DNA of 64,000 nucleotides. Source: Rickettsia typhi (lineage in GTDB: Bacteria; Pseudomonadota; Alphaproteobacteria; Rickettsiales; UBA1997). The position numbers and the translations under genes were made by a program. Below are positions 1 to 64,000 of this stretch, piece after piece (within the stretch, counting starts at the first letter, position 1; the number at the start of each line of letters is the position of its first letter). The stretch is from positions 4,108 to 68,107 of the forward strand of contig CAMCAW010000001.1 in the NCBI GenBank assembly GCA_945872855.1, in the 5' to 3' direction. The notes under the pieces were generated by a model. The model made no database searches. It was not told the DNA's origin and saw only the letters and a program-made list of their open reading frames with translations.

Positions 1-944
1 TTAACTCTCTTGGTAAAAAATATTCAACTCTTCAAGATTTAATGTTTAATTCAAAGCTAACCGCTAAAGAATTAACCCCTGACTCAAAAGAACTCATCGC
101 TTATGATGGAAAAACTTTAGACCAAAATTCTGATGCAAAAAATGCTCAAGGTTTTTACGATAGAGAAACAGACACTTCTGCAATCAACATAGCCAAAAAC
201 CAATCGAATGCAGAAGTAGCAGGATCGTTATCGCATGAGAATTATCACGCTCAGGTTGATAATCAGGGAATGGCTTATTCGCAAGCTGAGGAGAATACGG
301 CGCATAATATTGGCGACTTCACAAAAAGCAGGTGGGATGTTTATCAGTCGGATAATACTGGTTTTCAGTTGACGCTTCCGACTGCGAATATTGCAACTAA
401 TTTTTATGCTAATAATGTTGCTTTTGGAGATGAAGTTAACCCTTTATTAGCAAATAAAATATTAAATGATAGTTTAAGATCTTCACCTTTTACTGAATCT
501 AGAATGCATCCTACTTTGGGCGTAGCAAGAGCTCATAAAGGTGGAGATTATTATACTTTAGGTAAAGATATATCTGTTCCAGCAGCTGGCGATGGAAATG
601 TAATAAAAGTTGGTTTTGATGAAACAATAAAGCGTGGGGAAGACGGTAAGGTTGTAAAAAGTGGTTGGGGAAATTATGTTACTATTCAGCACTATGATGA
701 AAATGACACTCCAACTTATCAAAGTCGTTATGCACACTTAGCGCAAAAGCCGAATCTTGAAGAAGGTAAGCCAATTAAAGAAGGGCAAGTGTTTGGAATT
801 ATGGGTGCAACCGGCGGTGTAAAAGGAGCGCATTTACACTATGAGGTTCTAAAACCCGCCTCTAAAGCTGGATCATGGATTCAAATCAATCCCGAAACAG
901 TAAATGTAGGAAAATATAATACTCGTGACGAAATACCAAAATAA
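1..944 (+). CDS. 3' part of a larger exported protein (open to the left window edge) ending in a peptidase M23 (LytM-type) domain; possible TpsA / polymorphic-toxin C-terminus
   Basis: Frame 3 has no stop between nt 3 and the listed ATG at 42, so the ORF enters from upstream. M23 zinc-ligand motifs are present in canonical order: HxxxD (H-KGG-D, nt 534-548) and HxH (HLHYE, nt 831-845). An HExxH string (HENYH, nt 234-248) lies upstream. Confidence 0.7.
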   Translation, partial: NSLGKKYSTLQDLMFNSKLTAKELTPDSKELIAYDGKTLDQNSDAKNAQGFYDRETDTSAINIAKNQSNAEVAGSLSHENYHAQVDNQGMAYSQAEENTAHNIGDFTKSRWDVYQSDNTGFQLTLPTANIATNFYANNVAFGDEVNPLLANKILNDSLRSSPFTESRMHPTLGVARAHKGGDYYTLGKDISVPAAGDGNVIKVGFDETIKRGEDGKVVKSGWGNYVTIQHYDENDTPTYQSRYAHLAQKPNLEEGKPIKEGQVFGIMGATGGVKGAHLHYEVLKPASKAGSWIQINPETVNVGKYNTRDEIPK

Positions 945-951
945 AAAAACA

Positions 952-1524
952 ATGAAAAACGTCTATAGATTATTCTTTTTAATTAACATTTTTTTAATTT
1001 TAACTGCATTCTCAGGCCTCAATAAAACTAGGTTAAAGCATGGAAATAATTTATATGAAATTCAGTATCCAGCTAATTGGGAAGTAGTTAAAAAAACATT
1101 GGTTAAAAATCATACTGATTATGAAATTGATAACAAGAATTTATCTAAAGAAAATAATATTAATCTTACAGATCTAAGTTTTAGGAATACGGACAAGGGA
1201 AGCCAAGCTGGAATAGTTAGTTTAGGAGATATAGATATATATTTCATAGAAAAAAAACCTAAAGAATCGTGTTCTTCTTTTTATCAAAAAAATAAAGAGA
1301 TTTCTCAATTTTATAAGAAAGATAAACAACTAGTTAATGGTAAAAAAATGGAAAAATGGATTAAAGAAAGTGAAGAAAAAAATTTAAAAATCTTTTTTAG
1401 CGTAAATGATACAAACTGTGTACTTTTCGAGCTTATCTCTGCTACTAGTAGTGCTGAAGAATTTAAAAAAATACAAAATGATTTTTATAAGATCATTAAT
1501 TCATTTCATATGATAAAAAATTAG
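952..1524 (+). CDS. hypothetical exported protein; candidate immunity/partner of the upstream M23 domain
   Basis: The ATG at 952 lies 8 nt after the upstream stop. The track start at 925 is a GTG overlapping the upstream gene. The N-terminus MKNVYRLFFLINIFLILTAFSG looks like a Sec signal or anchor. No family recognised. Very AT-rich. Confidence 0.45.
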   Translation: MKNVYRLFFLINIFLILTAFSGLNKTRLKHGNNLYEIQYPANWEVVKKTLVKNHTDYEIDNKNLSKENNINLTDLSFRNTDKGSQAGIVSLGDIDIYFIEKKPKESCSSFYQKNKEISQFYKKDKQLVNGKKMEKWIKESEEKNLKIFFSVNDTNCVLFELISATSSAEEFKKIQNDFYKIINSFHMIKN

Positions 1525-1644
1525 ATCAAAAACGTCACTAGAGAACTGCGAAAGGAGGCTTTAGTTTTGATTCAACTTCTCTCAACTTAAGGTGACCAAT
1601 AGAAAGTCATTCTGGGCTACATTCTGCACCAATTTGGAATCAAT

Positions 1645-2040
1645 ATGTTAAACCAAATTTACAATAATTATGCATATAAATTCATGAAAAAGTTTCTTAA
1701 ACAAAATTACGCATTACTCATAGTGCTTTCAATAACAATAGTTCTCACTGTTTTATCGAAAATCAATACTGCACTGGCTCTTGTCAATATATTTTTTGTA
1801 ATGTTGCAAATTTTTCTTTGGTGGAAAAGTAGCTTATATCGCAATATTTATATTAATTTTTTTATAATCTTATTTGCAGTTTTTGTATCCCTAATTTTTA
1901 TAGGATACGGCTTCGGCTCAGAAGAAAATGCTTTTAATTTTTTAATACCCTGTTTTTTCTTTTTATTGTTTCAAAGTATAATTTGGATATGGGTTAGTAT
2001 GGGTTTTTTAAGAAATTTATATACTTCTAAAATTAAATAA
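1645..2040 (+). CDS. small polytopic membrane protein, unknown function
   Basis: 131 aa with 3-4 hydrophobic helices (LLIVLSITIVLTVL, LALVNIFFVMLQIFLWW, FFIILFAVFVSLIFIGYGF, LIPCFFFLLFQSIIWIWV). No family recognised. Confidence 0.45.
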   Translation: MLNQIYNNYAYKFMKKFLKQNYALLIVLSITIVLTVLSKINTALALVNIFFVMLQIFLWWKSSLYRNIYINFFIILFAVFVSLIFIGYGFGSEENAFNFLIPCFFFLLFQSIIWIWVSMGFLRNLYTSKIK

Positions 2041-2178
2041 ATCCTTATGAGCAAAATATATAGTGCGCCCCAAAATTCAGACCAAAACCCCACAAAAAAT
2101 AATTTTTATTAAACTTCAGCAATAACCTGATACTGTCTTCAATGAATGATTTTTGAGGAGAATAAATAATGAACTATT

Positions 2179-2838
2179 ATGAATAAGTCATCGAATTTTT
2201 CTGTTAAAGGGGCACTACAAGAATATCTTACATTAATGCATGAAGTAGTGATTCGTCTTGAGCTAGCTTCAGAAGCATGTTATGGAAGACTTAACTTAAC
2301 CCCCATTTATGCTAGGGAATTTTGCTACTTACAGTTTAGATATATATGTGAACTGATAGCGCTAGGTTGCTTACAGCTTCATGGTGACTTGCCTATATCT
2401 CCTAAAAAATCTAAAAAGGAATGGCACGCCGAAAAAATAATGAATCAATTGCACAATGAATATCCGTATGCCTTTCCACAGAGTGTTACACGTCAATTTG
2501 GTGAAATAAACAGTATTATAGCAAATTCAAAGCCTAATGCGCTTACTAGAGAAGATTTTGAAAAGTTATATAAGGAATGTGGCGAAGTTCTTCACAAAGG
2601 AACAATTAAAAAAGTTAATGCTTCATTCCTAGGTAAAGAACCTGATTATAACAAAGTAATTGATTGGCATCATAAGCTGGTAAACCTAATGAATGAACAT
2701 TTAATAGTAAGATCTAATAAAAGAGAATTTTTTCTTATTTCTCTTAAAACTGAAGCAGGATATCCAGAAGGTAGTATTTGTACGCCTGATTTATCAGGTA
2801 ATCTGAACATAGAAACATTGAAAATGAATCTTGTGTAA
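2179..2838 (+). CDS. hypothetical cytoplasmic protein
   Basis: 219-aa ORF with no signal peptide or TM segment. Co-oriented between the exoprotein and the TpsB gene. No family recognised. Confidence 0.45.
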   Translation: MNKSSNFSVKGALQEYLTLMHEVVIRLELASEACYGRLNLTPIYAREFCYLQFRYICELIALGCLQLHGDLPISPKKSKKEWHAEKIMNQLHNEYPYAFPQSVTRQFGEINSIIANSKPNALTREDFEKLYKECGEVLHKGTIKKVNASFLGKEPDYNKVIDWHHKLVNLMNEHLIVRSNKREFFLISLKTEAGYPEGSICTPDLSGNLNIETLKMNLV

Positions 2839-2880
2839 ATTCAAACAGACATCTCATAATAAAAATCATTTAATATCGCA

Positions 2881-4701
2881 TTGAAAACATCACCTTCACT
2901 AAAAATGCTCCTCTTGGCACTTTCCCTAATGCAAATTACCGTTTGCGGGGCAAAAGCTCAAACCGCAGACCAAAACGCCATCAACCAACAAGATTGGATA
3001 ACGCGCCAACAGCAGAGCAAAATCGAAGAAGACCGCCGCTTGCGAGAGCAAGAAACAATCCGCAAAGAACGCACTCGCAAGAAAAAACAAGTTGAGCAAG
3101 AAGGTAAAAATCAAACCCCAATCTCAGGAAAACCAGCCGAATGCTTCCCAATAAAATCAATCAATCTTGTTGACGCTAGCTCGATTTCAAAACGAGAGCA
3201 GAAAAAACTTGCCACACCATTCATCGGCAAGTGCGTTGAAGCAAAAACTTTAACAGAAATAATCACCGCAATTCAAACTTTTTACAACAACGAAGGATAC
3301 GTAACAGCGCGCGTTTTTGTGCCAAAGCAAAATATTCAAAGCGGCAATTTAGAACTAAAAATTCTAGAAGGAAAAATTGATGAGATCATTGTGGGCGATA
3401 ATAATTTCACCGATAAAATGCAGGAATTTACTGCTTTTGGTTTTATGGAGGGGGATAGGCTGAATCTTGAAGATATAAATCAGGGAATTTATCAGATGAA
3501 CCGCCTTCAATCAAACAGCGCCACCATGAAAATTGAGCCTGCTGCAATTGAGGGCGAAGCCAAAGTTTATATCGCCAACCAAAAGAAATTTCCGGCGCGC
3601 GCAACAGTTGGTTATGATAATTTAGGAAATGAATTTACCGGAATTCACAGAACCAATTTTTCTGGCGGTTTAGATAATTTACTTTTCTTGAATGATGCGA
3701 TAAACCTAAGCTATTCAACGAATCTCAATGATGACAGCCAAGCCAAAGACATAAAATCTTTCACCTCAGGCATCTCAATTCCATTTAGCTATAACACTTT
3801 ATCTTACGATTATTCGAGATCGGAATTTCGCGGCACAAACCAAGGAATTAGCGGGCCAATTCGCTTAACTGGTTTTTCTGAGCGCAACAATGCCACAATC
3901 GATCGCGTTCTTTTAAACAAGGGAAATTTGCGAATTTCAACCAATGCTTCGCTTACTACAAAATCATCGGCCAGCTATTTGAATGGTGAAAAAATTGAAA
4001 CTTCTGAGCGCAAATTAACCATTGGAAATATTGGATTCACTATTTCTAATTACTTCAAAAACGGTGCTAATCTTTATCTCAAGCCTTCTTATTACAAGGG
4101 CCTCAAGCTATTAAACGCCAAGCAAGATGAAACAAATTTAACCAGCGACACGCCAAAAGCGCAGTTCGATTATTTCAAGCTTTACGCCTCAATTTCCAAG
4201 CGATTCACAATTCCTAAAGCCGAAATTCCGTTTACGCTTTCAACGGAAATAGACAGCCAATATTCTAAGCAAACGCTTTTTGGAACAGAGCAGTTTTCGG
4301 TGGGCGGATATTATTCGGTGCGAGGATTTCGTGAAAATTATATCACGGGCGATTCGGGCTATTACTTTCGCAACAAACTTAATTTTAACTTAGGCAGCTT
4401 AGTGCCCACTAGTTGGAAGTTTAAAAAAGAAAATGAAACCGCCGCCATTGGCACAAATTTTCTTTACCTGAATAATTTTGCCATTGAGCCATTTTACGAT
4501 TATGGCTATGTCAAAAATAAATATATAAACAGCGGAGCCAATGGCAGGCTTGCTGGCGCTGGCGTAAAAACCATTTTTAACAGCAGATATTTCAACGCCT
4601 CGCTAACTTATTCTTGGGCAACCGATCATTCTCGCTTGGTCACTTCAACCACAAAAGAAAACAAGCTGGTTTATTTTGAAATTAGCGCGAATTGCTGTTG
4701 A
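2881..4701 (+). CDS. ShlB/FhaC/HecB-family two-partner-secretion outer-membrane transporter (TpsB)
   Basis: Signal peptide, then a charged QQ/RK-rich linker. A POTRA-like block follows: CFPIKSINLVD...LTEIITAIQTFYNNEGYVTARVFVPKQNIQSGNLELKILEGKIDEI. The rest is a long beta-barrel region. Start may be the TTG at 2881 or the ATG at 2905. Confidence 0.9.
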   Translation: MKTSPSLKMLLLALSLMQITVCGAKAQTADQNAINQQDWITRQQQSKIEEDRRLREQETIRKERTRKKKQVEQEGKNQTPISGKPAECFPIKSINLVDASSISKREQKKLATPFIGKCVEAKTLTEIITAIQTFYNNEGYVTARVFVPKQNIQSGNLELKILEGKIDEIIVGDNNFTDKMQEFTAFGFMEGDRLNLEDINQGIYQMNRLQSNSATMKIEPAAIEGEAKVYIANQKKFPARATVGYDNLGNEFTGIHRTNFSGGLDNLLFLNDAINLSYSTNLNDDSQAKDIKSFTSGISIPFSYNTLSYDYSRSEFRGTNQGISGPIRLTGFSERNNATIDRVLLNKGNLRISTNASLTTKSSASYLNGEKIETSERKLTIGNIGFTISNYFKNGANLYLKPSYYKGLKLLNAKQDETNLTSDTPKAQFDYFKLYASISKRFTIPKAEIPFTLSTEIDSQYSKQTLFGTEQFSVGGYYSVRGFRENYITGDSGYYFRNKLNFNLGSLVPTSWKFKKENETAAIGTNFLYLNNFAIEPFYDYGYVKNKYINSGANGRLAGAGVKTIFNSRYFNASLTYSWATDHSRLVTSTTKENKLVYFEISANCC

Positions 4702-4814
4702 GCAAAATTGCTTTCAGAGCTATTCAAACCAGAAAAATCTTTTTGCAAATAACCGTTAAAAATTAAAATTCTCCAACTAGAATTTGCTGCAATATTATCA
4801 ATCCTCTCAAACTT

Positions 4815-5348
4815 ATGGACATCTCAAAAATCTCAATCGGAAAAAACGCGCCGCATCAAGTTAACGTTATTATCGAAGTGCCAATGAACGCCTCCGACCC
4901 CGTAAAATACGAGATGGACAAAGATTCTGGCGCAATTTTCGTCGATCGATTTATCGCAACTCCAATGTATTACCCGTGTAATTATGGCTTCGTGCCGCAC
5001 ACGCTTTCTGATGATGGCGATCCTTGCGACGTGCTTGTGGTATCAGATTTTCCCGTGGTTCCCGGTGCTGTTATTGCCGCAAAACCAGTGGGAGTTTTGA
5101 TTATGGAAGACGAAAAAGGCATGGACGAAAAAATTATTGCCGTGCCTGCGATGAAGCTAAATTCTCAGTTCGAAGCTATCGAATCTTATGAAGAATTGCC
5201 AGAAAATTTAATCGCAAAAATCTCACATTTCTTTGAGCATTATAAAGATTTAGAGAAGGGAAAATGGGTGAAAGTTAAAGGCTTTGAAGGCGCCACAAAG
5301 GCTCGCCAACTGATTGAAGAAGGAATGAAGCGCTTAGAATCAAAGTAG
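4815..5348 (+). CDS. ppa: inorganic pyrophosphatase (family I)
   Basis: 177 aa; DRFIATPMYYPCNYGFVPHTLSDDGDPCDVLV signature region. Confidence 0.95.
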   Translation: MDISKISIGKNAPHQVNVIIEVPMNASDPVKYEMDKDSGAIFVDRFIATPMYYPCNYGFVPHTLSDDGDPCDVLVVSDFPVVPGAVIAAKPVGVLIMEDEKGMDEKIIAVPAMKLNSQFEAIESYEELPENLIAKISHFFEHYKDLEKGKWVKVKGFEGATKARQLIEEGMKRLESK

Positions 5349-5360
5349 AAAATTTGCCAA

Positions 5361-5400
5361 AATCGCGATTAAGATTCAGAGTAATCGTGATTTAGTTTTG
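5361..5400 (+). terminator. putative Rho-independent terminator after ppa
   Basis: aatcgcgatt (5361-5370) pairs with aatcgtgatt (5383-5392), with one G-U pair. A T-rich tract (tagttttg) follows. Confidence 0.45.
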
Positions 5401-5449
5401 AGTTTCAATTGGCTAGCGTTTCGCAAATTAAATTTAATTATTAGGTTTT

Positions 5450-6130
5450 ATGGACAAATCAGTTTCAATAATAAATCTAATATTCCAAGCGGGCCCTGTG
5501 GTGCAGTTTGTGATGCTTTTGCTTTTTGTGGCCTCTCTCTGGTCTTGGGCGATTATTTTTGATAAAATAATGAAGTTCAATTTGCTAAAAACTCGCAGCG
5601 ATAGTTTTGAGCGCGTGTTCGAACAGGCCTTGCTAGAAGATGTTTATGCCGAAGCTAGAAAGAACGATAACCACCCGCTAGCCCGCATATTCATTGCTGG
5701 CATGAAAGAATGGAAAACCAGTAATGTGAAGCAAGTTATCGCCGAGGGCGCCGAAAAAAAATCTTCTCTAAAAGAGAGGTTGAGTGCGGCGATGCAGGTG
5801 GCGTCTAATCGCTCGATGCAAAAGTTAGAATCTGGATTGAATTTTTTGGCGATCATCGGCTCTGCGGCGCCTTTTGTGGGGCTGTTCGGCACGGTTTGGG
5901 GGATTATGAGTTCGTTTCAAGGAATCGCAGTTTCGAAGAACACAAGCCTTGCGGTGGTTGCCCCTGGAATCGCTGAGGCGTTGCTTGCAACGGGCATCGG
6001 CCTATTCGCCGCAATTCCCGCAGTATTTTTTTACAACATATTTTCCAACAAAATCAACCAATTCACAGAACGCGCCAATAATTTTTCGCTGCAATTATTA
6101 AGCGCACTTTCGCGCGAGTTAGATAGATAG
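5450..6130 (+). CDS. tolQ: MotA/TolQ/ExbB proton-channel family protein (TolQ-like)
   Basis: 226 aa, 3 TM segments. C-terminal channel motif GLFGTVWGIMSSF...GIAEALLATGIGLFAAIPAVFFYN. Confidence 0.85.
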   Translation: MDKSVSIINLIFQAGPVVQFVMLLLFVASLWSWAIIFDKIMKFNLLKTRSDSFERVFEQALLEDVYAEARKNDNHPLARIFIAGMKEWKTSNVKQVIAEGAEKKSSLKERLSAAMQVASNRSMQKLESGLNFLAIIGSAAPFVGLFGTVWGIMSSFQGIAVSKNTSLAVVAPGIAEALLATGIGLFAAIPAVFFYNIFSNKINQFTERANNFSLQLLSALSRELDR

Positions 6131-6158
6131 AGCGCCCACAAAATCCGCCAACCAAGGA

Positions 6159-6869
6159 TCATTTAAACAAAAACACCACCCCAGCAAAAAAAGTCATCGC
6201 CCCAATCAATTTCTTGAAGAAGGCCTCGCTAATCCTCAAATGCGCCTTAAATCCAAAATAAATCCCCACAAAAACTGGTATAACTGCCCACCAAATCTGC
6301 CTAAATTGCTCATAATGAATTGCGTCGCTAAGAGTTAACTGCGCAAATCTAATAATATTCAACGTGATGAAAAACGTTGCCATTGTAGTGCGCATCTCAG
6401 ATTTTGTTTGAAATTCGCTCTTCAAAGAGTTGGCAAGAAAAGGCCCGCCAATGCCGAATAATCCTTGTGAAACGCCGCCCAGCAAAAGCAAAAAACTACG
6501 GAAAAGTTTAGGAAATTTTATATTGTCGAAGAAAATTACTTTGGCGGAGAGGATAATTGAAAGGGCGCCGAAGCTTGTCAGTATTGCTTGCGAGTTTACT
6601 TTGGTAAAAATTAAAACCCCGATCATGGTGCCAAGAAGGCAGATGGGTAGGCTTTTGAGGAAGATTTTTTTCGAGAAAGATTTGTGATCAGTGATAACAA
6701 TATAGACGCTGGCGCAAGTGCCAATGTAGAGCGCCGCCAGAATCATCTGCTTAATATCCATAAAAAATCCAACAATGGCATAAGCGATAAGGCTGCCACC
6801 AAAACCAATTATGCTTTCAACAAAAAATCCAAGTGAAAAAGATATTGCGATTAATAGGGATAATGGCAT
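6159..6869 (-). CDS. TauE/SafE (TSUP, DUF81) family membrane transporter
   Basis: 236 aa, polytopic. Paired glycine motifs IIGFGGSLIAY and GLFGIGGPFLAN are typical of the family. Confidence 0.8.
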   Translation of the reverse strand: MPLSLLIAISFSLGFFVESIIGFGGSLIAYAIVGFFMDIKQMILAALYIGTCASVYIVITDHKSFSKKIFLKSLPICLLGTMIGVLIFTKVNSQAILTSFGALSIILSAKVIFFDNIKFPKLFRSFLLLLGGVSQGLFGIGGPFLANSLKSEFQTKSEMRTTMATFFITLNIIRFAQLTLSDAIHYEQFRQIWWAVIPVFVGIYFGFKAHLRISEAFFKKLIGAMTFFAGVVFLFK

Positions 6870-6899
6870 AAATTCAGTTATTATTTTTCTAAAAATTCG

Positions 6900-8117
6900 A
6901 TGAAAAAATATTATTTATTCCTACTTGCATTTTTGCTGCCTGTCGAGTGTTTTGCGGCAGAGCCTTTGCAATATGCTAAAGTGTTAAAAGAGCCACCAGA
7001 GCCAGCATTAAAGGTTGTCGCACAGTTGCGTGCAGAAAATGTTACGAGCGACGATTATCGAGATACTAATCACGCTGATGAATATGTTAATTCTGGCGCG
7101 AAAGTCAATTTTATTTCGAATGCCTTGTTGAATAAAAAATGGTTTTTGGAAGTAAATTTTCGTGCCGAGCAAGTGAAGTCGCAAAGTTCTGCAGAAAAAA
7201 ATTATGGCGGCGAGGGCGCTTATTTGCGTGAGGCGCGGCTTGGTTACAAAGATCGCAACCTCGTGCTATTTGCAGGAAAATTTCGGCCGTTTTTTGGTAT
7301 TGCATGGCGCAACGGGCGCAACAACTGGATGGATTACGCGGCAAATAATCAAGAGCAGTTCGACTATAACAATACGCGTGGCATTTGGAGTGACTATATC
7401 GCCAATAATTATGCACAAACAGAAAAGCTAGGAGTTGGTGGCGTTGTAAGGGCGGGCAATGCTAACACAATTGGGAAATATGAGCTTGGATTGAGTTTTT
7501 TCACCAACGATCGCAAGAATTTCGATAATTCTATCATAAGCAGCAGAATTTCTGCAGCCAAGCAAGACGCGCTTCCGGGCGATACTCGCTCTCTAAAATC
7601 TTATGTTACATCGCTTGATGTTGCTTTTGATTTTGCGCCAGATGAAAAATTATTTTATCGTTTTGCCTATATTAATCTTGCCACGAACAGCCTTGCCGCT
7701 AGCGTGCCGCCGTCTAAAATTGGCGATCAAAAAGGTGTTTCTGCGGCAATAAATTATCAATATCCTTTCTCGCAAAATTTTAATCTGAACGGTTTGGCAG
7801 AATATGTTTCGATGAAAAATGTTGGCGGAAATTCCGATCTTGGTGATCGATATTTTAACGGAAGTTTAGTGGGAAATATTTTTCAAAACTGGAATTTAAC
7901 CACTGCTTACGCTAGTCGCCAGAGTTTTCATCTTGGGCAAAATGGCTTCGATCAAAACATGATGGAAATTTCTGCGGGCTATCGTTTTGATAAAAATGCT
8001 TTCTTTGATAGCCTGCTTATTCAAACCGCTTACCGAAATTTGCGCACAGATTATCACGCAAGTTTAGATAGAAAAAACACAGTCGGAATTTTGGTGCGTT
8101 ACATAAAAAACTTTTGA
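6900..8117 (+). CDS. outer-membrane beta-barrel protein (porin-like), family not recognised
   Basis: Signal peptide MKKYYLFLLAFLLPVECFA. Amphipathic beta-strand-like pattern throughout. C-terminal aromatic terminus ...VRYIKNF. Confidence 0.6.
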   Translation: MKKYYLFLLAFLLPVECFAAEPLQYAKVLKEPPEPALKVVAQLRAENVTSDDYRDTNHADEYVNSGAKVNFISNALLNKKWFLEVNFRAEQVKSQSSAEKNYGGEGAYLREARLGYKDRNLVLFAGKFRPFFGIAWRNGRNNWMDYAANNQEQFDYNNTRGIWSDYIANNYAQTEKLGVGGVVRAGNANTIGKYELGLSFFTNDRKNFDNSIISSRISAAKQDALPGDTRSLKSYVTSLDVAFDFAPDEKLFYRFAYINLATNSLAASVPPSKIGDQKGVSAAINYQYPFSQNFNLNGLAEYVSMKNVGGNSDLGDRYFNGSLVGNIFQNWNLTTAYASRQSFHLGQNGFDQNMMEISAGYRFDKNAFFDSLLIQTAYRNLRTDYHASLDRKNTVGILVRYIKNF

Positions 8118-8118
8118 A

Positions 8119-8751
8119 ATGAAAAAAATTTTATTGGCAATTCCAAAAGGTCGCATTCTTGAAGAATTGATTCCGTTATTCACTAAAAATGGCTTGCAAC
8201 CAGAAAAAGATTTCTTCAACGAAAACTCGCGCAAGCTAGTATTTGCAACGAATTTCAAGAATCTTGAAATTGTAAAAGTGCGCAGTTTCGATGTCGCAAC
8301 TTTTGTAAAATTTGGCGCGGCAGATTTAGGAATTTGCGGCAAAGATGTGCTTGAAGAATTCTCTTCGCAAGAAATTTTCCCTGTGCTAGATTTAGGAATT
8401 GGCAAATGTCGTTTATCGGTGGCGGCGAAAGAATCTTCGCAGTTGAATTTGCAAAATATTAGTCATATTCGCGTTGCTACAAAATATAGTGAAATTGCTA
8501 AAAAATATTTTGCAGAAAATGGTGTGCAGGCTGAAGCCATTAAGCTCAACGGTTCAATAGAGATTGCGCCGCAACTTGGTTTGTGCGATTTTATTTTAGA
8601 TTTAGTGAGTAGTGGAAAAACGTTGGTTGAAAATAACATGGTTGAATTAACAAAAATTATGGATGTAAGCTCTTATTTAATTGTTAATCGCGCGTCGTTT
8701 AAAACTAAAAATGTTGAAGTTAATAAGTTAATCGCGCTATTTAAATCTTAA
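8119..8751 (+). CDS. hisG: ATP phosphoribosyltransferase, short form
   Basis: LAIPKGRILEE..., SFDVATFVKFGAADLGICGKDVLEE, VATKYSEIAKKYF, LNGSIEIAPQLGLCDFILDLVSSGKTLVEN. 210 aa, which is HisG-short length. Confidence 0.92.
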   Translation: MKKILLAIPKGRILEELIPLFTKNGLQPEKDFFNENSRKLVFATNFKNLEIVKVRSFDVATFVKFGAADLGICGKDVLEEFSSQEIFPVLDLGIGKCRLSVAAKESSQLNLQNISHIRVATKYSEIAKKYFAENGVQAEAIKLNGSIEIAPQLGLCDFILDLVSSGKTLVENNMVELTKIMDVSSYLIVNRASFKTKNVEVNKLIALFKS

Positions 8752-17651: not shown

Positions 17652-18971
17652 TTAATTATAAAATTCTGCCGCTTCGCGATTAGTGGTGATTTTTTTGAAA
17701 TCGATCGAGCTAATAAAAACACTATCGAGCGAACGGGCGCGAGACAGTGCGACATAAGCCTGCCCAGCACTAAAAATATTTGATAAATCACAAGAAATTT
17801 TATCCAATGTTAGGCCTTGCGATTTGTGAATTGTGATCGCCCAAGATAGAATTAGCGGAATTTGCGTGACTCCCGCCTCAGTTACAATTTGCCTACTATC
17901 GTGATCGAACCTGTCAATAAGCCACTCCTCGGGTGCAATAGTAAGAATTTTTCCATTAGCAAATTCTACCACGGGATAAAATTTTTTTGGTGAAAAATCT
18001 TGCACTACGCCAAGCGAGCCATTAATAATTCCTTCTTTTTGGTAAGTATTTTTAATCATCATAACCTGCGCTCCAACCTTTAGTTTCAAGCTTTCAACCG
18101 CTAGACAATTTTTGCGCAACAGCTCAACTTTATTCATCTCGCCAAAATATTTTGCCTCAAAAGATTTTTCTTCGCGGGGAATTTTTTTTAATTCAAATTC
18201 ATTAATTTGCGCCGCTTTTACGTTATGGCTCGTGAGTATTGTTGGCTTAATTGCAAGATCGTCATCAGTGGCTTTAAGCCTTAATTCTAGATGCTTCACA
18301 TCATCTTCATCTAAATTTCCGAAGCGCAAATTATTTAAAATTTTGATGAATTTTTTATCATGTTGGCGAAAAATTTCTTTGAGGATAAAAGTTTGCAAAT
18401 GAAGGTTTTTCCAACTTTGTGAGGTGAAGCAAAAATTTTGCGTTTCATCGCCATATCTAGTGATTGGAGCCAGTTGTAAAAAATCGCCGAAAAGCAGCAT
18501 TTGCAAGCCTCCGAATGGTTTATCATTTTCGCGAACGGCGCGAAAAACTTGATCAAGAATTTCAAATAAATTTGCCGAAATCATCGAAATTTCATCGATG
18601 GCTAAAATACGAGTTTCTTTGATGCGACGCCTGATTTTGCTGAATTTTCCGCTAAATAAATTGGCAATAATTTGCTCTATTGGAAGATTAGCAAGGCCAA
18701 TTCCCGCCCAAGAATGAATAGTGCTGCCGCCAATATTAACCGCAGCAATCCCTGTGCTGGCAGTAACCGCAAGGCCAAGCCTGCTATAATGACGCTTCAA
18801 ATAATTGAGCAAAAAAGATTTCCCTGTGCCAGCGCCGCCAGTAACCAAAATGTTTGAGCCTTGAGATATTTCGTGGATAACGAGTTTTTGTTCATCAGAT
18901 AAGAGCTCTTGCTCAGCGTGAGTGAAGATGTCGGGGAGCATGTTTGAGGTGGCTGGTTGTTCAACCCCCAC
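17652..18971 (-). CDS. PIF1/RecD-like superfamily 1B DNA helicase
   Basis: Walker A VTGGAGTGKSFLL, motif II LAIDEISMI, LLFGDFLQLAP, and C-terminal TIHKSQGLTLD...AYVALSRA. Confidence 0.8.
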   Translation of the reverse strand: MGVEQPATSNMLPDIFTHAEQELLSDEQKLVIHEISQGSNILVTGGAGTGKSFLLNYLKRHYSRLGLAVTASTGIAAVNIGGSTIHSWAGIGLANLPIEQIIANLFSGKFSKIRRRIKETRILAIDEISMISANLFEILDQVFRAVRENDKPFGGLQMLLFGDFLQLAPITRYGDETQNFCFTSQSWKNLHLQTFILKEIFRQHDKKFIKILNNLRFGNLDEDDVKHLELRLKATDDDLAIKPTILTSHNVKAAQINEFELKKIPREEKSFEAKYFGEMNKVELLRKNCLAVESLKLKVGAQVMMIKNTYQKEGIINGSLGVVQDFSPKKFYPVVEFANGKILTIAPEEWLIDRFDHDSRQIVTEAGVTQIPLILSWAITIHKSQGLTLDKISCDLSNIFSAGQAYVALSRARSLDSVFISSIDFKKITTNREAAEFYN

Positions 18972-19028
18972 GAAGAGTAGGGGTTTATGCTGTGAAGCAA
19001 ATCTCCACTTTCACGGAGATTTCTGGAA

Positions 19029-19874
19029 TTATTTTTTGCGTTGTTCAGCAATTTTTTGTTGCAAGGCTTCAAGTGAAACTGCGCCGGGAATTAGCTCTTC
19101 GCCAACTACAAAACCGGGAGTGCCATTCACGCCAATAGCTCCACCCAAAGCGCGGTTAGCATTGATCATTGCGGCGATTTTTTCTTTATGAGAGCTTAAA
19201 GTGCTTTCAACCTTAGAAGTATTAACGCCAACGCTGGCAACGATTTTCATCACTTCTTCTTTAGTGTTGGCGCCAGAATTCATAGCGGCATCGTGGAACT
19301 TTTTGTAAGAAGATGGATCGACAATATTTACCGCTAAAGCAATTGTTGAAATTTCTTCTGAAGATTGCCCCAAAATAGGGAATTCTTTGTAAATGATTTT
19401 AACTTTTGGATCGGCCTTAATTAAAGCTTCAACAACAGCATTTGTTTTTTTGCAATAACCACAATTATAGTCAAAAAACTCAACAATGGCAACGTTAGAA
19501 CCCTTTGGCGCGTAAACTGGAGAGTTTTTGTCGTTGAATAATTCGTCTTTTTTTGGAGCGATATTTTTTTGCGCTGCTTTCATTTGGTCTTCCATCGCTT
19601 TGCGCTGCATATTGGTAACCGAGTTAATGATAGCTTGTGGATTAGCTTCGATCCATTTTGCTAAAACTTCTTCAACATCAGCAACATTGCGAATTTTTTG
19701 ATCTTTATCGAGGCCGCTTGGCTGAACAGCAACTTGCTCTTCCGCTGCTTTATCGGCGCTGTCAGATTTTTTGCCAAAAAAGGCATAAGCGCCACCAACA
19801 ACCAAAAGGACAGCAGCAATAATGATAACTGGTTTCGCCAATGATGGTTTACCAAGCTTTGAATTAAGAAACAT
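19029..19874 (-). CDS. DsbA-family thiol:disulfide oxidoreductase (membrane-anchored/periplasmic)
   Basis: N-terminal anchor IIIAAVLLVVGGAYAFF. Thioredoxin-fold active site FFDYNCGYCKK. Confidence 0.8.
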   Translation of the reverse strand: MFLNSKLGKPSLAKPVIIIAAVLLVVGGAYAFFGKKSDSADKAAEEQVAVQPSGLDKDQKIRNVADVEEVLAKWIEANPQAIINSVTNMQRKAMEDQMKAAQKNIAPKKDELFNDKNSPVYAPKGSNVAIVEFFDYNCGYCKKTNAVVEALIKADPKVKIIYKEFPILGQSSEEISTIALAVNIVDPSSYKKFHDAAMNSGANTKEEVMKIVASVGVNTSKVESTLSSHKEKIAAMINANRALGGAIGVNGTPGFVVGEELIPGAVSLEALQQKIAEQRKK

Positions 19875-19938
19875 ATATTTTTAAAAAAAATTATTTAGAA
19901 ATGGACAACTCACAACAGTTTAATGACGCAATTTACGA

Positions 19939-20595
19939 ATGCAAAGGTTAAAATTTTCTCCTAATTACGAGGTCGAAAAATCATACAAAAATTTATTTGT
20001 TGTAGGTATCGACGAAGCGGGCAGGGGGCCTCTTGCTGGGCCAGTTGTGGCTGCTTGTGTTTTTCTAGATTCTGAGTTTTTGTGTGATGAAATTTGCGCT
20101 AAAATTAACGACTCAAAAAAAATTTCTGCAGCAAAAAGAAAAGAGATTTTTTTGCATTTAAAACAAAAGGTAAAATTTGGTGTTGGCATTGTAGATGAAA
20201 AAATTATTGATGAGATAAATATTCTTCAGGCTACGAAACTAGCGATGCTAAAGGCTTATGAAGATTTTTGTGTAAAAAATAAAATTTTACCGCAAGTGAT
20301 TTTGGTTGATGGAAATTTTTCTCCTTTCAAAAAACAAGATCAAATTCAAGAAATTTTGCCGATTGTAAAAGGCGATCAAAAAAGCCTCTCAATTGCTGCG
20401 GCGTCTATTGTAGCAAAGGAAGTGCGTGACGAGATTATGCTGCAATTGCATCAAAAATATCCTCAATTTGGTTGGGATAAAAATGCGGGCTATCCAACTA
20501 AGTTTCATGTTGATAGGATTTTGGAGTTTGGAGTTTGTGAATTTCATCGCAAGAGCTTCGTCCCAGTGCGCGAGGCCTTGAAAGTGACAATATAA
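19939..20595 (+). CDS. rnhB: ribonuclease HII
   Basis: GIDEAGRGPLAGPVVAA; LVDGN; SIAAASIVAK. Confidence 0.93.
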   Translation: MQRLKFSPNYEVEKSYKNLFVVGIDEAGRGPLAGPVVAACVFLDSEFLCDEICAKINDSKKISAAKRKEIFLHLKQKVKFGVGIVDEKIIDEINILQATKLAMLKAYEDFCVKNKILPQVILVDGNFSPFKKQDQIQEILPIVKGDQKSLSIAAASIVAKEVRDEIMLQLHQKYPQFGWDKNAGYPTKFHVDRILEFGVCEFHRKSFVPVREALKVTI

Positions 20596-20601
20596 ATAAA
20601 A

Positions 20602-21225
20602 ATGAAAATAATTTCTGAAAAAGACTCTGCGGCAATTTCTCTCGCAGTTGATTTTTTGTGTGCAGGAAAAGTTATTTCCTTCGCTACAGACACTGTTTAT
20701 GGAATTGCTGTTGACGCCTCTAACAATAAGGCCATAGAGCGAATTTATTCTATAAAGAAACGCGATAAAAATAAGCCAATAGCCATTTTTTTGCCAAATT
20801 TGTTAATGGCAGAAAAGATTCTTTCCTTTGATGAAATGGCAAAAAAAGTTGCCGAAAAATTCTCGCAAATTCCCCTAACTCTAATTTTAAAAAAACGGCC
20901 TAGCGCCTTGATAAATCTGGCTCCAAACCTTAATCAAAATGATGAATTTTTAGGATTTAGAATTGTTGAAAAAAATTTTATCAGTGAATTATTAAAAAAT
21001 TTTGGTGGAGTTTTGGCGGTAACCAGCGCCAATATTTCTGGTGGCGAGGCCTCTATTTCGGCCGCTCAAGTAAAAAATTATTTTAATTTTAATGATATTG
21101 ATTTATTAATTGATGGTGGAATTTGCGCGAAAAAAATTCCCTCAACTGTAATTAAAATTAGCGATAATCAAATGACAATTCTGCGTGAAGGTGAAGGTTT
21201 TAACATCAACTCTCTTGCGTTATGA
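20602..21225 (+). CDS. tsaC: L-threonylcarbamoyladenylate synthase (YrdC/TsaC type)
   Basis: FATDTVYGIAVDA...IYSIKKRDKNKPIAIFL...LAVTSANISG. 207 aa. Confidence 0.85.
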   Translation: MKIISEKDSAAISLAVDFLCAGKVISFATDTVYGIAVDASNNKAIERIYSIKKRDKNKPIAIFLPNLLMAEKILSFDEMAKKVAEKFSQIPLTLILKKRPSALINLAPNLNQNDEFLGFRIVEKNFISELLKNFGGVLAVTSANISGGEASISAAQVKNYFNFNDIDLLIDGGICAKKIPSTVIKISDNQMTILREGEGFNINSLAL

Positions 21226-21833
21226 AAACAGTAATAGAGCTTCTGCGAAAGCCATTGGTAAAAATTATTGGTCTAGCTCTTGTGATATATTTTGGTTTAT
21301 TTGCGGATAAAAAAAATCCTGATAGTTTGGGCAATCGCCTATCTTCAGATCGTATCAAACAAAATATTGATCAGGCGCAAGAAAAGGGCGCCTTCATTCT
21401 TTCTAATATAGACAAGGCCCGTCAAATAGGGGCTGGAGGCACTGTGGAGGTGGTTGAGCCATCACAAAATTTTTCTACTATTACCGTGCAAGATATTGAA
21501 GATGGCGAGGGAGATGAGATTTTAAAATGTGGCGATGAAGCAGAGATCGCTTACGATATTCATGTTGCGGGCAGTAATGGCCAGCTTGAGTTTGTGCCGC
21601 AAGAAAAATTGCTAATCGGCAGCAACGCTAACCGCTTGTTAGAGCGCAAAATTATTGGCATGAAAAGTGGTGGAGAGAGGATTATCAACGTTCCGCGCGA
21701 TTTTAAATCTGCCAATCAAAAATTATCCTTCTTGTTAAAATTTAATGAAGCGGCTTTGCAATATAATGTGCGCTTGCTTAAATTTAGCGCTAGCAACAGC
21801 GACAAAGTTAATTGCTCTGCAAATAATCAATAA
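21222..21833 (+). CDS. membrane-anchored protein with a degenerate FKBP-like domain
   Basis: N-terminal TM segment. DGEGDEILKCGDEAEIAYDIHV...LLIGSNANRLLERKIIGMKSGGERIINVP loosely follows the FKBP pattern (GD..v.Y...G...l..gl.GMk.Ge.r.i.iP). Weak call. Confidence 0.4.
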   Translation: MKTVIELLRKPLVKIIGLALVIYFGLFADKKNPDSLGNRLSSDRIKQNIDQAQEKGAFILSNIDKARQIGAGGTVEVVEPSQNFSTITVQDIEDGEGDEILKCGDEAEIAYDIHVAGSNGQLEFVPQEKLLIGSNANRLLERKIIGMKSGGERIINVPRDFKSANQKLSFLLKFNEAALQYNVRLLKFSASNSDKVNCSANNQ

Positions 21834-21835
21834 AA

Positions 21836-22423
21836 ATGTCCAATAAATCAAAAAAAACAAAAGAAGCTTGGGCAAAATTTTTATGCGATTATGTGCCGTT
21901 GATAATTTTTATTATTATTTATAAATTCTCTCCTGCTTCCGATCCTTTAATACCAGCTACTTTCGGCCTTTTAGTTTCAAGTTTTATAGCGCTAATTATC
22001 GCTTATATTCTCACTAGAAAAATTGCCAAAATGCCATTAATTTCGGCTATAATTTTAGGAGTTTTTGGGGGCCTCACGCTAATTTCTGGCGATGATTTAT
22101 TTATCAAAATTAAACCAACTTTAATCAATTTATTATTCGCGGCAATTTTGTTTTATGGATATTTTTCAAAGAAGCCTCTAATCAAGCATTTGTTCGGTGA
22201 AAGCCTGAAAATGGAGGATCGCGCTTGGTTAATTTTGTCTTTGCGTTGGGCAATATTTTTTATTTTTCTCGCAGTTTTAAACGAATTTATTTGGCGTAGT
22301 TTTTCAACTGATTTTTGGGTAAATTTCAAAGTATTTGGCGTATTTCCAATCTCAATGATTTTTACGCTTTCGCAAGTGCCATTCATGATTAAAAATATAA
22401 AAGGGAAGGGCGATGCCTCATGA
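21836..22423 (+). CDS. yciB: intracellular septation protein A (YciB/IspZ)
   Basis: VFGGLTLISGDDLFIKIKPTLINLLFA...KKPLIKHLFG...FWVNFKVFGVFP, collinear with the YciB family. Confidence 0.88.
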   Translation: MSNKSKKTKEAWAKFLCDYVPLIIFIIIYKFSPASDPLIPATFGLLVSSFIALIIAYILTRKIAKMPLISAIILGVFGGLTLISGDDLFIKIKPTLINLLFAAILFYGYFSKKPLIKHLFGESLKMEDRAWLILSLRWAIFFIFLAVLNEFIWRSFSTDFWVNFKVFGVFPISMIFTLSQVPFMIKNIKGKGDAS

Positions 22424-23330
22424 TTTTCTCTCCAACGAACAAAAAGGCGTTCTTTGCGTAATCGCTTCTGGCTTACTATATGGCCTTCTCGGCTATTTTG
22501 GCATGACAATAATCGCTGAAGGTTTTTCGCGTTATAACATGCTTTTTTGGCGCTTTTCTGTTGCCAGCATTTTCATGCTTTTCATCATCTCACCCAAAAT
22601 AAAAACCCTCTCTGAGAGTCCTCGAGAAGTTCTCAAAATGTTTTTCTTTGGCGCTATATTTCATGGTGTTGCGGTTATCCTCTATTTCACCTCTGCGATC
22701 TATGTAGGCACTGGCATTGCGATGGTTTTATTTTTTCTTTATCCAGTTATCGTAATACTTTTGAATCGCGTATTTTATCATACAAAAATCAGCAAAACTT
22801 ATTATTATTCAATCTCGCTAATCCTTCTGGGCCTAGTGCTCCTAATTGATATTACAAATTTAAATCTCAATATTTTTGGTATTGTAATTGGAATTCTTGA
22901 TGCAGTTTTTTATGCGCTTTATGTCGTTGCAAGCAAGAATAGCAAGCTCTCATCGGTCTTAGCAACTTTTGCAATGGTGCTTGGTTGCGTTCTTACTACA
23001 TTTATTTTTTCTGTCTTCGATAGCAGCTTTCAAGTGCCGACAACTTTCGCTTTGTGGCTTAATGTAGTCACCATGGGCGTGCTCTGCACAGCTTTGCCAA
23101 TTTTATTTTTCTTGAAGGGTTTGCAATATATCGATTCAGCGAAAGTTTCAATATTGGGCGTTACCGAGCCGCTGGCTGTAATGTTTTTCAGCTATATTTT
23201 GTTGGGAGAAAGAATGACTCTATTACAGTTTTGTGGCGCGATGTCAATTTTGTTTGGCGCAGTAATGGTGCTGAATCCGCTCAAGGCCTTAAATTCTTTT
23301 AGAAACCGCAATCGCAAATTTCGTGGTTAG
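22413..23330 (+). CDS. DMT-superfamily (EamA) transporter
   Basis: 305 aa, ten TM helices, two EamA-like halves. Overlaps the yciB stop by 11 nt. Confidence 0.8.
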   Translation: MPHDFLSNEQKGVLCVIASGLLYGLLGYFGMTIIAEGFSRYNMLFWRFSVASIFMLFIISPKIKTLSESPREVLKMFFFGAIFHGVAVILYFTSAIYVGTGIAMVLFFLYPVIVILLNRVFYHTKISKTYYYSISLILLGLVLLIDITNLNLNIFGIVIGILDAVFYALYVVASKNSKLSSVLATFAMVLGCVLTTFIFSVFDSSFQVPTTFALWLNVVTMGVLCTALPILFFLKGLQYIDSAKVSILGVTEPLAVMFFSYILLGERMTLLQFCGAMSILFGAVMVLNPLKALNSFRNRNRKFRG

Positions 23331-23846
23331 CTTTACCATGGCCGAGAGTGGCTTAAAATAAGGCAGATCGGCCGCTTTGTGCTCATAGCCAATATCGCGA
23401 TGCTCTAATTCTTCGGCGCGAAATTTTTCGATTTTTTCTTTCAACAAAGCAATTTTCTCGCGTTCATTTTCTGCTAAAAAACTTTCCTCTTTTTCAATGA
23501 GATTTAGTTGTTGCGCATAATGTTCGTCAATCACCTCTTCAACCGCTGTGGTGCAGCACATCGCGGCTCTTTTATCTAGCAATCCCGTTACAAATCCGAG
23601 CGCAAATCCGCCAACTTTCCACAAAGGCTGCATAATGGTTGGGCGAATTTTTTGTGCCGAAATTTCTTTGTTGAAATAATCGAAATGAATATTTTCTTGA
23701 TCTTTCATATGCTGCACTAACTCAACGCTATCAAGGTCTTTCTTGAGTTTAAGCGCGGCAATTTGTCCATCATAAATAACTTTCGCACCAAATTCGCCAG
23801 CGTGATTTACGCGAATAATTTCAGAGATTTTTTGTTTGTTTAGCAT
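23289..23846 (-). CDS. coq7: demethoxyubiquinone hydroxylase, COQ7 family
   Basis: RVNHAGEFGAKVIYDGQ plus ExxH di-iron motifs (EEVIDEH, AEELEHRD). 185 aa. Confidence 0.85.
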   Translation of the reverse strand: MLNKQKISEIIRVNHAGEFGAKVIYDGQIAALKLKKDLDSVELVQHMKDQENIHFDYFNKEISAQKIRPTIMQPLWKVGGFALGFVTGLLDKRAAMCCTTAVEEVIDEHYAQQLNLIEKEESFLAENEREKIALLKEKIEKFRAEELEHRDIGYEHKAADLPYFKPLSAMVKLTTKFAIAVSKRI

Positions 23847-24101
23847 GATTCTTTACTTAATTATTGCTTAAACATTGTTTCAACAACCTATTTTTATACA
23901 AGAGGAACTTGCTGTCGACGGCACAATTTCTTGTCAATTATCGTCCGCATGAAATTGTTAATCGAAAAGGCTGCAAATATTTCTAGGCACGATAAGTCAA
24001 AAATATTCGAAACGCTTATAGAAGGCGGCGGAGCCTTTGTCCATAACCAACCCTAAAAGCTTGGATAGATTTGCGGCTTATAAGCACAAAACAATAGCCC
24101 A

Positions 24102-24566
24102 TCACTCCTTATGATAAGGGTGCCCAGCAATAATAGATTGCGCCCGATAAAGCTGCTCCATCAACATTGCGCGCACCATTAAATGCGGAAAAGTCATTAA
24201 TCCGAGCGCTATTTTTAAATTAGCTACAGCAACAATTTCGGCCGCTAAACCATTGGCTCCGCCAATCAAAAATGTTAAATGAGAATCGCCTTGAACTGCA
24301 AAATTAGAAATTAATTTAGCAAAATTCGGGCTAGTAAATTCTTTACCTTTTTCATCAAGGGCAATCACTACAGAGCCCGATTTTATTGCCTTCGCAATTA
24401 ATTTTCCTTCGCCTTCTTTAATTTTATCAACCGATAAATTATGGGCATTTTTTAACTCTAACTCGCGCAATTCAATATCCCATTTCATGCGCTTAAGATA
24501 GTTCTCAAAAGCAAGACGATGCGGCGAATTTTCAAATTTACCGATTGAAATAATTGTGATTTTCAT
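24102..24566 (-). CDS. rlmH: 23S rRNA (pseudouridine1915-N3)-methyltransferase
   Basis: 154 aa; MKITIISIGK..., LTFLIGGANGL, C-terminal GHPYHKE. Confidence 0.92.
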   Translation of the reverse strand: MKITIISIGKFENSPHRLAFENYLKRMKWDIELRELELKNAHNLSVDKIKEGEGKLIAKAIKSGSVVIALDEKGKEFTSPNFAKLISNFAVQGDSHLTFLIGGANGLAAEIVAVANLKIALGLMTFPHLMVRAMLMEQLYRAQSIIAGHPYHKE

Positions 24567-24638
24567 TTAAATGAGATGCTTTCATTTTCGAAACTAAACA
24601 GATAGTCTTTTGGGATCGAGCCAATCAAATATATTCTT

Positions 24639-25136
24639 ATGAATAAAACAAAAATTGCAATCTATCCAGGAACTTTTGATCCGATCACTTTTGGGCATCT
24701 CGATATTATCAAACGCGCCAGTGAATTTATTGATCATTTGGTGATTGCTGTCGCTAAAGACACCGCCAAGAATCCTTTATTCACGCTGGCAGAAAGGGTT
24801 GAGCTGGTAGAAGATGAGGTAGCAAATTTGGGCAGCGATACAAAAATTTCGGTTGAGCAATTTGAAGGATTGCTAGTAGATTTTGCTGTAAAAAAAGGTG
24901 CACGACTAATTATTCGCGGTCTGCGCGCCGTTTCTGATTTTGAATATGAATTTCAAATGTTCGGCATGAATGCAAAATTAAATCCCGAAATTCAAACAAT
25001 ATTTTTGCCTGCCTCAGAAAATAATCATTTTATCGCATCGAAGTTCGTAAAAGAAGTGGCGCGGCTTGGCGGCGATGTTACAAATTTTGTTTCGCCTTAC
25101 GTGGTAAAAAAACTTAAGGAAAAAATGAAAATTTAA
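24639..25136 (+). CDS. coaD: phosphopantetheine adenylyltransferase
   Basis: AIYPGTFDPITFGHLDII nucleotidyltransferase motif. 165 aa. Confidence 0.95.
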   Translation: MNKTKIAIYPGTFDPITFGHLDIIKRASEFIDHLVIAVAKDTAKNPLFTLAERVELVEDEVANLGSDTKISVEQFEGLLVDFAVKKGARLIIRGLRAVSDFEYEFQMFGMNAKLNPEIQTIFLPASENNHFIASKFVKEVARLGGDVTNFVSPYVVKKLKEKMKI

Positions 25137-25303
25137 AAGTTAAGTTAGAAAAAAGTTAAGTGAAAATATGATAAAAAAGAATTCTCGACTATCTTAGTCT
25201 CGCCCCTAGACGGCACGCCGAAGCGGGGCGAGACTAAGATAGTCGAGAATTCTTTTTTATCATATTTTCACTTAACTTTTTTCTAACTTAACTTTTAAAT
25301 TTT
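25128..25303. repeat. 176-bp perfect palindrome (79-bp arms, 18-nt loop TAGACGGCACGCCGAAGC); member 1 of a conserved-loop long-hairpin family
   Basis: I checked base by base that 25128-25206 is the exact reverse complement of 25225-25303. The loop is 25207-25224. The left arm overlaps the last 9 nt of coaD, including its stop codon. Confidence 0.95.
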
Positions 25304-25318
25304 ACAAAATTCTCACAA

Positions 25319-26311
25319 ATGCAAAACATTAAAGACGAAATCTGGATCATCGTCGATAACCGCCCCGGCAACTATTCGCAAGCCATCGGCCTTGCTAACG
25401 AAATTGGTTTTGAATCGCGCATAATCAATATTTCTTACGGATTTTTTTCTTTCTTGCCTAATTTTATTTTAGGCTCTTCGCTGCTCGGTGTAACGCGCGC
25501 CACCAAAGATAAACTCAAAAGTTTTGGCTATTTTCCAAAGCTGATAATCTCTGCGGGGCGTAGATCTGCCCCCGTTGCGCTGCACATAAAAAAACAATCG
25601 CAAAATCGCAGCAAAATTGCGCAAATAATGAACCCAGAATTTGCTCACGAAAAATTCGATTTCATCATTTTGCCAAGCCACGACAAAATTAGTGGCCGCC
25701 ACAAAAACATCGTCCGTACCTTAGGATCGCTCACTAAAACCAACGAACAAGCAATTAATGCAGAGTGTGAAAAATTTTCCTCATGGTTTTGCGATTATCA
25801 AAAAACTAAAATCGCTGTTTTAATTGGGGGCGATTCTAAAAACACAAAACTCGCTAAAGAATCGGCGATAAAATTGATCAAAAAATCTTGTGAAATTGCT
25901 AAAAATATGAACGCAAAATTGTTAATTTTAAATAGTAGGAGAACTTCTGCTGAAGTTACAAAGTCAATAAAATCAAAGCTTTACGGCGATTTTAAATTTT
26001 TTAATTGGAAAGAAATAACGAATGGTGAAAATCCTTATTTAGCAATTGTGGGCTTTAGTGATTTTTTTATAGCCACTGGAGATTCGGTTTCGATGATCTC
26101 AGAAGCTTGCTCTACAGGCAAGCCGCTTTATATTTTTGACGAAAAAAATATTTCCTCTATGAAACATAAAAAATTTCATCAAGAATTAATCGCGCAGAAT
26201 TATGCAAAAAGAATTAATAAAACAACTTGCCTATTAGAGAAATTTTCGGCAAAAAAGTTGCAAGAAACTAAAAGAGTTGCGATGATAATTCAAAATGCGC
26301 TGAAGAATTAA
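25319..26311 (+). CDS. ELM1/DUF1022-like protein (putative glycosyltransferase-fold; 'mitochondrial fission ELM1' family)
   Basis: The N-terminus IWIIVDNRPGNYSQAIGLANEIG and the ~330-aa length resemble the alphaproteobacterial ELM1-family pattern. Recognised from memory only. Confidence 0.5.
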   Translation: MQNIKDEIWIIVDNRPGNYSQAIGLANEIGFESRIINISYGFFSFLPNFILGSSLLGVTRATKDKLKSFGYFPKLIISAGRRSAPVALHIKKQSQNRSKIAQIMNPEFAHEKFDFIILPSHDKISGRHKNIVRTLGSLTKTNEQAINAECEKFSSWFCDYQKTKIAVLIGGDSKNTKLAKESAIKLIKKSCEIAKNMNAKLLILNSRRTSAEVTKSIKSKLYGDFKFFNWKEITNGENPYLAIVGFSDFFIATGDSVSMISEACSTGKPLYIFDEKNISSMKHKKFHQELIAQNYAKRINKTTCLLEKFSAKKLQETKRVAMIIQNALKN

Positions 26312-26317
26312 TTTGAT

Positions 26318-36006: not shown

Positions 36007-36363
36007 ATGGCTAGAAGATGTGATTTACTTGGTGTTGGCGTTATGAGTGGTAACAAAGTTTCCCACTCTAATCGCAAAACCAGAAGAAAATTTTTACCGA
36101 ACATAAGAAGCATTTCTTTTAAAAGCGATGTTCTTGGTGTTGATGTAACGTTAGACGTTACAGCTTCTACCCTTAGAACGGTTAACAAATATGGCAATAT
36201 TGACAATTTTTTAGTCAATAGTCGTTTTGCGCATCTAACTGAAACTGCAAAAAAATTGCGCACTCAAATCAAGAAAAAATTGATTAAAAGTGGCAAGCTT
36301 GACGAAGTAAAATTTCCTAGAGTTGAAAGAAAAATTAGAGTAGCAAAAGTTGCTGCGGCTTAA
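36007..36363 (+). CDS. rpmB: 50S ribosomal protein L28
   Basis: MARRCDLLGVGVMSGNKVSHSNRKTRRKFLPNI. Confidence 0.93.
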   Translation: MARRCDLLGVGVMSGNKVSHSNRKTRRKFLPNIRSISFKSDVLGVDVTLDVTASTLRTVNKYGNIDNFLVNSRFAHLTETAKKLRTQIKKKLIKSGKLDEVKFPRVERKIRVAKVAAA

Positions 36364-36373
36364 TTGGTTTACT

Positions 36374-36411
36374 AAAAAACGGGACCCAATTTATTTTGCG
36401 TCCCGTTTTTT
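36374..36411 (+). terminator. Rho-independent terminator after rpmB
   Basis: acgggac (36379-36385) pairs with gtcccgt (36400-36406). An A-run lies upstream and tttttt (36406-36411) downstream. Confidence 0.72.
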
Positions 36412-36536
36412 GTTGCGTGTTTTTTAAATTTTGCACAATAAGTTTTGTGAAATGATGGTCTTTAAGATCGCTTATAGCATTAAATGTAAGTTCGGGAAGA
36501 TAATAATGTAGAACCAGCTTATCTGGCTGGGTTTAA

Positions 36537-37343
36537 TTAAAAGCCCTCTTTAAACAAAGTAACTTCACAATTCTCCACTGCAATAATATTTTCACATTCT
36601 TGATATTTGAAGCACTCTTCGGCAGTTTTTTCATCTCCAGAACACTCTTCTGCGCTTAGATGGCGAGCGTTTAAAATGCTAGAATTCTTCATTTTGCAAA
36701 GCTGTAAATTTTCTATAGCTGAGATATTCGGCTCATCATTTTTTGATAAGGCCATAATTTCTGTCGGATATTTTTTTTCGGAGAATAAAATATATTCGTT
36801 GAGACCTTTAAAATCGTATTCATCTTTATAAATTCCAGATTTTATAATGATTTCGTCATCTTTTTTGTAGAGATTGTAGAAGTTATATAGGTTTTCGGCT
36901 TTTTGGCATTTTGAAATATTTTCTTCTTTAGTAAGACTGCCTTTGACTAACTTCAGATTACTAATTTCACCATTTTTTGTATTAAAAGAGATCAGATTAC
37001 CGTTGTTGGATATGAGGGAGTGTGCGCCGTCTTTGACTTGCACGGTAAGTGCTCTATCTTTATAGAGTTGTGTAGCAAAAATTTTGTCGAGAAAAATAGC
37101 TAGCTTTGTTTCGTGTAAATAGGGATCGCTGAGCATTTTATCGCGAAAAAAACAGCTTTGTCCTAAGGTTTTTTCGCAATTATTTTCTGCAAGGGATGTT
37201 TGCAAAAAATAAGACGAGTCTATACGCTGTGAGGCTGTTTCTTTGGCGATATTTTTTCGCGTAGCGGCTTTTTCTTTTGCTGATGCGACCAATGGCTGCA
37301 AGATTGCAAAGGTTGCTATATAAAGTAATAATTTACGATTCAT
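36537..37343 (-). CDS. hypothetical secreted protein
   Basis: Signal peptide MNRKLLLYIATFAILQPLVASA. 268 aa with several Cys. No family recognised. Confidence 0.55.
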   Translation of the reverse strand: MNRKLLLYIATFAILQPLVASAKEKAATRKNIAKETASQRIDSSYFLQTSLAENNCEKTLGQSCFFRDKMLSDPYLHETKLAIFLDKIFATQLYKDRALTVQVKDGAHSLISNNGNLISFNTKNGEISNLKLVKGSLTKEENISKCQKAENLYNFYNLYKKDDEIIIKSGIYKDEYDFKGLNEYILFSEKKYPTEIMALSKNDEPNISAIENLQLCKMKNSSILNARHLSAEECSGDEKTAEECFKYQECENIIAVENCEVTLFKEGF

Positions 37344-37353
37344 ATTTCTTATA

Positions 37354-38427
37354 ATGTCTGATTTTTATATTACCTCTAATTCTGCTCTGAAAAAAATTGT
37401 TGATCTTGCTTATGCAGAAAAAATGGTGGCGATTGATACAGAATTTACTCGCGAAAAAACTTATTATCCAATTTTATCTTTGATTCAAATTGCAATTGGT
37501 AAAAAAACTTTTGTCATAGATTGTTTGTCCGATCTAGATTTAAAGCCGATGTATGGCATTATGGCTGATGCGGAGATTAAAAAAATACTACATTCTTCGG
37601 CGCAAGATTTACAAATTTTTTATCAACAATCGCGTGCATTGCCAGCGAACGTTGTCGATGTGCAGCTGATGGCAAATTTTTGTGGCTTTGGTTTTAATAT
37701 TGGCTATTCGAATTTAGTTGAAAGATTATTTGAAGTAAAAGTTGATAAAAAATTGCAGTGTAGCGATTGGCAGCAACGCCCACTAGATCTAGAGCAGCTT
37801 GAATACGCGGCGCTTGATGTTGCTTATCTTGAGGGAATTTATTTAAAATTGCACGAAGATTTGCAGCAAAAAAAGCGCGATAAATGGTTCTTGGAAGAGA
37901 TAGAAAGCTTTACGCATAAGGTGTTGGTGAAAGATGATAATAATCTGTTTAAGAATTTTTCGATGCAAAAAAAGTTTGGTAGAAAGACTCCGAACCAAAC
38001 TGCAAAAGTTAGAAATTTAATTTTATGGCGCGAGAAAATGGCGCAAACTATTAACGTGCCGCGTCGGCATTTTTTAGATGATCAGGCGTTGGAAGAAATT
38101 GTGATGTTGGATAATTTTCATCACAAGATTAGTGATCAGATGCGCGATGAAATCATGCAGATCATGACTCAGTGCGATAGTGGTAATCATGCTTTAGCGA
38201 TAGAACAAAGAAAGCATATTATGAATGAAGCGCAAAAAGAAAAATATGGTCGCGCTAAAGAATTGATCGAAAAAGTTGCGCTGCGCGAAGATTTGCGCGA
38301 GCAATTTTTAATTACTAGTTCTGATTTAAAAGAAGTTATTCTTGGCAATAAAAAAATCGATGAATTAATTTATGGCTGGCGTTATCACTTGTTTGGTTGG
38401 GACCTGCAAAAGTTGATAAATTCTTAA
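37354..38427 (+). CDS. rnd: ribonuclease D
   Basis: DEDD exonuclease motifs (AIDTEF, HSSAQDLQIF, YAALDVAYL) plus an HRDC-like C-terminal region. Confidence 0.88.
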   Translation: MSDFYITSNSALKKIVDLAYAEKMVAIDTEFTREKTYYPILSLIQIAIGKKTFVIDCLSDLDLKPMYGIMADAEIKKILHSSAQDLQIFYQQSRALPANVVDVQLMANFCGFGFNIGYSNLVERLFEVKVDKKLQCSDWQQRPLDLEQLEYAALDVAYLEGIYLKLHEDLQQKKRDKWFLEEIESFTHKVLVKDDNNLFKNFSMQKKFGRKTPNQTAKVRNLILWREKMAQTINVPRRHFLDDQALEEIVMLDNFHHKISDQMRDEIMQIMTQCDSGNHALAIEQRKHIMNEAQKEKYGRAKELIEKVALREDLREQFLITSSDLKEVILGNKKIDELIYGWRYHLFGWDLQKLINS

Positions 38428-38454
38428 CTATCTTAAAAAATAAACTTTCTCGTT

Positions 38455-39303
38455 ATGGCAAAAAAAATGATTGTGGCAAATTGGAAAATGAATAACGTTT
38501 TTGATGAGGCAGATCAATGGCTTGCAACGTTTTTAGATTTGCGTAATGCTAATCTAGATGCGTTAAAAAACATTGAAACGGTTTTGTGTCCTCCTGTATT
38601 TTTGGTGGATTATTTGGATAGTCAGTTGCTTGATAATGCATTTGATGGTTTGGAAAAAAAGATGGCGGAACAAAATAAGCAAGTTGAAGATTTTTCGGAA
38701 GAAGAGTTGGCGGATATTGTAATTGGTGAGCGCCCGTTTTTATTGGGTGCGCAAGATTGTCATTATGAAAATTCTGGATCTTTCACGGGCGATTTGAGCG
38801 CCGAAATGGTGAAAAAAATTGGTGGTGATTATGTGATTTTAGGGCATAGCGAGCGCAGAGAAAATCACTTTGAAACTGATGAAATTATAGCGAAAAAAGT
38901 TGCGGCGGCGGCGGTGCATGATTTGGTGCCGATTCTTTGTGTGGGCGAGAGCAAGGAAGTTCGCGATCAAAAAAAACATGTAGAGTTCGTTTATAAGCAA
39001 TTGCTTTTTTCAATTCCTAAGGGAGTAAAATTTGCAAAATTTGTGATTGCTTATGAGCCGATTTGGTCAATAGGGACGGGTGTTGTGCCGAGTTCTGAGC
39101 AAATTTCAGAAATGATAAAGTTGATCAAAAAAATTATTGCCGAAAAGGGCGCAGAATTTGCAGACGAATTTTTTGTTCTTTATGGCGGCTCGGTGACTGA
39201 AGAAAATGCTAAGGCAATTTTGGCAATCGAGAATGTTGATGGGCTCTTAGTGGGCAAGGCTTCGCTTGATGCTGAGATATTCGTTAAAATCTGTTTGTCG
39301 TAA
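38455..39303 (+). CDS. tpiA: triosephosphate isomerase (with a ~30-aa internal insertion)
   Basis: VANWKMN, LGHSERR, IAYEPIWSIGTG, YGGSV. 282 aa versus the ~250 typical. Confidence 0.92.
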   Translation: MAKKMIVANWKMNNVFDEADQWLATFLDLRNANLDALKNIETVLCPPVFLVDYLDSQLLDNAFDGLEKKMAEQNKQVEDFSEEELADIVIGERPFLLGAQDCHYENSGSFTGDLSAEMVKKIGGDYVILGHSERRENHFETDEIIAKKVAAAAVHDLVPILCVGESKEVRDQKKHVEFVYKQLLFSIPKGVKFAKFVIAYEPIWSIGTGVVPSSEQISEMIKLIKKIIAEKGAEFADEFFVLYGGSVTEENAKAILAIENVDGLLVGKASLDAEIFVKICLS

Positions 39304-39412
39304 TTTATTTGATTGCGATAAATAGCATTTCTGCTAAAAATAAATCCATAAAATCTTTGCCACAAATTGCACTAGGATTATTTTTATTTTAAATTATTAC
39401 ATTTTTTTCAAC

Positions 39413-40963
39413 ATGACAAAAAACTTTCGCACAGAAACTGATTCTTTTGGTGAAATTCAAGTGCCAGCAGAGGCTTATTATGCTGCTCAAACGCAACGTA
39501 GCGTGCAAAATTTTCCTATTTGCAACGATAATGCTGGCCATAAAATGCCCAAAGAAGTTGTTCGTGCAATGTTGTTGATTAAAAAGGCGGCAGCGCTTGC
39601 TAATAAAGACCTGATGGCCTCCGATCCAAAATCTGACGAGTTCAAAAAATTCTCACCAGACTTGGCGGATAAAATTGTTGATGCTGTAGATGCAATATTG
39701 GCGAGGTTCGATTGGTTTTATGCTAATCATTTTCCGTTGGTTGTTTGGCAAACTGGTTCTGGCACGCAAACAAATATGAATGTGAATGAAGTGATTGCTG
39801 GCGTGGCGAACGAGAAGGTGAGCGGTGTGAAGGGCGGCAAGTCGCCGGTGCATCCGAATGACCACGTGAATTTGGGGCAAAGTTCGAATGATACTTTCCC
39901 CACAGCCATGCATGTTGCGACGGTTTTGCTAACTTATGAAAAATTATTGCCAACTTTGGTGCGCTTTGCAAACGAGCTAGGCGCGAAAGAAAAAGAATTT
40001 AATGATATTGTAAAGATTGGCCGCACGCACACGCAAGACGCGACCCCAGTGACTTTGGGGCAAGAATTTTCGGCGTATAAATTTCAGGTGCAATGCGCGG
40101 CGGTTTTTGTTTCGCAAGCAATTGCATTTGTAACGCACTTGGCGCAAGGCGGCACAGCTGTAGGAACGGGATTGAATTGCCATCCAAAATTTGCAGAAAA
40201 ATTTGCAGAAAAAATCACGCAAGTTTCTGGTTTTTCTGAAATTTACAATCAATTGTTAAATCTAGATTTGGGCCACACAACCTTGGCAGATGGGGTTTGG
40301 AAGGTGAAGGATTCTGGTTTATTTTCGCAAGGTTTAAAAAATGCTGATCGTTTTTATTCTAGTAAAAATAAATTTTTTGCTTTGGCTTGTAATGACGAGC
40401 TGGTGAATTTATCGGGGGCGCTCAATAGTTTGGCGGCTTCTTGCATGAAAATTGCGAATGACATTCGCTTTCTAGCTTCTGGTCCGCGCTCTGGGCTTGG
40501 CGAAATTTCTTTGCCAGAAAACGAACCCGGTTCTTCAATTATGCCGGGGAAGGTTAATCCTACGCAATGTGAAGCGCTTACGATGATTGCTTGTCAAATT
40601 ATGGGAAATCACATTTCTGTAACGGTTGGTGGTTCTAATGGGCATTTTGAGCTGAATGTTTTTCGTCCGATGATTATTTATAATATCGTGAATTCGATCA
40701 ATTTATTGAGTGACGGAATCAACAGTTTTATTGATCAATGTTTAGTGGGGATCGTTGCAAACAAAGAGCGCATCACGCAATTGCTAGAGCAATCTTTAAT
40801 GTTGGTAACGGCGCTAAATCCCTATATTGGCTATGATAATGCGGCAAAAATTGCGAAGAAAGCGCATAAGGACGGCACGACGCTAAAGCAGGCGGCTCTA
40901 ACGCTAGGGCTGGTTAGCGCAGAAGATTTTGATAAGTGGGTAAGGCCAGAAAATATGGTCTAG
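39413..40963 (+). CDS. fumC: class II fumarate hydratase (with a ~38-aa internal insertion)
   Basis: [16 protein letters not shown] and [17 protein letters not shown] (fumarate-lyase signature). 516 aa versus the ~460 typical. Confidence 0.95.
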
Positions 40964-41024
40964 CTTCATCTTGCAATATTGCGAGAGTTTTCTTTTGTCG
41001 CTTGGTTATTAGTGACTCTGATAA

Positions 41025-41369
41025 CTAAGCTTGAGTAAATTGATCAAAGGCGCGCAAAGCATCTGCGGCATACATTAAAGAAGGTCCGCCACCCATATAA
41101 ATTGCCATAGCAAGCACTTCCGCAACTTCTTGACGTGTCGCTTTTAATCTTACTAAAGATTTGGCGTGATAACCTAGGCAGCCGTCACAGCGCGCAGCAA
41201 CGCCAAGAGCTAATGCGATCAACTCTTTGGTTTTTTCATCTAAAACTTGTGCTTGAGTAGCGCTTTTTGCCATCAATCCAAAGCCATTCATGGTTTCTGG
41301 AATTAGTTTGCGCAATTCGGCGCTATAAGCGCTGATGTCGGTGATAATATTCTTATAATCTTTTTGCAT
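41025..41369 (-). CDS. carboxymuconolactone decarboxylase / AhpD-like family protein
   Basis: 114 aa; the AARCDGCLGYH motif is typical of the CMD/AhpD family. Confidence 0.8.
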   Translation of the reverse strand: MQKDYKNIITDISAYSAELRKLIPETMNGFGLMAKSATQAQVLDEKTKELIALALGVAARCDGCLGYHAKSLVRLKATRQEVAEVLAMAIYMGGGPSLMYAADALRAFDQFTQA

Positions 41370-41386
41370 ATTTTTTATTAATTAAT

Positions 41387-41938
41387 TTAGTCAATTGAAC
41401 AAGAGTTTGAAGCTTTAATGCCGCGGTTCCACGGCATTTTTGCCATTAATATTGCAAGACCGCAATAGCCACTCAGGCCTGCAAATGTAAGGCCAGCGCC
41501 AAAAAAAGCCGCTAAAAAACAAAATGCTGGATGGGTAAAATATCCAAGCAAGCTACAACTTAAAACACAAAGACCGATTGTTAATTGCACCTGCCGATCA
41601 AGTGGCAAGAAAAAACTTCCTGACTTTTGCGTTGCGTTTCCCGCCTTAATCCATGCTGAAATTCCACCTTCAAGATTGTAAATTTCAAGATCGTCATCTT
41701 CAGCTAAAAGCTTTTGACAAGCGTTCTGGCTGCGCTTTCCAGAATGACAATGTAAAACCAGTTTTTTATTTTGATATTGAGGTAAAGATTTTTTGCATAT
41801 ATTTGCTAGCGCAACAAGAGATGAGCCGTTTATTTTATTGGCCTGATGCTCTGCCGGCTCTCTTACATCAACAACAATTGCCTCGTTATTATTGAGCCAT
41901 TTTCTTAAAATTTTGCTATCTATGTTTTTAATTGGCAT
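41387..41938 (-). CDS. rhodanese-domain membrane protein (YgaP-like: rhodanese + DUF2892-type TM hairpin)
   Basis: Rhodanese active-site loop HCHSGKRS. C-terminal pair of hydrophobic helices. Confidence 0.75.
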   Translation of the reverse strand: MPIKNIDSKILRKWLNNNEAIVVDVREPAEHQANKINGSSLVALANICKKSLPQYQNKKLVLHCHSGKRSQNACQKLLAEDDDLEIYNLEGGISAWIKAGNATQKSGSFFLPLDRQVQLTIGLCVLSCSLLGYFTHPAFCFLAAFFGAGLTFAGLSGYCGLAILMAKMPWNRGIKASNSCSID

Positions 41939-41999
41939 GTTGGTTTTTAAATATTTTAGAGTTTTCTAAAATTAGATCTTTAGAATAATGATTCAATTG

Positions 42000-42368
42000 T
42001 TATCTGCAATAGATTAAATAAAGCGTTGATAAAATGGCTCTAGCCTCGTAGCTTTTTATAGAATAAAAGGCTTCTTGTCCTTTTTTTGTTCTTTCAATAA
42101 GGTTAAGTTTTGTCATGCGGCCAAGATGCTGTGAGAGCGCGGAATGAGATAGTCCAATTATCTTGGTAAGCTCTCCAGAGGATTTTCTCTCTTCTGTTAA
42201 ATGACATAAAATTTCTAATCTTCTTGAATTGGCAAGAATTTTTAGTATTGATTCTGCTTTTTTTATTTTTTGATTCATGTAATTTATTTTGTTACCGAAA
42301 AATATATTAGTATTTGCTAAAATATTATTCAAGTTTTTGGTAATTTCAACAAATAATTCGTTGTTCAT
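42000..42368 (-). CDS. ArsR/SmtB-family winged-helix transcriptional regulator
   Basis: LKILANSRRLEILCHL...SGELTKIIGLSHSALSQHLGRMTKLNLIER. The real start may be the internal ATG at 42278 (MNQKIKK...). Confidence 0.8.
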   Translation of the reverse strand: MNNELFVEITKNLNNILANTNIFFGNKINYMNQKIKKAESILKILANSRRLEILCHLTEERKSSGELTKIIGLSHSALSQHLGRMTKLNLIERTKKGQEAFYSIKSYEARAILSTLYLIYCR

Positions 42369-42927
42369 TTTGTTATTGAATTTAAATATTCAGACAATCG
42401 AGATCGACTCCCATGATATATTTGATGAGATTTTAGAGGAAAACTCGTCGGATATCTAATGCGACATCCTTACGCTTCTAGATTTGATAGCTCTCGCAGT
42501 AGCTCTGGTTCTGGTTTTAGGTTGCTGCAGTTAATAATATTTAATTCGGTTAATCCTGCGGGAAAACCATGTCTTGACACCTGACAAACTCTAATTTTGT
42601 TGTGTTACTAAATTTCATCAGACAATCTTCCATTGATAATTTGATCGTTGCTAATCGTTATAGTTGGCATAATTGATTAAAGTTTGTCAAAATCGTGCGG
42701 TCGCGGCGCTAGTATCGCAGAATAGTTTGAGGGGTCTGAATTGTGTTTTTTAGTCTGTGATTATATTAATTCGCAATATTATTGAGCTTTCAATCGGTTT
42801 TTTATGATTAATTGCAAACTTTCGATTAAATTGTTCGTTTTTAAGGCGAAAGTTTTAAACTGCTTTTTGCGCTATGTGGTTGTATAGAATTTAACTTTAA
42901 TCAAGCCGTTATCCAAAAACTTTTACG

Positions 42928-44046
42928 ATGTATACAAGAAAAACAATAGCTGAAATCAGCCTAGGGGCTCTAGCTTCAAACTTCAGTGCGATAAAATCTT
43001 TGCTGAAGCCACAAACAAAATTTCTGGCTTCTATAAAGGCCAACGCTTATGGTCATGGCGTGGTGCCGTTGGCGCAAGAACTCGTAAGGCTTGGAGTTGA
43101 TGCATTTGGTGTTTCGTGCGTTTATGAAGTGATAGAATTGCGCAAGGCGGGAATAAAATTGCCGATTCTGAATATGGGCCCGACCTTTGCAGATGAAGCC
43201 TCCGCAGTGGGTGAGTATGATTATATTCCCACGGTTTTCTCTCTCGATATTGCGCAAAAAATTTCTGCTGCTGCAAATAAAAAAATCAAAATTCACATCA
43301 AGGTTGATAGCGGCATGAACAGAATTGGCGCGGCTTGCGAAGATGTTTTACAATTGGTGCGCGATATTCAAAAATTGCCCAATATTGAAATTGATGGATT
43401 GTTCACTCACTTCGCCGATGCAGATACCCCTAGCTCTGGCGTCACAGAAATCCAGTTGCAAAAATTTAATAATCTGTTGCAAGAATTGCGTGAGGCGCAA
43501 ATAAAAATTCCGTTGATTCATGCTGCGAACTCAGCAGGAGCCTTGTTTTGGCCCGAATCTCATTTTGATATGGTGCGCGTCGGAAAATCTTTATATGGCT
43601 ATTCTCCTTCTGATGATGAAAATTTAAAACTGCCGGTAAAGCTAGAGCCTGTAATGTCGATCAAAAGCTATATTTCTCATGTAAAAAAAGTTCCTGCAGA
43701 TACGCCAATTTCTTATGGTTGGACATTTCGTAGCAAAAAAGAATCAACCATAATAACGTTGCCAATTGGCTATGCTGACGGCTTTCGGCGCGCTCCACAA
43801 AATTTTGGCGAGGTGCTGATTGGTGGAGAAAAATGCTTTGTTGTGGGCAGGGTTTGCATGGATCAATCTATGGTTGATGCCAGTCCTGTTCAAGCGCCGC
43901 AAGTGGGTGATGAGGTGGTGATTATTGGTCGCCAAGGCGATGAAAAAATCACGGCGCGAGATGTTGCAAAGCAAATTGGCACTAGCGCCTATGAGGTTTT
44001 ATCTGGTGTGGCGCCTCGAGTTGTAAGGGTTTATAAGGATTCCTAA
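42928..44046 (+). CDS. alr: alanine racemase
   Basis: PLP-lysine motif ASIKANAYGHG. 372 aa. Confidence 0.92.
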   Translation: MYTRKTIAEISLGALASNFSAIKSLLKPQTKFLASIKANAYGHGVVPLAQELVRLGVDAFGVSCVYEVIELRKAGIKLPILNMGPTFADEASAVGEYDYIPTVFSLDIAQKISAAANKKIKIHIKVDSGMNRIGAACEDVLQLVRDIQKLPNIEIDGLFTHFADADTPSSGVTEIQLQKFNNLLQELREAQIKIPLIHAANSAGALFWPESHFDMVRVGKSLYGYSPSDDENLKLPVKLEPVMSIKSYISHVKKVPADTPISYGWTFRSKKESTIITLPIGYADGFRRAPQNFGEVLIGGEKCFVVGRVCMDQSMVDASPVQAPQVGDEVVIIGRQGDEKITARDVAKQIGTSAYEVLSGVAPRVVRVYKDS

Positions 44047-44061
44047 TTTTTTTTATTTCTA

Positions 44062-45243
44062 ATGAATCGCGATATTTTTGATATTACAATTATTGGCGGA
44101 AGCTTTGCGGGAATGTCGGCGGCGCTTGCTTTGGCAGCTATTTCTCCCGATTTAAAAATTGCGGTTATCGAAAAGCAAGATATCGTGAATCACGATCGAA
44201 AACCAGATGGGCGCGGCTATGCAATTTCTAATTCTTCACTACGTTTGTTTGGCGAGATTGGGGTTTGTGATCAGGTTTTGCAAGAGGCGGGGGCGATTAA
44301 AGATATTCGTATCACCGATTATAAAAGTGCTGCAGTCCTTGATTTTCTAAGCAAAGAGGCTGATGAAAAAAATTTTGGTGCGTTGATCGAAAGTTATATA
44401 ATTCATAATGCGCTTAGAGACAAGCTGATCGCGACTGCGAATATCAAATTATTTTGTCCGCATTCTTATCAAGATATTTTGTTTTTACAAAATAAAGTTT
44501 TAGTAAAGCTGAATGATGAAGTGGCGCTAGAAAGTAAATTGCTACTAGCCTGCGATGGCCGTTTTTCGCCGCTGCGCAAGCTTTTTAATATTCATACAAC
44601 AGAAAAAAATTATCAGCAAAAGGCAATTGTTTTTAACATCAAGCATCAAAAACCGCATGAAGATATTGCTTATGAAAAATTTCTTCCCGGTGGGCCATTG
44701 GCGATTTTGCCACTAAAAAATCAACATCATTCATCAATCGTTTGGATAGCGCCAAATAAAGATGCAGAGGCTATTTTAGAATTAGATGAACAAAATTTTG
44801 CGCACCAACTTCATAAAAAAATGGAAAATTGTTTGGGTGAAATTGAGGTGGTTTCTGAGAAATTTTCTTACCCATTAATTATGATTGAGGCGCAAAAATT
44901 TTATCATGAAAAAATGCTATTAGTGGGCGATGCTGCTTGTGGCGTGCATCCAATTGCGGGGCAGGGTTTGAATTTAGGGCTTGGCAGTATTAAAATTTTG
45001 CAAGAACTGGTGCGGCAATATTTGTTTGCAGGGCTTGATATTGCTAGCTCTAGCCTTATTGAATCATATAATAAAAAAGCGCGCAGCAAAGCAAAAAAAA
45101 TGGTGATGGCGACTGATATTTTAAATTCGTTATTTGAAACCAAGAGCCTGACAATCGGCTTGGCGCGCGACTTTGGGCTGGCGATGGTTAACAAGATTCC
45201 ACGTTTAAAAAAAATATTTATTAAGAATGCTGGCGGCGCTTAG
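44062..45243 (+). CDS. UbiH/UbiF/VisC/COQ6-family FAD-dependent ubiquinone-biosynthesis hydroxylase
   Basis: ITIIGGSFAGMSAALAL Rossmann motif. LLVGDAACGVHPIAGQGLNLG. Confidence 0.85.
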   Translation: MNRDIFDITIIGGSFAGMSAALALAAISPDLKIAVIEKQDIVNHDRKPDGRGYAISNSSLRLFGEIGVCDQVLQEAGAIKDIRITDYKSAAVLDFLSKEADEKNFGALIESYIIHNALRDKLIATANIKLFCPHSYQDILFLQNKVLVKLNDEVALESKLLLACDGRFSPLRKLFNIHTTEKNYQQKAIVFNIKHQKPHEDIAYEKFLPGGPLAILPLKNQHHSSIVWIAPNKDAEAILELDEQNFAHQLHKKMENCLGEIEVVSEKFSYPLIMIEAQKFYHEKMLLVGDAACGVHPIAGQGLNLGLGSIKILQELVRQYLFAGLDIASSSLIESYNKKARSKAKKMVMATDILNSLFETKSLTIGLARDFGLAMVNKIPRLKKIFIKNAGGA

Positions 45244-45273
45244 CGTTAAAAATTTAATTTCCAAAATAGATGC

Positions 45274-46518
45274 ATGATAATTTATCGAATTTTATCAATT
45301 TTACTTCTGCCAATTTTAGTAATTTATATTTGTTGGCGTGCCTTGAAAGGCAAGGAAGACAAGACTCGCCTGTTGGAAAGATTCGGATTTTCTTCGCATA
45401 AAAAGCCAAATAGCGAAGTTATCTGGATTCATGCTGTGAGTGTTGGCGAAACAAATTCATCGCTAATTTTGGTTGACGAATTGCTGAAATCTTTGCCGCA
45501 AATCACAATTCTTTTTACCACTACAACCCTTACTTCGGCAGCGATTTTGGCCAGTAAAATCAAAGTTTATAAAGGCAGAGTGATTCACCAATTTTTGCCA
45601 GTCGATTCTTATTTTGTTGTTAGAAAATTTTTAAAATTTTGGCAGCCAAAAAAAGCAATTTTTGTTGAATCTGAGATTTGGCCAAATTTTATTTATGAGG
45701 CTCGCAAGCTAGAAATAGCAAGGGTTTTGGTTAATGCAAGAATCTCAAAAAAATCTTTTTCGCGCTGGATTTTGGCAAAAAAAATTGGCCTAAATATTTT
45801 TGATTTCTTCTCAATAATTTTTGCGCAAAGCGATGAAGATAAAGATCGTTTGCAAAAATTAACCAGTCAAGAAGTGCTCTATTGCGGCAATTTAAAGGCG
45901 CATACAGCTAGTTTGCAATTTGATGCGCAAGAATTAAATAATTTAAAGGCACAAATTAATGGTAGAAAATTTTGGCTTGCGGCCAGTACCCACGCGGGTG
46001 AAGAAAAAATTGTGATTGCGGTTCACCGTAAATTAAAGCAAAAGTTTGGTGATATTTTAACGATCATCGTCCCTCGGCACCCGCAGCGCGCCCAAGAAAT
46101 AAAAGGCTTGGCAAGTGATCTAGTTTTTGCGCAGCGCAGTTTAAAAGAAAATGTTTTGGGTCATGCCGAAATTTATTTAGCGGATACCTTGGGTGAATTA
46201 GGATTATTTTATGCGCTCAGCGATTTTGTTTTTTTGGGAGGATCTTTGGTTGAGGTGGGCGGCCATACGCCATTTGAGCCGGCGCAATTAAAATGTGCAA
46301 TTATTACTGGTCAATATGTTGCAAATAATCAAAAAGCTTTCGATGAATTAATTGCAAAACAAGCTTGCGTGAGTGTTAAAAATTCTGATGAATTATGTGA
46401 GATAGTAACGGAGTTTTTGCAAAATAACGAACTGGCTTCAATGCTTGCAGATAGTGCGTTCAAGGCCGTTTCTAATAATGGCGATGTGGTAAAAAATATC
46501 GTAAGAAGAATAATTTAG
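45274..46518 (+). CDS. waaA: 3-deoxy-D-manno-octulosonic acid (Kdo) transferase
   Basis: N-terminal anchor, VIWIHAVSVGE, IVPRHPQR, GGSLVEVGGHTPFEPA. Confidence 0.9.
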   Translation: MIIYRILSILLLPILVIYICWRALKGKEDKTRLLERFGFSSHKKPNSEVIWIHAVSVGETNSSLILVDELLKSLPQITILFTTTTLTSAAILASKIKVYKGRVIHQFLPVDSYFVVRKFLKFWQPKKAIFVESEIWPNFIYEARKLEIARVLVNARISKKSFSRWILAKKIGLNIFDFFSIIFAQSDEDKDRLQKLTSQEVLYCGNLKAHTASLQFDAQELNNLKAQINGRKFWLAASTHAGEEKIVIAVHRKLKQKFGDILTIIVPRHPQRAQEIKGLASDLVFAQRSLKENVLGHAEIYLADTLGELGLFYALSDFVFLGGSLVEVGGHTPFEPAQLKCAIITGQYVANNQKAFDELIAKQACVSVKNSDELCEIVTEFLQNNELASMLADSAFKAVSNNGDVVKNIVRRII

Positions 46519-46555
46519 TTGCAGAAAATAAGCCGCGAAACATTGATGGGTGGGA

Positions 46556-48187
46556 CTAGTTTTTGCAAACGCTCAGCCCTTTGTCATCAAGCTCAACTCC
46601 AGCGCAATCTAAAAGCGAATAAAACAAGTTATCATGCGATAATTTTTCCTCAGTTTTTTGCGCTGCATTGCTAAATTTTTTGCGATAAAAGTTTTGCGCC
46701 ATCAATTTATCCGACATCCATAAAAACATTGGAACCTTGTGGTAAGGCCCGCCAACGCTATCTTCGGGGCCATGATAATAAATCCCATCTTCACCCAAAA
46801 ACTGCCCATGATCTGAAATATAAATCAGCAAAGCATTTTGTTTTTTTAGCTCATTTACAACGGATTCGATAAAAAAATCAGTGTAAGCAACGCTGTTATC
46901 GTAAGAGTTTATAATTTGTTGCTGCGTGCATTTGGTTAAATCTTTATTGCCGCAAATTGGTGTAAAAATTTTGAAATTATCGGGATAGCGATCGTCAAAT
47001 AAAAAGTGACTTCCTTGCATGTGTAAAATTGTAAAACTATCGCCAGCCCTTGCTAGATCTCGCTTGAGATCATCTAGCAAATATTCATCATAAACCATGT
47101 GATCGCCAATTCTTTTGGCAATTGTGTCATTAAAATGATATTGTTGCGCTTCAGAAGCTAGCAATATCAAGCCATTGTCATCGCCAAAAGCTTTTTGCGC
47201 CGAGAAAAATGAGGTAGAAAATTTTAACTTTTCGAAAATTTTAATGATGGACTCTTCGTCGGTTGGCAGCTTGAAGTCTTGCGCGGCCTTGTGGGACAAC
47301 ATGCAATCAACAGAATAAATGGTAAGATTTCTGCAAGGAGTTACGTTTTTAAAACTAAGAAAATCGTGGATTTTTTTTATGCGTGGCGTCGTGTCGCGCT
47401 CATAGCTGTTAATGGAGAAATTCTTAGAGCGCGCTGATTCGCCAATTATCAACACCACTTTTAAATTTTGAGGTTTATGTTTAGAAATCGCAGTTTTTAC
47501 AACATCATTTATAGGCAATAATTTTGGTTTGTTTTTGAGTGAAGTATAAATTTCGTTATAGTAGCCGAGATAGGTTTCTATTGGCCCCGTCGGTGGATAA
47601 GAAAAAATTATTCCACTTCTATTTTGATGTTTGAAGAATGATAAAACTACCGCAAAAATAAAAAATATCGCGGCAATAAAAAATAATATTTTACGATTTT
47701 TATTTTTCGTAATTTTGATTTTGCCGAGTAAAATCAAGGGTAGTGCGATGAATAACGCGAAATAAATTATTCCACTTTTGATAGTTACGACATCATTAAA
47801 ATTTCCAATATTATCGAGAGTATTAGCAATAACAACTCGATCGATCAAAATATGAAACTCATTGAGCGCGTAAGATGCGATGAGTGATAAAAGCAGAAGT
47901 GGAATCGTGAATAATGCCAGCAAAAATTTGTTAAAACTGCAGCAATAAAGGAAGACGAAAACCAGAAAATAATTGAGCGATATTTCTAAAAACCATAGAG
48001 CAATTTTTCTGCCATCAAAGCCCGAAGCGAGCGCCACAGAAAGCTTTTGTGCCAATAGTGGAAAGTTGCAAAAGATAGTAATTATCGCGGCAAAAATTAA
48101 GCAGGTAAAAGTTTGCGAGAGTTTGATTTTGCTGGAGAAAATTGATTTTAACATTCGAGATATTTTTGAATTATTGGGGCGGGCCAT
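46556..48187 (-). CDS. phosphoethanolamine transferase (EptA-like, sulfatase superfamily)
   Basis: Five N-terminal TM helices. Periplasmic domain with VVLIIGESARSKNFSINSYERDTTP and ISDHGQFLGE. Confidence 0.85.
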   Translation of the reverse strand: MARPNNSKISRMLKSIFSSKIKLSQTFTCLIFAAIITIFCNFPLLAQKLSVALASGFDGRKIALWFLEISLNYFLVFVFLYCCSFNKFLLALFTIPLLLLSLIASYALNEFHILIDRVVIANTLDNIGNFNDVVTIKSGIIYFALFIALPLILLGKIKITKNKNRKILFFIAAIFFIFAVVLSFFKHQNRSGIIFSYPPTGPIETYLGYYNEIYTSLKNKPKLLPINDVVKTAISKHKPQNLKVVLIIGESARSKNFSINSYERDTTPRIKKIHDFLSFKNVTPCRNLTIYSVDCMLSHKAAQDFKLPTDEESIIKIFEKLKFSTSFFSAQKAFGDDNGLILLASEAQQYHFNDTIAKRIGDHMVYDEYLLDDLKRDLARAGDSFTILHMQGSHFLFDDRYPDNFKIFTPICGNKDLTKCTQQQIINSYDNSVAYTDFFIESVVNELKKQNALLIYISDHGQFLGEDGIYYHGPEDSVGGPYHKVPMFLWMSDKLMAQNFYRKKFSNAAQKTEEKLSHDNLFYSLLDCAGVELDDKGLSVCKN

Positions 48188-48268
48188 ATTAACAGGCTTG
48201 CTCGAATAACGTGCGAATCAAAGACCGAAGTATTTCTTTTTGATAGTTCGCAGAACTTCAATTATAAA

Positions 48269-48682
48269 TGTAAGGCAAGCTATAAGCCGGATTTTGTACT
48301 GTTTGCACAGCAATGATCATTCGTCTAGGACCAGCGTCGCCACTGGCCTCAAGCAACCTACCCGGATGACAACTCAAAGACAAGTCTGCATATTGCTATG
48401 CGCGCCATCCCTATTTGGTCTTGCTCCTAGCGGGGTTTTTCGAGATGCATGTTACCATGCAAAGCGGTGAGCTCTTACCTCGCCTTTTCACCCTTACCGC
48501 CGGCGTTTAAAGGCAGGCGGCGGTATATTCTCTGTGACACTTTCCCTCCACAAGCCCTATATATTCAAGCTTGCAGGCCAGCTCTTAACTGGTGCTATTT
48601 CCTTGCGGAGTCCGGACTTTCCTCTTATTTTCATCGCCATTTTGCAATAGCGAAAAACAAGCGACCATCCACTTGCCTTACA
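48269..48682 (-). ncRNA. rnpB: RNase P RNA (bacterial type A)
   Basis: The minus strand reads ...AAGAGGAAAGTCCGGACTCCGCAAGG... (CR-I), AGGGTGAAAAGGCGAGGTAAGAGCTCACC, and ACAAAATCCGGCTTATAGCTTGCCTTACA at the 3' end. The P1 helix is GTAAGGCAAGT (5') pairing with AGCTTGCCTTAC (3'). The region is locally GC-rich and has no credible CDS. Confidence 0.9.
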
Positions 48683-48832
48683 AGATTGGGATTGTAGAAT
48701 CGCGCCTTTCTTAATTCAATAAGAGTTTGGCGCTGGGCTAGAAAATAGTTTGCAGAAGCGGCCTAAGAAAATGGTTTAGAGAAATAGTTCAGAAAATATT
48801 CTGGAAAAATGATCTAGAAAAATCACAAAATC

Positions 48833-49999
48833 ATGAAAACGGTTTTATCAGGAATTCAGCCTTCTGGCAATTTGCATTTGGGCAATTATTTGGGATCTAT
48901 CCGCAACTGGATTGGCTTGCAAGATTCGCATCGCTGTTTGTTTGGGGTGATGAATTTGCACGCGATCACGGTGGCTCAAGATCCGCTTGTGTTGCGGCAA
49001 AATATTTTTGATGCGGCGGCGGTTTATTTGGCTTGCGGGTTAGATCCGAAGAAGGCGAGTATTTTTGTGCAGGGGGAAGTGCGTGAGCATGTAGAGTTGG
49101 CGTGGGTTCTTGGGTGTTTAACGCCGATGGGGTGGTTGGATAGAATGACGCAGTTTAAGGATAAAACCAGTATTTCAAATACGTTGGAAAATGCAATTAC
49201 AAAGTCACCTAAAAGTGTTTATAATTTATTTGAATCTTGCTATAAAGAATTAAAACAAGAAGAAGGTTTTAAGCAATTAAAATTGAGCGATGATTACATA
49301 GCTAAGTTGGATAAAGGTGGATTTTTTGAGATTTTAGTAAAAATTTTAGAAGATTCTCGACGTGATCAAGCGCATCTTGGCCTCTACTCCTACCCCGTTC
49401 TAATGGCCGCCGATATTCTACTTTACCACGCAGATCTCGTGCCTGTCGGTGAAGACCAAAAACAGCATCTCGAGCTTACGCGCGACTTAGCTGGTGCTTT
49501 CAACCGCCGCTACAAAACAGAATATTTCAAACTGCCCGAGCCCATGATTCTCAAGGACACAAAGCGCATCATGTCCCTTCAAGACGGCACCAAAAAAATG
49601 TCGAAATCCGATGAATCCGATCTCTCGCGCATCAACCTTGAAGACGCGCCAGAGTTGATTGTAAAGAAGGTGAAAAAGGCCAAAACCGATTCTCTCACCG
49701 AAATTTCTTACGACGAAAATCGCCCCGAAATTTACAACTTACTCAACATCTTCGCCAGCATGTCAGGCAGGCTTCCGCAGGCTATCGCCGAAGAATATAA
49801 AACCGCAGGAAACGGCAAATTTAAAGGCGATCTCGCAGAAATTATAGTTGAAAATTTGCGTCCAATCCAAGATAATCTGGTGCGCTTCAAGCAAGATAGC
49901 GGCTTTATCGCTAATGTTTTGCGGCAAGGCCAAGAAGATGCGACAAAAATTGCCAGCAAAACTCGCCAAGAAGTTTTTAAATTGGTTGGGTTAATTTAG
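48833..49999 (+). CDS. trpS: tryptophan--tRNA ligase (with a ~60-aa internal insertion)
   Basis: PSGNLHLGNY (HIGH-type), YPVLMAADILLY, VPVGEDQKQHLELTRD, KMSKS. 388 aa versus the ~330 typical. Confidence 0.93.
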   Translation: MKTVLSGIQPSGNLHLGNYLGSIRNWIGLQDSHRCLFGVMNLHAITVAQDPLVLRQNIFDAAAVYLACGLDPKKASIFVQGEVREHVELAWVLGCLTPMGWLDRMTQFKDKTSISNTLENAITKSPKSVYNLFESCYKELKQEEGFKQLKLSDDYIAKLDKGGFFEILVKILEDSRRDQAHLGLYSYPVLMAADILLYHADLVPVGEDQKQHLELTRDLAGAFNRRYKTEYFKLPEPMILKDTKRIMSLQDGTKKMSKSDESDLSRINLEDAPELIVKKVKKAKTDSLTEISYDENRPEIYNLLNIFASMSGRLPQAIAEEYKTAGNGKFKGDLAEIIVENLRPIQDNLVRFKQDSGFIANVLRQGQEDATKIASKTRQEVFKLVGLI

Positions 50000-50106
50000 T
50001 TGCTTAACAGCTTGCTGGCGTTGAGTTTGTAGCATAAATAATATAGCCTTACTAGCGCGATTCACAGTATAAAAGTTAATAAGTTTGCAAAGTTCTTAAT
50101 CCAAAA

Positions 50107-51093
50107 ATGCCATTTTCCAATAAAACACAAAACCTCTCCGATGCCGATTTAGTCAAGGAAATCGCGCGTTTGAAGCAAGAGCAAAATGCCGTAATTTTGG
50201 CGCATTTTTATCAAGATGAAGCAATTCAAGATATTGCAGATTTCGTTGGCGATTCACTAGACCTATCGCGCAAGGCTGCCGCTACTGATGCCGATGTGAT
50301 TGTATTTTGCGGCGTAAAATTTATGGCTGAAGTTGCAAAAATTTTATCGCCAAGCAAGAAGGTTTTGATTCCCGATTTTAAGGCGGGCTGCAGTTTGGAA
50401 GAATCTTGTCCGCCAGCGCAGTTCGCGGCTTTCAAGCAGCAGCATCTCGATGCGATTGTTGTCACTTACATCAATTGTTCTGCTGAAATTAAGGCGCTTT
50501 CTGATATAATTGTTACTTCAACTAACGCCAAAAAAATCATCGATCAAATTCCATTATCGCAAAAAATTATTTTTGCGCCAGATCAACATCTCGGTCGCTA
50601 CCTCAATAAAATCACGGGTCGCAACATGATTTTGTGGCATGGCAGTTGTATTGTTCACGAGCAATTCAGCGAGAAAGAATTGGTGAAGTTGATGGCGAAT
50701 CATCCGCAAGCCTTGGTAATAGCGCATCCTGAATGCCCTGAGAATTTGTTGGCGCATGCGCATCACATTGGCTCTACTTCATCGCTAATTAACTTTGCGC
50801 AAGATCGTCAAGGCGGCGAGTTTATTGTGTTGACCGAGCCGCATATTATTCACCAAATGCGGCAAAAAAATCCTAGCGCAAAATTTTACGATTGTCCCTT
50901 TGTAGACAAAGCTGGCTGTAGCCTTTGCAACACTTGCCCTTATATGGGATTGAATAGTTTGGAGAAGATTTATTTGGTGATGAAAAATAGCGCAGAAGGT
51001 GCGTTGAATAAGGTTGGCGGCGAGTTAGCGCTAGATGAAGCCTTGCGTTTGAAGGCTGAGAGACCATTGCGCAAGATGCTTGAGATGTCGTAG
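50107..51093 (+). CDS. nadA: quinolinate synthase
   Basis: [26 protein letters not shown]. Cys ligands in SCIVHE / CPYM contexts. 328 aa. Confidence 0.93.
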
Positions 51094-51099
51094 GTTTTT

Positions 51100-51233
51100 A
51101 AAATTCGAAATTGAAATTATTAAATAAAGTCTGCCTTATCTTACTTAGTTCAAGCCCTAGACGGCACGCCGAAGCGGGTTTGAACTAAGTAAGATAAGGC
51201 AGACTTTACTTAATAATTTCAATCTAGAATTTT
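51100..51233. repeat. 134-bp long hairpin (58-bp arms, 4 non-Watson-Crick positions) with loop TAGACGGCACGCCGAAGC; family member 2
   Basis: 51100-51157 pairs with 51176-51233. The exceptions are 51107/51226, 51109/51224, 51124/51209 and a G-T at 51154/51179. The loop (51158-51175) is identical to the loop at 25207-25224. The element fills the spacer between convergent nadA and the GNAT gene. Confidence 0.92.
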
Positions 51234-51794
51234 CTAAGTTAAGAATTCTTCGCGCAAAATACTAAACATATAAACATCAACCAACTTGCCACGATGGTAG
51301 CGGTGTTGGCGCAAGCAGCCTTCATATTTAAATCCGCATTTTTCTAGCAGGCGCACCGAAGCTTCGTTGTAAGTTGAGGTTACGGCTTCAATACGGTTTA
51401 TCGCCATCACTTTAAATCCGTAGCGCAATAATTCGAGCACAGCTTTTGTCATAATGCCGCGACGCCAATATTCTTGCGCCATATCATAGCTAAGTTCAAT
51501 GCGATTGTGATAGGTATTGTGCGAGCTAAAGCCGATTGAGCCAATCATACTATCGTCTTTTTTGTCAGCGATGGCGAAGTAAATTCCGTCATTATTATAG
51601 AAAACATTGCGCCAATAATAAAGCTCGCGACGCGCGTCTTCTAAGCTTTGCGGCACTTCGGTAAGGATATATTTATTAACTTCGGGGTCGGTGTAATATT
51701 TAAAAAAATCAGGCACGTCTTTATCTTGTTGTTCGCGCAAAACAAACTCGCCAAGATCGATTATTGGAAAAATTTTATTTGTAGATGGATACAT
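51234..51794 (-). CDS. GNAT-family N-acetyltransferase (RimJ/RimL-like)
   Basis: 186 aa; acetyl-CoA-binding region YWRRGIMTKAV. Typical RimJ-like length. Confidence 0.8.
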   Translation of the reverse strand: MYPSTNKIFPIIDLGEFVLREQQDKDVPDFFKYYTDPEVNKYILTEVPQSLEDARRELYYWRNVFYNNDGIYFAIADKKDDSMIGSIGFSSHNTYHNRIELSYDMAQEYWRRGIMTKAVLELLRYGFKVMAINRIEAVTSTYNEASVRLLEKCGFKYEGCLRQHRYHRGKLVDVYMFSILREEFLT

Positions 51795-51858
51795 TTTTTT
51801 GCGAATATTTCAGTTGAAGAAGTGAAAATTTTACAGAGATAATTTTTGTAATTAAGAA

Positions 51859-52788
51859 TTATCCTGCCAATAAATTTTTTGTAAAATTTGCAGCATTAAA
51901 TTCTTGTAAATCTTCAATTTTTTCGCCAATGCCAATAGCATAAAGCGGAATTTTATATTGATCAGCAAGAGCCACAACGATACCGCCTTTAGCAGAGCCG
52001 TCAAGCTTAGTGATTACTAGGCCGGTGATGCCTACAATTTGATGGAAAATCTCGAGTTGATTCTTGGCATTTTGCCCAATTGTGCCATCAAGAATTAACA
52101 GATTTTCATGCGGCGCAGAGGCGTCGATTTTTTTTATAACGGTGTTAATTTTTTTCAATTCATCCATTAAATTTTGTTTATTTTGCAAGCGGCCCGCAGT
52201 GTCGATTAATAGAATATCGAAGCTATTTTTTTGCGCATAATCAAAGGCGCGGAAGGCAACGGCGGCAGGGTCTTCACCATCTTTCAAGGCAGAAATTATT
52301 TCGCAATTACTACGCTTCGCCCAAATTTCTAACTGCTCAGAAGCTGCGGCCCTGAAGGTGTCGCAAGCGGCGATGAGAATTTTTTTATTTTGCCCAGATA
52401 AATTAAAAGCAATTTTTCCGATAGTAGTAGTTTTGCCAACTCCATTAATTCCGTTAAAAATTATCACGCGCGGCTTAATCGAATTATTCAATGCCAGAGC
52501 CTTCTCGCAAGGTTTTAAAATTTCAATTATCTCTTCTGCAAGAAAATTTTTTATCTCATTTTCACTAATATTTTTCTCGAATTTTTTATTACGTAACTTC
52601 TGTACAATTTTTGCGCTAACCTCAACGCCAATATCGCTATTGATTAAAATTTCCTCCAAATCATCAAGAATTTCTGCGGCAATTTTTTTATGCGTAAAAA
52701 TTTGCGTAATAGCCTGCGTAAGTTTGCCAGACGTGCCTTTGAGTTGATCGGTGATTTTTGACTTTGAGAAGAAGCTGAAGAAAGACAT
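51859..52788 (-). CDS. ftsY: signal recognition particle receptor FtsY
   Basis: GINGVGKTTTIGK (G1), LIDTAGRL (G3), VITKLDGSAKGG (G4). Confidence 0.93.
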   Translation of the reverse strand: MSFFSFFSKSKITDQLKGTSGKLTQAITQIFTHKKIAAEILDDLEEILINSDIGVEVSAKIVQKLRNKKFEKNISENEIKNFLAEEIIEILKPCEKALALNNSIKPRVIIFNGINGVGKTTTIGKIAFNLSGQNKKILIAACDTFRAAASEQLEIWAKRSNCEIISALKDGEDPAAVAFRAFDYAQKNSFDILLIDTAGRLQNKQNLMDELKKINTVIKKIDASAPHENLLILDGTIGQNAKNQLEIFHQIVGITGLVITKLDGSAKGGIVVALADQYKIPLYAIGIGEKIEDLQEFNAANFTKNLLAG

Positions 52789-54296
52789 TAACGAATATTT
52801 ATTTTTTCACAGGCGCGAATCAATGCCTGAGCCTTATTAATACATTCCTGATATTCTGATTTTGGATCAGAATCGAAAACCACGCCAGCCCCAGCTTGCA
52901 GATAAATTTTTCCATCTTTAATTAGCGCTGACCTTAGAGTGATGCAGGTTTCCATGTCGCCATTGCTTGCAAAATATCCCACGCAACCAGCATAAAAACT
53001 GCGTTTTACTTTTTCGATTTCTTCAATAATTTCCATGGCGCGAATTTTTGGCGCACCGCTCACCGTGCCAGCAGGGAAGCCGCTAATCAAGGCATCGAGC
53101 GCGTCTAAATCTTCGCGTAATTCGCCCTCAACATTCGATGAAATATGCATTACATGCGAATAATATTCGATCACCATTTTTTCTGTAACCTTCACCGTGC
53201 CAGCTTTGGCAACGCGCCCCACATCGTGGCGGCCAAGATCGATTAACATTAAATGTTCGGCAATTTCTTTTTCATCGCGCAATAATTCTGTGGCAATTTT
53301 GTGATCTTTTTCAAGATCGCCATCGCGTTTTCTAGTGCCCGCAAGTGGCCTGATTGTAACTTTGTGATTCTTGCTCGAAACCATAATTTCAGGGCTTGAG
53401 CCAGTTAAAACGAAGTCATTGAATTTTAAGAAAAACAAAAAAGGCGAGGGGTTAACCGAGCGCAGCGAGCGATAAAATGAAAATTCAGAAATGGCTGGGA
53501 AGGCGCTGGTGAAGCGTTGCGAAGGCAATACTTGAAAAATATCTCCGCCCTTAATGTAGGTTTTTGCTTTTTCTACCGCATCGCAAAATTCTTTTTCTTG
53601 ATAATTTGAGGAGAAATTAAACTTTAGCGAATGGGCTTCAGGCGAGGCTTCATAAGGCTCGCGCAAAATATTTTCAATCGTAGAAATTTTTGCAACTAAC
53701 TCTTCATAAGATTTATTTTGCCCATTAAAAACTGGCGCACAAATCAAAGCGCAGTCAAAAAAATTATCGAAAATAATTAAGATTTGTGGACGAATAAAGA
53801 CGCTATCAGGAATTTTAAAATCATCGCGCAAACCCTTATCTGGCAAGCTTTCCATCAATCTTCCCATGTCGTAACCAAGATAGCCAAAAATTCCTGCGGC
53901 AATTCCCTGTAACGCAATTTTATCGTAATTTAGTGTGTTAAAATTTTCGATTTGCGATTTGTTAATTAATGTGCGCAACTCCGAAAGAGGCTCTCCCGCT
54001 TGCTTCGTGAAAGATTCACGATTGCGAGAAAAATCTTCATTAATAAAAGATTCTGCGCCAACGCACTTCCACACTAAATCGGGATCAAGCCCAATCACTG
54101 AAAATCTACCTTTATTATTGCCGCCATTTTTATTATTTTCGGCAGATTCAAACAAAAAATGGTAATCGGTAAAATGCTTGAAAAGCTTGAGACTAGCGAG
54201 CACGGGCGTGATTATATCCGTTGGAATTTTCTTAAAAAGAACGGTTCCTAACGGAGCAATTTCGGCAAATTTTGTTTTATCAAGATTGTAAGTCAT
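52788..54296 (-). CDS. trpE: anthranilate synthase component I family (TrpE; PabB not excluded)
   Basis: LFESAE...RFSVIGLDP N-terminal motif. GTRKRD; FPAGTVSGAPKIRAMEIIEE; YAGCVGYF. Confidence 0.78.
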   Translation of the reverse strand: MTYNLDKTKFAEIAPLGTVLFKKIPTDIITPVLASLKLFKHFTDYHFLFESAENNKNGGNNKGRFSVIGLDPDLVWKCVGAESFINEDFSRNRESFTKQAGEPLSELRTLINKSQIENFNTLNYDKIALQGIAAGIFGYLGYDMGRLMESLPDKGLRDDFKIPDSVFIRPQILIIFDNFFDCALICAPVFNGQNKSYEELVAKISTIENILREPYEASPEAHSLKFNFSSNYQEKEFCDAVEKAKTYIKGGDIFQVLPSQRFTSAFPAISEFSFYRSLRSVNPSPFLFFLKFNDFVLTGSSPEIMVSSKNHKVTIRPLAGTRKRDGDLEKDHKIATELLRDEKEIAEHLMLIDLGRHDVGRVAKAGTVKVTEKMVIEYYSHVMHISSNVEGELREDLDALDALISGFPAGTVSGAPKIRAMEIIEEIEKVKRSFYAGCVGYFASNGDMETCITLRSALIKDGKIYLQAGAGVVFDSDPKSEYQECINKAQALIRACEKINIR

Positions 54297-54299
54297 CGA

Positions 54300-56228
54300 T
54301 TATTTTTGTTCTTGTTTTTCTGTTGCGCCCAAGAATTTTTCATTCACTTTTATCGGATATTTCTTTTGCAAAAACTTATTAAATTCTTGCATAAATTCTG
54401 CGCGATGATTTTTTTCTAACTCTGATTTGCCTAGAGCTAGTTGGCTTTCGGTTATTGGAGATTTTTTGATTTCACGCAATATTCCAATATTAAATTCTTG
54501 CGCACTAACTGCTGATGCAGGAATTATTTGCCCAACTTTTGCACTAAATAATCCTTCTAAAAAAGCGCTAGAATAAGGGATTTTTTTGCCTTGAAATTCA
54601 AGATAAAAAAAGCGCGGGAAGATTTTATTTTTCTCAACTTTAAGATGGTATTGAGCCGCTATTTGCAAAGCTATAGAAGGTTTTTGTGCGATTTCAGTAG
54701 AAAATTTTGTAGCTAATTCGCGCAATTTTTCTAGCTTTTTTTCTTTTACATAGGCTGAAGTAATTTCTGATTTTACTTCATCTAATTTTTTCTCACGAGC
54801 CTTCTCAATTTCGTCGATTTTTAAAGCATAAAAAACACCAGTTAATTCGGCATAATAAAGTTTAGAAACCTGCTTTTCTTGTAATGAATAAGCGTTCTTA
54901 GAAAAATCGCCTAACTCTTTGATAGAAGGCACTGCGGCGCCTTTTGTATCATGGCCATTTTGATCAATTGTAACAACATCATGAGTTTTTAAGTTGAATT
55001 TTTTTGCAGTCTCAGAAAGTGAATTTGAAGCAAGGAGAGAATCTTCAATTTCAGAGATTTTTTTCTGCACAAATTCTTCATTTTTTGTGCGCAAAAGATT
55101 TTGCTTTATCGCATTTTTTACTTCTGCTAAAGGCGTAATTCCGCCAGCCTTTATATCATTAACAAAGAAAATATGAAAACCAAGCGGGCTTTTTAAAGCA
55201 GCTGAAACCTCGTGTTTATTGAGTTTGAAGGCTCCTACAGCAATTTCAGGAAATAAATCTTTTTCGCTAATATTTTGCAAAGTAATTTCCTTTTGATTTT
55301 TATGAGCCAATTTTTTTGCCATTTCTGCAAAAGATTTCGCTTTATCTTTATCGCTAGATTTTTCTAGTGCAGCCAAGAATAAAGCAGCCTTATCTTCATC
55401 AGTAAAAACCACGTGATAAAAATTTCTTTTCTCAGCTTGTTGATAGTTAGCTTTGTTTTTTTCATATTCAGCAGCGATCTCTTGCTCAGTGATGGCAAGG
55501 CTTCGCGCTAGATCTTGCTGTCCAATTGTAACGTAAGAAATTTTGCGCATTTCAGGTGTAACAAACTTTTGTTTATTTTTTGTGAAGAATGCTTCAAGTT
55601 CGGCAGTGCTTGGGGCTGTAATGTTGCCAACGTCTTTATCGGAAATAATAATTACGTCTGCTGCTCTTTTTTCTTCTTTTAAAGATACGACTTTTTTAAC
55701 TAATTTTTCATCGATAGGAGAGGCGAGAGAGATCGAGTTTACTATCATCGCGCCAACAATTTCATCTTGCACGGCTTTCACATATTTCTCTTCGTCAAAG
55801 CCATTTTGCGCGAGAAAACTTTTGAAAGCGAGGCGATCAAACTTGCCATCATGCATGAATTGAGGGTCTGTGGCGATGCCTTCGAGAATGATTTTTCTGC
55901 TGGCTTCAATGCCAAAATCGTCGCGCAATTTTTCTGTGATTACTTGATTTACAAGGCGTCCCAGCACGTCAGACTTAAATTTTTCTGATTCAAGATATTG
56001 CATTGCTTGCGGATTCTGTGGATTTGCGCGCAAAATTGCCTCGCGATCAACTTGCATTGCTTTAGTTAATCTTCCATAAGAAATTGATTTTCCGCCAACC
56101 TTGGCAACCCAAGAGTCGGCGCTGTTTAAGACGAAATTGCTAACACCAAAAAAGGTGAATGACAATACCAAAAGTCCGATGAAAAATTTGAAAAAAAGGT
56201 TATGTGCAAGTTTTTTGATTCTAAGCAT
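54300..56228 (-). CDS. periplasmic chaperone / peptidyl-prolyl isomerase PpiD-like (SurA-N domain protein)
   Basis: N-terminal TM anchor, SurA_N-like region, a parvulin-like segment (FYHVVF...SPLGFHIFFV). 642 aa. Confidence 0.78.
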   Translation of the reverse strand: MLRIKKLAHNLFFKFFIGLLVLSFTFFGVSNFVLNSADSWVAKVGGKSISYGRLTKAMQVDREAILRANPQNPQAMQYLESEKFKSDVLGRLVNQVITEKLRDDFGIEASRKIILEGIATDPQFMHDGKFDRLAFKSFLAQNGFDEEKYVKAVQDEIVGAMIVNSISLASPIDEKLVKKVVSLKEEKRAADVIIISDKDVGNITAPSTAELEAFFTKNKQKFVTPEMRKISYVTIGQQDLARSLAITEQEIAAEYEKNKANYQQAEKRNFYHVVFTDEDKAALFLAALEKSSDKDKAKSFAEMAKKLAHKNQKEITLQNISEKDLFPEIAVGAFKLNKHEVSAALKSPLGFHIFFVNDIKAGGITPLAEVKNAIKQNLLRTKNEEFVQKKISEIEDSLLASNSLSETAKKFNLKTHDVVTIDQNGHDTKGAAVPSIKELGDFSKNAYSLQEKQVSKLYYAELTGVFYALKIDEIEKAREKKLDEVKSEITSAYVKEKKLEKLRELATKFSTEIAQKPSIALQIAAQYHLKVEKNKIFPRFFYLEFQGKKIPYSSAFLEGLFSAKVGQIIPASAVSAQEFNIGILREIKKSPITESQLALGKSELEKNHRAEFMQEFNKFLQKKYPIKVNEKFLGATEKQEQK

Positions 56229-56297
56229 TTTTAAGAAATTTGGTTGAGAAAATATCGCCTAAAGTTACTTAAGCCTTTCTTTCTTAGCAATTCTTTC

Positions 56298-56326
56298 TTG
56301 TAAAAAAGAAGTGCGCATGCTACAAT
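56298..56326 (+). promoter_or_regulatory. candidate sigma70-type promoter for lysC
   Basis: TTGTAA (56298-56303), 17-bp spacer, TACAAT (56321-56326). Lies about 75 nt upstream of the ATG. Confidence 0.35.
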
Positions 56327-56400
56327 CTCTATGTTTTTGAGGATTTGCCGCGTCTAAAATTGGCACCTTTAAATAAAAGTTCTTAATAAAACTTCCAAAA

Positions 56401-57645
56401 ATGGCTCTTATTGTTCAAAAGTTTGGTGGCACCTCGGTTGGTGATATTGCGCGCATTCAAAATGTGGCGAAAAAAGTCAAAGCTGAACTTGATAAAAAAA
56501 ACCAAGTAATTGTTGTTGTTTCAGCAATGTCGGGCGTTACAAACCAGCTGGTGAGTTATTGTAATGAAGTTTCGGCCTTGATGAGCGATGAATCTCTGGC
56601 AGAATATGACGCCGTTATTGCCAGCGGCGAGCAAATCACCTGCGGCCTTCTGGCGCTTGAGTTGCAGAGCATGGGCTATCAAGCTCGTTCTTTCTTGGGC
56701 TGGCAAATTCCTGTGGTCACCGATGACGTCCACAGTAAGGCGCGCATCGATGAAATTGACGGAAAATTTTTGTTGGAAGCGCTAAAAACGCATCACGTTA
56801 TTGTGATTGCGGGCTTTCAGGGTGTGAATCAGGCCACTAATCGCGTTACCACGCTTGGTCGTGGCGGGTCAGACACTTCAGCTGTGGCAATTGCCGCTGC
56901 GGTTAAGGCTGATTTATGCGATATTTACACAGATGTAGATGGCGTGTACACTACAGACCCGCGCATTACAGACAGGGCGTGCAAGCTCAATAAAATCGCT
57001 TACGAAGAAATGTTGGAGATGGCTTATAGCGGCTCGAAAGTGCTGCAAACTCGCTCTGTTGCTATGGCGATGTCGCATAATGTGCGAGTGCGTGTGCTTT
57101 CAAGTTTTCAGGAAGTTACAGAAAATTCGGGAACAATTTTGGTTAATAATGAGGAGGAAATCATGGAAAGACGAGTTATCACAGGAATTAGTTATAGCAA
57201 AAATGATGTTAGAATTACTCTATCGCGCATGCCTGATCATCCCGGCCTCTCGGCGTCAATATTTGGCGTGCTGGCGAAAAAAGAGGTGAACATCGATATG
57301 ATTGTGCAAAATGCTAGTGCCGATGGCAAATCTGTCGATATAACTTTCACAACTTCTAAAGATGAGCTAGAGCGTGCTAAGGCTGCACTTGATTCCGTCA
57401 AAAATGAAGTGAAATATGAGCAAATTTCAATTGATGAAAATGTTGCGAAAATTTCAGTGATTGGCGTTGGTATGGTTTCGCACTCTGGTGTGGCTCATAC
57501 TATGTTTAAAACTCTTGCAGATAAAGGAATCAACATTTTGGTGATTTCAACTTCTGAGATTAAAATTTCGGTTTTGATTGCGAGAGAATACGGTGAACTT
57601 GCGGTTCGCGTGCTTCATACTGCTTACGGATTAGATAAGCAGTAA
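56401..57645 (+). CDS. lysC: aspartate kinase
   Basis: VQKFGGTSVGD, VVVVSAMSGVTN, two C-terminal ACT-like regions. 414 aa. Confidence 0.93.
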   Translation: MALIVQKFGGTSVGDIARIQNVAKKVKAELDKKNQVIVVVSAMSGVTNQLVSYCNEVSALMSDESLAEYDAVIASGEQITCGLLALELQSMGYQARSFLGWQIPVVTDDVHSKARIDEIDGKFLLEALKTHHVIVIAGFQGVNQATNRVTTLGRGGSDTSAVAIAAAVKADLCDIYTDVDGVYTTDPRITDRACKLNKIAYEEMLEMAYSGSKVLQTRSVAMAMSHNVRVRVLSSFQEVTENSGTILVNNEEEIMERRVITGISYSKNDVRITLSRMPDHPGLSASIFGVLAKKEVNIDMIVQNASADGKSVDITFTTSKDELERAKAALDSVKNEVKYEQISIDENVAKISVIGVGMVSHSGVAHTMFKTLADKGINILVISTSEIKISVLIAREYGELAVRVLHTAYGLDKQ

Positions 57646-57656
57646 CTTTAAGTTGG

Positions 57657-57813
57657 GTGTAAAACTTTTAAGAATGTTAATTAAATTTCTCTTAAGTTTA
57701 TAATTCTCTCTTGCCTTACTCGCCCCTCTTCGGCGTGCCGTCTAGGGGGGCAAGGCAGAGAGAGAATTATAAACTTAAGAGAAATTTAATTAACATTCTT
57801 AAAAGTTTTACAC
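57657..57813. repeat. 157-bp long hairpin (54-bp perfect outer arms) with loop TCTTCGGCGTGCCGTCTA, the reverse complement of TAGACGGCACGCCGAAGA; family member 3, inverted orientation
   Basis: 57657-57710 is the exact reverse complement of 57760-57813. The inner stem is imperfect: tgcctt/aaggca and cccc/gggg helices separated by an asymmetric bulge. The loop is 57727-57744. Confidence 0.92.
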
Positions 57814-57845
57814 TGGCTTTTTAATTGTTTTAATAAAAAAATATT

Positions 57846-59513
57846 ATGCCGACTTTAACAAAATTCATAGAATTAGGAATTTCAGATACAATGATCGAAA
57901 CCTTGCGTAAGAAGGGTTTTGAAGAGCCTACTCCTATTCAAGCGAAGACGATCCCATTTTTACTTGCCAACAAAAAAGATTTAATCGGTAAGGCGCAAAC
58001 TGGAACAGGAAAAACTGCCGCCTTCGGCATTCCACTAATTGAAAATATCGTTACTAACCAAGGCAAGGTTCAGGCCTTAATTTTGGCCCCAACTCGCGAA
58101 TTGGCTATTCAAGTTACAGAAGAGTTGAGCTCTTTTGCTGGTGCGTTTCAAACTAAAATTATTTCGATTTATGGTGGCCAGCCGATCGATCGTCAAATTT
58201 CGCGCTTGCAGCGTGGGGTTGATATTGTGGTAGGAACGCCCGGTCGCGTGATTGATCACTTGAACCGCAAGACGCTAGATATTTCAAAAATCTCTTACAT
58301 CGTGCTTGATGAAGCTGATGAAATGTTGAATATGGGTTTCATTGAAGATATCGAAGCGATTTTGAAATTGGCTCCTAAAGCTAAGCGCACAGTGCTTTTC
58401 TCGGCTACTATGCCAGATCATATCGAGCGTTTGGCGAAGAAATATATGGGCGATTATGAATTGATTTCGGTGATGAGTAACAATGCTGGGCGTCCGAATA
58501 TTGAGCAAATTTATTTCGAAGTTCCGCAATCAGATAAATTTGAAGCTTTACACAGAATTATTGATGTGGAAGAAAGTTTTTATGGCATGGTTTTTTGTCG
58601 CACCAAAGTTGATGTTGATGAAATTGCTAGCAAGCTAACCAACCGTGGCTTTAGAGCCGAAACGCTTCACGGCGATTTGTCTCAAGGTCAAAGAGAGAAA
58701 GTTTTGCAGAAATTTCGCAATAAAAAAGTGAACATCCTTGTGGCGACAGACGTTGCGGCGCGCGGGCTTGATGTTGATGATTTAACTCACGTTATCAATT
58801 ATGCTTTGCCGCAAGATCCAGAAAGTTACATGCATAGAATTGGCCGTACAGGCAGAGCTGGCAAGAGTGGAACGGCTATCACGCTGATCACTCCTTCTGA
58901 GTATCGCAAGTTGATTTCTATTCAAAAAATGGCTAATGCAACAATCACTAAACAAAAAGTGCCGAATGTAAAAGACGTTATTGATAGCAAAAAACAGCGC
59001 ATCATGACTTCTATCATCAAGGCTATGGAAGATGGCGGTTTTGCCGATTTACAAGGCATTGCAGCCGAAATTTTAGCGAGCAATTCTGATCCAAAAATTG
59101 CTCTTGCAGCTTTGTTGAAAATTGCTTTCAAAAATGAACTTAGTGAAAGTAGTTATAGTGAAATTGGCGATGGCTCTAACAAAAAACGCGACCGCGATTA
59201 TAATTCTTATGATGAACGTGGCGGCAACAGCGATCGTGGTGGCGATAAAAGAGGTGGTTATGTTGATCGCAAGGGAACGGCGCGCCTCTTCATTGCTAAG
59301 GGTCGCAACGATGGAATGGATCCAAGAAAATTGGTTGATTTTATTCAGAAAGAAACCGGCGTTGATCAAAGAAAAATTGATGATGCGAAAGTTTTTGATT
59401 CATTTTCGTTTTTTGCAGTACCATTTCAAGATGCAGAAAATATTCTGCATGTCTTTCAAAAGAGTGCTGGCGGCAGCAGATCGCTGGTTTCTAGAGCTAA
59501 AGATAAGAAATAG
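57846..59513 (+). CDS. DEAD-box ATP-dependent RNA helicase (DeaD/CsdA-like with DbpA-type C-terminal domain)
   Basis: AQTGTGKT, DEAD (VLDEADEM), SAT, HRIGRTGRAG. RGG/D-rich linker and a C-terminal RNA-binding-like domain. Confidence 0.92.
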   Translation: MPTLTKFIELGISDTMIETLRKKGFEEPTPIQAKTIPFLLANKKDLIGKAQTGTGKTAAFGIPLIENIVTNQGKVQALILAPTRELAIQVTEELSSFAGAFQTKIISIYGGQPIDRQISRLQRGVDIVVGTPGRVIDHLNRKTLDISKISYIVLDEADEMLNMGFIEDIEAILKLAPKAKRTVLFSATMPDHIERLAKKYMGDYELISVMSNNAGRPNIEQIYFEVPQSDKFEALHRIIDVEESFYGMVFCRTKVDVDEIASKLTNRGFRAETLHGDLSQGQREKVLQKFRNKKVNILVATDVAARGLDVDDLTHVINYALPQDPESYMHRIGRTGRAGKSGTAITLITPSEYRKLISIQKMANATITKQKVPNVKDVIDSKKQRIMTSIIKAMEDGGFADLQGIAAEILASNSDPKIALAALLKIAFKNELSESSYSEIGDGSNKKRDRDYNSYDERGGNSDRGGDKRGGYVDRKGTARLFIAKGRNDGMDPRKLVDFIQKETGVDQRKIDDAKVFDSFSFFAVPFQDAENILHVFQKSAGGSRSLVSRAKDKK

Positions 59514-59524
59514 GCTTTTAGTTC

Positions 59525-59548
59525 GGATTCCTGCGTAAGTGGGAATCC
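59525..59548 (+). terminator. possible terminator hairpin after the helicase gene
   Basis: ggattcc (59525-59531) pairs with ggaatcc (59542-59548). Only a weak T tract (aaatttta) follows. Confidence 0.3.
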
Positions 59549-59648
59549 AAATTTTATGGGGCAATCGCTTCTTAATTATCAGATCTTGGTTCGCTTAGCT
59601 GGTGATTAAGAAGCCGTTGTGGCAAATATCAAACGCTAAATACCTCCA

Positions 59649-61148
59649 ATGGTTTTCAGCTCCAACATCTTTCTATTCTTATTTCTCCCTTTAACTCTGG
59701 CGCTATATTTTTTGCCATTGGAAAAAATTGGCTTTGCAAAATATAAAAATTATTTATTACTCGCGACGAGTTTAATTTTTTATGCTTGGGGCGAGGCTTG
59801 CTACATCTGGCTTCTAGGGCTTTCTATTTTAGGAAATTATTATTTTGGGCGGTGGATTTCTTGCAAAAATCATGATGATGAAGTTGCAAAAATTTCAACG
59901 CAGCTACATCAAAGATCGCAATTTATATCTCGTCAAATTAAATTATTTATCGCGCTATCCTTCAATTTAGCGCTGCTGCTTTATTTTAAATATGCTAATT
60001 TTTTTGTGGCAAATTTATCTGATTTGGTGCATTTTTTATTTCCACAATATCAGTTTGCAGTGGCAAAATCTCTGCTTCCGGCCCGCCTTCCAATTGGCAT
60101 TTCATTTTTTACTTTTCACGCAATTTCTTGCCTCATCGATATTTATCGCAACAAATGCAAGGCGCAAAAAAATTTGTTGGAATTGGCGCTATATATTGCC
60201 TTTTTCCCCCAGTTAATTGCGGGGCCAATTGTGCGTTATAACACTATTGAGAAATATCTTTCCAAGCGGCGCCACAGCTTGTCTGCAGCCTCTTACGGCA
60301 TTAGAAGATTTATCATTGGTTTTGGCAAAAAAGTTATTATTGCAAATACTTTGGGAGAAGTTGCTGATACAATTTTTTCTACGCAGCTAGATGGCTTAAG
60401 CTCTACTCTTGCTTGGGTTGGAGTGTTATGCTATACCATGCAAATTTATTTCGATTTTTCTGGCTATTCTGATATGGCGATAGGATTGGCGCGGCTTTTT
60501 GGCTTTAAGTTTCCTGAAAATTTTAATTATCCTTACGCCTCAAGATCGATTAAAGAATTTTGGCGAAGATGGCACATGTCGCTCTCTGCTTGGTTTCGCG
60601 ACTATGTCTATATTCCACTTGGCGGCAATAAAGTTGGCTTAAGGAGACAATATTTTAATTTAGTTCTAGTGTTTTTTCTATGCGGCTTATGGCATGGTGC
60701 AAGCTGGAATTACGTGGTTTGGGGGCTTTTTCATGGCTTTTTCTTAGTGTTCGAAAGAGTGAGAATAGGAAAAATTTTTCTAGAAAAATTACCAAATTTT
60801 TTACAGCATTTTTACGCGATTTTTATAGTGATAATCGGCTGGGTATTTTTTCGCAGCCAAGATTTAAGCTATGCGATGGGCTATTTAGACCTAATGTTTT
60901 TTGGTGAAAATGATATTGTGATAGAAACTAAAATATTGCGCTTAGTAAATTCGCATTTTGTATGGGTTGTTGGCGCTCTAAGCTTAATTGGCTTTTCTCC
61001 TTTGGTTAAAAACGCCGTGACCGCATTAGTTAAACGTGGCGGAGCCCGCTTGTTGGCGTTTGATTTATTGCTATTGGCATCGTTTATTTTTGCAATTATC
61101 AGGCTTTCTTCCGCAACGCATAATCCGTTTATTTACTTTCAGTTTTAA
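59649..61148 (+). CDS. MBOAT-family membrane O-acyltransferase (AlgI/DltB-like)
   Basis: Polytopic, 499 aa. Conserved His region FWRRWHMSLSAWFRDYVYIPLGG. Confidence 0.85.
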   Translation: MVFSSNIFLFLFLPLTLALYFLPLEKIGFAKYKNYLLLATSLIFYAWGEACYIWLLGLSILGNYYFGRWISCKNHDDEVAKISTQLHQRSQFISRQIKLFIALSFNLALLLYFKYANFFVANLSDLVHFLFPQYQFAVAKSLLPARLPIGISFFTFHAISCLIDIYRNKCKAQKNLLELALYIAFFPQLIAGPIVRYNTIEKYLSKRRHSLSAASYGIRRFIIGFGKKVIIANTLGEVADTIFSTQLDGLSSTLAWVGVLCYTMQIYFDFSGYSDMAIGLARLFGFKFPENFNYPYASRSIKEFWRRWHMSLSAWFRDYVYIPLGGNKVGLRRQYFNLVLVFFLCGLWHGASWNYVVWGLFHGFFLVFERVRIGKIFLEKLPNFLQHFYAIFIVIIGWVFFRSQDLSYAMGYLDLMFFGENDIVIETKILRLVNSHFVWVVGALSLIGFSPLVKNAVTALVKRGGARLLAFDLLLLASFIFAIIRLSSATHNPFIYFQF

Positions 61149-62418
61149 GATAAATACTTTCAAGTTCTTCCTTTAAAAAGGCGAATTCGCTAGTTGCATC
61201 GCCGCTCATCAACTCTGTCAAAACCTTCGCCGAGCCGCAAGAGAGAGTCCATCCCAAATGTCCGTGCCCCGTATTTAAAAACAAATTGCCATAAATTTTA
61301 ACTTCGCCAATTAGTGGAATTGAATTGGGACGGAAGGGTCTAAAGCCAAACCATTCTTGCGCTTTATTGATATTGCCAAAATCGGAAAAACTAGCTTTGA
61401 TTTTTGCTTTGATGAAGTTGAGTTGGCTGTTGTTTTTAACGGCTCGCAACCCTCCAATCTCAACGGCTCCAGCTGCTCTGAAGACATCGCCAATTCTGCT
61501 GTAAACTATTTTATTTTCAGAATCGGTTAGGGCAATTGCTGGCGCGATAAATTCTTCATTTGCTTCAATTGAAAGGCTATGACCTTTAAGTGGATAAATT
61601 TTAGAAGTAACTCTAATGCCTTTCAAAAGCTTGTCGCCGTAAGCTCCAAGAGCATAAACATATTTATCAGCACAGAAAACGCCGCGATTAGTGTGAATGC
61701 CGGTGATTTTGCTGTAATTGGTGAAAATATTTTTTACCTCGGCATTATATTCAAAAACTACGCCATATTTTTCTTGGCAGATTTTTTCAAGAGCCTTAGT
61801 GAATAAAAGGCTGTTGCCGCTTGCGTCATCATCGTAAAAGATTCCGCCAAGCAATTTATTTTCATCGTAAAGTTTAACTAAGGTAGGCTCTTTTTTTAAG
61901 CATTCATCGCGATTTAAAATGTGAAGCTTAATGCCGAGCGACTGCTGTATTTCTGCGTGTTTAATGGCTTTTTCAAAGGCTTTGGCGTTTTGATAAAAGT
62001 GCAAAATTCCAGTTTCGTTATAATCGAATTTGATGTTTGGTTCGTCGCGCAAAATTTCTGCCAAGATTCTTCTGCTATATTTTCCGAGGCTGAATAGTTT
62101 TTTGCTATTGATGAGGGATTCTTCTGCGTTGCAATTTTTTAAAAACTCGAAGCCCCATTTTAAGAAATCGGTGTTGGCGAATTTTTTGATTGATAAAAAA
62201 GAATTGGGGCTGAAAAGTGATTTTGCGATGAGCTTTGGCGCCGATTCTGAGGCCCATGGTTCGATATGGGAGTAGCTCAATTGGCCGCCATTGGCGTATG
62301 AGCAGCCGAGGCTGGAGGCGGAGTTTTTTTCTAAAACTGTGACTTGATGACCTGATTTTGCGAGGAAATAAGCGGTTGTAACTCCGACCATTCCTGCGCC
62401 CATGACTATTATTTTCAT
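61129..62418 (-). CDS. dadA: D-amino-acid dehydrogenase (FAD-dependent)
   Basis: MKIIVMGAGMVGVTTAYFLAKSGHQVTVLEK, YPLKGHSLSI, FLNTGHGHLGWTLSCGSAKVL. The ATG at 62418 is preferred over the TTG at 62424. Confidence 0.85.
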   Translation of the reverse strand: MKIIVMGAGMVGVTTAYFLAKSGHQVTVLEKNSASSLGCSYANGGQLSYSHIEPWASESAPKLIAKSLFSPNSFLSIKKFANTDFLKWGFEFLKNCNAEESLINSKKLFSLGKYSRRILAEILRDEPNIKFDYNETGILHFYQNAKAFEKAIKHAEIQQSLGIKLHILNRDECLKKEPTLVKLYDENKLLGGIFYDDDASGNSLLFTKALEKICQEKYGVVFEYNAEVKNIFTNYSKITGIHTNRGVFCADKYVYALGAYGDKLLKGIRVTSKIYPLKGHSLSIEANEEFIAPAIALTDSENKIVYSRIGDVFRAAGAVEIGGLRAVKNNSQLNFIKAKIKASFSDFGNINKAQEWFGFRPFRPNSIPLIGEVKIYGNLFLNTGHGHLGWTLSCGSAKVLTELMSGDATSEFAFLKEELESIYLKTESK

Positions 62419-62456
62419 TTGCAAAAATCTGTTAATTGTGGGATAGTTTCCTCTTG

Positions 62457-62568
62457 GTTTGTAGAAGTGAGTGGATTATTTACCTGACTAAAATGTGTCA
62501 CGTTATGTCTCTGCAGGACACGCTGACGCATTTTGAGTTGGGTAAATAATCCACTCACTTCTACAAAC
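62457..62568. repeat. 112-nt long hairpin (28-bp perfect outer stem) in the divergent dadA/addB promoter region
   Basis: 62457-62484 (gtttgtagaagtgagtggattatttacc) is the exact reverse complement of 62541-62568. Imperfect pairing continues inward (aaaatgtgtca / tgacgcatttt; tgtc / gaca). The centre is unrelated to the TAGACGGCACGCCGAAG core. Confidence 0.9.
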
Positions 62569-62612
62569 TGAAACATCGCGAATATTCATTCAAAGTTAGC
62601 AGCATTTATCCA

Positions 62613-64000: not shown

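Follow-up and report, generated by a model that had tools for sequence, protein, structure and literature searches.

The window is a 64,000-nt stretch of contig CAMCAW010000001.1, and its first 4701 positions contain five ORFs in the same orientation, all recovered by an ORF check in the layout described by the original prediction (Table 1). Because frame 3 is open from base 3, the exoprotein ORF enters from the left edge; its C-terminus spans 3-941 and its stop codon 942-944. The small ORFs form an island with a GC content of 27-32%, vs 41-47% in the tpsA body and about 37-41% in tpsB; the ORF at 1645-2040 lies within this low-GC island. The ORF arrangement and the domain matches in this region are not a chance pattern.

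Table 1. Features encoded at positions 1-4701 of the window
Feature	Position	Strand	Characteristics or basis
Pre-toxin module (3' end of the conserved tpsA part)	3..449	+	Ends at the FGDEVNPLL boundary (423-449)
HExxH motif in the pre-toxin module (HENYH)	234..248	+	Followed by conserved AEENTAHNIG
Variable C-terminal toxin domain (CT), predicted M23 zinc metallopeptidase	450..944	+	164 aa plus stop; Pfam, NCBIfam, fold model
Candidate cognate immunity protein, 190 aa, predicted exported	952..1524	+	Position, leave-out HMM, motifs
Small protein, 131 aa, about four predicted membrane helices	1645..2040	+	Hydropathy; gene call from 1684 on contig L003
Soluble protein, 219 aa, no family assigned by Pfam, NCBIfam or PDB	2179..2838	+	No hydrophobic segment
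TpsB/CdiB-type Omp85 transporter	2881..4701	+	Signal peptide, two POTRA domains, ShlB barrel, VRGF and FYDYG motifs

The exoprotein C-terminus matches the Peptidase_M23 family of Pfam (E 9.6e-15, 55 bits vs a cut-off of 28.7). Its HxxxD motif (534-548, CAT AAA GGT GGA GAT) and HxH motif (831-839, CAT TTA CAC) lie exactly where a complete M23 domain had been proposed, and the third catalytic histidine (YAHL) is encoded at 735-737. All five catalytic residues occupy nearly invariant columns in an 18-sequence M23 alignment and are invariant in a 9-sequence alignment of the subfamily, which also displays a specific C-terminal extension, NPxxxNxGxY. The AlphaFold model of the domain (block-mean pLDDT about 77-93) resembles ShyA, LytM, and EnpA, with target-normalised TM-scores of up to 0.80 (Foldseek), while sequence matches of the CT in the PDB are Csd3, ShyA, zoocin A, and lysostaphin. 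Judging from these alignments and the model, the tip appears to be a compact, catalytically complete M23 zinc endopeptidase, closest in similarity to the peptidoglycan DD-endopeptidases ShyA, MepM, and Csd3. Most database matches of the domain are MepM-like proteins. An exhaustive search with the CT alone as the query places its nearest relatives at about 38-48% identity; P0066, P0071, and P0072 among them carry Pfam DUF637 and/or PT-VENN, canonical pre-toxin domains of CdiA, directly ahead of the M23 domain, and P0063 has, by eye, the same ...NAVENNLL junction.

The pre-toxin module that precedes the tip is 67-74% identical to the TpsAs of sister loci L005 and L006 over its first 136-142 or so residues, beyond which the sequences diverge, and it is common to several TpsAs of the lineage. 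Its HExxH motif is variable (Glu is replaced by Gly in L005, and the motif reads HExxxH in L007 and P0073). The Pfam family DUF6782 ('putative metallopeptidase') was matched weakly, below the cut-off, by four of nine pre-toxin module sequences (best E 8e-4), and the sole match in a PDB profile search was an HtpX homologue aligned on HExxH, which was not significant (E 1). The toxin boundary that follows the module is FG(D/N)xVNPL and not a VENN motif.

Profile searches with the Peptidase_M23, ShlB, and POTRA models all returned Pfam matches. The predicted ShlB/FhaC-family transporter is borne out by ShlB (E 1.9e-68), POTRA_2 (E 3.8e-21), and POTRA_3 (E 3.4e-14); its probable start is the ATG at 2905, as called on L003, a metagenome contig that is 100% identical to the window across the shared 11.5 kb. 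In sister loci L005, L006, and L011 from Rickettsiales MAGs, TpsB is 82-93% identical, and a complete TpsA with a TPS domain is present in L006 and L011. The tips that follow the shared boundary differ: L006 has TNT, L005 has Ntox10, and both the window and L001/L016 have M23. Sister loci L011 and L009 contain DUF637 and show an ...ENNAL motif. Orphan toxin/immunity modules are found in L001, L014, and L016, the latter two with tip-plus-lipoprotein arrays. A typical TpsA of this family comprises, judging by its members as a group, a signal peptide with a TPS domain, haemagglutinin repeats, an HExxH pre-toxin module ending in FG(D/N)xVNPL, and an exchangeable toxin. At 164 and 181 aa, the M23 tips are short, and they are not hydrophobic; TNT (244 aa) and Ntox10 (219 aa) both have a hydrophobic N-terminal part. 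The shortness and composition of the M23 tips are consistent with the absence of a cytoplasm-entry domain.

The product of 952-1524 is encoded directly after the exoprotein, 7 nt (not 8, as first counted) beyond its stop codon, and has a hydrophobic, signal-like N-terminal segment (residues 3-25, hydropathy). An HMM built only from genes located downstream of other M23-CT relatives matches it with an E-value of 4.8e-9 among 664 ORFs, the next ORF scoring 0.046. Those genes share with it a signal or lipoprotein N-terminus and the motifs Y-x-I-x-Y-P and KIINS. The Ntox10 tip of L005 is immediately followed by a gene for Pfam Imm27 (E 8e-21); the immunity position is therefore fixed, and it corresponds to the place of 952-1524. 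Since homologous exported proteins follow the nearest M23 relatives, the 190-aa product is likely a periplasmic immunity protein, as had been proposed. The other M23 subtype (L001, L015, and L016) is accompanied by a 190-aa lipoprotein of its own (75-76% identity from contig to contig), and the downstream proteins of the two subtypes have no detectable similarity to each other. A borderline PsbP match in Pfam (23.6 bits vs 23.5) is seen in this family member only.

With a probability of roughly 75%, taken jointly, positions 1-4701 represent the 3' two-thirds of a type Vb (two-partner secretion) CDI locus of a Rickettsiales-like bacterium, in the order tpsA, immunity gene, two unrelated small ORFs, and tpsB. 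We infer the delivery route, the periplasmic site of action, the bond specificity, and immunity through direct binding as follows. By analogy with CdiA/CdiB, TpsB would export the TpsA filament, and upon contact with a Gram-negative neighbour the C-terminal region would be passed across the outer membrane of the target. The M23 tip might then be released in the target periplasm and cut peptidoglycan cross-links, a route that would need no inner-membrane entry step. In the periplasm of sibling cells, the exported 190-aa protein would bind and block the peptidase.

The original view of a CDI-like or polymorphic-toxin locus holds with regard to the gene order and to M23 as the variable C-terminal payload, but does not hold for the tpsA of this strain, which is devoid of a TPS domain. 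L003 lengthens the M23 ORF by 4.2 kb upstream and reveals Fil_haemagg_2 repeats in the same ORF, as expected of a TpsA; the expected TPS domain is absent, as is a signal peptide, from the ORF as assembled (at most about 1,608 codons). In none of the available sequences of this strain is the M23 ORF contiguous with a TPS domain. Homology of L003 to intact relatives begins at nt 316-323 or thereabouts, after a stop codon and unrelated sequence, so that the break in tpsA homology lies about 4.2 kb upstream of the window, beside a possible transposase fragment. The inserted sequence is possibly transposase-like, given its 'LEDLV...' N-terminal motif; a Pfam search of the 53-aa fragment gave no match. 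P0211 (1030 aa, with a TPS domain, and not tied to this genome) ends in ...IKSGGSL followed by 13 unrelated residues, the L003 ORF starts at ...ATGSL|TITRNGSTT, and the two tile the intact L005 ORF, meeting at residues 579-585. As P0211 ends at the same residue where the homology of L003 starts, a gene split by an insertion is suggested. The comparison indicates that the tpsA of this strain is probably divided by an inserted element, with the TPS/secretion half apart from the repeat-toxin half, and that the weapon is probably disarmed here while the immunity gene and tpsB are still intact. The split could instead be a chimera of metagenome assembly. No intact TpsA that combines a TPS domain with an M23 tip was found; the M23-tipped examples are all fragments, orphan modules, or short contigs.

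The same break permits a second reading, possible though considerably less probable than the preferred explanation: a dead CDI remnant in which the M23 ORF survives only as the unexpressed 3' piece of a pseudogene, with no toxin delivered by any member of the population and selection left only on the immunity genes, and perhaps tpsB, as a defence against M23-armed neighbours. It overlaps the preferred explanation and differs in denying toxin delivery in the whole population. Besides the missing TPS domain and signal peptide, the upstream stop codon and unrelated sequence, and the matching end of P0211, it draws on surveys of Rickettsiales in which pseudogenised toxins of the haemagglutinin-like kind and a surplus of lone antidotes are reported (PMC11077975). 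However, the 3' fragment of about 1,600 codons is free of internal stops and frameshifts, the catalytic residues of M23 are preserved, tpsB is uninterrupted and 82-85% identical to its relatives in L005, L006, and L011, and the split itself may be an assembly artefact. The open fragment, the intact catalytic residues, and the intact tpsB suggest that an insertion, if there was one, happened recently or is polymorphic.

The assignment of immunity to the 190-aa protein faces an improbable competitor, in which the true immunity protein is either the 131-aa membrane protein or the one of 219 aa, and the 190-aa product is an accessory (such as a BcpO-like lipoprotein helper or a chaperone). In Burkholderia-type loci, I and B are separated by an extra small gene, and the structure model of the 190-aa protein is not confident (pLDDT 46). 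Yet on other contigs the 190-aa family alone recurs beside related M23 tips, the first downstream place in L005 belongs to Imm27, and neither the 131-aa nor the 219-aa protein has a counterpart in any sister locus. The former has no Pfam or NCBIfam match, and the latter has none in Pfam, NCBIfam, or PDB; each is locus-specific and possibly encoded by an orphan immunity gene.

About equally improbable is a role outside interbacterial toxicity, in which the M23 domain either serves the producer, for example by remodelling its wall where secretion takes place, or is directed at the host, for example as an adhesin-linked enzyme for life in a eukaryotic host. The product of 952-1524 would then be an unrelated periplasmic protein. 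M23 enzymes are mostly housekeeping wall hydrolases, most database matches are MepM-like, and the genome looks host-associated, but the domain fills the slot of TNT or Ntox10 (then Imm27) in sister loci, its closest relatives lie behind VENN pre-toxin domains, a dedicated exported-protein family accompanies it downstream, and the orphan arrays of L014 and L016 are a hallmark of polymorphic toxin systems.

As a type Vb CDI locus, the region can be compared with CdiB/CdiA/CdiI of E. coli EC93 and related strains (reviewed by Willett et al. 2015, as cited in PMC9111745). Both have an Omp85 transporter carrying POTRA domains and a giant exoprotein with haemagglutinin repeats, whose TPS domain is present in the sister loci. 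In both, too, an exchangeable toxin follows a conserved pre-toxin boundary, immunity is encoded immediately downstream, and orphan modules occur elsewhere. The order here is A-I-x-x-B rather than B-A-I, the boundary is FGxxVNPL after an HExxH module rather than DUF637/PT-VENN, and, unlike in CdiA, the tip is a predicted periplasm-acting peptidoglycan peptidase with an exported candidate immunity protein. Besides nucleases, pore-formers are the other well-studied class of CdiA tips. In the literature consulted, the CdiA tips discussed are nucleases, e.g., the tRNA-targeting prototype (PMC11077975).

The succession of exoprotein, immunity, extra small ORF(s), and transporter resembles Burkholderia-type CDI (bcpAIOB), the model invoked originally. 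The likeness does not extend to the boundary: the Burkholderia-type CT motif Nx(E/Q)LYN is absent here, FG(D/N)xVNPL standing in its place, and the lineage is alphaproteobacterial and Rickettsiales-like. Nor does it extend to the small accessory, as the ORFs between A and B differ at every locus compared; with no conservation of these ORFs from one sister locus to the next, a BcpO equivalent is lacking.

M23 effectors are already known from other secretion systems, such as the predicted peptidoglycan hydrolases Tpe4, Tpe18, and Tpe24 of the Acinetobacter baumannii T6SS (PMC6833914) and the X-Tfe effectors with M23 domains found in bacteria-killing type IV secretion systems (PMC6536674). They likewise direct an M23 peptidase to the competitor periplasm and have an immunity partner, which is only proposed here, but delivery is by T6SS or T4SS instead of T5SS/TPS, and the carrier domains differ. 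They are not among the nearest CT relatives examined, which are VENN-linked or HExxH-module-linked. A literature search found no M23 payload reported for CDI/T5SS, in agreement with the original prediction. Lysostaphin, zoocin A, ShyA, MepM, and Csd3 share the fold and catalytic residues, and the first two likewise serve to kill competitors; these enzymes are secreted or periplasmic, free-standing, and equipped with targeting or regulatory domains of their own, whereas here the catalytic domain alone tips a TPS filament protein.

A parallel within the order is offered by the rickettsial CRCT/CRCA modules (Verhoeve et al. 2022, PMC9111745; PMC11077975), polymorphic toxin/antidote pairs on large, often pseudogenised haemagglutinin-like proteins that are read as agents of interbacterial antagonism in hosts. 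M23 is mentioned in neither paper (0 occurrences), and both report the CdiB gene as absent from Rickettsiales, whereas this lineage has an intact TpsB next to the toxin gene, with an M23 peptidase as the tip. CDI in a host-associated genome had been regarded as unexpected, but CDI-like toxins of host-associated Rickettsiales are already discussed in these papers. The host-associated look of the present genome comes from two giant VirB6/TrbL paralogues and a Ulp1-like protease.

By sequence comparison, the two-partner-secretion (TPS) locus at the left edge of the window is a polymorphic-toxin locus of the contact-dependent inhibition (CDI) type. This had been the original prediction, and it is borne out by repeats in the exoprotein TpsA, by a conserved boundary after which unrelated C-terminal tips follow, and by downstream genes that vary with the tip. 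Most of the features that define CDI are present; the exception in this strain is a TPS domain in the toxin's own protein, a feature that two sister loci, L006 and L011, do have, as does a candidate detached 5' half of the gene (P0211). A joint reading, to which we give a probability of roughly 0.3, would make the locus part of an undescribed CDI branch that combines a peptidoglycan endopeptidase payload stopping in the periplasm, a new exported immunity family, a zincin-like HExxH module in place of DUF637/VENN, and an occurrence in Rickettsiales together with a true CdiB-type transporter.

Coordinates of the features discussed (window unless another contig is named)
Sequence	Position	Strand	Feature	Details
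Window	3-944		3' part of tpsA	frame 3 open from base 3; stop at 942-944
Window	423-449		FG(D/N)xVNPL boundary	end of pre-toxin module
Window	534-548		HxxxD	M23 motif
Window	735-737		His	further catalytic residue of the tip
Window	831-839		HxH	M23 motif
Window	833-2832		small-ORF island	GC 27-32%; toxin tip end and three small ORFs
Window	952-1524		candidate immunity gene	190 aa
Window	1645-2040		small membrane protein	131 aa; about four predicted membrane helices
Window	2179-2838		cytoplasmic-type protein	219 aa
Window	2881-4701		tpsB	probable start, ATG at 2905
Window	8751-11771	+	VirB6/TrbL-domain protein	1006 aa
Window	13522-15390	+	Ulp1-like Peptidase_C48	622 aa; E 1.2e-7
Window	17652-18971	-	PIF1-like helicase	E 2.3e-42
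Window	26318-32083	+	VirB6/TrbL-domain protein	1921 aa
Window	46556-48187	-	EptA/EptB-like phosphoethanolamine transferase	Sulfatase, EptA_B_N domains
L001	136-2555		3' tpsA fragment	M23 type-2 tip and 190-aa lipoprotein; adjoins secretin gene
L009	6403-7737		pre-toxin	classical DUF637 + '...ENNAL'
L011	12401-13945		pre-toxin	classical DUF637 + '...ENNAL'
L014	1-4808		orphan array	three small ORFs, VENN-M23 orphan, 195-aa ORF, another FHA-like fragment, lipoprotein
L015	1683-3101		DUF772/DDE transposase	full-length; directly after orphan M23 tip P0062
L016	1-2325		orphan array	M23 type-2 tip, its 190-aa lipoprotein, P0062 tip, start of another exported protein

As predicted, the tpsA reading frame enters across the left edge of the window, and its last ~165 residues match Peptidase_M23 (PF01551) at 55 bits (E 9.6e-15; curated cut-off 28.7 bits). 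In NCBIfam, the tip has its best partial matches among DD-endopeptidases (ShyC, ShyA, and MepM), with scores that fall far short of the equivalog thresholds; its PDB sequence matches are Csd3, ShyA, zoocin A, and lysostaphin. Both M23 motifs lie at the predicted positions, and the domain is catalytically complete on proper alignment: the five catalytic residues (H178/D182, H245, and H277/H279 in the numbering of the 313-aa window fragment) occupy nearly invariant columns in an alignment of 18 M23 sequences and are invariant across the 9-sequence subfamily, which has a characteristic C-terminal NPxxxNxGxY extension. The AlphaFold model of the domain (block-mean pLDDT about 77-93) is matched by Foldseek to ShyA, EnpA, and LytM with probability 1.00 and a target-normalised TM-score of up to 0.80, and also to a Vibrio zinc peptidase and lysostaphin. 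The tip is predicted to bear the LytM β-sheet fold of the catalytically active M23 type, and we infer that it would cut peptidoglycan cross-links with a ShyA/MepM-like specificity.

The exchangeable nature of the tip is apparent from related loci. The tpsA ORF of L003, a metagenome contig that overlaps the window, was scanned against species-representative genomes and matched seven loci. Six of these lie in metagenome-assembled genomes (MAGs) that carry the label Rickettsiales or 'Rickettsia typhi'; the seventh, L011, is labelled Rhizobium. Complete TpsA proteins with TPS domains are encoded in L006 (2,720 codons) and L011 (2,358 codons); the TpsA of L005 runs off its contig. In these three loci, two to four small ORFs separate tpsA from the gene for a TpsB of roughly 600 aa; the sister TpsBs are 82-85% identical to that of the window and 91-93% identical among themselves. 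TpsAs with the window-type pre-toxin module are 67-77% identical through the module and diverge abruptly after FG(D/N)xVNPL (alignment A1). Beyond this boundary, the tip is a Tuberculosis-necrotizing-toxin (TNT) domain in L006, Ntox10 in L005, M23 in the window, and a second M23 subtype (type 2) in the contigs L001 and L016. The ORFs between A and B are unrelated across loci, except for one Imm27-like pair (L005 and L009). The tips and the downstream ORFs of the relatives differ in the manner of toxin/immunity polymorphism. Since Pfam Imm27 (E 8e-21) is encoded directly after the Ntox10 tip in L005, the first downstream position is regarded as the immunity slot.

The pre-toxin module of the window is new, being neither of the VENN nor of the Burkholderia type. 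As L011 and L009 use DUF637 with '...ENNAL', two pre-toxin types coexist on otherwise homologous TpsA/TpsB loci; the tips of L011 and L009 match no Pfam family. DUF6782 is detected on the window-type module at 16.7-17.7 bits in 4 of 9 members, below its cut-off of 27, and the PDB profile match is an HtpX homologue aligned on HExxH (E 1). In the AlphaFold model of the 313-aa fragment, the pre-toxin part has pLDDT below 50. A self-releasing zincin is a speculative reading of the HExxH module. The motif reads HGNYH in the L005 TpsA (~residue 1949; Glu to Gly) and HEAIGH in the TpsA tail of the locus L007, and its spacing differs in L007 and in the M23-tip protein P0073; if the module is a peptidase, it would not be active in all family members.

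Among known systems, bcpAIOB has the A-I-O-B gene order predicted for the window and seen there as well as in L005, L006, and L011. The Burkholderia-type boundary motif is Nx(E/Q)LYN, whereas the boundary here is FGxxVNPL, or ...ENNAL in L011 and L009. The likeness does not extend to the BcpO accessory either: the ORFs preceding tpsB are dissimilar from locus to locus, and none is its equivalent.

The remaining genes of the locus agree with their original descriptions. The assignment of tpsB is unambiguous, with two POTRA domains (POTRA_2, 3.8e-21; POTRA_3, 3.4e-14) followed by a ShlB-type β-barrel (1.9e-68) in Pfam; VRGF and FYDYG are readable in the sequence, and we take them to be the conserved loop-6 and barrel motifs. 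The 131-aa product is a small membrane protein and the 219-aa product a soluble, cytoplasmic-type one, and neither has a match in Pfam, NCBIfam, or PDB searches. The GC content is 41-47% in the tpsA body and about 37-41% in tpsB, and the low-GC island between these flanks suggests an exchanged cassette region. A promoter and terminator scan of window positions 1-5000 gave nothing above shuffled expectation.

Directly behind tpsA, a small exported protein had been predicted 8 nt after the stop. The signal-like hydrophobic N-terminus is present in the 190-aa product, while the spacing is corrected to 7 nt. Searched against 5.8 billion proteins, this protein retrieves only itself and one 78%-identical fragment, and its family was recovered through the gene neighbourhoods of related M23 tips. 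Four genes that follow such tips (L014_195, L020_224, L016_110p, and L013_41p) each encode a product that begins with a signal peptide or lipobox and has in common with the window protein a 'Y-x-I-x-Y-P...W' motif near the N-terminus; '(Y/H)KIINS' is found near the C-terminus of the full-length family members. An HMM built from the four genes, leaving the window protein out, matches the 190-aa ORF with E 4.8e-9 in a set of 664 ORFs drawn from the window and from loci collected for comparison, the next ORF scoring 0.046. The recurrence of the family after this M23 subtype argues for the proposed role of the protein as an exported immunity candidate, its genetic linkage being that of a gene directly downstream that varies with the toxin. 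It would also represent a candidate new family of inhibitors for M23 peptidases.

The type-2 tip has its own 190-aa lipoprotein; the L001 version is 75-76% identical to those of L015/L016. A single immunity family for both M23 subtypes was considered and rejected, the comparison of the window protein with the L001 lipoprotein (E 0.035) not being significant; unrelated partners are the behaviour expected of divergent toxin/immunity pairs. A 229-aa lipoprotein of L011 was likewise discarded as a family member: by eye it has an IKLIKPSDW motif and an ...IINSI tail, but it has no score with the family HMM, and its PsbP_2 match is only 0.09. The candidate immunity proteins of the window and of type 2 are both of exported type, as a periplasmic toxin requires, and, by eye, no hydrophobic N-terminus is seen in the ORFs that immediately follow the TNT and Ntox10 tips. 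PsbP (PF01789) is matched by one of six family members, the window protein, at a borderline 23.6 bits (cut-off 23.5). A PDB search of the 190-aa protein gave no match, and its single-sequence AlphaFold model has a pLDDT of 46.

When the 164-aa tip was used on its own as the query in an exhaustive HMMER search of 1.84 billion representative proteins, a small set that covers the whole tip at about 38-48% identity stood out above the mass of housekeeping M23 proteins. In three of these proteins (P0066, P0071, and P0072), Pfam DUF637 and/or PT-VENN directly precedes M23 ('...GQRVGQNAVENNLLYDQLLGD...'), and by eye P0063 has the same ...NAVENNLL junction, while P0062 combines the window-type module with 'FGDEVNPLM'. 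The window's M23 subtype is, from these junctions, a putative mobile toxin module that canonical VENN-type CdiA proteins use too, and its recurrence in metagenomes with an exported partner behind canonical VENN motifs would constitute a new toxin/immunity pair. Three further proteins, P0064 (L018), P0065 (L019), and P0073 (L017), are stand-alone, 400-470 aa long, and carry a related HExxH-type module with the same M23 subtype; P0065 and P0073 have a signal-like hydrophobic N-terminus. The module and the M23 tip may move as a unit independently of TPS proteins.

The contigs of the related M23 tips are short and have orphan-array contexts, and the orphan tip/immunity modules of L001, L014, and L016 lie away from any tpsB. 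Among the M23-tip relatives and their contigs, no single intact protein was found in which a TPS domain and an M23 tip occur together. A profile of the VENN-linked M23 tips, run against metagenome contigs, gave 80 loci and no intact TpsA-M23; these are generic housekeeping M23 genes (≤40% identity, ORFs ≤740 aa) with no VENN junction but one chance '[AVG]ENN' in a 452-aa ORF. Insertion sequences seem to be associated with orphan M23 modules, as in L015, a contig from the very large assembly GCA_013572995.1.

The filament gene itself is probably broken in this strain. Looking up the exact sequence of the 190-aa protein led to L003, an ENA contig that matches the window with 100% identity along 11,524 bases. 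L003 extends 4,168 bases beyond the left edge, which places window base 1 at L003 base 4169. Its tpsA ORF is called as 1,578 aa. The FHA-type repeats predicted upstream in the same ORF are present ahead of the M23 domain (Fil_haemagg_2, PF13332; E 1.8e-34, six stretches). The predicted N-terminal TPS domain is absent: Pfam finds none in the M23 ORF of L003, which follows a stop and unrelated DNA. The apparent break lies in L003 1-375, upstream of the window. In the 5' direction, a stop at about nt 286 limits extension of the ORF, and DNA homology to the intact relatives starts at nt ~316-323; the unrelated sequence 5' of there ends in a 53-codon minus-strand ORF at the contig edge. A Pfam search of this small ORF gave nothing; its N-terminus ('LEDLV...') is reminiscent of IS5/IS1182-type transposases, and the ORF may encode the start of a transposase.

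Searching with the first 1,010 residues of a TpsA from a sister locus, the part that bears the TPS domain, retrieved P0211, a TPS-domain protein of 1,030 aa from the same source types (NCBI, ENA) as the proteins of the window. At its C-terminus, P0211 reads '...YIKSGGSL', after which 13 unrelated residues precede the stop, and the L003 ORF starts '...ATGSL|TITRNGSTT...'; across the break point, the intact L005 ORF reads '...YIKSGGSLTVTRNGSTT...'. Residues 437-1021 of P0211 align to L005 1-585, and the L003 ORF aligns to L005 579-2026, so together they cover one gene of about 2,600 codons, with a single break point. 'GSL' stands on both sides of the break, as a target-site duplication would give. 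Since the pieces tile one gene with a single break and a repeated 'GSL', it appears rather probable that tpsA was split by an inserted element and that P0211 is its candidate detached 5' half. The apparent split could also be an assembly chimera.

By analogy with established CdiA/CdiB biology, TpsB would export TpsA through the TPS domain, receptor contact would be followed by passage of the C-terminal region across the outer membrane of the target, and the tip would be freed in the target periplasm. The M23 tip would lack a cytoplasm-entry domain, act where it lands and cut cross-links like ShyA/MepM. The proposed absence of such a domain fits the M23 tips being short (164 and 181 aa) and without a hydrophobic stretch, unlike the TNT (244 aa) and Ntox10 (219 aa) tips, whose N-terminal part is more hydrophobic. 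To our knowledge, the known CdiA toxins work within the target cell or at its inner membrane, and an open debate on CDI largely concerns how the tip crosses two target membranes. A tip confined to the periplasm would separate the outer-membrane from the inner-membrane step of delivery. If the joint reading is true, the window would encode a natural CdiA toxin that needs outer- but not inner-membrane translocation, and the HExxH module may cut the tip off by itself, the module with M23 also occurring in putative stand-alone secreted proteins (P0064, P0065, P0073).

The original prediction held that an M23 payload was not known for TPS or CDI systems, and no report of one was found in searches of open-access literature, although absence there is not proof of absence. 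M23 effectors have been described for type VI secretion (A. baumannii Tpe groups, PMC6833914) and for bacteria-killing type IV secretion (PMC6536674). In the first 300,000 of its 357,715 characters, the polymorphic toxin catalogue has no occurrence of 'M23'; the wall-targeting tips named there are NlpC/P60, L,D-peptidase, and glycohydrolase (PMC3482391). Rickettsiales genomes have been reported to be without CdiB (PMC11077975). Adjacent intact TpsB genes in several Rickettsiales-labelled MAGs disagree with this statement, the taxonomy being taken from MAG titles and from gene content (two giant VirB6/TrbL paralogues and a Ulp1-like protease). Such a correction is relevant to antagonism between endosymbionts within their hosts.

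Elsewhere in the window, the VirB6/TrbL-domain proteins are very large; the rvh type IV secretion system of Rickettsiales typically has expanded VirB6 paralogues. The Peptidase_C48 domain has the eukaryote-type deSUMOylase/deubiquitinase fold, typical of effectors directed against a eukaryotic host. ARAGORN finds no tRNA or tmRNA genes in the whole 64 kb (1-64000). The PIF1-like helicase is unusual for a small host-associated genome, and the domains of the EptA/EptB-like protein suggest that it modifies lipid A or the LPS core.

Follow-up and report, generated by a model that had tools for sequence, protein, structure and literature searches.

Classical MITEs are best conserved at their termini rather than at their centre, and ERIC has a conserved central inverted repeat. 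Long hairpins are also found in the ssoA-type origins of rolling-circle plasmids, which are imperfect hairpins of ~150-200 nt; their stems vary by replicon, and their conserved motifs, including the terminal-loop motif CS-6 (TAGCGT-like), are read on single-stranded DNA. MITEs are typically AT-rich, are located in intergenic regions or 3'-UTRs and form stable stem-loops (PMC10969869). Rickettsia palindromic elements (RPEs) fall into families with a conserved sequence; they code for a conserved peptide and are frequently located within ORFs (PMC10969869). REP sequences are defined by GTAG or GTGG located 0-2 nt 5' of a stem of 7-20 bp with a loop of 2-5 nt, and both GTAG- and CGTC-tagged repeats have been cited (PMC6006769). 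Template switching between the arms of an inverted repeat homogenises and expands the arms, can produce a multi-base compensatory change in one step, and can also invert the spacer (PMC8794818, PMC8604942, PMC13100816).

The stretch of DNA analysed here (the window, 64,000 nt) is compact and Rickettsiales-like, with a GC content of 34-43%, and its nearest named relatives are labelled 'MAG: Rickettsiales bacterium'. It contains housekeeping genes, two giant TrbL/VirB6-like ORFs, a gene for a Ulp1-like protease and RNase P RNA. Our analysis revealed three palindromes in the window, of 176, 134 and 157 bp (copies 1, 2 and 3, respectively), all of which are intergenic and none of which contains an ORF of at least 60-70 aa. 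As small palindromic intergenic repeats, they belong to a kind already described, and the way in which their sequence is conserved is unusual. Pairing of their AT-rich arms begins at the outermost base (79/79, 54/58 and 55/55 positions in copies 1, 2 and 3, respectively), and their GC-rich apices share a 24-nt box, CCC-TAGACGGCACGCCGAAG-N-GGG, which is quasi-symmetric (CCC-N4-CGG-N4-CCG-N4-GGG). A search of the 64-kb window with the 18-mer of the copy 1 apex, allowing up to 3 mismatches, returned positions 25207 (+), 51158 (+) and 57727 (-, with one mismatch), in agreement with the original prediction that the same loop tops two further hairpins, the third of them inverted and different at one base. 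Only 0.05 occurrences were expected by chance, and a count of 3 was reached in 0 of 100 shuffles.

Copy 1 is the perfect palindrome that had been predicted. Its left arm (25128-25206, + strand, 79 nt) takes in the final two codons of coaD together with the stop codon at 25128-25136, and its right arm (25225-25303, +), the exact reverse complement of the left arm at 79 of 79 positions, ends 15 nt before the ATG of an ELM1-family gene. Between them lies the 18-nt apex TAGACGGCACGCCGAAGC (25207-25224, +), with the conserved CCC..GGG box spanning 25204-25227. The left arm also carries a 16-nt tandem duplication at 25135-25166 (+; AAAAGTTAAGTTAGAA / AAAAGTTAAGTGAAAA; p = 0.006), which is mirrored at 25265-25296; the two units differ at 2 positions, and the duplication is identical in both arms. 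As single-stranded DNA, copy 1 has a predicted folding energy of -88.5 kcal/mol, compared with -16.2 +/- 2.9 kcal/mol in shuffled sequences (z = -25). The apex is predicted to fold into a CGG/CCG mini-stem above a 4x4 internal loop (TAGA/AAGC), with the tip closed by a CACG (or CGUG) tetraloop and not by the C(UUCG)G tetraloop noted originally.

The left arm of copy 2 (51100-51157, +, 58 nt) begins 6 nt past the nadA stop codon and is followed by an apex (51158-51175, +) whose 18-mer is identical to that of copy 1; the right arm (51176-51233, +), which has 4 mismatches relative to the left arm, adjoins the stop codon of a convergent gene for a GNAT acetyltransferase. In copy 3, the arm on the lysC side (57657-57726, +) begins 11 nt past the lysC stop codon and comprises a perfect outer part of 55 nt and an imperfect inner part. 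A 38-nt quasi-palindrome (57662-57699; p = 0.01) is nested within this arm. The copy 3 apex (57727-57744, -), TAGACGGCACGCCGAAGA, has one mismatch, and the arm on the side of a DEAD-box helicase gene (57745-57813, +) ends 32 nt before the ATG; the inner arms of copy 3 are imperfect and include an indel. In all three copies, the palindrome starts 0-11 nt past a stop codon, which bears out the predicted position just downstream of stop codons, with the end of coaD inside the arm in the case of copy 1. The 5' flanks of copies 1, 2 and 3 read ..AAATG|AAAATT, ..GTTTTT|AAAATT and ..GTTGG|GTGTAA, respectively. The loops of copies 1, 2 and 3 are oriented +, + and -, respectively. Since the genes that transcribe through copies 1 and 3 are all on the + strand and the GC skew has a single sign over the whole window, the orientation of the loop tracks neither transcription nor replication.

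Perfect palindromes may also be created by assembly or library preparation, as fold-back chimeras or as untrimmed hairpin adapters. An adapter would likewise give a constant centre flanked by variable and locally perfect arms, and every available assembly is a short-read assembly; however, several observations oppose this explanation. Each palindrome links two different syntenic genes. In the independent Logan contig set of run ERR5863120, contig termini fall exactly 30 nt inward from an arm's outer edge, at 25157, 25274, 57686 and 57784, so that the k-mer graph branches exactly at all 4 of the tested arm edges. The Logan contig graph is built with k = 31, and a genuine inverted repeat branches in this way in such a graph. 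For copy 1, a contig from another run (SRR36525879; L081) spans the inner left arm, the loop, the entire right arm and the next gene. An independent ENA assembly of 86 kb (L082) is identical to window positions 49064-64000, including copies 2 and 3. To our knowledge, the loop matches no known adapter sequence. The palindromes are therefore genuine, as the original prediction had required of its three long hairpins, and an origin as assembly or library artefacts is extremely improbable. The breakage of k = 31 contigs at the arm edges implies that similar families may be systematically absent from short-read MAGs.

To place the palindromes in evolutionary context, we compared the three sites with their orthologous sites in sister species with the same gene order (overall protein identity of ~80-86%; 86% for the ELM1-like protein and 79-80% for a PpiD-like protein). 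The spacer at site 1 is 182 bp here, of which 15 bp lie outside the palindrome, and is 36 and 1 bp in two sister species; the corresponding values are 140 bp (6 bp outside the palindrome) against -6 (an overlap) and 8 bp at site 2, and 200 bp (43 bp outside) against 66 and 86 bp at site 3. No long hairpin was found at any of the three orthologous sites in the two sister species available for each, and no loop-like motif with up to 5 mismatches was found in ~85 kb of relatives. The spacers of the sister species are tiny and without a hairpin, which indicates that each whole palindrome is an insertion. As judged from this spacer comparison, the palindromes are shown to have been inserted whole into very short spacers at gene 3' ends, apparently in a lineage-specific manner.

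The original prediction had considered a small core element that copies its flanking DNA into an inverted duplication. This model was not supported by the sister-species spacers (1-36, -6 to 8 and 66-86 bp at sites 1, 2 and 3, respectively): since sites 1 and 2 have no ancestral spacer, arms of 58-79 nt are not copies of a pre-existing flank. In addition, a blastn-short search of the arms against the window and ~85 kb of relatives gave the partner arm as the sole match. Any extension into the flank amounts to at most 4 nt, the outermost GTGT/ACAC of copy 3; in one sister species, GTGTA follows the lysC stop codon at an identical offset, which is no more than suggestive of such an extension. 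Alignments of the copy 3 arms to the corresponding sister-species spacers (66 and 86 bp) were ambiguous as to the ancestral arm, the DNA being AT-rich. No target-site duplication was seen outside the arms, the ends of which are AT-rich and palindromic (AAATTT, AATT and TTAA), such that a short duplication would be indistinguishable from the arms.

Alignment of the full elements revealed that a 25-nt stretch including the box was identical at 23-24 of 25 positions, whereas 40-53% of the aligned arm columns were identical; given the arm identity, the conservation of the box has a P of about 1e-6 to 1e-8. The inner ~30 nt of the arms are homologous between copies and include AATTCTC.., TGCCTTA and CTCGCCCC. 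Over the whole arms, the similarity between copies 1 and 3 was significant (p < 0.001 in a gradient-preserving block shuffle), and that between copies 2 and 3 was not. Unanchored pairwise local scores of the outer arms were at the background level. At their outer ends, copies 1 and 2 aligned over 30 nt from base 1 with 24 matches and 2 gaps, and this terminal alignment, a test chosen post hoc, gave p = 0.007 against shuffles and p = 0.001 against real AT-rich 32-mers; the terminal alignment of copy 3 was marginal. With three copies compared, the outer arms appear to be at most faintly homologous. The contrast between a conserved loop and divergent arms that had been predicted was thus upheld at the apex; however, the arms had been called non-homologous, and in view of the homologous inner ~30 nt and the similarity of copies 1 and 3 over the whole arms, 'highly diverged' is the better term for them.

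The relation between the two arms within a copy is different. When each of the 79 base pairs in the copy 1 stem was followed through the three copies, 93% of the cells were paired, and the pair changes were double-sided in 36 cases and single-sided in 1, a ratio matched by 0 of 500 shuffles and by no slid register. The copy 1 arm is ~21 nt longer than that of copy 2, and the extra length coincides with the 16-nt tandem duplication; likewise, the 38-nt quasi-palindrome occupies the outer arm of copy 3 and is mirrored in the partner arm. The presence of the duplication and of the sub-palindrome in both arms suggests that a local slippage or inversion arose in one arm and was later transferred to its partner. 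The homogenisation of the arms by intramolecular templating, which was among the possibilities raised originally, is thereby supported. Since template switching can invert a spacer, the inverted loop of copy 3 is not necessarily a sign of its orientation of insertion. The palindromes appear to provide a clean bacterial example of template switching that maintains and expands palindromes, as well as a natural case of palindrome maintenance, in which interrupted palindromes with arms of up to 79 bp are unchanged across independent samples.

Comparison with the described systems showed partial likeness to each. The ssoA-type origins share a long hairpin, variable stems and a conserved loop motif, and they provide a lead only; in contrast to such origins, the palindromes are chromosomal and intergenic, have no rolling-circle replicon, occur in both orientations on one replichore and carry a different motif. 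The palindromes are small and non-coding, have terminal inverted repeats, occur as three dispersed copies in 64 kb and correspond to empty orthologous sites, in common with MITEs. More specifically, they resemble the palindromic MITEs (Correia/NEMIS of Neisseria, ERIC/IRU of enterobacteria and QMITE2 of Coxiella) in being AT-rich, non-coding and 100-200 bp long with full-length inverted symmetry, in being dispersed as intergenic copies, often in the 3' UTR, and in their presence or absence between relatives. They differ from these MITEs in that the termini are the least conserved and the 24-nt apex is the most conserved part, and in that the arms are perfect within a copy and 47-60% diverged between copies; in addition, no clear target-site duplication or parent IS was seen here, and no similarity to Rfam families, plasmids or phages was found. 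The transcripts of palindromic MITEs form long hairpins that are cleavable by RNase III (PMC10969869), and transcripts of the present elements would likewise form long hairpins.

The RPEs share with the palindromes a host of the same broad order, a size of ~150 bp and a palindromic structure, and copy 1 rewrites C-terminal codons in frame. However, RPEs are often located in ORFs and have a conserved sequence, and this description sets the present elements apart, which are intergenic with unconserved arms and of which only copy 1 touches an ORF. REP sequences and REPINs, which are associated with RAYTs, are likewise hairpin-forming extragenic repeats at gene 3' ends for which a structure-specific enzyme is a plausible mobiliser, but the conserved stem, the tag and the short stem and loop of REPs do not hold here (PMC6006769). 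Finally, template-switch (quasipalindrome) maintenance of inverted repeats accounts for the perfect arms, the compensatory changes, the mirrored indels, the expansion and the possible spacer inversion (PMC8794818, PMC8604942, PMC13100816). It is a mutational process and not an element family, and it leaves the insertions and the conserved apex unexplained.

Database searches agreed with the original statement that the family was not a recognised one. At the gathering score, the only match of the window in Rfam 15 was RNase P RNA, and under relaxed thresholds the hairpin matched only generic long-hairpin (miRNA-precursor) models, all below threshold. The exact apex motif had 47 matches in 185,579 GTDB representative genomes, which is at chance level; all were single, coding and without hairpin context. 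In metagenome contigs it had 17 matches, with a GC clamp around the motif only in one contig (L063), and in viral contigs it had 4 matches, 0 of which had a hairpin. A blastn search of the core against plasmid and phage collections gave nothing meaningful. Since perfect palindromes break short-read contigs, the absence of the motif elsewhere is weak evidence. We also searched for candidate enzymes with Pfam on 20 window ORFs and with precomputed Pfam tags at syntenic loci for the remainder. The Pfam content was limited to housekeeping, type IV secretion (TrbL/VirB6-like), two-partner-secretion (ShlB/FhaC-type) and Ulp1-like protease families, and no transposase, HUH/Y1, reverse-transcriptase or parent IS gene was found in the 64-kb window.

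The apex has no partner by which it could be corrected, yet it is near-identical between copies while the arms are near saturation, which implies either constraint or a recent origin; if constrained, the apex would serve as a module for recognition or nucleation. Over 1474 positions compared, a second strain differs from the window at 3, two of which are adjacent and located in the copy 1 loop, where CG is changed to TA (variant TAGATAGC). This change indicates that the apex is mutable; the contig being of low coverage, the change may also be erroneous. Since the right arm likewise contains AGATAG, the hexamer that the change creates, a templated origin was considered and rejected, 30 of 153 doublets being equal in this respect (p about 0.2). 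The same 17-mer was also found on a short hairpin with a 6-bp GC clamp in L063, which is an unrelated, archaeal-looking contig.

We favour, with moderate confidence, the interpretation that the palindromes constitute a new, lineage-specific MITE-like family in which hairpin-templated recopying keeps the arms perfect and also diversifies and lengthens them, and in which the apex is constrained. The GC clamp and the structured tip would nucleate a hairpin or cruciform, and during replication an intrastrand template switch across this hairpin would copy one arm from its partner, as in quasipalindrome correction. A substitution, indel or local duplication in one arm would then be either erased or mirrored; the arms would thereby stay perfect or nearly so within a copy, and between copies they would drift, expand and become near-unalignable. 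The apex, for which recopying would offer no template, would be kept the same by constraint, most plausibly through recognition by a mobilising or binding factor or through its role in nucleating the fold. Where the elements are transcribed, long double-stranded RNA would be formed at the 3' ends of genes, and this would probably be a by-product. Several observations sit less easily with a MITE-like family: the conclusions are based on the three copies visible; no clear target-site duplication and, within the 64 kb, no parent IS or transposase was seen; the centre and not the termini is best conserved; the similarity of the outer arms is weak and was tested partly post hoc; and the CG to TA change in a near-identical strain means that the apex is not immutable. 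The 17-mer with its GC clamp in L063 is also left unexplained by this interpretation.

If the copies were retained for function and were not selfish, they might instead be host-selected 3'-end structures that act in termination, in processing by RNase III or in stabilising the mRNA 3' end, or the quasi-symmetric box might be bound by a DNA-binding protein. The location of all three copies 0-11 nt past stop codons, the strong conservation of the apex and the very stable RNA or DNA fold would be consistent with such a role, for which there is precedent in MITEs that serve as targets of RNase III or RNase E or as terminator-like elements (PMC10969869). However, the loops of copies 1 and 3 have opposite orientations with respect to transcription, and the same three sites have no hairpin in the sister species. 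A scan for the terminator consensus (a short GC-rich stem, a 3-8-nt loop and a U-tract after the stem) and for a promoter consensus found neither at the three elements, where the base of the stem is AT-rich and no U-tract follows; an ordinary short terminator-like hairpin is present elsewhere in the window (36374-36411). Moreover, a compact genome tolerates insertions in 3'-end spacers. We thus regard host selection as quite unlikely; a loop-dependent RNA function, of the terminator or stabiliser type suggested in the original prediction, is unlikely given the opposed loops and the lack of a terminator consensus. Very unlikely is a REP/REPIN-like or IS200/IS605-derived element moved as single-stranded DNA by an HUH tyrosine (Y1) transposase or a RAYT that reads the hairpin. 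The hairpin repeats occur with both loop orientations at intergenic 3' ends, and CGTC in the loop complement and CTAG in the element recall palindrome tags, which we treat as a lead only; against this stand the absence of GTAG or GTGG 0-2 nt 5' of the stem, stems of 55-79 bp, a loop of 18 nt and the absence of a Y1/HUH gene from the 64-kb window. Alphaproteobacteria, including Rickettsiales, also have no or few tnpA-Y1 homologues (PMC6006769).

The gradient of conservation from apex to inner arm to outer arm leads to a further alternative, in which only an apical module, alone or together with one arm, would be inherited, self-primed fold-back copying would supply the second arm at each move or repair, and a structure-specific enzyme would read the tip. 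This alternative would fit arms that match at 79 of 79 positions in copy 1 and at 55 of 55 outer positions in copy 3 despite a divergence of 47-60% between copies, and pair changes that are nearly all double-sided. Two of the three strain differences lie in the loop, such that the identity of the apex may mean youth and not long-term selection, and the apex with its clamp also occurs in the unrelated contig L063. However, copies 1 and 3 retain residual homology over their whole arms, as do copies 1 and 2 at their termini, and descent with modification accounts for this better than arms made de novo; there are 4 mismatches between the arms of copy 2 and an indel in the inner arm of copy 3, and the window contains no candidate enzyme. 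We know of no bacterial precedent for a hairpin element defined by its apex. On balance, such an element seems unlikely here, and we would give similarly little credence to its fullest form, in which the 24-nt box would be the sole heritable and recognised part, the arms would be regenerated or recopied by fold-back synthesis (single-arm inheritance) and hence be perfect at birth and free to randomise and grow, and the box of L063 would be a horizontally mobile module served by a putative structure-specific enzyme. If the apex is the recognised part, the palindromes would represent a repeat family that is defined by its loop and not by its termini, and they would point to a protein specific for the hairpin tip.

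The L081 contig, from the strain of run SRR36525879, reads through the palindrome at 25128-25303 and differs from the window at three positions over 1474 nt, being otherwise identical. Two of the three differences are adjacent and lie in the 18-nt loop, where CG at window positions 25211-25212 is replaced by TA (L081 positions 21-22). This change weakens the CGG/CCG mini-stem of the loop and yields AGATAG, a sequence that is also found in the right arm. The substitution could reflect hypermutability of the loop, with two C to T deaminations, one on each strand; it could also be a templated change, or an error arising from low coverage.

The Logan contigs L048, L080, L083, and L084, which are short-read k-mer contigs, end exactly 30 nt within each perfect arm. 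Palindromes of this kind would break up short-read MAGs and then drop out of them, so that surveys of their distribution would be biased.

The 17-mer TAGACGGCACGCCGAAG of the family apex also occurs in the L063 contig (JGI Ga0315277_10002973, positions 2040-2100, minus strand), where it is flanked by a perfect 6-bp clamp, CCGCCC/GGGCGG, and forms the tip of an imperfect short hairpin overlapping the 3' end of an ORF. The contig is unrelated and archaeal-looking, with genes for TrpB2-like, sulfolactate-dehydrogenase-like, and PhoU-domain proteins. The chance of such an apex and clamp match was estimated at roughly 0.3-3%.

A second palindromic insertion, at 62457-62568, is unrelated to the three-copy family; its 37-nt arms are 92% complementary and enclose a 38-nt spacer. 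It is located in the divergent spacer between a D-amino-acid-oxidase-family gene and an AddB-like nuclease gene, and is missing from the same spacer in the sister species (relatives with the same gene order), which carry instead a shorter, operator-like inverted repeat (TGGATAAATGTTATAAC..). Only the CATTTATCCA half of that repeat remains in the window, adjoining the ATG.

The COQ7-rlmH spacer (23847-24101) is 255 bp long in the window versus 3-12 bp in the sister species, and contains neither a hairpin nor the loop motif. An additional EamA-family transporter gene (22413-23330) lies between the IspA-family (PF04279) gene and COQ7. In the sister-species contig L070, EamA and PIF1-helicase genes flank an IS1595-family transposase gene (2672-3568), which is not present in the window.

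A short ordinary hairpin at 36374-36411 (AAAAAACGGGACCCAA..TTGCGTCCCGTTTTTT) has an A-run on one side and a T-run on the other. It resembles an intrinsic terminator that works in both directions, and exemplifies the normal terminator form in this genome. The sole above-threshold Rfam match in the window was bacterial class A RNase P RNA (48267-48680, minus strand, 258 bits). Within an ORF encoding a TrbL/VirB6-like protein of 1921 aa, a 30-nt tandem repeat (27501-27560) with 90% identical units codes for the doubled peptide PPVASKVSFK.

Follow-up and report, generated by a model that had tools for sequence, protein, structure and literature searches.

The hairpin at positions 51100 to 51233 of the window (the whole 64,000-nucleotide stretch of DNA analyzed here) is one of a family of long palindromes that share a loop sequence and are located at the 3' ends of genes. 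With roughly even confidence, we explain these hairpins as a lineage-specific family of mobile, or formerly mobile, palindromic repeats of the REP/MITE type, in which the arms are kept paired by arm-to-arm copying and the apex serves as a recognition site. According to this explanation, palindromic units would have inserted whole at the extreme 3' ends of genes, in an ancestor of this organism and its closest relative, and the host would be an uncultured Rickettsiales-like alphaproteobacterium.

The hairpin under study (member 2 of the family) lies between the convergent genes nadA and a GNAT gene. The nadA TAG stop codon is located at 51091-51093, and the hairpin starts at the seventh base after it, leaving 6 nt between them. 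On the other side, the GNAT stop codon at 51234-51236 (CTA on the plus strand) abuts the last arm base, 51233. Thus, the ORF coordinates agree with the original prediction of an element that starts 7 nt past the nadA stop codon, extends up to the GNAT stop codon without including it and fills the spacer between the two genes, of which it occupies 134 of the 140 bases. Reading of the protein sequences showed that the GNAT protein ends in ...REEFLT*, and that its relatives end in ...REEFL*, ...REEFLAK* or ...REDFVA*.

The predicted pairing of 58-bp arms with four non-Watson-Crick positions was likewise found at 51100-51157 and 51176-51233, with the four exceptions read from the sequence at arm positions 8, 10, 25 and 55. 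Read from the inverted repeat, one of these positions is a G-U wobble on the plus strand and two are on the minus strand. The pooled arms are 28% G+C, and the foot of the hairpin reads AAAATT (A-rich) on the 5' side and GAATTTT on the 3' side. RNA folding gave -77.8 kcal/mol for the plus strand (z -14.2) and -82.0 kcal/mol for the minus strand (z -17.0), and DNA folding gave -50 kcal/mol (z -13.8); in each case, 0 of 200 shuffled sequences were as stable. Both strands are predicted to form a single continuous hairpin. At the apex, the RNA and DNA folds of the loop TAGACGGCACGCCGAAGC predict a CGG/CCG mini-stem enclosing a CACG loop. In the predicted RNA folds of both strands, this 3-bp stem lies within a 4x4 internal loop, and on the minus strand the CGG/CCG pairs would enclose a CGUG loop. 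The minus-strand transcript had been expected to display a C(UUCG)G loop; the CUUCGG sequence is indeed present, but the predicted fold does not contain that tetraloop.

Table 1. Positions of the genes, the hairpin parts and the family members, and the nadA-GNAT junction in relatives.
Feature	Sequence	Positions	Strand or locus	Description
nadA (quinolinate synthase)	window	50107..51093	+	ORF; Pfam NadA; homologues
GNAT gene (Acetyltransf_3)	window	51234..51794	-	Pfam match; convergent with nadA
Member 2, left arm	window	51100..51157	+	58 nt; inverted repeat, 93% complementary to right arm
Member 2, apical loop TAGACGGCACGCCGAAGC	window	51158..51175	+	18 nt, 67% G+C
Member 2, right arm	window	51176..51233	+	last base directly before GNAT stop codon
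Family member 1	window	25128..25303	+	79-nt perfect arms, same loop; left arm supplies last codons and stop of coaD
Family member 3	window	57657..57813	-	whole element inverted; loop 17/18; outer 55 nt of arms perfect; inner-arm indel
L068 element	GCA_947455365.1 (L068)	7046-7233	ftsY-trpE spacer	palindrome, 62-nt perfect arms
nadA-GNAT junction	L049 and five further contigs of same species			6-nt gene overlap (tcaTAA)
nadA-GNAT junction	L067			9-nt spacer
nadA-GNAT junction	L068			18-nt spacer
nadA-GNAT junction	L066			83-nt spacer, fold no better than shuffles (z -0.6)
nadA-GNAT junction	L055			two extra ORFs between the genes

Fold-back artefacts can arise from short-read assemblers, and contigs do break in these palindromes: among contigs from other samples, L070 begins within the arm of member 3 and L072 ends within the arm of member 1. 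Nevertheless, it is exceedingly improbable that member 2 is an assembly artefact or a chance palindrome. It is internal to a long contig, is flanked by conserved genes, carries four arm mismatches and folds with z scores of -14 to -17 that were matched by 0 of 200 shuffles. Furthermore, it is present in the ENA copy of the contig (L048/L071), which is possibly the same assembly; part of member 3 is found in an independent Logan assembly (positions 1-30 of L070 correspond to window positions 57784-57813); and another sample contains the member 1 arm as a diverged orthologue. Because of these last three observations, we do not consider member 2 to be an assembly artefact. As palindromes fragment short-read assemblies, families of this kind are probably under-reported in MAGs.

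A mismatch-tolerant scan of the whole window recovered three copies of the loop TAGACGGCACGCCGAAGC, at 25207-25224 (plus strand, exact), 51158-51175 (plus strand, exact) and 57727-57744 (minus strand, one mismatch, 17/18), compared with 0.05 expected, and 0 of 100 shuffles reached three. Every copy (n=3) is the center of a long palindrome, which upholds the earlier proposal of a hairpin family with a constant loop, including the identity of the member 1 and member 2 loops. Together with one homologue in a relative (the L068 element), these three window copies form the family sample. All four are at gene 3' ends, next to housekeeping ORFs, and two of them (member 1 and the L068 element) supply the last codons and the stop codon of the neighboring gene; in member 1, the coaD stop lies inside the arm. 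The stop codon of the aspartate kinase gene precedes member 3 by 11 nt. With respect to the transcription around them, the elements as wholes do not share one orientation. Member 1 lies in the sense direction, both member 3 and the L068 element lie in the antisense direction, and member 2, between its convergent genes, is in sense with nadA but antisense to the GNAT gene. The termini are highly AT-rich, and the copies are few. Members 1 and 2 begin with AAAATT(T/C) and end with (A/G)AATTTT, member 3 begins with GTGTAAAAC and the L068 element begins with AAGATTAT. Reading of the flanks of the four copies revealed no consistent direct repeat that would represent a target-site duplication.

A second family of long hairpins was observed at window positions 62457-62568 (37-nt arms and a 38-nt center, beside a DAO-family gene) and at L068 positions 4343-4466 (41-nt arms and a 42-nt center, between trpS and nadA). 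These two hairpins have the center motif AAAATnnGTCAGCGyGTC...CGTGAC...TTTT in common and differ in their outer arms. Their design, a conserved G+C-rich center with variable AT-rich arms, is the same as that of members 1 to 3.

The arms of members 1 and 2 were compared in register, counting from the loop. Identity was found at 32 of 58 positions, and an offset of 0 was the best of 25 tried, with a shuffle p of ~0.0004 without the CCC clamp. Arm positions 31-58 alone matched at 18 of 28 (p ~0.01). Global alignment against shuffles gave z scores of 2.9 for member 1 versus member 2, 5-6 for member 1 versus member 3 and 1.9 for member 2 versus member 3. Strict local alignment had shown similarity only in the inner ~27 nt of members 1 and 3 and had hinted at unrelated arms, a picture that the in-register and global tests overturn. 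These two tests also contradict the original prediction that the arms of members 1 and 2 share nothing beyond the loop-proximal ~20 bp; judged by sequence comparison, these arms are strongly diverged homologues. Global alignments of the arms to reverse complements were not significant, and because of this member 3 is taken as the whole element in the opposite orientation. An inversion of the loop alone by template switching was rejected for member 3, as its arms align to those of member 1 only in the sense of the loop. We also rejected the idea that the arms were copied from neighboring genes or acquired elsewhere: no other arm copy was found in the window or in any of the relative loci compared.

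These alignments bear on a nested origin, in which each locus would have had an AT-rich palindrome of its own (e.g. a terminator) and a small mobile module, G+C-rich and directed to the tips of hairpins, was later added at its apex. Identical loops on diverged stems are what such an origin would produce, the hairpins at window 62457-62568 and L068 4343-4466 share their center motif and not their arms, and insertion sequences that target palindrome loops are known, namely IS1397 and ISKpn1 in REP units. However, the arms of the copies are homologous in loop register over their whole length, which is not expected of independent palindromes, and the similarity between copies declines gradually outward from the loop with no sharp module boundary. 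In addition, no palindrome is present at any of the three sites in relatives, and every long AT-rich palindrome in the window has a G+C-rich center. We therefore regard a nested origin as very doubtful.

By its NadA homologues, the organism falls among uncultured 'Rickettsiales bacterium' MAGs. The nadA-GNAT junction was compared in five relatives with NadA proteins 85-90% identical to that of the window (L049, L055, L066, L067 and L068; Table 1), and neither the hairpin, nor the loop (with up to four substitutions), nor either arm was found at this position in any of them. In a further relative, with a 91% identical NadA, the gene table shows a 30-nt gap between nadA and the GNAT gene. Similar results were obtained for the other two sites. 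The aspartate kinase - DEAD-box helicase spacer that contains member 3 is 66-81 nt in L049 and L066, compared with 200 nt in the window, and member 3 is absent; the spacer between coaD and an ELM1-family gene that contains member 1 is 24 nt in L073 (CoaD 91% identical), compared with 182 nt in the window, and the hairpin is again absent. These presence/absence contrasts are between fairly distant relatives. Because the five relatives have a gene overlap, an unstructured spacer of 9-83 nt or two extra genes at the nadA-GNAT junction, the hairpin is an insertion that did not replace a terminator. Thus, the suggestion that it had replaced a simple terminator did not hold, given the overlapping stop codons, the spacers of 9-18 nt and the unstructured 83-nt spacer (z -0.6), and the alternative that both arms pre-existed in orthologous spacers found no support in these relatives, none of which carries them. 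We also found no support for deriving one arm from the ancestral spacer and the other from an inverted copy of it: at the member 2 site, relatives have hardly any spacer, and at this divergence the spacers cannot be aligned.

Several other differences between the window and its relatives were observed. The nadA-GNAT-ftsY neighborhood is an insertion hot spot in relatives: in L055, two extra ORFs (95 and 307 aa, 10997-12232) with no Pfam match lie between nadA and the GNAT gene, and in L049, a PcfJ-like gene (11633-12769) lies between the GNAT gene and ftsY. The window trpS gene (48833-49999) encodes a 64-aa in-frame insertion (…ISNTLENAITKSPKSVYNLFESCYKELKQEEGFKQLKLSDDYIAKLDKGGFFEILVKILEDSRR…) at 49172-49364 that is absent in three relatives with TrpS proteins 82-88% identical; this inserted segment is no palindrome, and its fold is no more stable than those of shuffled sequences. 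Finally, a 1921-aa ORF with a TrbL/VirB6 domain at window positions 26318-32083, which we take to encode a giant VirB6-like protein of the type typical of Rickettsiales, fits the taxonomic placement.

A homologue of the family was found at a different locus in L068, whose NadA is 85% identical to that of the window. This element lies between ftsY and trpE, a position at which the window has no spacer, and its arm aligns with the member 2 arm at z 4.5 (global alignment against shuffles). Its center includes TAGATGGCGCATCTGCCCGAGGAGCAGGGC, a sequence that aligns to TAGACGGCAC-GCCGA-AGCGGGGC of the window family, as well as ~40 additional bases that fold into a further inner hairpin. The right arm encodes a new TrpE tail, ...RACEKMVKLEDYFVEN, in place of ...RACEKINIR in the window; this tail ends in EDYFVEN*, and the trpE stop lies inside the arm. 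As one copy is at a locus without a spacer in the window, copies occupy different loci in different species, and sequence comparison indicates a superfamily that is older than the split of these species. The apex is constant within the window genome and has diverged in L068. In the L068 element, the loop part GATGGCGCAT has gained an upstream inverted copy, ATGCGCCATC, such that the loop becomes stem and an inner hairpin is added. This inner hairpin looks like inward growth of the palindrome by template switching.

The evolution of the arms was assessed using L072, which encodes a CoaD 96% identical to that of the window and carries an orthologue of member 1. The CoaD tail KMKI* is shared by L072 and the window, and more distant relatives have KMRAV*, KIKTA* and similar tails. 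Between L072 and the window, coaD DNA is 87% identical over all positions and 69% identical at third codon positions, and the upstream spacer cannot be aligned. In the member 1 arm, the outer 19 nt do not differ, and the ungapped portion of the alignment has matches at 24 of its first 25 positions; the rest of the arm is ~70% identical, with indels. Thus, the member 1 arm has drifted at about the synonymous, or neutral, rate (~70% versus 69% at third positions). The L072 contig ends within this arm (L072 558-610), such that only the left arm is seen, and a search for the downstream-gene orthologue of the L072 organism gave no close relative. Because the right arm and the loop of L072 were not recovered, the mirroring of changes between arms is deduced indirectly rather than seen directly. 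The deduction is as follows. The two arms of member 1 in the window pair at 79 of 79 positions, whereas independent drift of ~15% per site and arm predicts ~21 mismatches and a probability of finding none of ~1e-11. Since this arm has drifted almost neutrally and yet pairs at every position, either the arms evolve in concert or selection for pairing is very strong. Template switching between the arms of inverted repeats, a process that is reported to homogenize and expand arms and to create and maintain RNA hairpins, is described in published work (PMC8604942, PMC13100816, PMC8794818, PMC5941160).

Homogenization of the arms, as proposed originally, is therefore supported through member 1. For member 2, the companion claim of greater age is not supported, since four mismatches cannot separate an older copy from one that was less recently homogenized. 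These four mismatches would represent changes that await mirroring. Arm length might change in a similar manner. The member 1 arm contains an 11-nt direct repeat, AAAAGTTAAGT, at 25135-25145 and 25151-25161 (starts 16 nt apart) that is mirrored in the right arm, and the member 2 arm contains a tandem GAAATT GAAATT that is mirrored in its partner. It appears that the arms lengthen by small duplications that are later copied to the partner arm.

The constraint on the apex differs from that on the stem. Among the family copies, the arms are 27-31% G+C versus 61-67% for the loop, and between copies the arms are at most 55% identical while the loop is identical at 18/18 or 17/18 positions, so that conservation is confined to the loop and a clamp of 3-4 bp. 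The probability of an 18/18 loop is 0.0016 at 70% identity and far lower at 55%. These values indicate that the sequence of the apex is constrained in this genome, whereas pairing is the only constraint on the stem. This constraint appears to reflect ongoing selection, because a constraint from mobilization alone predicts that recently moved copies share their arms, and the arms differ. The foot of the hairpin may matter too: for the outer end of member 1, identity between L072 and the window at 24 or more of 25 positions has p ~0.0016 at 70% identity.

A constant loop on a covarying stem is also the classic signature of a functional RNA. The hairpins could represent a dedicated structured 3'-UTR RNA with a regulon-like distribution, rather than mobile DNA, in which a purine-rich internal loop and the mini-hairpin at the tip bind a protein or direct processing. 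The two perfect-loop copies (members 1 and 2) are oriented such that UAGACGGCACGCCGAAGC is in the sense transcript of the gene upstream, coaD and nadA, respectively, and the predicted folding is highly stable. However, member 3 and the L068 homologue are inverted as whole elements relative to flanking transcription, and the mixed orientation of the family argues against a strand-specific RNA function and favors recognition at the DNA level, an orientation-independent structural role, or both. The mismatches in member 2 favor neither RNA strand (one G-U pair on plus, two on minus), the flanking genes are functionally unrelated, and arms of 58-79 bp exceed by far the usual need of an RNA and are typical of palindromes that act as DNA. 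Moreover, no Rfam family was matched at threshold, and the matches obtained were to generic, miRNA-precursor-like hairpins far below their gathering scores. On balance, we find a dedicated RNA rather unlikely.

We assign a similarly low probability to the hairpins being a chromosomal DNA signal spread by ordinary duplication and retained for its function, with a duplex or cruciform apex that binds a nucleoid, replication, recombination or DNA-uptake protein and arms that ease extrusion or bending. This would agree with their occurrence in either orientation, with the difference in G+C content between arms (27-31%) and loop (61-67%), and with an apex that is conserved in the genome and diverged in a related species, which resembles motif dialects that co-evolve with a binding protein. 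In contrast, no candidate for such a protein was found in the 64-kb window, the apex to our knowledge does not resemble the dif, parS, DnaA or Ter consensus sequences, and the copies, three in 64 kb, are all at gene 3' ends and show no chromosomal periodicity.

Whatever its origin, the hairpin would be met by both of the convergent transcripts, from nadA and from GNAT, as a structure of ~58 bp. In either orientation, it might block transcription or serve as a structure at 3' ends, and a duplex of this length would be a probable RNase III substrate. A consensus scan for intrinsic terminators did not call the member 2 hairpin. Such a terminator has a short, G+C-rich stem-loop followed by a U-tract; the stem here is 58 bp and 28% G+C, and the only U run comprises four bases, which are the last four of the stem and thus inside it. 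Across the genome sequence analyzed, there is no enrichment of terminator-like sites (22 found versus 23.8 expected in a simple consensus scan against shuffles), and the element places a very strong hairpin between convergent genes. At most, we suggest the presence of an orientation-independent hairpin at transcript ends, from which a role in termination, insulation or RNase III processing might follow. Such a role would be a by-product or exaptation, in which no older terminator was replaced.

To return to the mobile repeat family that we favor, changes in one arm would be copied to the other by template switching during replication or by repair templated on the hairpin, which would keep the arms complementary. 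Small tandem duplications, subsequently mirrored, would make the arms longer. Sequence constraint would act solely on the G+C-rich apex (the loop with its CCC/GGG clamp), most likely through recognition on folded DNA by a lineage-specific protein, either a mobilizing enzyme or a host factor, and the only requirement on the stem would be a long duplex. Neither a transposase, a RAYT nor any other candidate for a partner protein was identified in the 64 kb, of whose ORFs a minority was covered by the Pfam scan. If this reading holds, the elements reshape gene ends, providing CoaD, the GNAT protein and TrpE with new stop codons and C-terminal tails, and they offer a natural experiment on the persistence of long perfect palindromes in a bacterial chromosome. 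Near-neutral change of the stem without loss of pairing would then be among the clearest genomic evidence for arm-to-arm homogenization, by template switching or conversion, in bacteria. A fixed tip on a free stem would also imply a mode of recognition unlike that of REP-RAYT systems or transposon ends.

A more far-reaching possibility, which we consider unlikely, is that the hairpins form an undescribed class of palindromic elements defined by their apex, in which a lineage-specific protein reads only the G+C-rich tip of the folded DNA or RNA, and the AT-rich stems drift, grow by mirrored duplication and become perfect again through template switching. In that case, the recognized and the free parts would be the inverse of those in REP/REPIN and MITE elements, and the second family (window 62457-62568 and L068 4343-4466) would make this design a general feature of a Rickettsiales-like clade.

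Database searches returned no relatives of the element. In Rfam 15, no family was matched at the gathering threshold; the best match was MIR2606 (58.9 bits versus 139.7), and all matches were generic hairpins. Searches by blastn against phage and plasmid records gave nothing meaningful. An exact 17-mer of the loop had 47 single matches among GTDB species representatives, in unrelated and mostly G+C-rich genomes, none with complementary flanks, and 4 matches in IMG/VR, none of them a hairpin; an exact 19-mer had 4 matches in JGI metagenomes, again with no hairpin. A match in L060 was rejected as a short-armed copy and judged to be due to chance, because it falls within the final codons of an ORF, comes from an unrelated contig and has no significant fold (z -1.6). 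The sole Rfam match in the whole window is a class A RNase P RNA at 48267-48680 (minus strand); the class A RNase P RNA of L068 (2552-3023, minus strand) contains an 83-nt near-perfect internal hairpin at 2778-2860 that the repeat finder reported as a palindrome.

Two known classes of hairpin differ from the element in their basic layout. Integron attC sites have conserved boxes (R''/L''...L'/R') at the hairpin base and a variable center, whereas here the conservation is at the tip, and neither an integrase nor a cassette array was found near any copy. Bidirectional intrinsic terminators are similar in that the hairpin lies exactly between convergent stop codons, with an A-rich 5' foot and GAATTTT at the 3' foot. 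They differ in having G+C-rich stems of 5-14 bp, compared with the AT-rich stem of 58 bp that includes the four-U run, and relatives have no terminator at this site.

MITE-like palindromic repeats include the Rickettsia palindromic elements (RPE), Correia/NEMIS and ERIC, which form long hairpins of ~100-180 bp at or in gene ends. These families are conserved along the whole element or in terminal inverted repeats, and usually have target-site duplications. The hairpins described here are like them in being present in some lineages and absent at orthologous sites in others, and in providing neighboring genes with new C-terminal codons and stops, as seen here for coaD and for trpE of L068. However, they show no clear terminal conservation and no visible duplication, and their conservation is at the tip. 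In-frame insertion inside ORFs is frequent for RPE, and the copies seen here are at the ends of ORFs.

REP/REPIN elements, which are associated with a RAYT (TnpA-REP) transposase, are short non-coding palindromic repeats of intergenic regions that are thought to be recognized as folded DNA by a cognate protein (PMC3116915, PMC8266576). The family resembles them in its intergenic dispersal, often at gene 3' ends, in its long hairpins, and in its homogeneity within a genome and difference between species. In REP/REPIN, however, the stem (REP with its 5' tetranucleotide) is conserved and the loop varies, whereas here the apex is conserved and the stems are ~55% identical, and the arms of 58-79 bp exceed the ~20-35 bp found there. 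A stem sequence that is kept among the copies of one genome, as is characteristic of REP, was not observed, since the arms are at most 55% identical.

Hairpins corrected by template switching (quasipalindrome correction) provide a further parallel, as their arms remain paired while drifting almost neutrally and acquire small mirrored duplications (PMC8794818, PMC8604942, PMC13100816, PMC5941160). As presented in these sources, this is a mutational process at single loci rather than a dispersed family with an invariant apex, and it would account for the upkeep of the arms but not for insertion or loop conservation. Altogether, the hairpins otherwise resemble known bacterial palindromic repeats, of which they appear to be an unusual variant, with a fixed tip and a free stem that are the reverse of the arrangement in known repeat families.

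Follow-up and report, generated by a model that had tools for sequence, protein, structure and literature searches.

The hairpin that follows the lysC gene in the 64,000-nt stretch of DNA analysed here (the window) can be compared with several described kinds of repeat. The definition and behaviour of prokaryotic MITEs have been set out in detail (PMC10969869). REP/REPIN sequences, which are associated with RAYT, are characterised in the accessible part of their description as palindromes of 20–40 bp that have a conserved stem sequence and are tagged at one end by GTAG or CGTC (PMC3733652), and template switching is a process that, according to the accessible parts of two reports, homogenises the arms of inverted repeats, enlarges them and inverts their spacers (PMC8604942, PMC13100816). 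The hairpin after lysC belongs to a family with three copies in the window, each built of a GC-rich centre of 18 nt (TAGACGGCACGCCGAAGC), a short G/C clamp and AT-rich arms of 55–80 nt. Neisseria DNA uptake sequences are conserved 10–12-mers that include a CTG core and occur about once per kb (GCCGTCTGAA); a sequence of this type was rejected as an explanation because only GCCGTCT is common to both and the density here is three per 64 kb. REP/REPIN was rejected as well because the stems of 55–80 nt are unconserved and CGTC lies inside the loop and not at the end of the stem. A literature search for repeats with a conserved loop and a variable stem found no description. The reading ranked first, which is held with about even confidence, is that of a non-autonomous MITE-like palindromic insertion element whose centre is the sole sequence-constrained part and of which the hairpin after lysC is a genuine copy.

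The core occurs three times in the window (25207–25224 and 51158–51175 on the plus strand, 57727–57744 on the minus strand) where 0.02 occurrences are expected, and none of 100 shuffles reached three. Four long inverted repeats were identified in the window and three of them carry the core. Copy 1 (25126–25306, plus strand) has perfect arms of 79 nt (25128–25206 and 25225–25303) around a core on the plus strand and two further pairs beyond the arms, across a 1-nt bulge. Copy 2 (51094–51239, plus strand) has arms of 58 nt (51100–51157 and 51176–51233) that are 93% complementary, a core on the plus strand and degenerate outer pairs, and its site lies between TAG, the stop codon of nadA, and TAA. 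The hairpin after lysC, which had been put forward as a third family member, was confirmed as such, its core (TAGACGGCACGCCGAAGA) carrying a single mismatch to the cores of copies 1 and 2, both of which end in C. The copies measure 146–181 bp, lie between genes and have arms of 27–32% GC. A search for relic cores or clamps elsewhere in the window found none.

Pairing between the arms of one copy is perfect or nearly so, and likeness between copies is confined to the vicinity of the centre. Arm homology was judged against an empirical null of AT-rich genomic segments, which is stricter than mononucleotide shuffles. Under this null no significant likeness was seen between the outer arms of different copies (p = 0.05, 0.35 and 0.35), and the 25 nt adjacent to the core gave p = 0.03 for copies 1 and 2, p = 0.004 for copies 1 and 3 and p = 0.6 for copies 2 and 3. 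The claim that the arms of copy 3 share nothing with the other two beyond a loop-proximal segment stands under the same null. Homology over the full length of the arms, which was significant with mononucleotide shuffles, held under the AT-rich null in the inner 25 nt only. The motif GGGGCGAG directly after the core is common to copies 1 and 3. A candidate terminal motif, GTAAAAYTT, was rejected as not significant under the same kind of null (p = 0.06–0.4 for the termini).

Copy 3 is flanked by lysC (aspartate kinase, 56401–57645, plus strand) upstream and by a gene for a DEAD-box helicase with a DbpA domain (57846–59513, plus strand) downstream. The stop codon of lysC ends at 57645 and the stem starts after 11 nt, the distance given in the earlier note. 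That note had also described outer arms of 54 bp with perfect complementarity; the complementarity was upheld at 100% but the inverted-repeat search measured 55 nt for each arm (57657–57711 on the left, 57759–57813 on the right) with 47 nt between them. The inner left stem (57712–57726) consists of TGCCTT, the internal loop ACTC (57718–57721) and the GC clamp GCCCC, and the inner right stem (57745–57758) consists of GGGGGGCAAGGCA and a bulged G at 57758. Positions 57712–57717 pair with 57752–57757 (TGCCTT/AAGGCA) and the clamp pairs 57722–57726 with 57747–57751 (GCCCC/GGGGC), leaving a 4-nt loop on the left against a 1-nt bulge on the right, in agreement with the asymmetric internal loop that had been reported. 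The apex (57727–57744, minus strand) is the reverse complement of the family core with the single change of C to A, exactly as had been read, and the A at core position 18 pairs with the T at position 1. The sequence of the right inner stem is GGGGGGC, where full complementarity to the left arm would require GGGGCGAGT. A possible co-variation of the core substitution with the clamp, which had been proposed as a check, is found in this single case: the change creates the T:A pair between core positions 1 and 18 and, together with the altered GGGGGG clamp, the stem runs into the core. Copy 3 has a predicted folding energy of −108 kcal/mol for RNA (z = −17) and of −68.6 kcal/mol for DNA (z = −20.5), with about −68 kcal/mol and z-scores of −20 to −23 on either strand. 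Each arm is itself a quasi-palindrome (57662–57699 and 57771–57808 are 74% identical in the same direction, with the centre TTAATTAA), and nested alternative cruciforms are possible within copy 3.

Long perfect palindromes are a known class of assembly and library artefact, arising as fold-back chimeras or from adapters, and independent Logan contigs of the sequencing run ERR5863120 break within the arms, about 30 nt inside them on both sides of copy 3 (L003 and L095) and of copy 1. Breaks at this depth would be expected of a k = 31 graph at a real repeat. The three loci combine distinct arms with one core, and each continues on both sides into the correct syntenic genes. Copy 2 is identical in a separate ENA MEGAHIT contig (L096), and a contig from a second run (SRR36525879; L035, positions 1–128, corresponding to 25191–25318 of the window) extends across the loop of copy 1; its right arm matches exactly, and two neighbouring positions of the core differ by transitions (TAGACGGC to TAGATAGC). 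Against this evidence an artefact is extremely improbable, and the hairpin after lysC is confirmed as real.

The window is dense housekeeping DNA of 39% GC that contains a bacterial RNase P RNA and no tRNA. The closest homologues of its lysC and ELM1-family genes were found in metagenome-assembled genomes, some of which are labelled Rickettsiales, Alphaproteobacteria or Pseudomonadota, and the host appears to be an uncultured alphaproteobacterium whose related metagenome-assembled genomes are labelled Rickettsiales. Genes at 8751–11771, 13522–15390, 25319–26311 and 26318–32083 encode two TrbL/VirB6-domain proteins (1006 and 1921 aa), a protein with a Ulp1-like protease domain and a protein of the ELM1 "mitochondrial fission" family, a set that suggests a host-associated, Rickettsiales-like lifestyle. 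The RNase P RNA (class A, 258 bits) is located at 48267–48680 on the minus strand, just upstream of a TrpRS/TyrRS-family ORF (48833–49999, plus strand) that has 388 aa in the window and 324 aa in the closest relative (L021), its first listed start being probably too far upstream. An ORF for an EamA-family transporter (22413–23330, 305 aa) has no syntenic counterpart in L030 and L032 and overlaps the 3′ end of the convergent COQ7 gene, and a Pif1-type helicase is present in syntenic relatives.

The three sites were compared with about 85 kb of syntenic DNA from relatives that have the same gene order and 85–93% protein identity. The lysC–helicase spacer measures 200 nt in the window and 66–86 nt in the relatives, the coaD–ELM1 spacer 182 nt against 1–36 nt, and the nadA/acetyltransferase spacer 140 nt against a 6-nt overlap (TCATAA) in the closest relative; the last site reads ...ATGTCGTAG in the window, followed by 146 nt and then by TAAGAATTCTTCGCG.... 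The C-terminus of CoaD, up to the stop, is KEKMKI in the window and LHKLGKK in the relatives, and its last two codons and stop lie within the left arm of copy 1. The acetyltransferase ends in EEFLT and the stop instead of EEFL and the stop, copy 2 providing the last codon and the stop of this convergent gene. All three sites are empty in the relatives, an insertion polymorphism of the kind expected of MITEs. The core was absent from the roughly 85 kb of syntenic DNA (up to four mismatches, and an nhmmer search with the family profile), as was any inverted repeat of comparable length, with the exception of an operator-like palindrome of 27 nt; at the density of the window (three per 64 kb) about four copies would be expected there. 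Judged by the comparison with these relatives, all three copies are net insertions at the 3′ ends of genes and appear to be specific to this lineage. For annotation, such elements break short-read assemblies and rewrite gene 3′ ends, as in the new stops of coaD and the acetyltransferase gene.

The junctions were inspected for target duplications. TGG lies directly to the left of the stem of copy 3 (57654–57656) and again directly to its right (57814–57816), where it is followed by CTTTTT, and tentatively this may be a 3-bp target duplication. The flanks of copy 2 (TAG/TAA) agree with the empty site of the closest relative (L021) and are a plausible target duplication. The flanks of copy 1 (AAA/AAA) may be ancestral because A-runs also occur in a relative, 19 nt apart.

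The fourth long inverted repeat of the window is a hairpin at 62457–62568 with 37-nt arms of 92% complementarity, a stem that extends to about 50 bp and an RNA minimum free energy of −80.5 kcal/mol (z = −13). It has a different apex, without the 18-nt core, and is a clean insertion of about 112 nt in the divergent DAO/AddB-like spacer (188 nt in the window, 81–85 nt in the relatives), where it sits between the half-sites of an operator-like palindrome (TTGGATAAATGTT...AACATTTATCCAA) that is conserved in the relatives. This lineage has thus acquired long hairpins by insertion outside the core-bearing family as well. The relatives in turn carry insertions that are missing from the window (L021:4277-5413 and L030:2020-3568), namely a PcfJ-like gene that separates the acetyltransferase gene from ftsY, and an IS1595-family transposase with a small neighbouring gene beside the Pif1-type helicase.

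The earlier note had supposed that the arms were derived locally, which would mean that only a short orientation-free core of 18–34 nt is mobile and that the long arms grow from the local sequence at each site. The lack of likeness between the outer arms of different copies is in line with this, as are the internal short duplications and nested quasi-palindromes of the arms, the fourth long-hairpin insertion with its different apex, and the capacity of template switching to enlarge inverted repeats, as given in the accessible part of one report (PMC13100816). The ancestral site of copy 2 contradicts it. In the closest relative the nadA and acetyltransferase genes overlap by the 6 nt given above, and both coding sequences that flank copy 2 are intact, so that there was no spacer and all 146 nt of copy 2 were inserted without a local template, whereas growth by template switching would convert an existing flank and add no length. 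Comparisons of the arms with their own flanks and with the ancestral spacers of the relatives gave no signal (1 of 22 tests reached p = 0.009), and a comparison with about 250 kb of available related DNA gave no other match. As far as such comparisons can show, the arms arrived with the element and not from local DNA; the supposition of locally derived arms was not sustained and is very unlikely to be correct.

The arms also record how they were formed. The left arm of copy 1 contains a tandem duplication of 16 nt (25135–25150 and 25151–25166) whose units differ at two positions, and both the duplication and the two differences are mirrored exactly in the other arm (25265–25296). Exact mirroring of a diverged duplication means that the changes arose first and that one arm then became a copy of the other. 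Intramolecular template switching or hairpin-primed copying may have produced the identity of the arms or maintained it. Both would fit the arm-to-arm copying, and in hairpin-primed synthesis each new copy would be produced from a single arm. The single substitution in the core of copy 3 points the same way in the predicted fold, where the T...C ends of the core become a T:A pair and the stem, with the GGGGGG clamp, enters the core.

Mismatches between arms are few: 4 of 58 positions in copy 2 (three of them transitions), 0 of 79 in copy 1 and 0 of 55 in copy 3. The four-fold degenerate sites of the window and its closest relative are only 54–63% identical. Perfect or nearly perfect arms at this level of divergence imply that the copies are either young relative to the split of the two lineages or actively homogenised. 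On the first of these two readings the intact cores need no selection, and three young copies with unrelated arms would be unlike an ordinary MITE burst; on the second reading, with old copies and homogenised arms, selection in place has to be assumed for the invariant core, which would point to a host function rather than to a selfish element.

The orientation of the core is not tied to the neighbouring genes. The core is on the plus strand in copy 1, between coaD (plus) and ELM1 (plus), and in copy 2, between nadA (plus) and the acetyltransferase gene (minus), and on the minus strand in copy 3, between lysC (plus) and the helicase gene (plus). The GC skew is positive across the whole window, which is probably a single replichore. 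The flip of the core follows neither the direction of transcription nor that of replication, given the positive skew throughout and the shared plus orientation of lysC and the helicase gene, and this independence makes a DNA-level element more likely than a strand-specific RNA motif. Of the two proposals made earlier on this point, that of a core free to take either orientation relative to the upstream gene holds for the three copies available (two on the plus strand, one on the minus strand), and that of an element that acts at the DNA level is favoured further by the four arm mismatches of copy 2, which show no G-U strand preference. In a near-perfect palindrome the orientation is visible in the loop only and can differ through insertion either way round or through inversion of the spacer. 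The inverted centre of copy 3 would then reflect an insertion the other way round or a spacer inversion by the same template switching that acts on the arms.

The position of the copies next to genes raises the alternative of a host-functional RNA hairpin that ends or stabilises the upstream mRNA, or serves as an RNase III site, with the apex as a protein- or RNA-binding module. All three copies lie within 0–11 nt of a stop codon and fill the intergenic space. In either orientation the apex is predicted to adopt a small, defined fold, which has a 4x4 internal loop (UAGA/AAGC), a helix of 3 bp and the tetraloop CACG, and the CTTTTT after copy 3 lies 3 nt beyond the stem; RNA-level effects are known for the Correia and ERIC elements (PMC10969869), and an invariant core in old copies would imply selection in place. 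Several observations count against such a role. Copy 3 presents the reverse complement of the apex to the same direction of transcription, the relatives lack the element at each of the three sites, and copy 1 lies inside the coaD–ELM1 pair, which is tight in the relatives and where a strong terminator would be harmful. The two transitions in the second allele of copy 1 break the predicted 3-bp apical helix without a compensating change, and the arm mismatches of copy 2 show no G-U strand bias. A consensus scan for intrinsic terminators (a short GC-rich stem, a loop of 3–8 nt and a U-tract) found none at the three copies, nor is there a consensus promoter at any of them. A promoter-like match at 57864–57892 was rejected as it lies inside the helicase ORF and is no more than shuffles give. 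At gathering thresholds only RNase P passed in an Rfam search of the window, and a permissive Rfam search with two of the hairpins returned only generic long-hairpin models resembling miRNA precursors, far below threshold. A host role at the RNA level is thus unlikely, though together with the single-stranded recombination site considered next it is one of the two main rivals of the MITE-like element, a growth of the arms from local sequence and an artefact both being unlikely.

The wider distribution of the family was examined with the core. The exact 18-mer in a hairpin of this family was found in none of 185,579 species-representative genomes, nor in the JGI/ENA metagenomes or IMG/VR, the source genome belonging to neither the genome nor the metagenome set. 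Scans with the core 18-mer plus the preceding C gave two matches in the representative genomes and 17 in the metagenomes, and a scan of viral contigs with a 16-mer core gave 59 matches; none of these is a family member, and all are in GC-rich or coding contexts without a long hairpin. BLAST searches with copy 1 against plasmids and with copy 3 against phages returned nothing relevant. An exact core in a hairpin of 6–7 bp (Ga0315277_10002973, L018:2033-2105) was set aside as chance, a judgement rather than a proof, since it lies in the last codons (LRRAV) and the stop of a PhoU-domain ORF on an unrelated contig of 42% GC. A transposase, recombinase, integrase or HUH enzyme is not encoded within the 64-kb window.

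The second main rival is a recombination or transposition site that is read as a single-stranded DNA hairpin by an enzyme of the integron-integrase, HUH/RAYT or IS200-IS605 type, for which the stems need only pair. This would predict the combination seen here, in which the loop and clamp are invariant, the stems are unrelated between copies yet pair perfectly, and the copies lie at gene 3′ ends; perfect arms would be expected in new copies or in those copied recently. To our knowledge, stems of 55–80 nt have no precedent in systems of these types, which counts against such a site, as does the lack of an enzyme of this kind among the genes of the window. The two loop orientations on what is probably one replichore would place the recognised strand on different replication templates. 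The ends of the element (GTGTAAAAC...GTTTTACAC) do not match the attC boxes RYYYAAC/GTTRRRY, the window encodes no integrase, and the 5′ end of the stem lacks the GTAG/CGTC tag that REPs carry according to the accessible part of their description (PMC3733652). A single-stranded site of one of these described types is therefore improbable. A more general form of recognition would have the family mobilised, or otherwise acted on, through the structure of a folded single strand: the GC-rich apical loop and clamp would be the sole sequence read, any complementary arms would suffice and new copies would be born as perfect hairpins by arm copying. This form is also rather unlikely; if it is true, the family would represent a kind of bacterial mobile hairpin that is defined by its loop and not by its ends.

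The MITE-like insertion element therefore remains the leading interpretation, one that rests on three copies and one allele. Such an element would enter as a complete hairpin in the manner of a MITE-type mobile element, and the mobilising machinery would constrain the centre and the ability to pair, not the sequence of the arms. Its effects on the host would include new stops for coaD and the acetyltransferase gene and the separation of adjacent or overlapping genes, and a very stable hairpin in the transcript could attenuate transcription or attract RNase III. Against this interpretation, the window encodes no transposase or recombinase and the termini and outer arms are not significantly alike; copies from a recent MITE burst should be nearly identical and have conserved ends, and the opposite is seen here. 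If the family proves to be genome-wide, it would conflict with the usual MITE route, in which deletion derivatives of insertion sequences are recognised by their ends and amplified as near-identical copies, and would point to loop-reading mobilisation or to strong arm-to-arm copying in a reduced alphaproteobacterial genome. It would also offer a natural system in which to study the bacterial tolerance of perfect palindromes of 150–180 bp.

In comparison with known systems, the copies resemble MITEs in being smaller than 500 bp, non-coding and AT-rich, in occupying AT-rich intergenic sites, in carrying inverted repeats and in their insertion polymorphism (PMC10969869). The family departs from them in lacking alignable dispersed copies with conserved ends, the likeness being restricted to the core and about 25 nt; MITEs have conserved terminal inverted repeats and align over their full length, whereas here the centre is conserved and each copy is a near-perfect palindrome over 55–80 nt. 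With the Correia elements (CREE) of Neisseria, ERIC, QMITE2 of Coxiella and SPRITE of pneumococcus the copies share very stable stem-loops, a location near gene ends, the capacity to supply gene ends and presence or absence among relatives (PMC10969869). Rickettsia palindromic elements (RPE) are similar in their Rickettsiales-related host and in being palindromic repeats of about 150 bp that add codons (PMC10969869), copies 1 and 2 adding one or two codons and a stop. RPEs, however, are inserted in frame inside ORFs and have a conserved peptide and a family consensus, whereas the present copies lie at or after stops and have no arm consensus, a distinction drawn from the description of RPEs.

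Integron attC sites share with the family the conservation of structure while sequence varies and the location at gene 3′ ends. In attC the base of the stem (R/L boxes) and the extrahelical bases are conserved and the centre is variable, an arrangement that is reversed in the present family. The correction of quasi-palindromes by template switching, as far as the accessible parts of the two reports describe it (PMC8604942, PMC13100816), explains the perfect arms, the mirrored duplication, the creep of the stem that created the T:A pair of copy 3 and the inversion of the spacer; it is, however, a mutational process and not an element, and leaves the shared core and the net insertion of 146–181 nt unexplained. 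The palindromic GC clusters of mitochondria (of yeast and others) have a GC-rich palindromic core in AT-rich spacers, spread sporadically in the manner of transposable elements and show putative target duplications (PMC4478555). They differ from the present family in measuring 30–60 bp, in being GC-rich throughout, in their organellar location and in lacking AT-rich paired arms of 55–80 nt. With their rapid diversification, merger and shuffling and no known transposase (PMC4478555), these clusters are nonetheless the nearest analogue of the family in behaviour.
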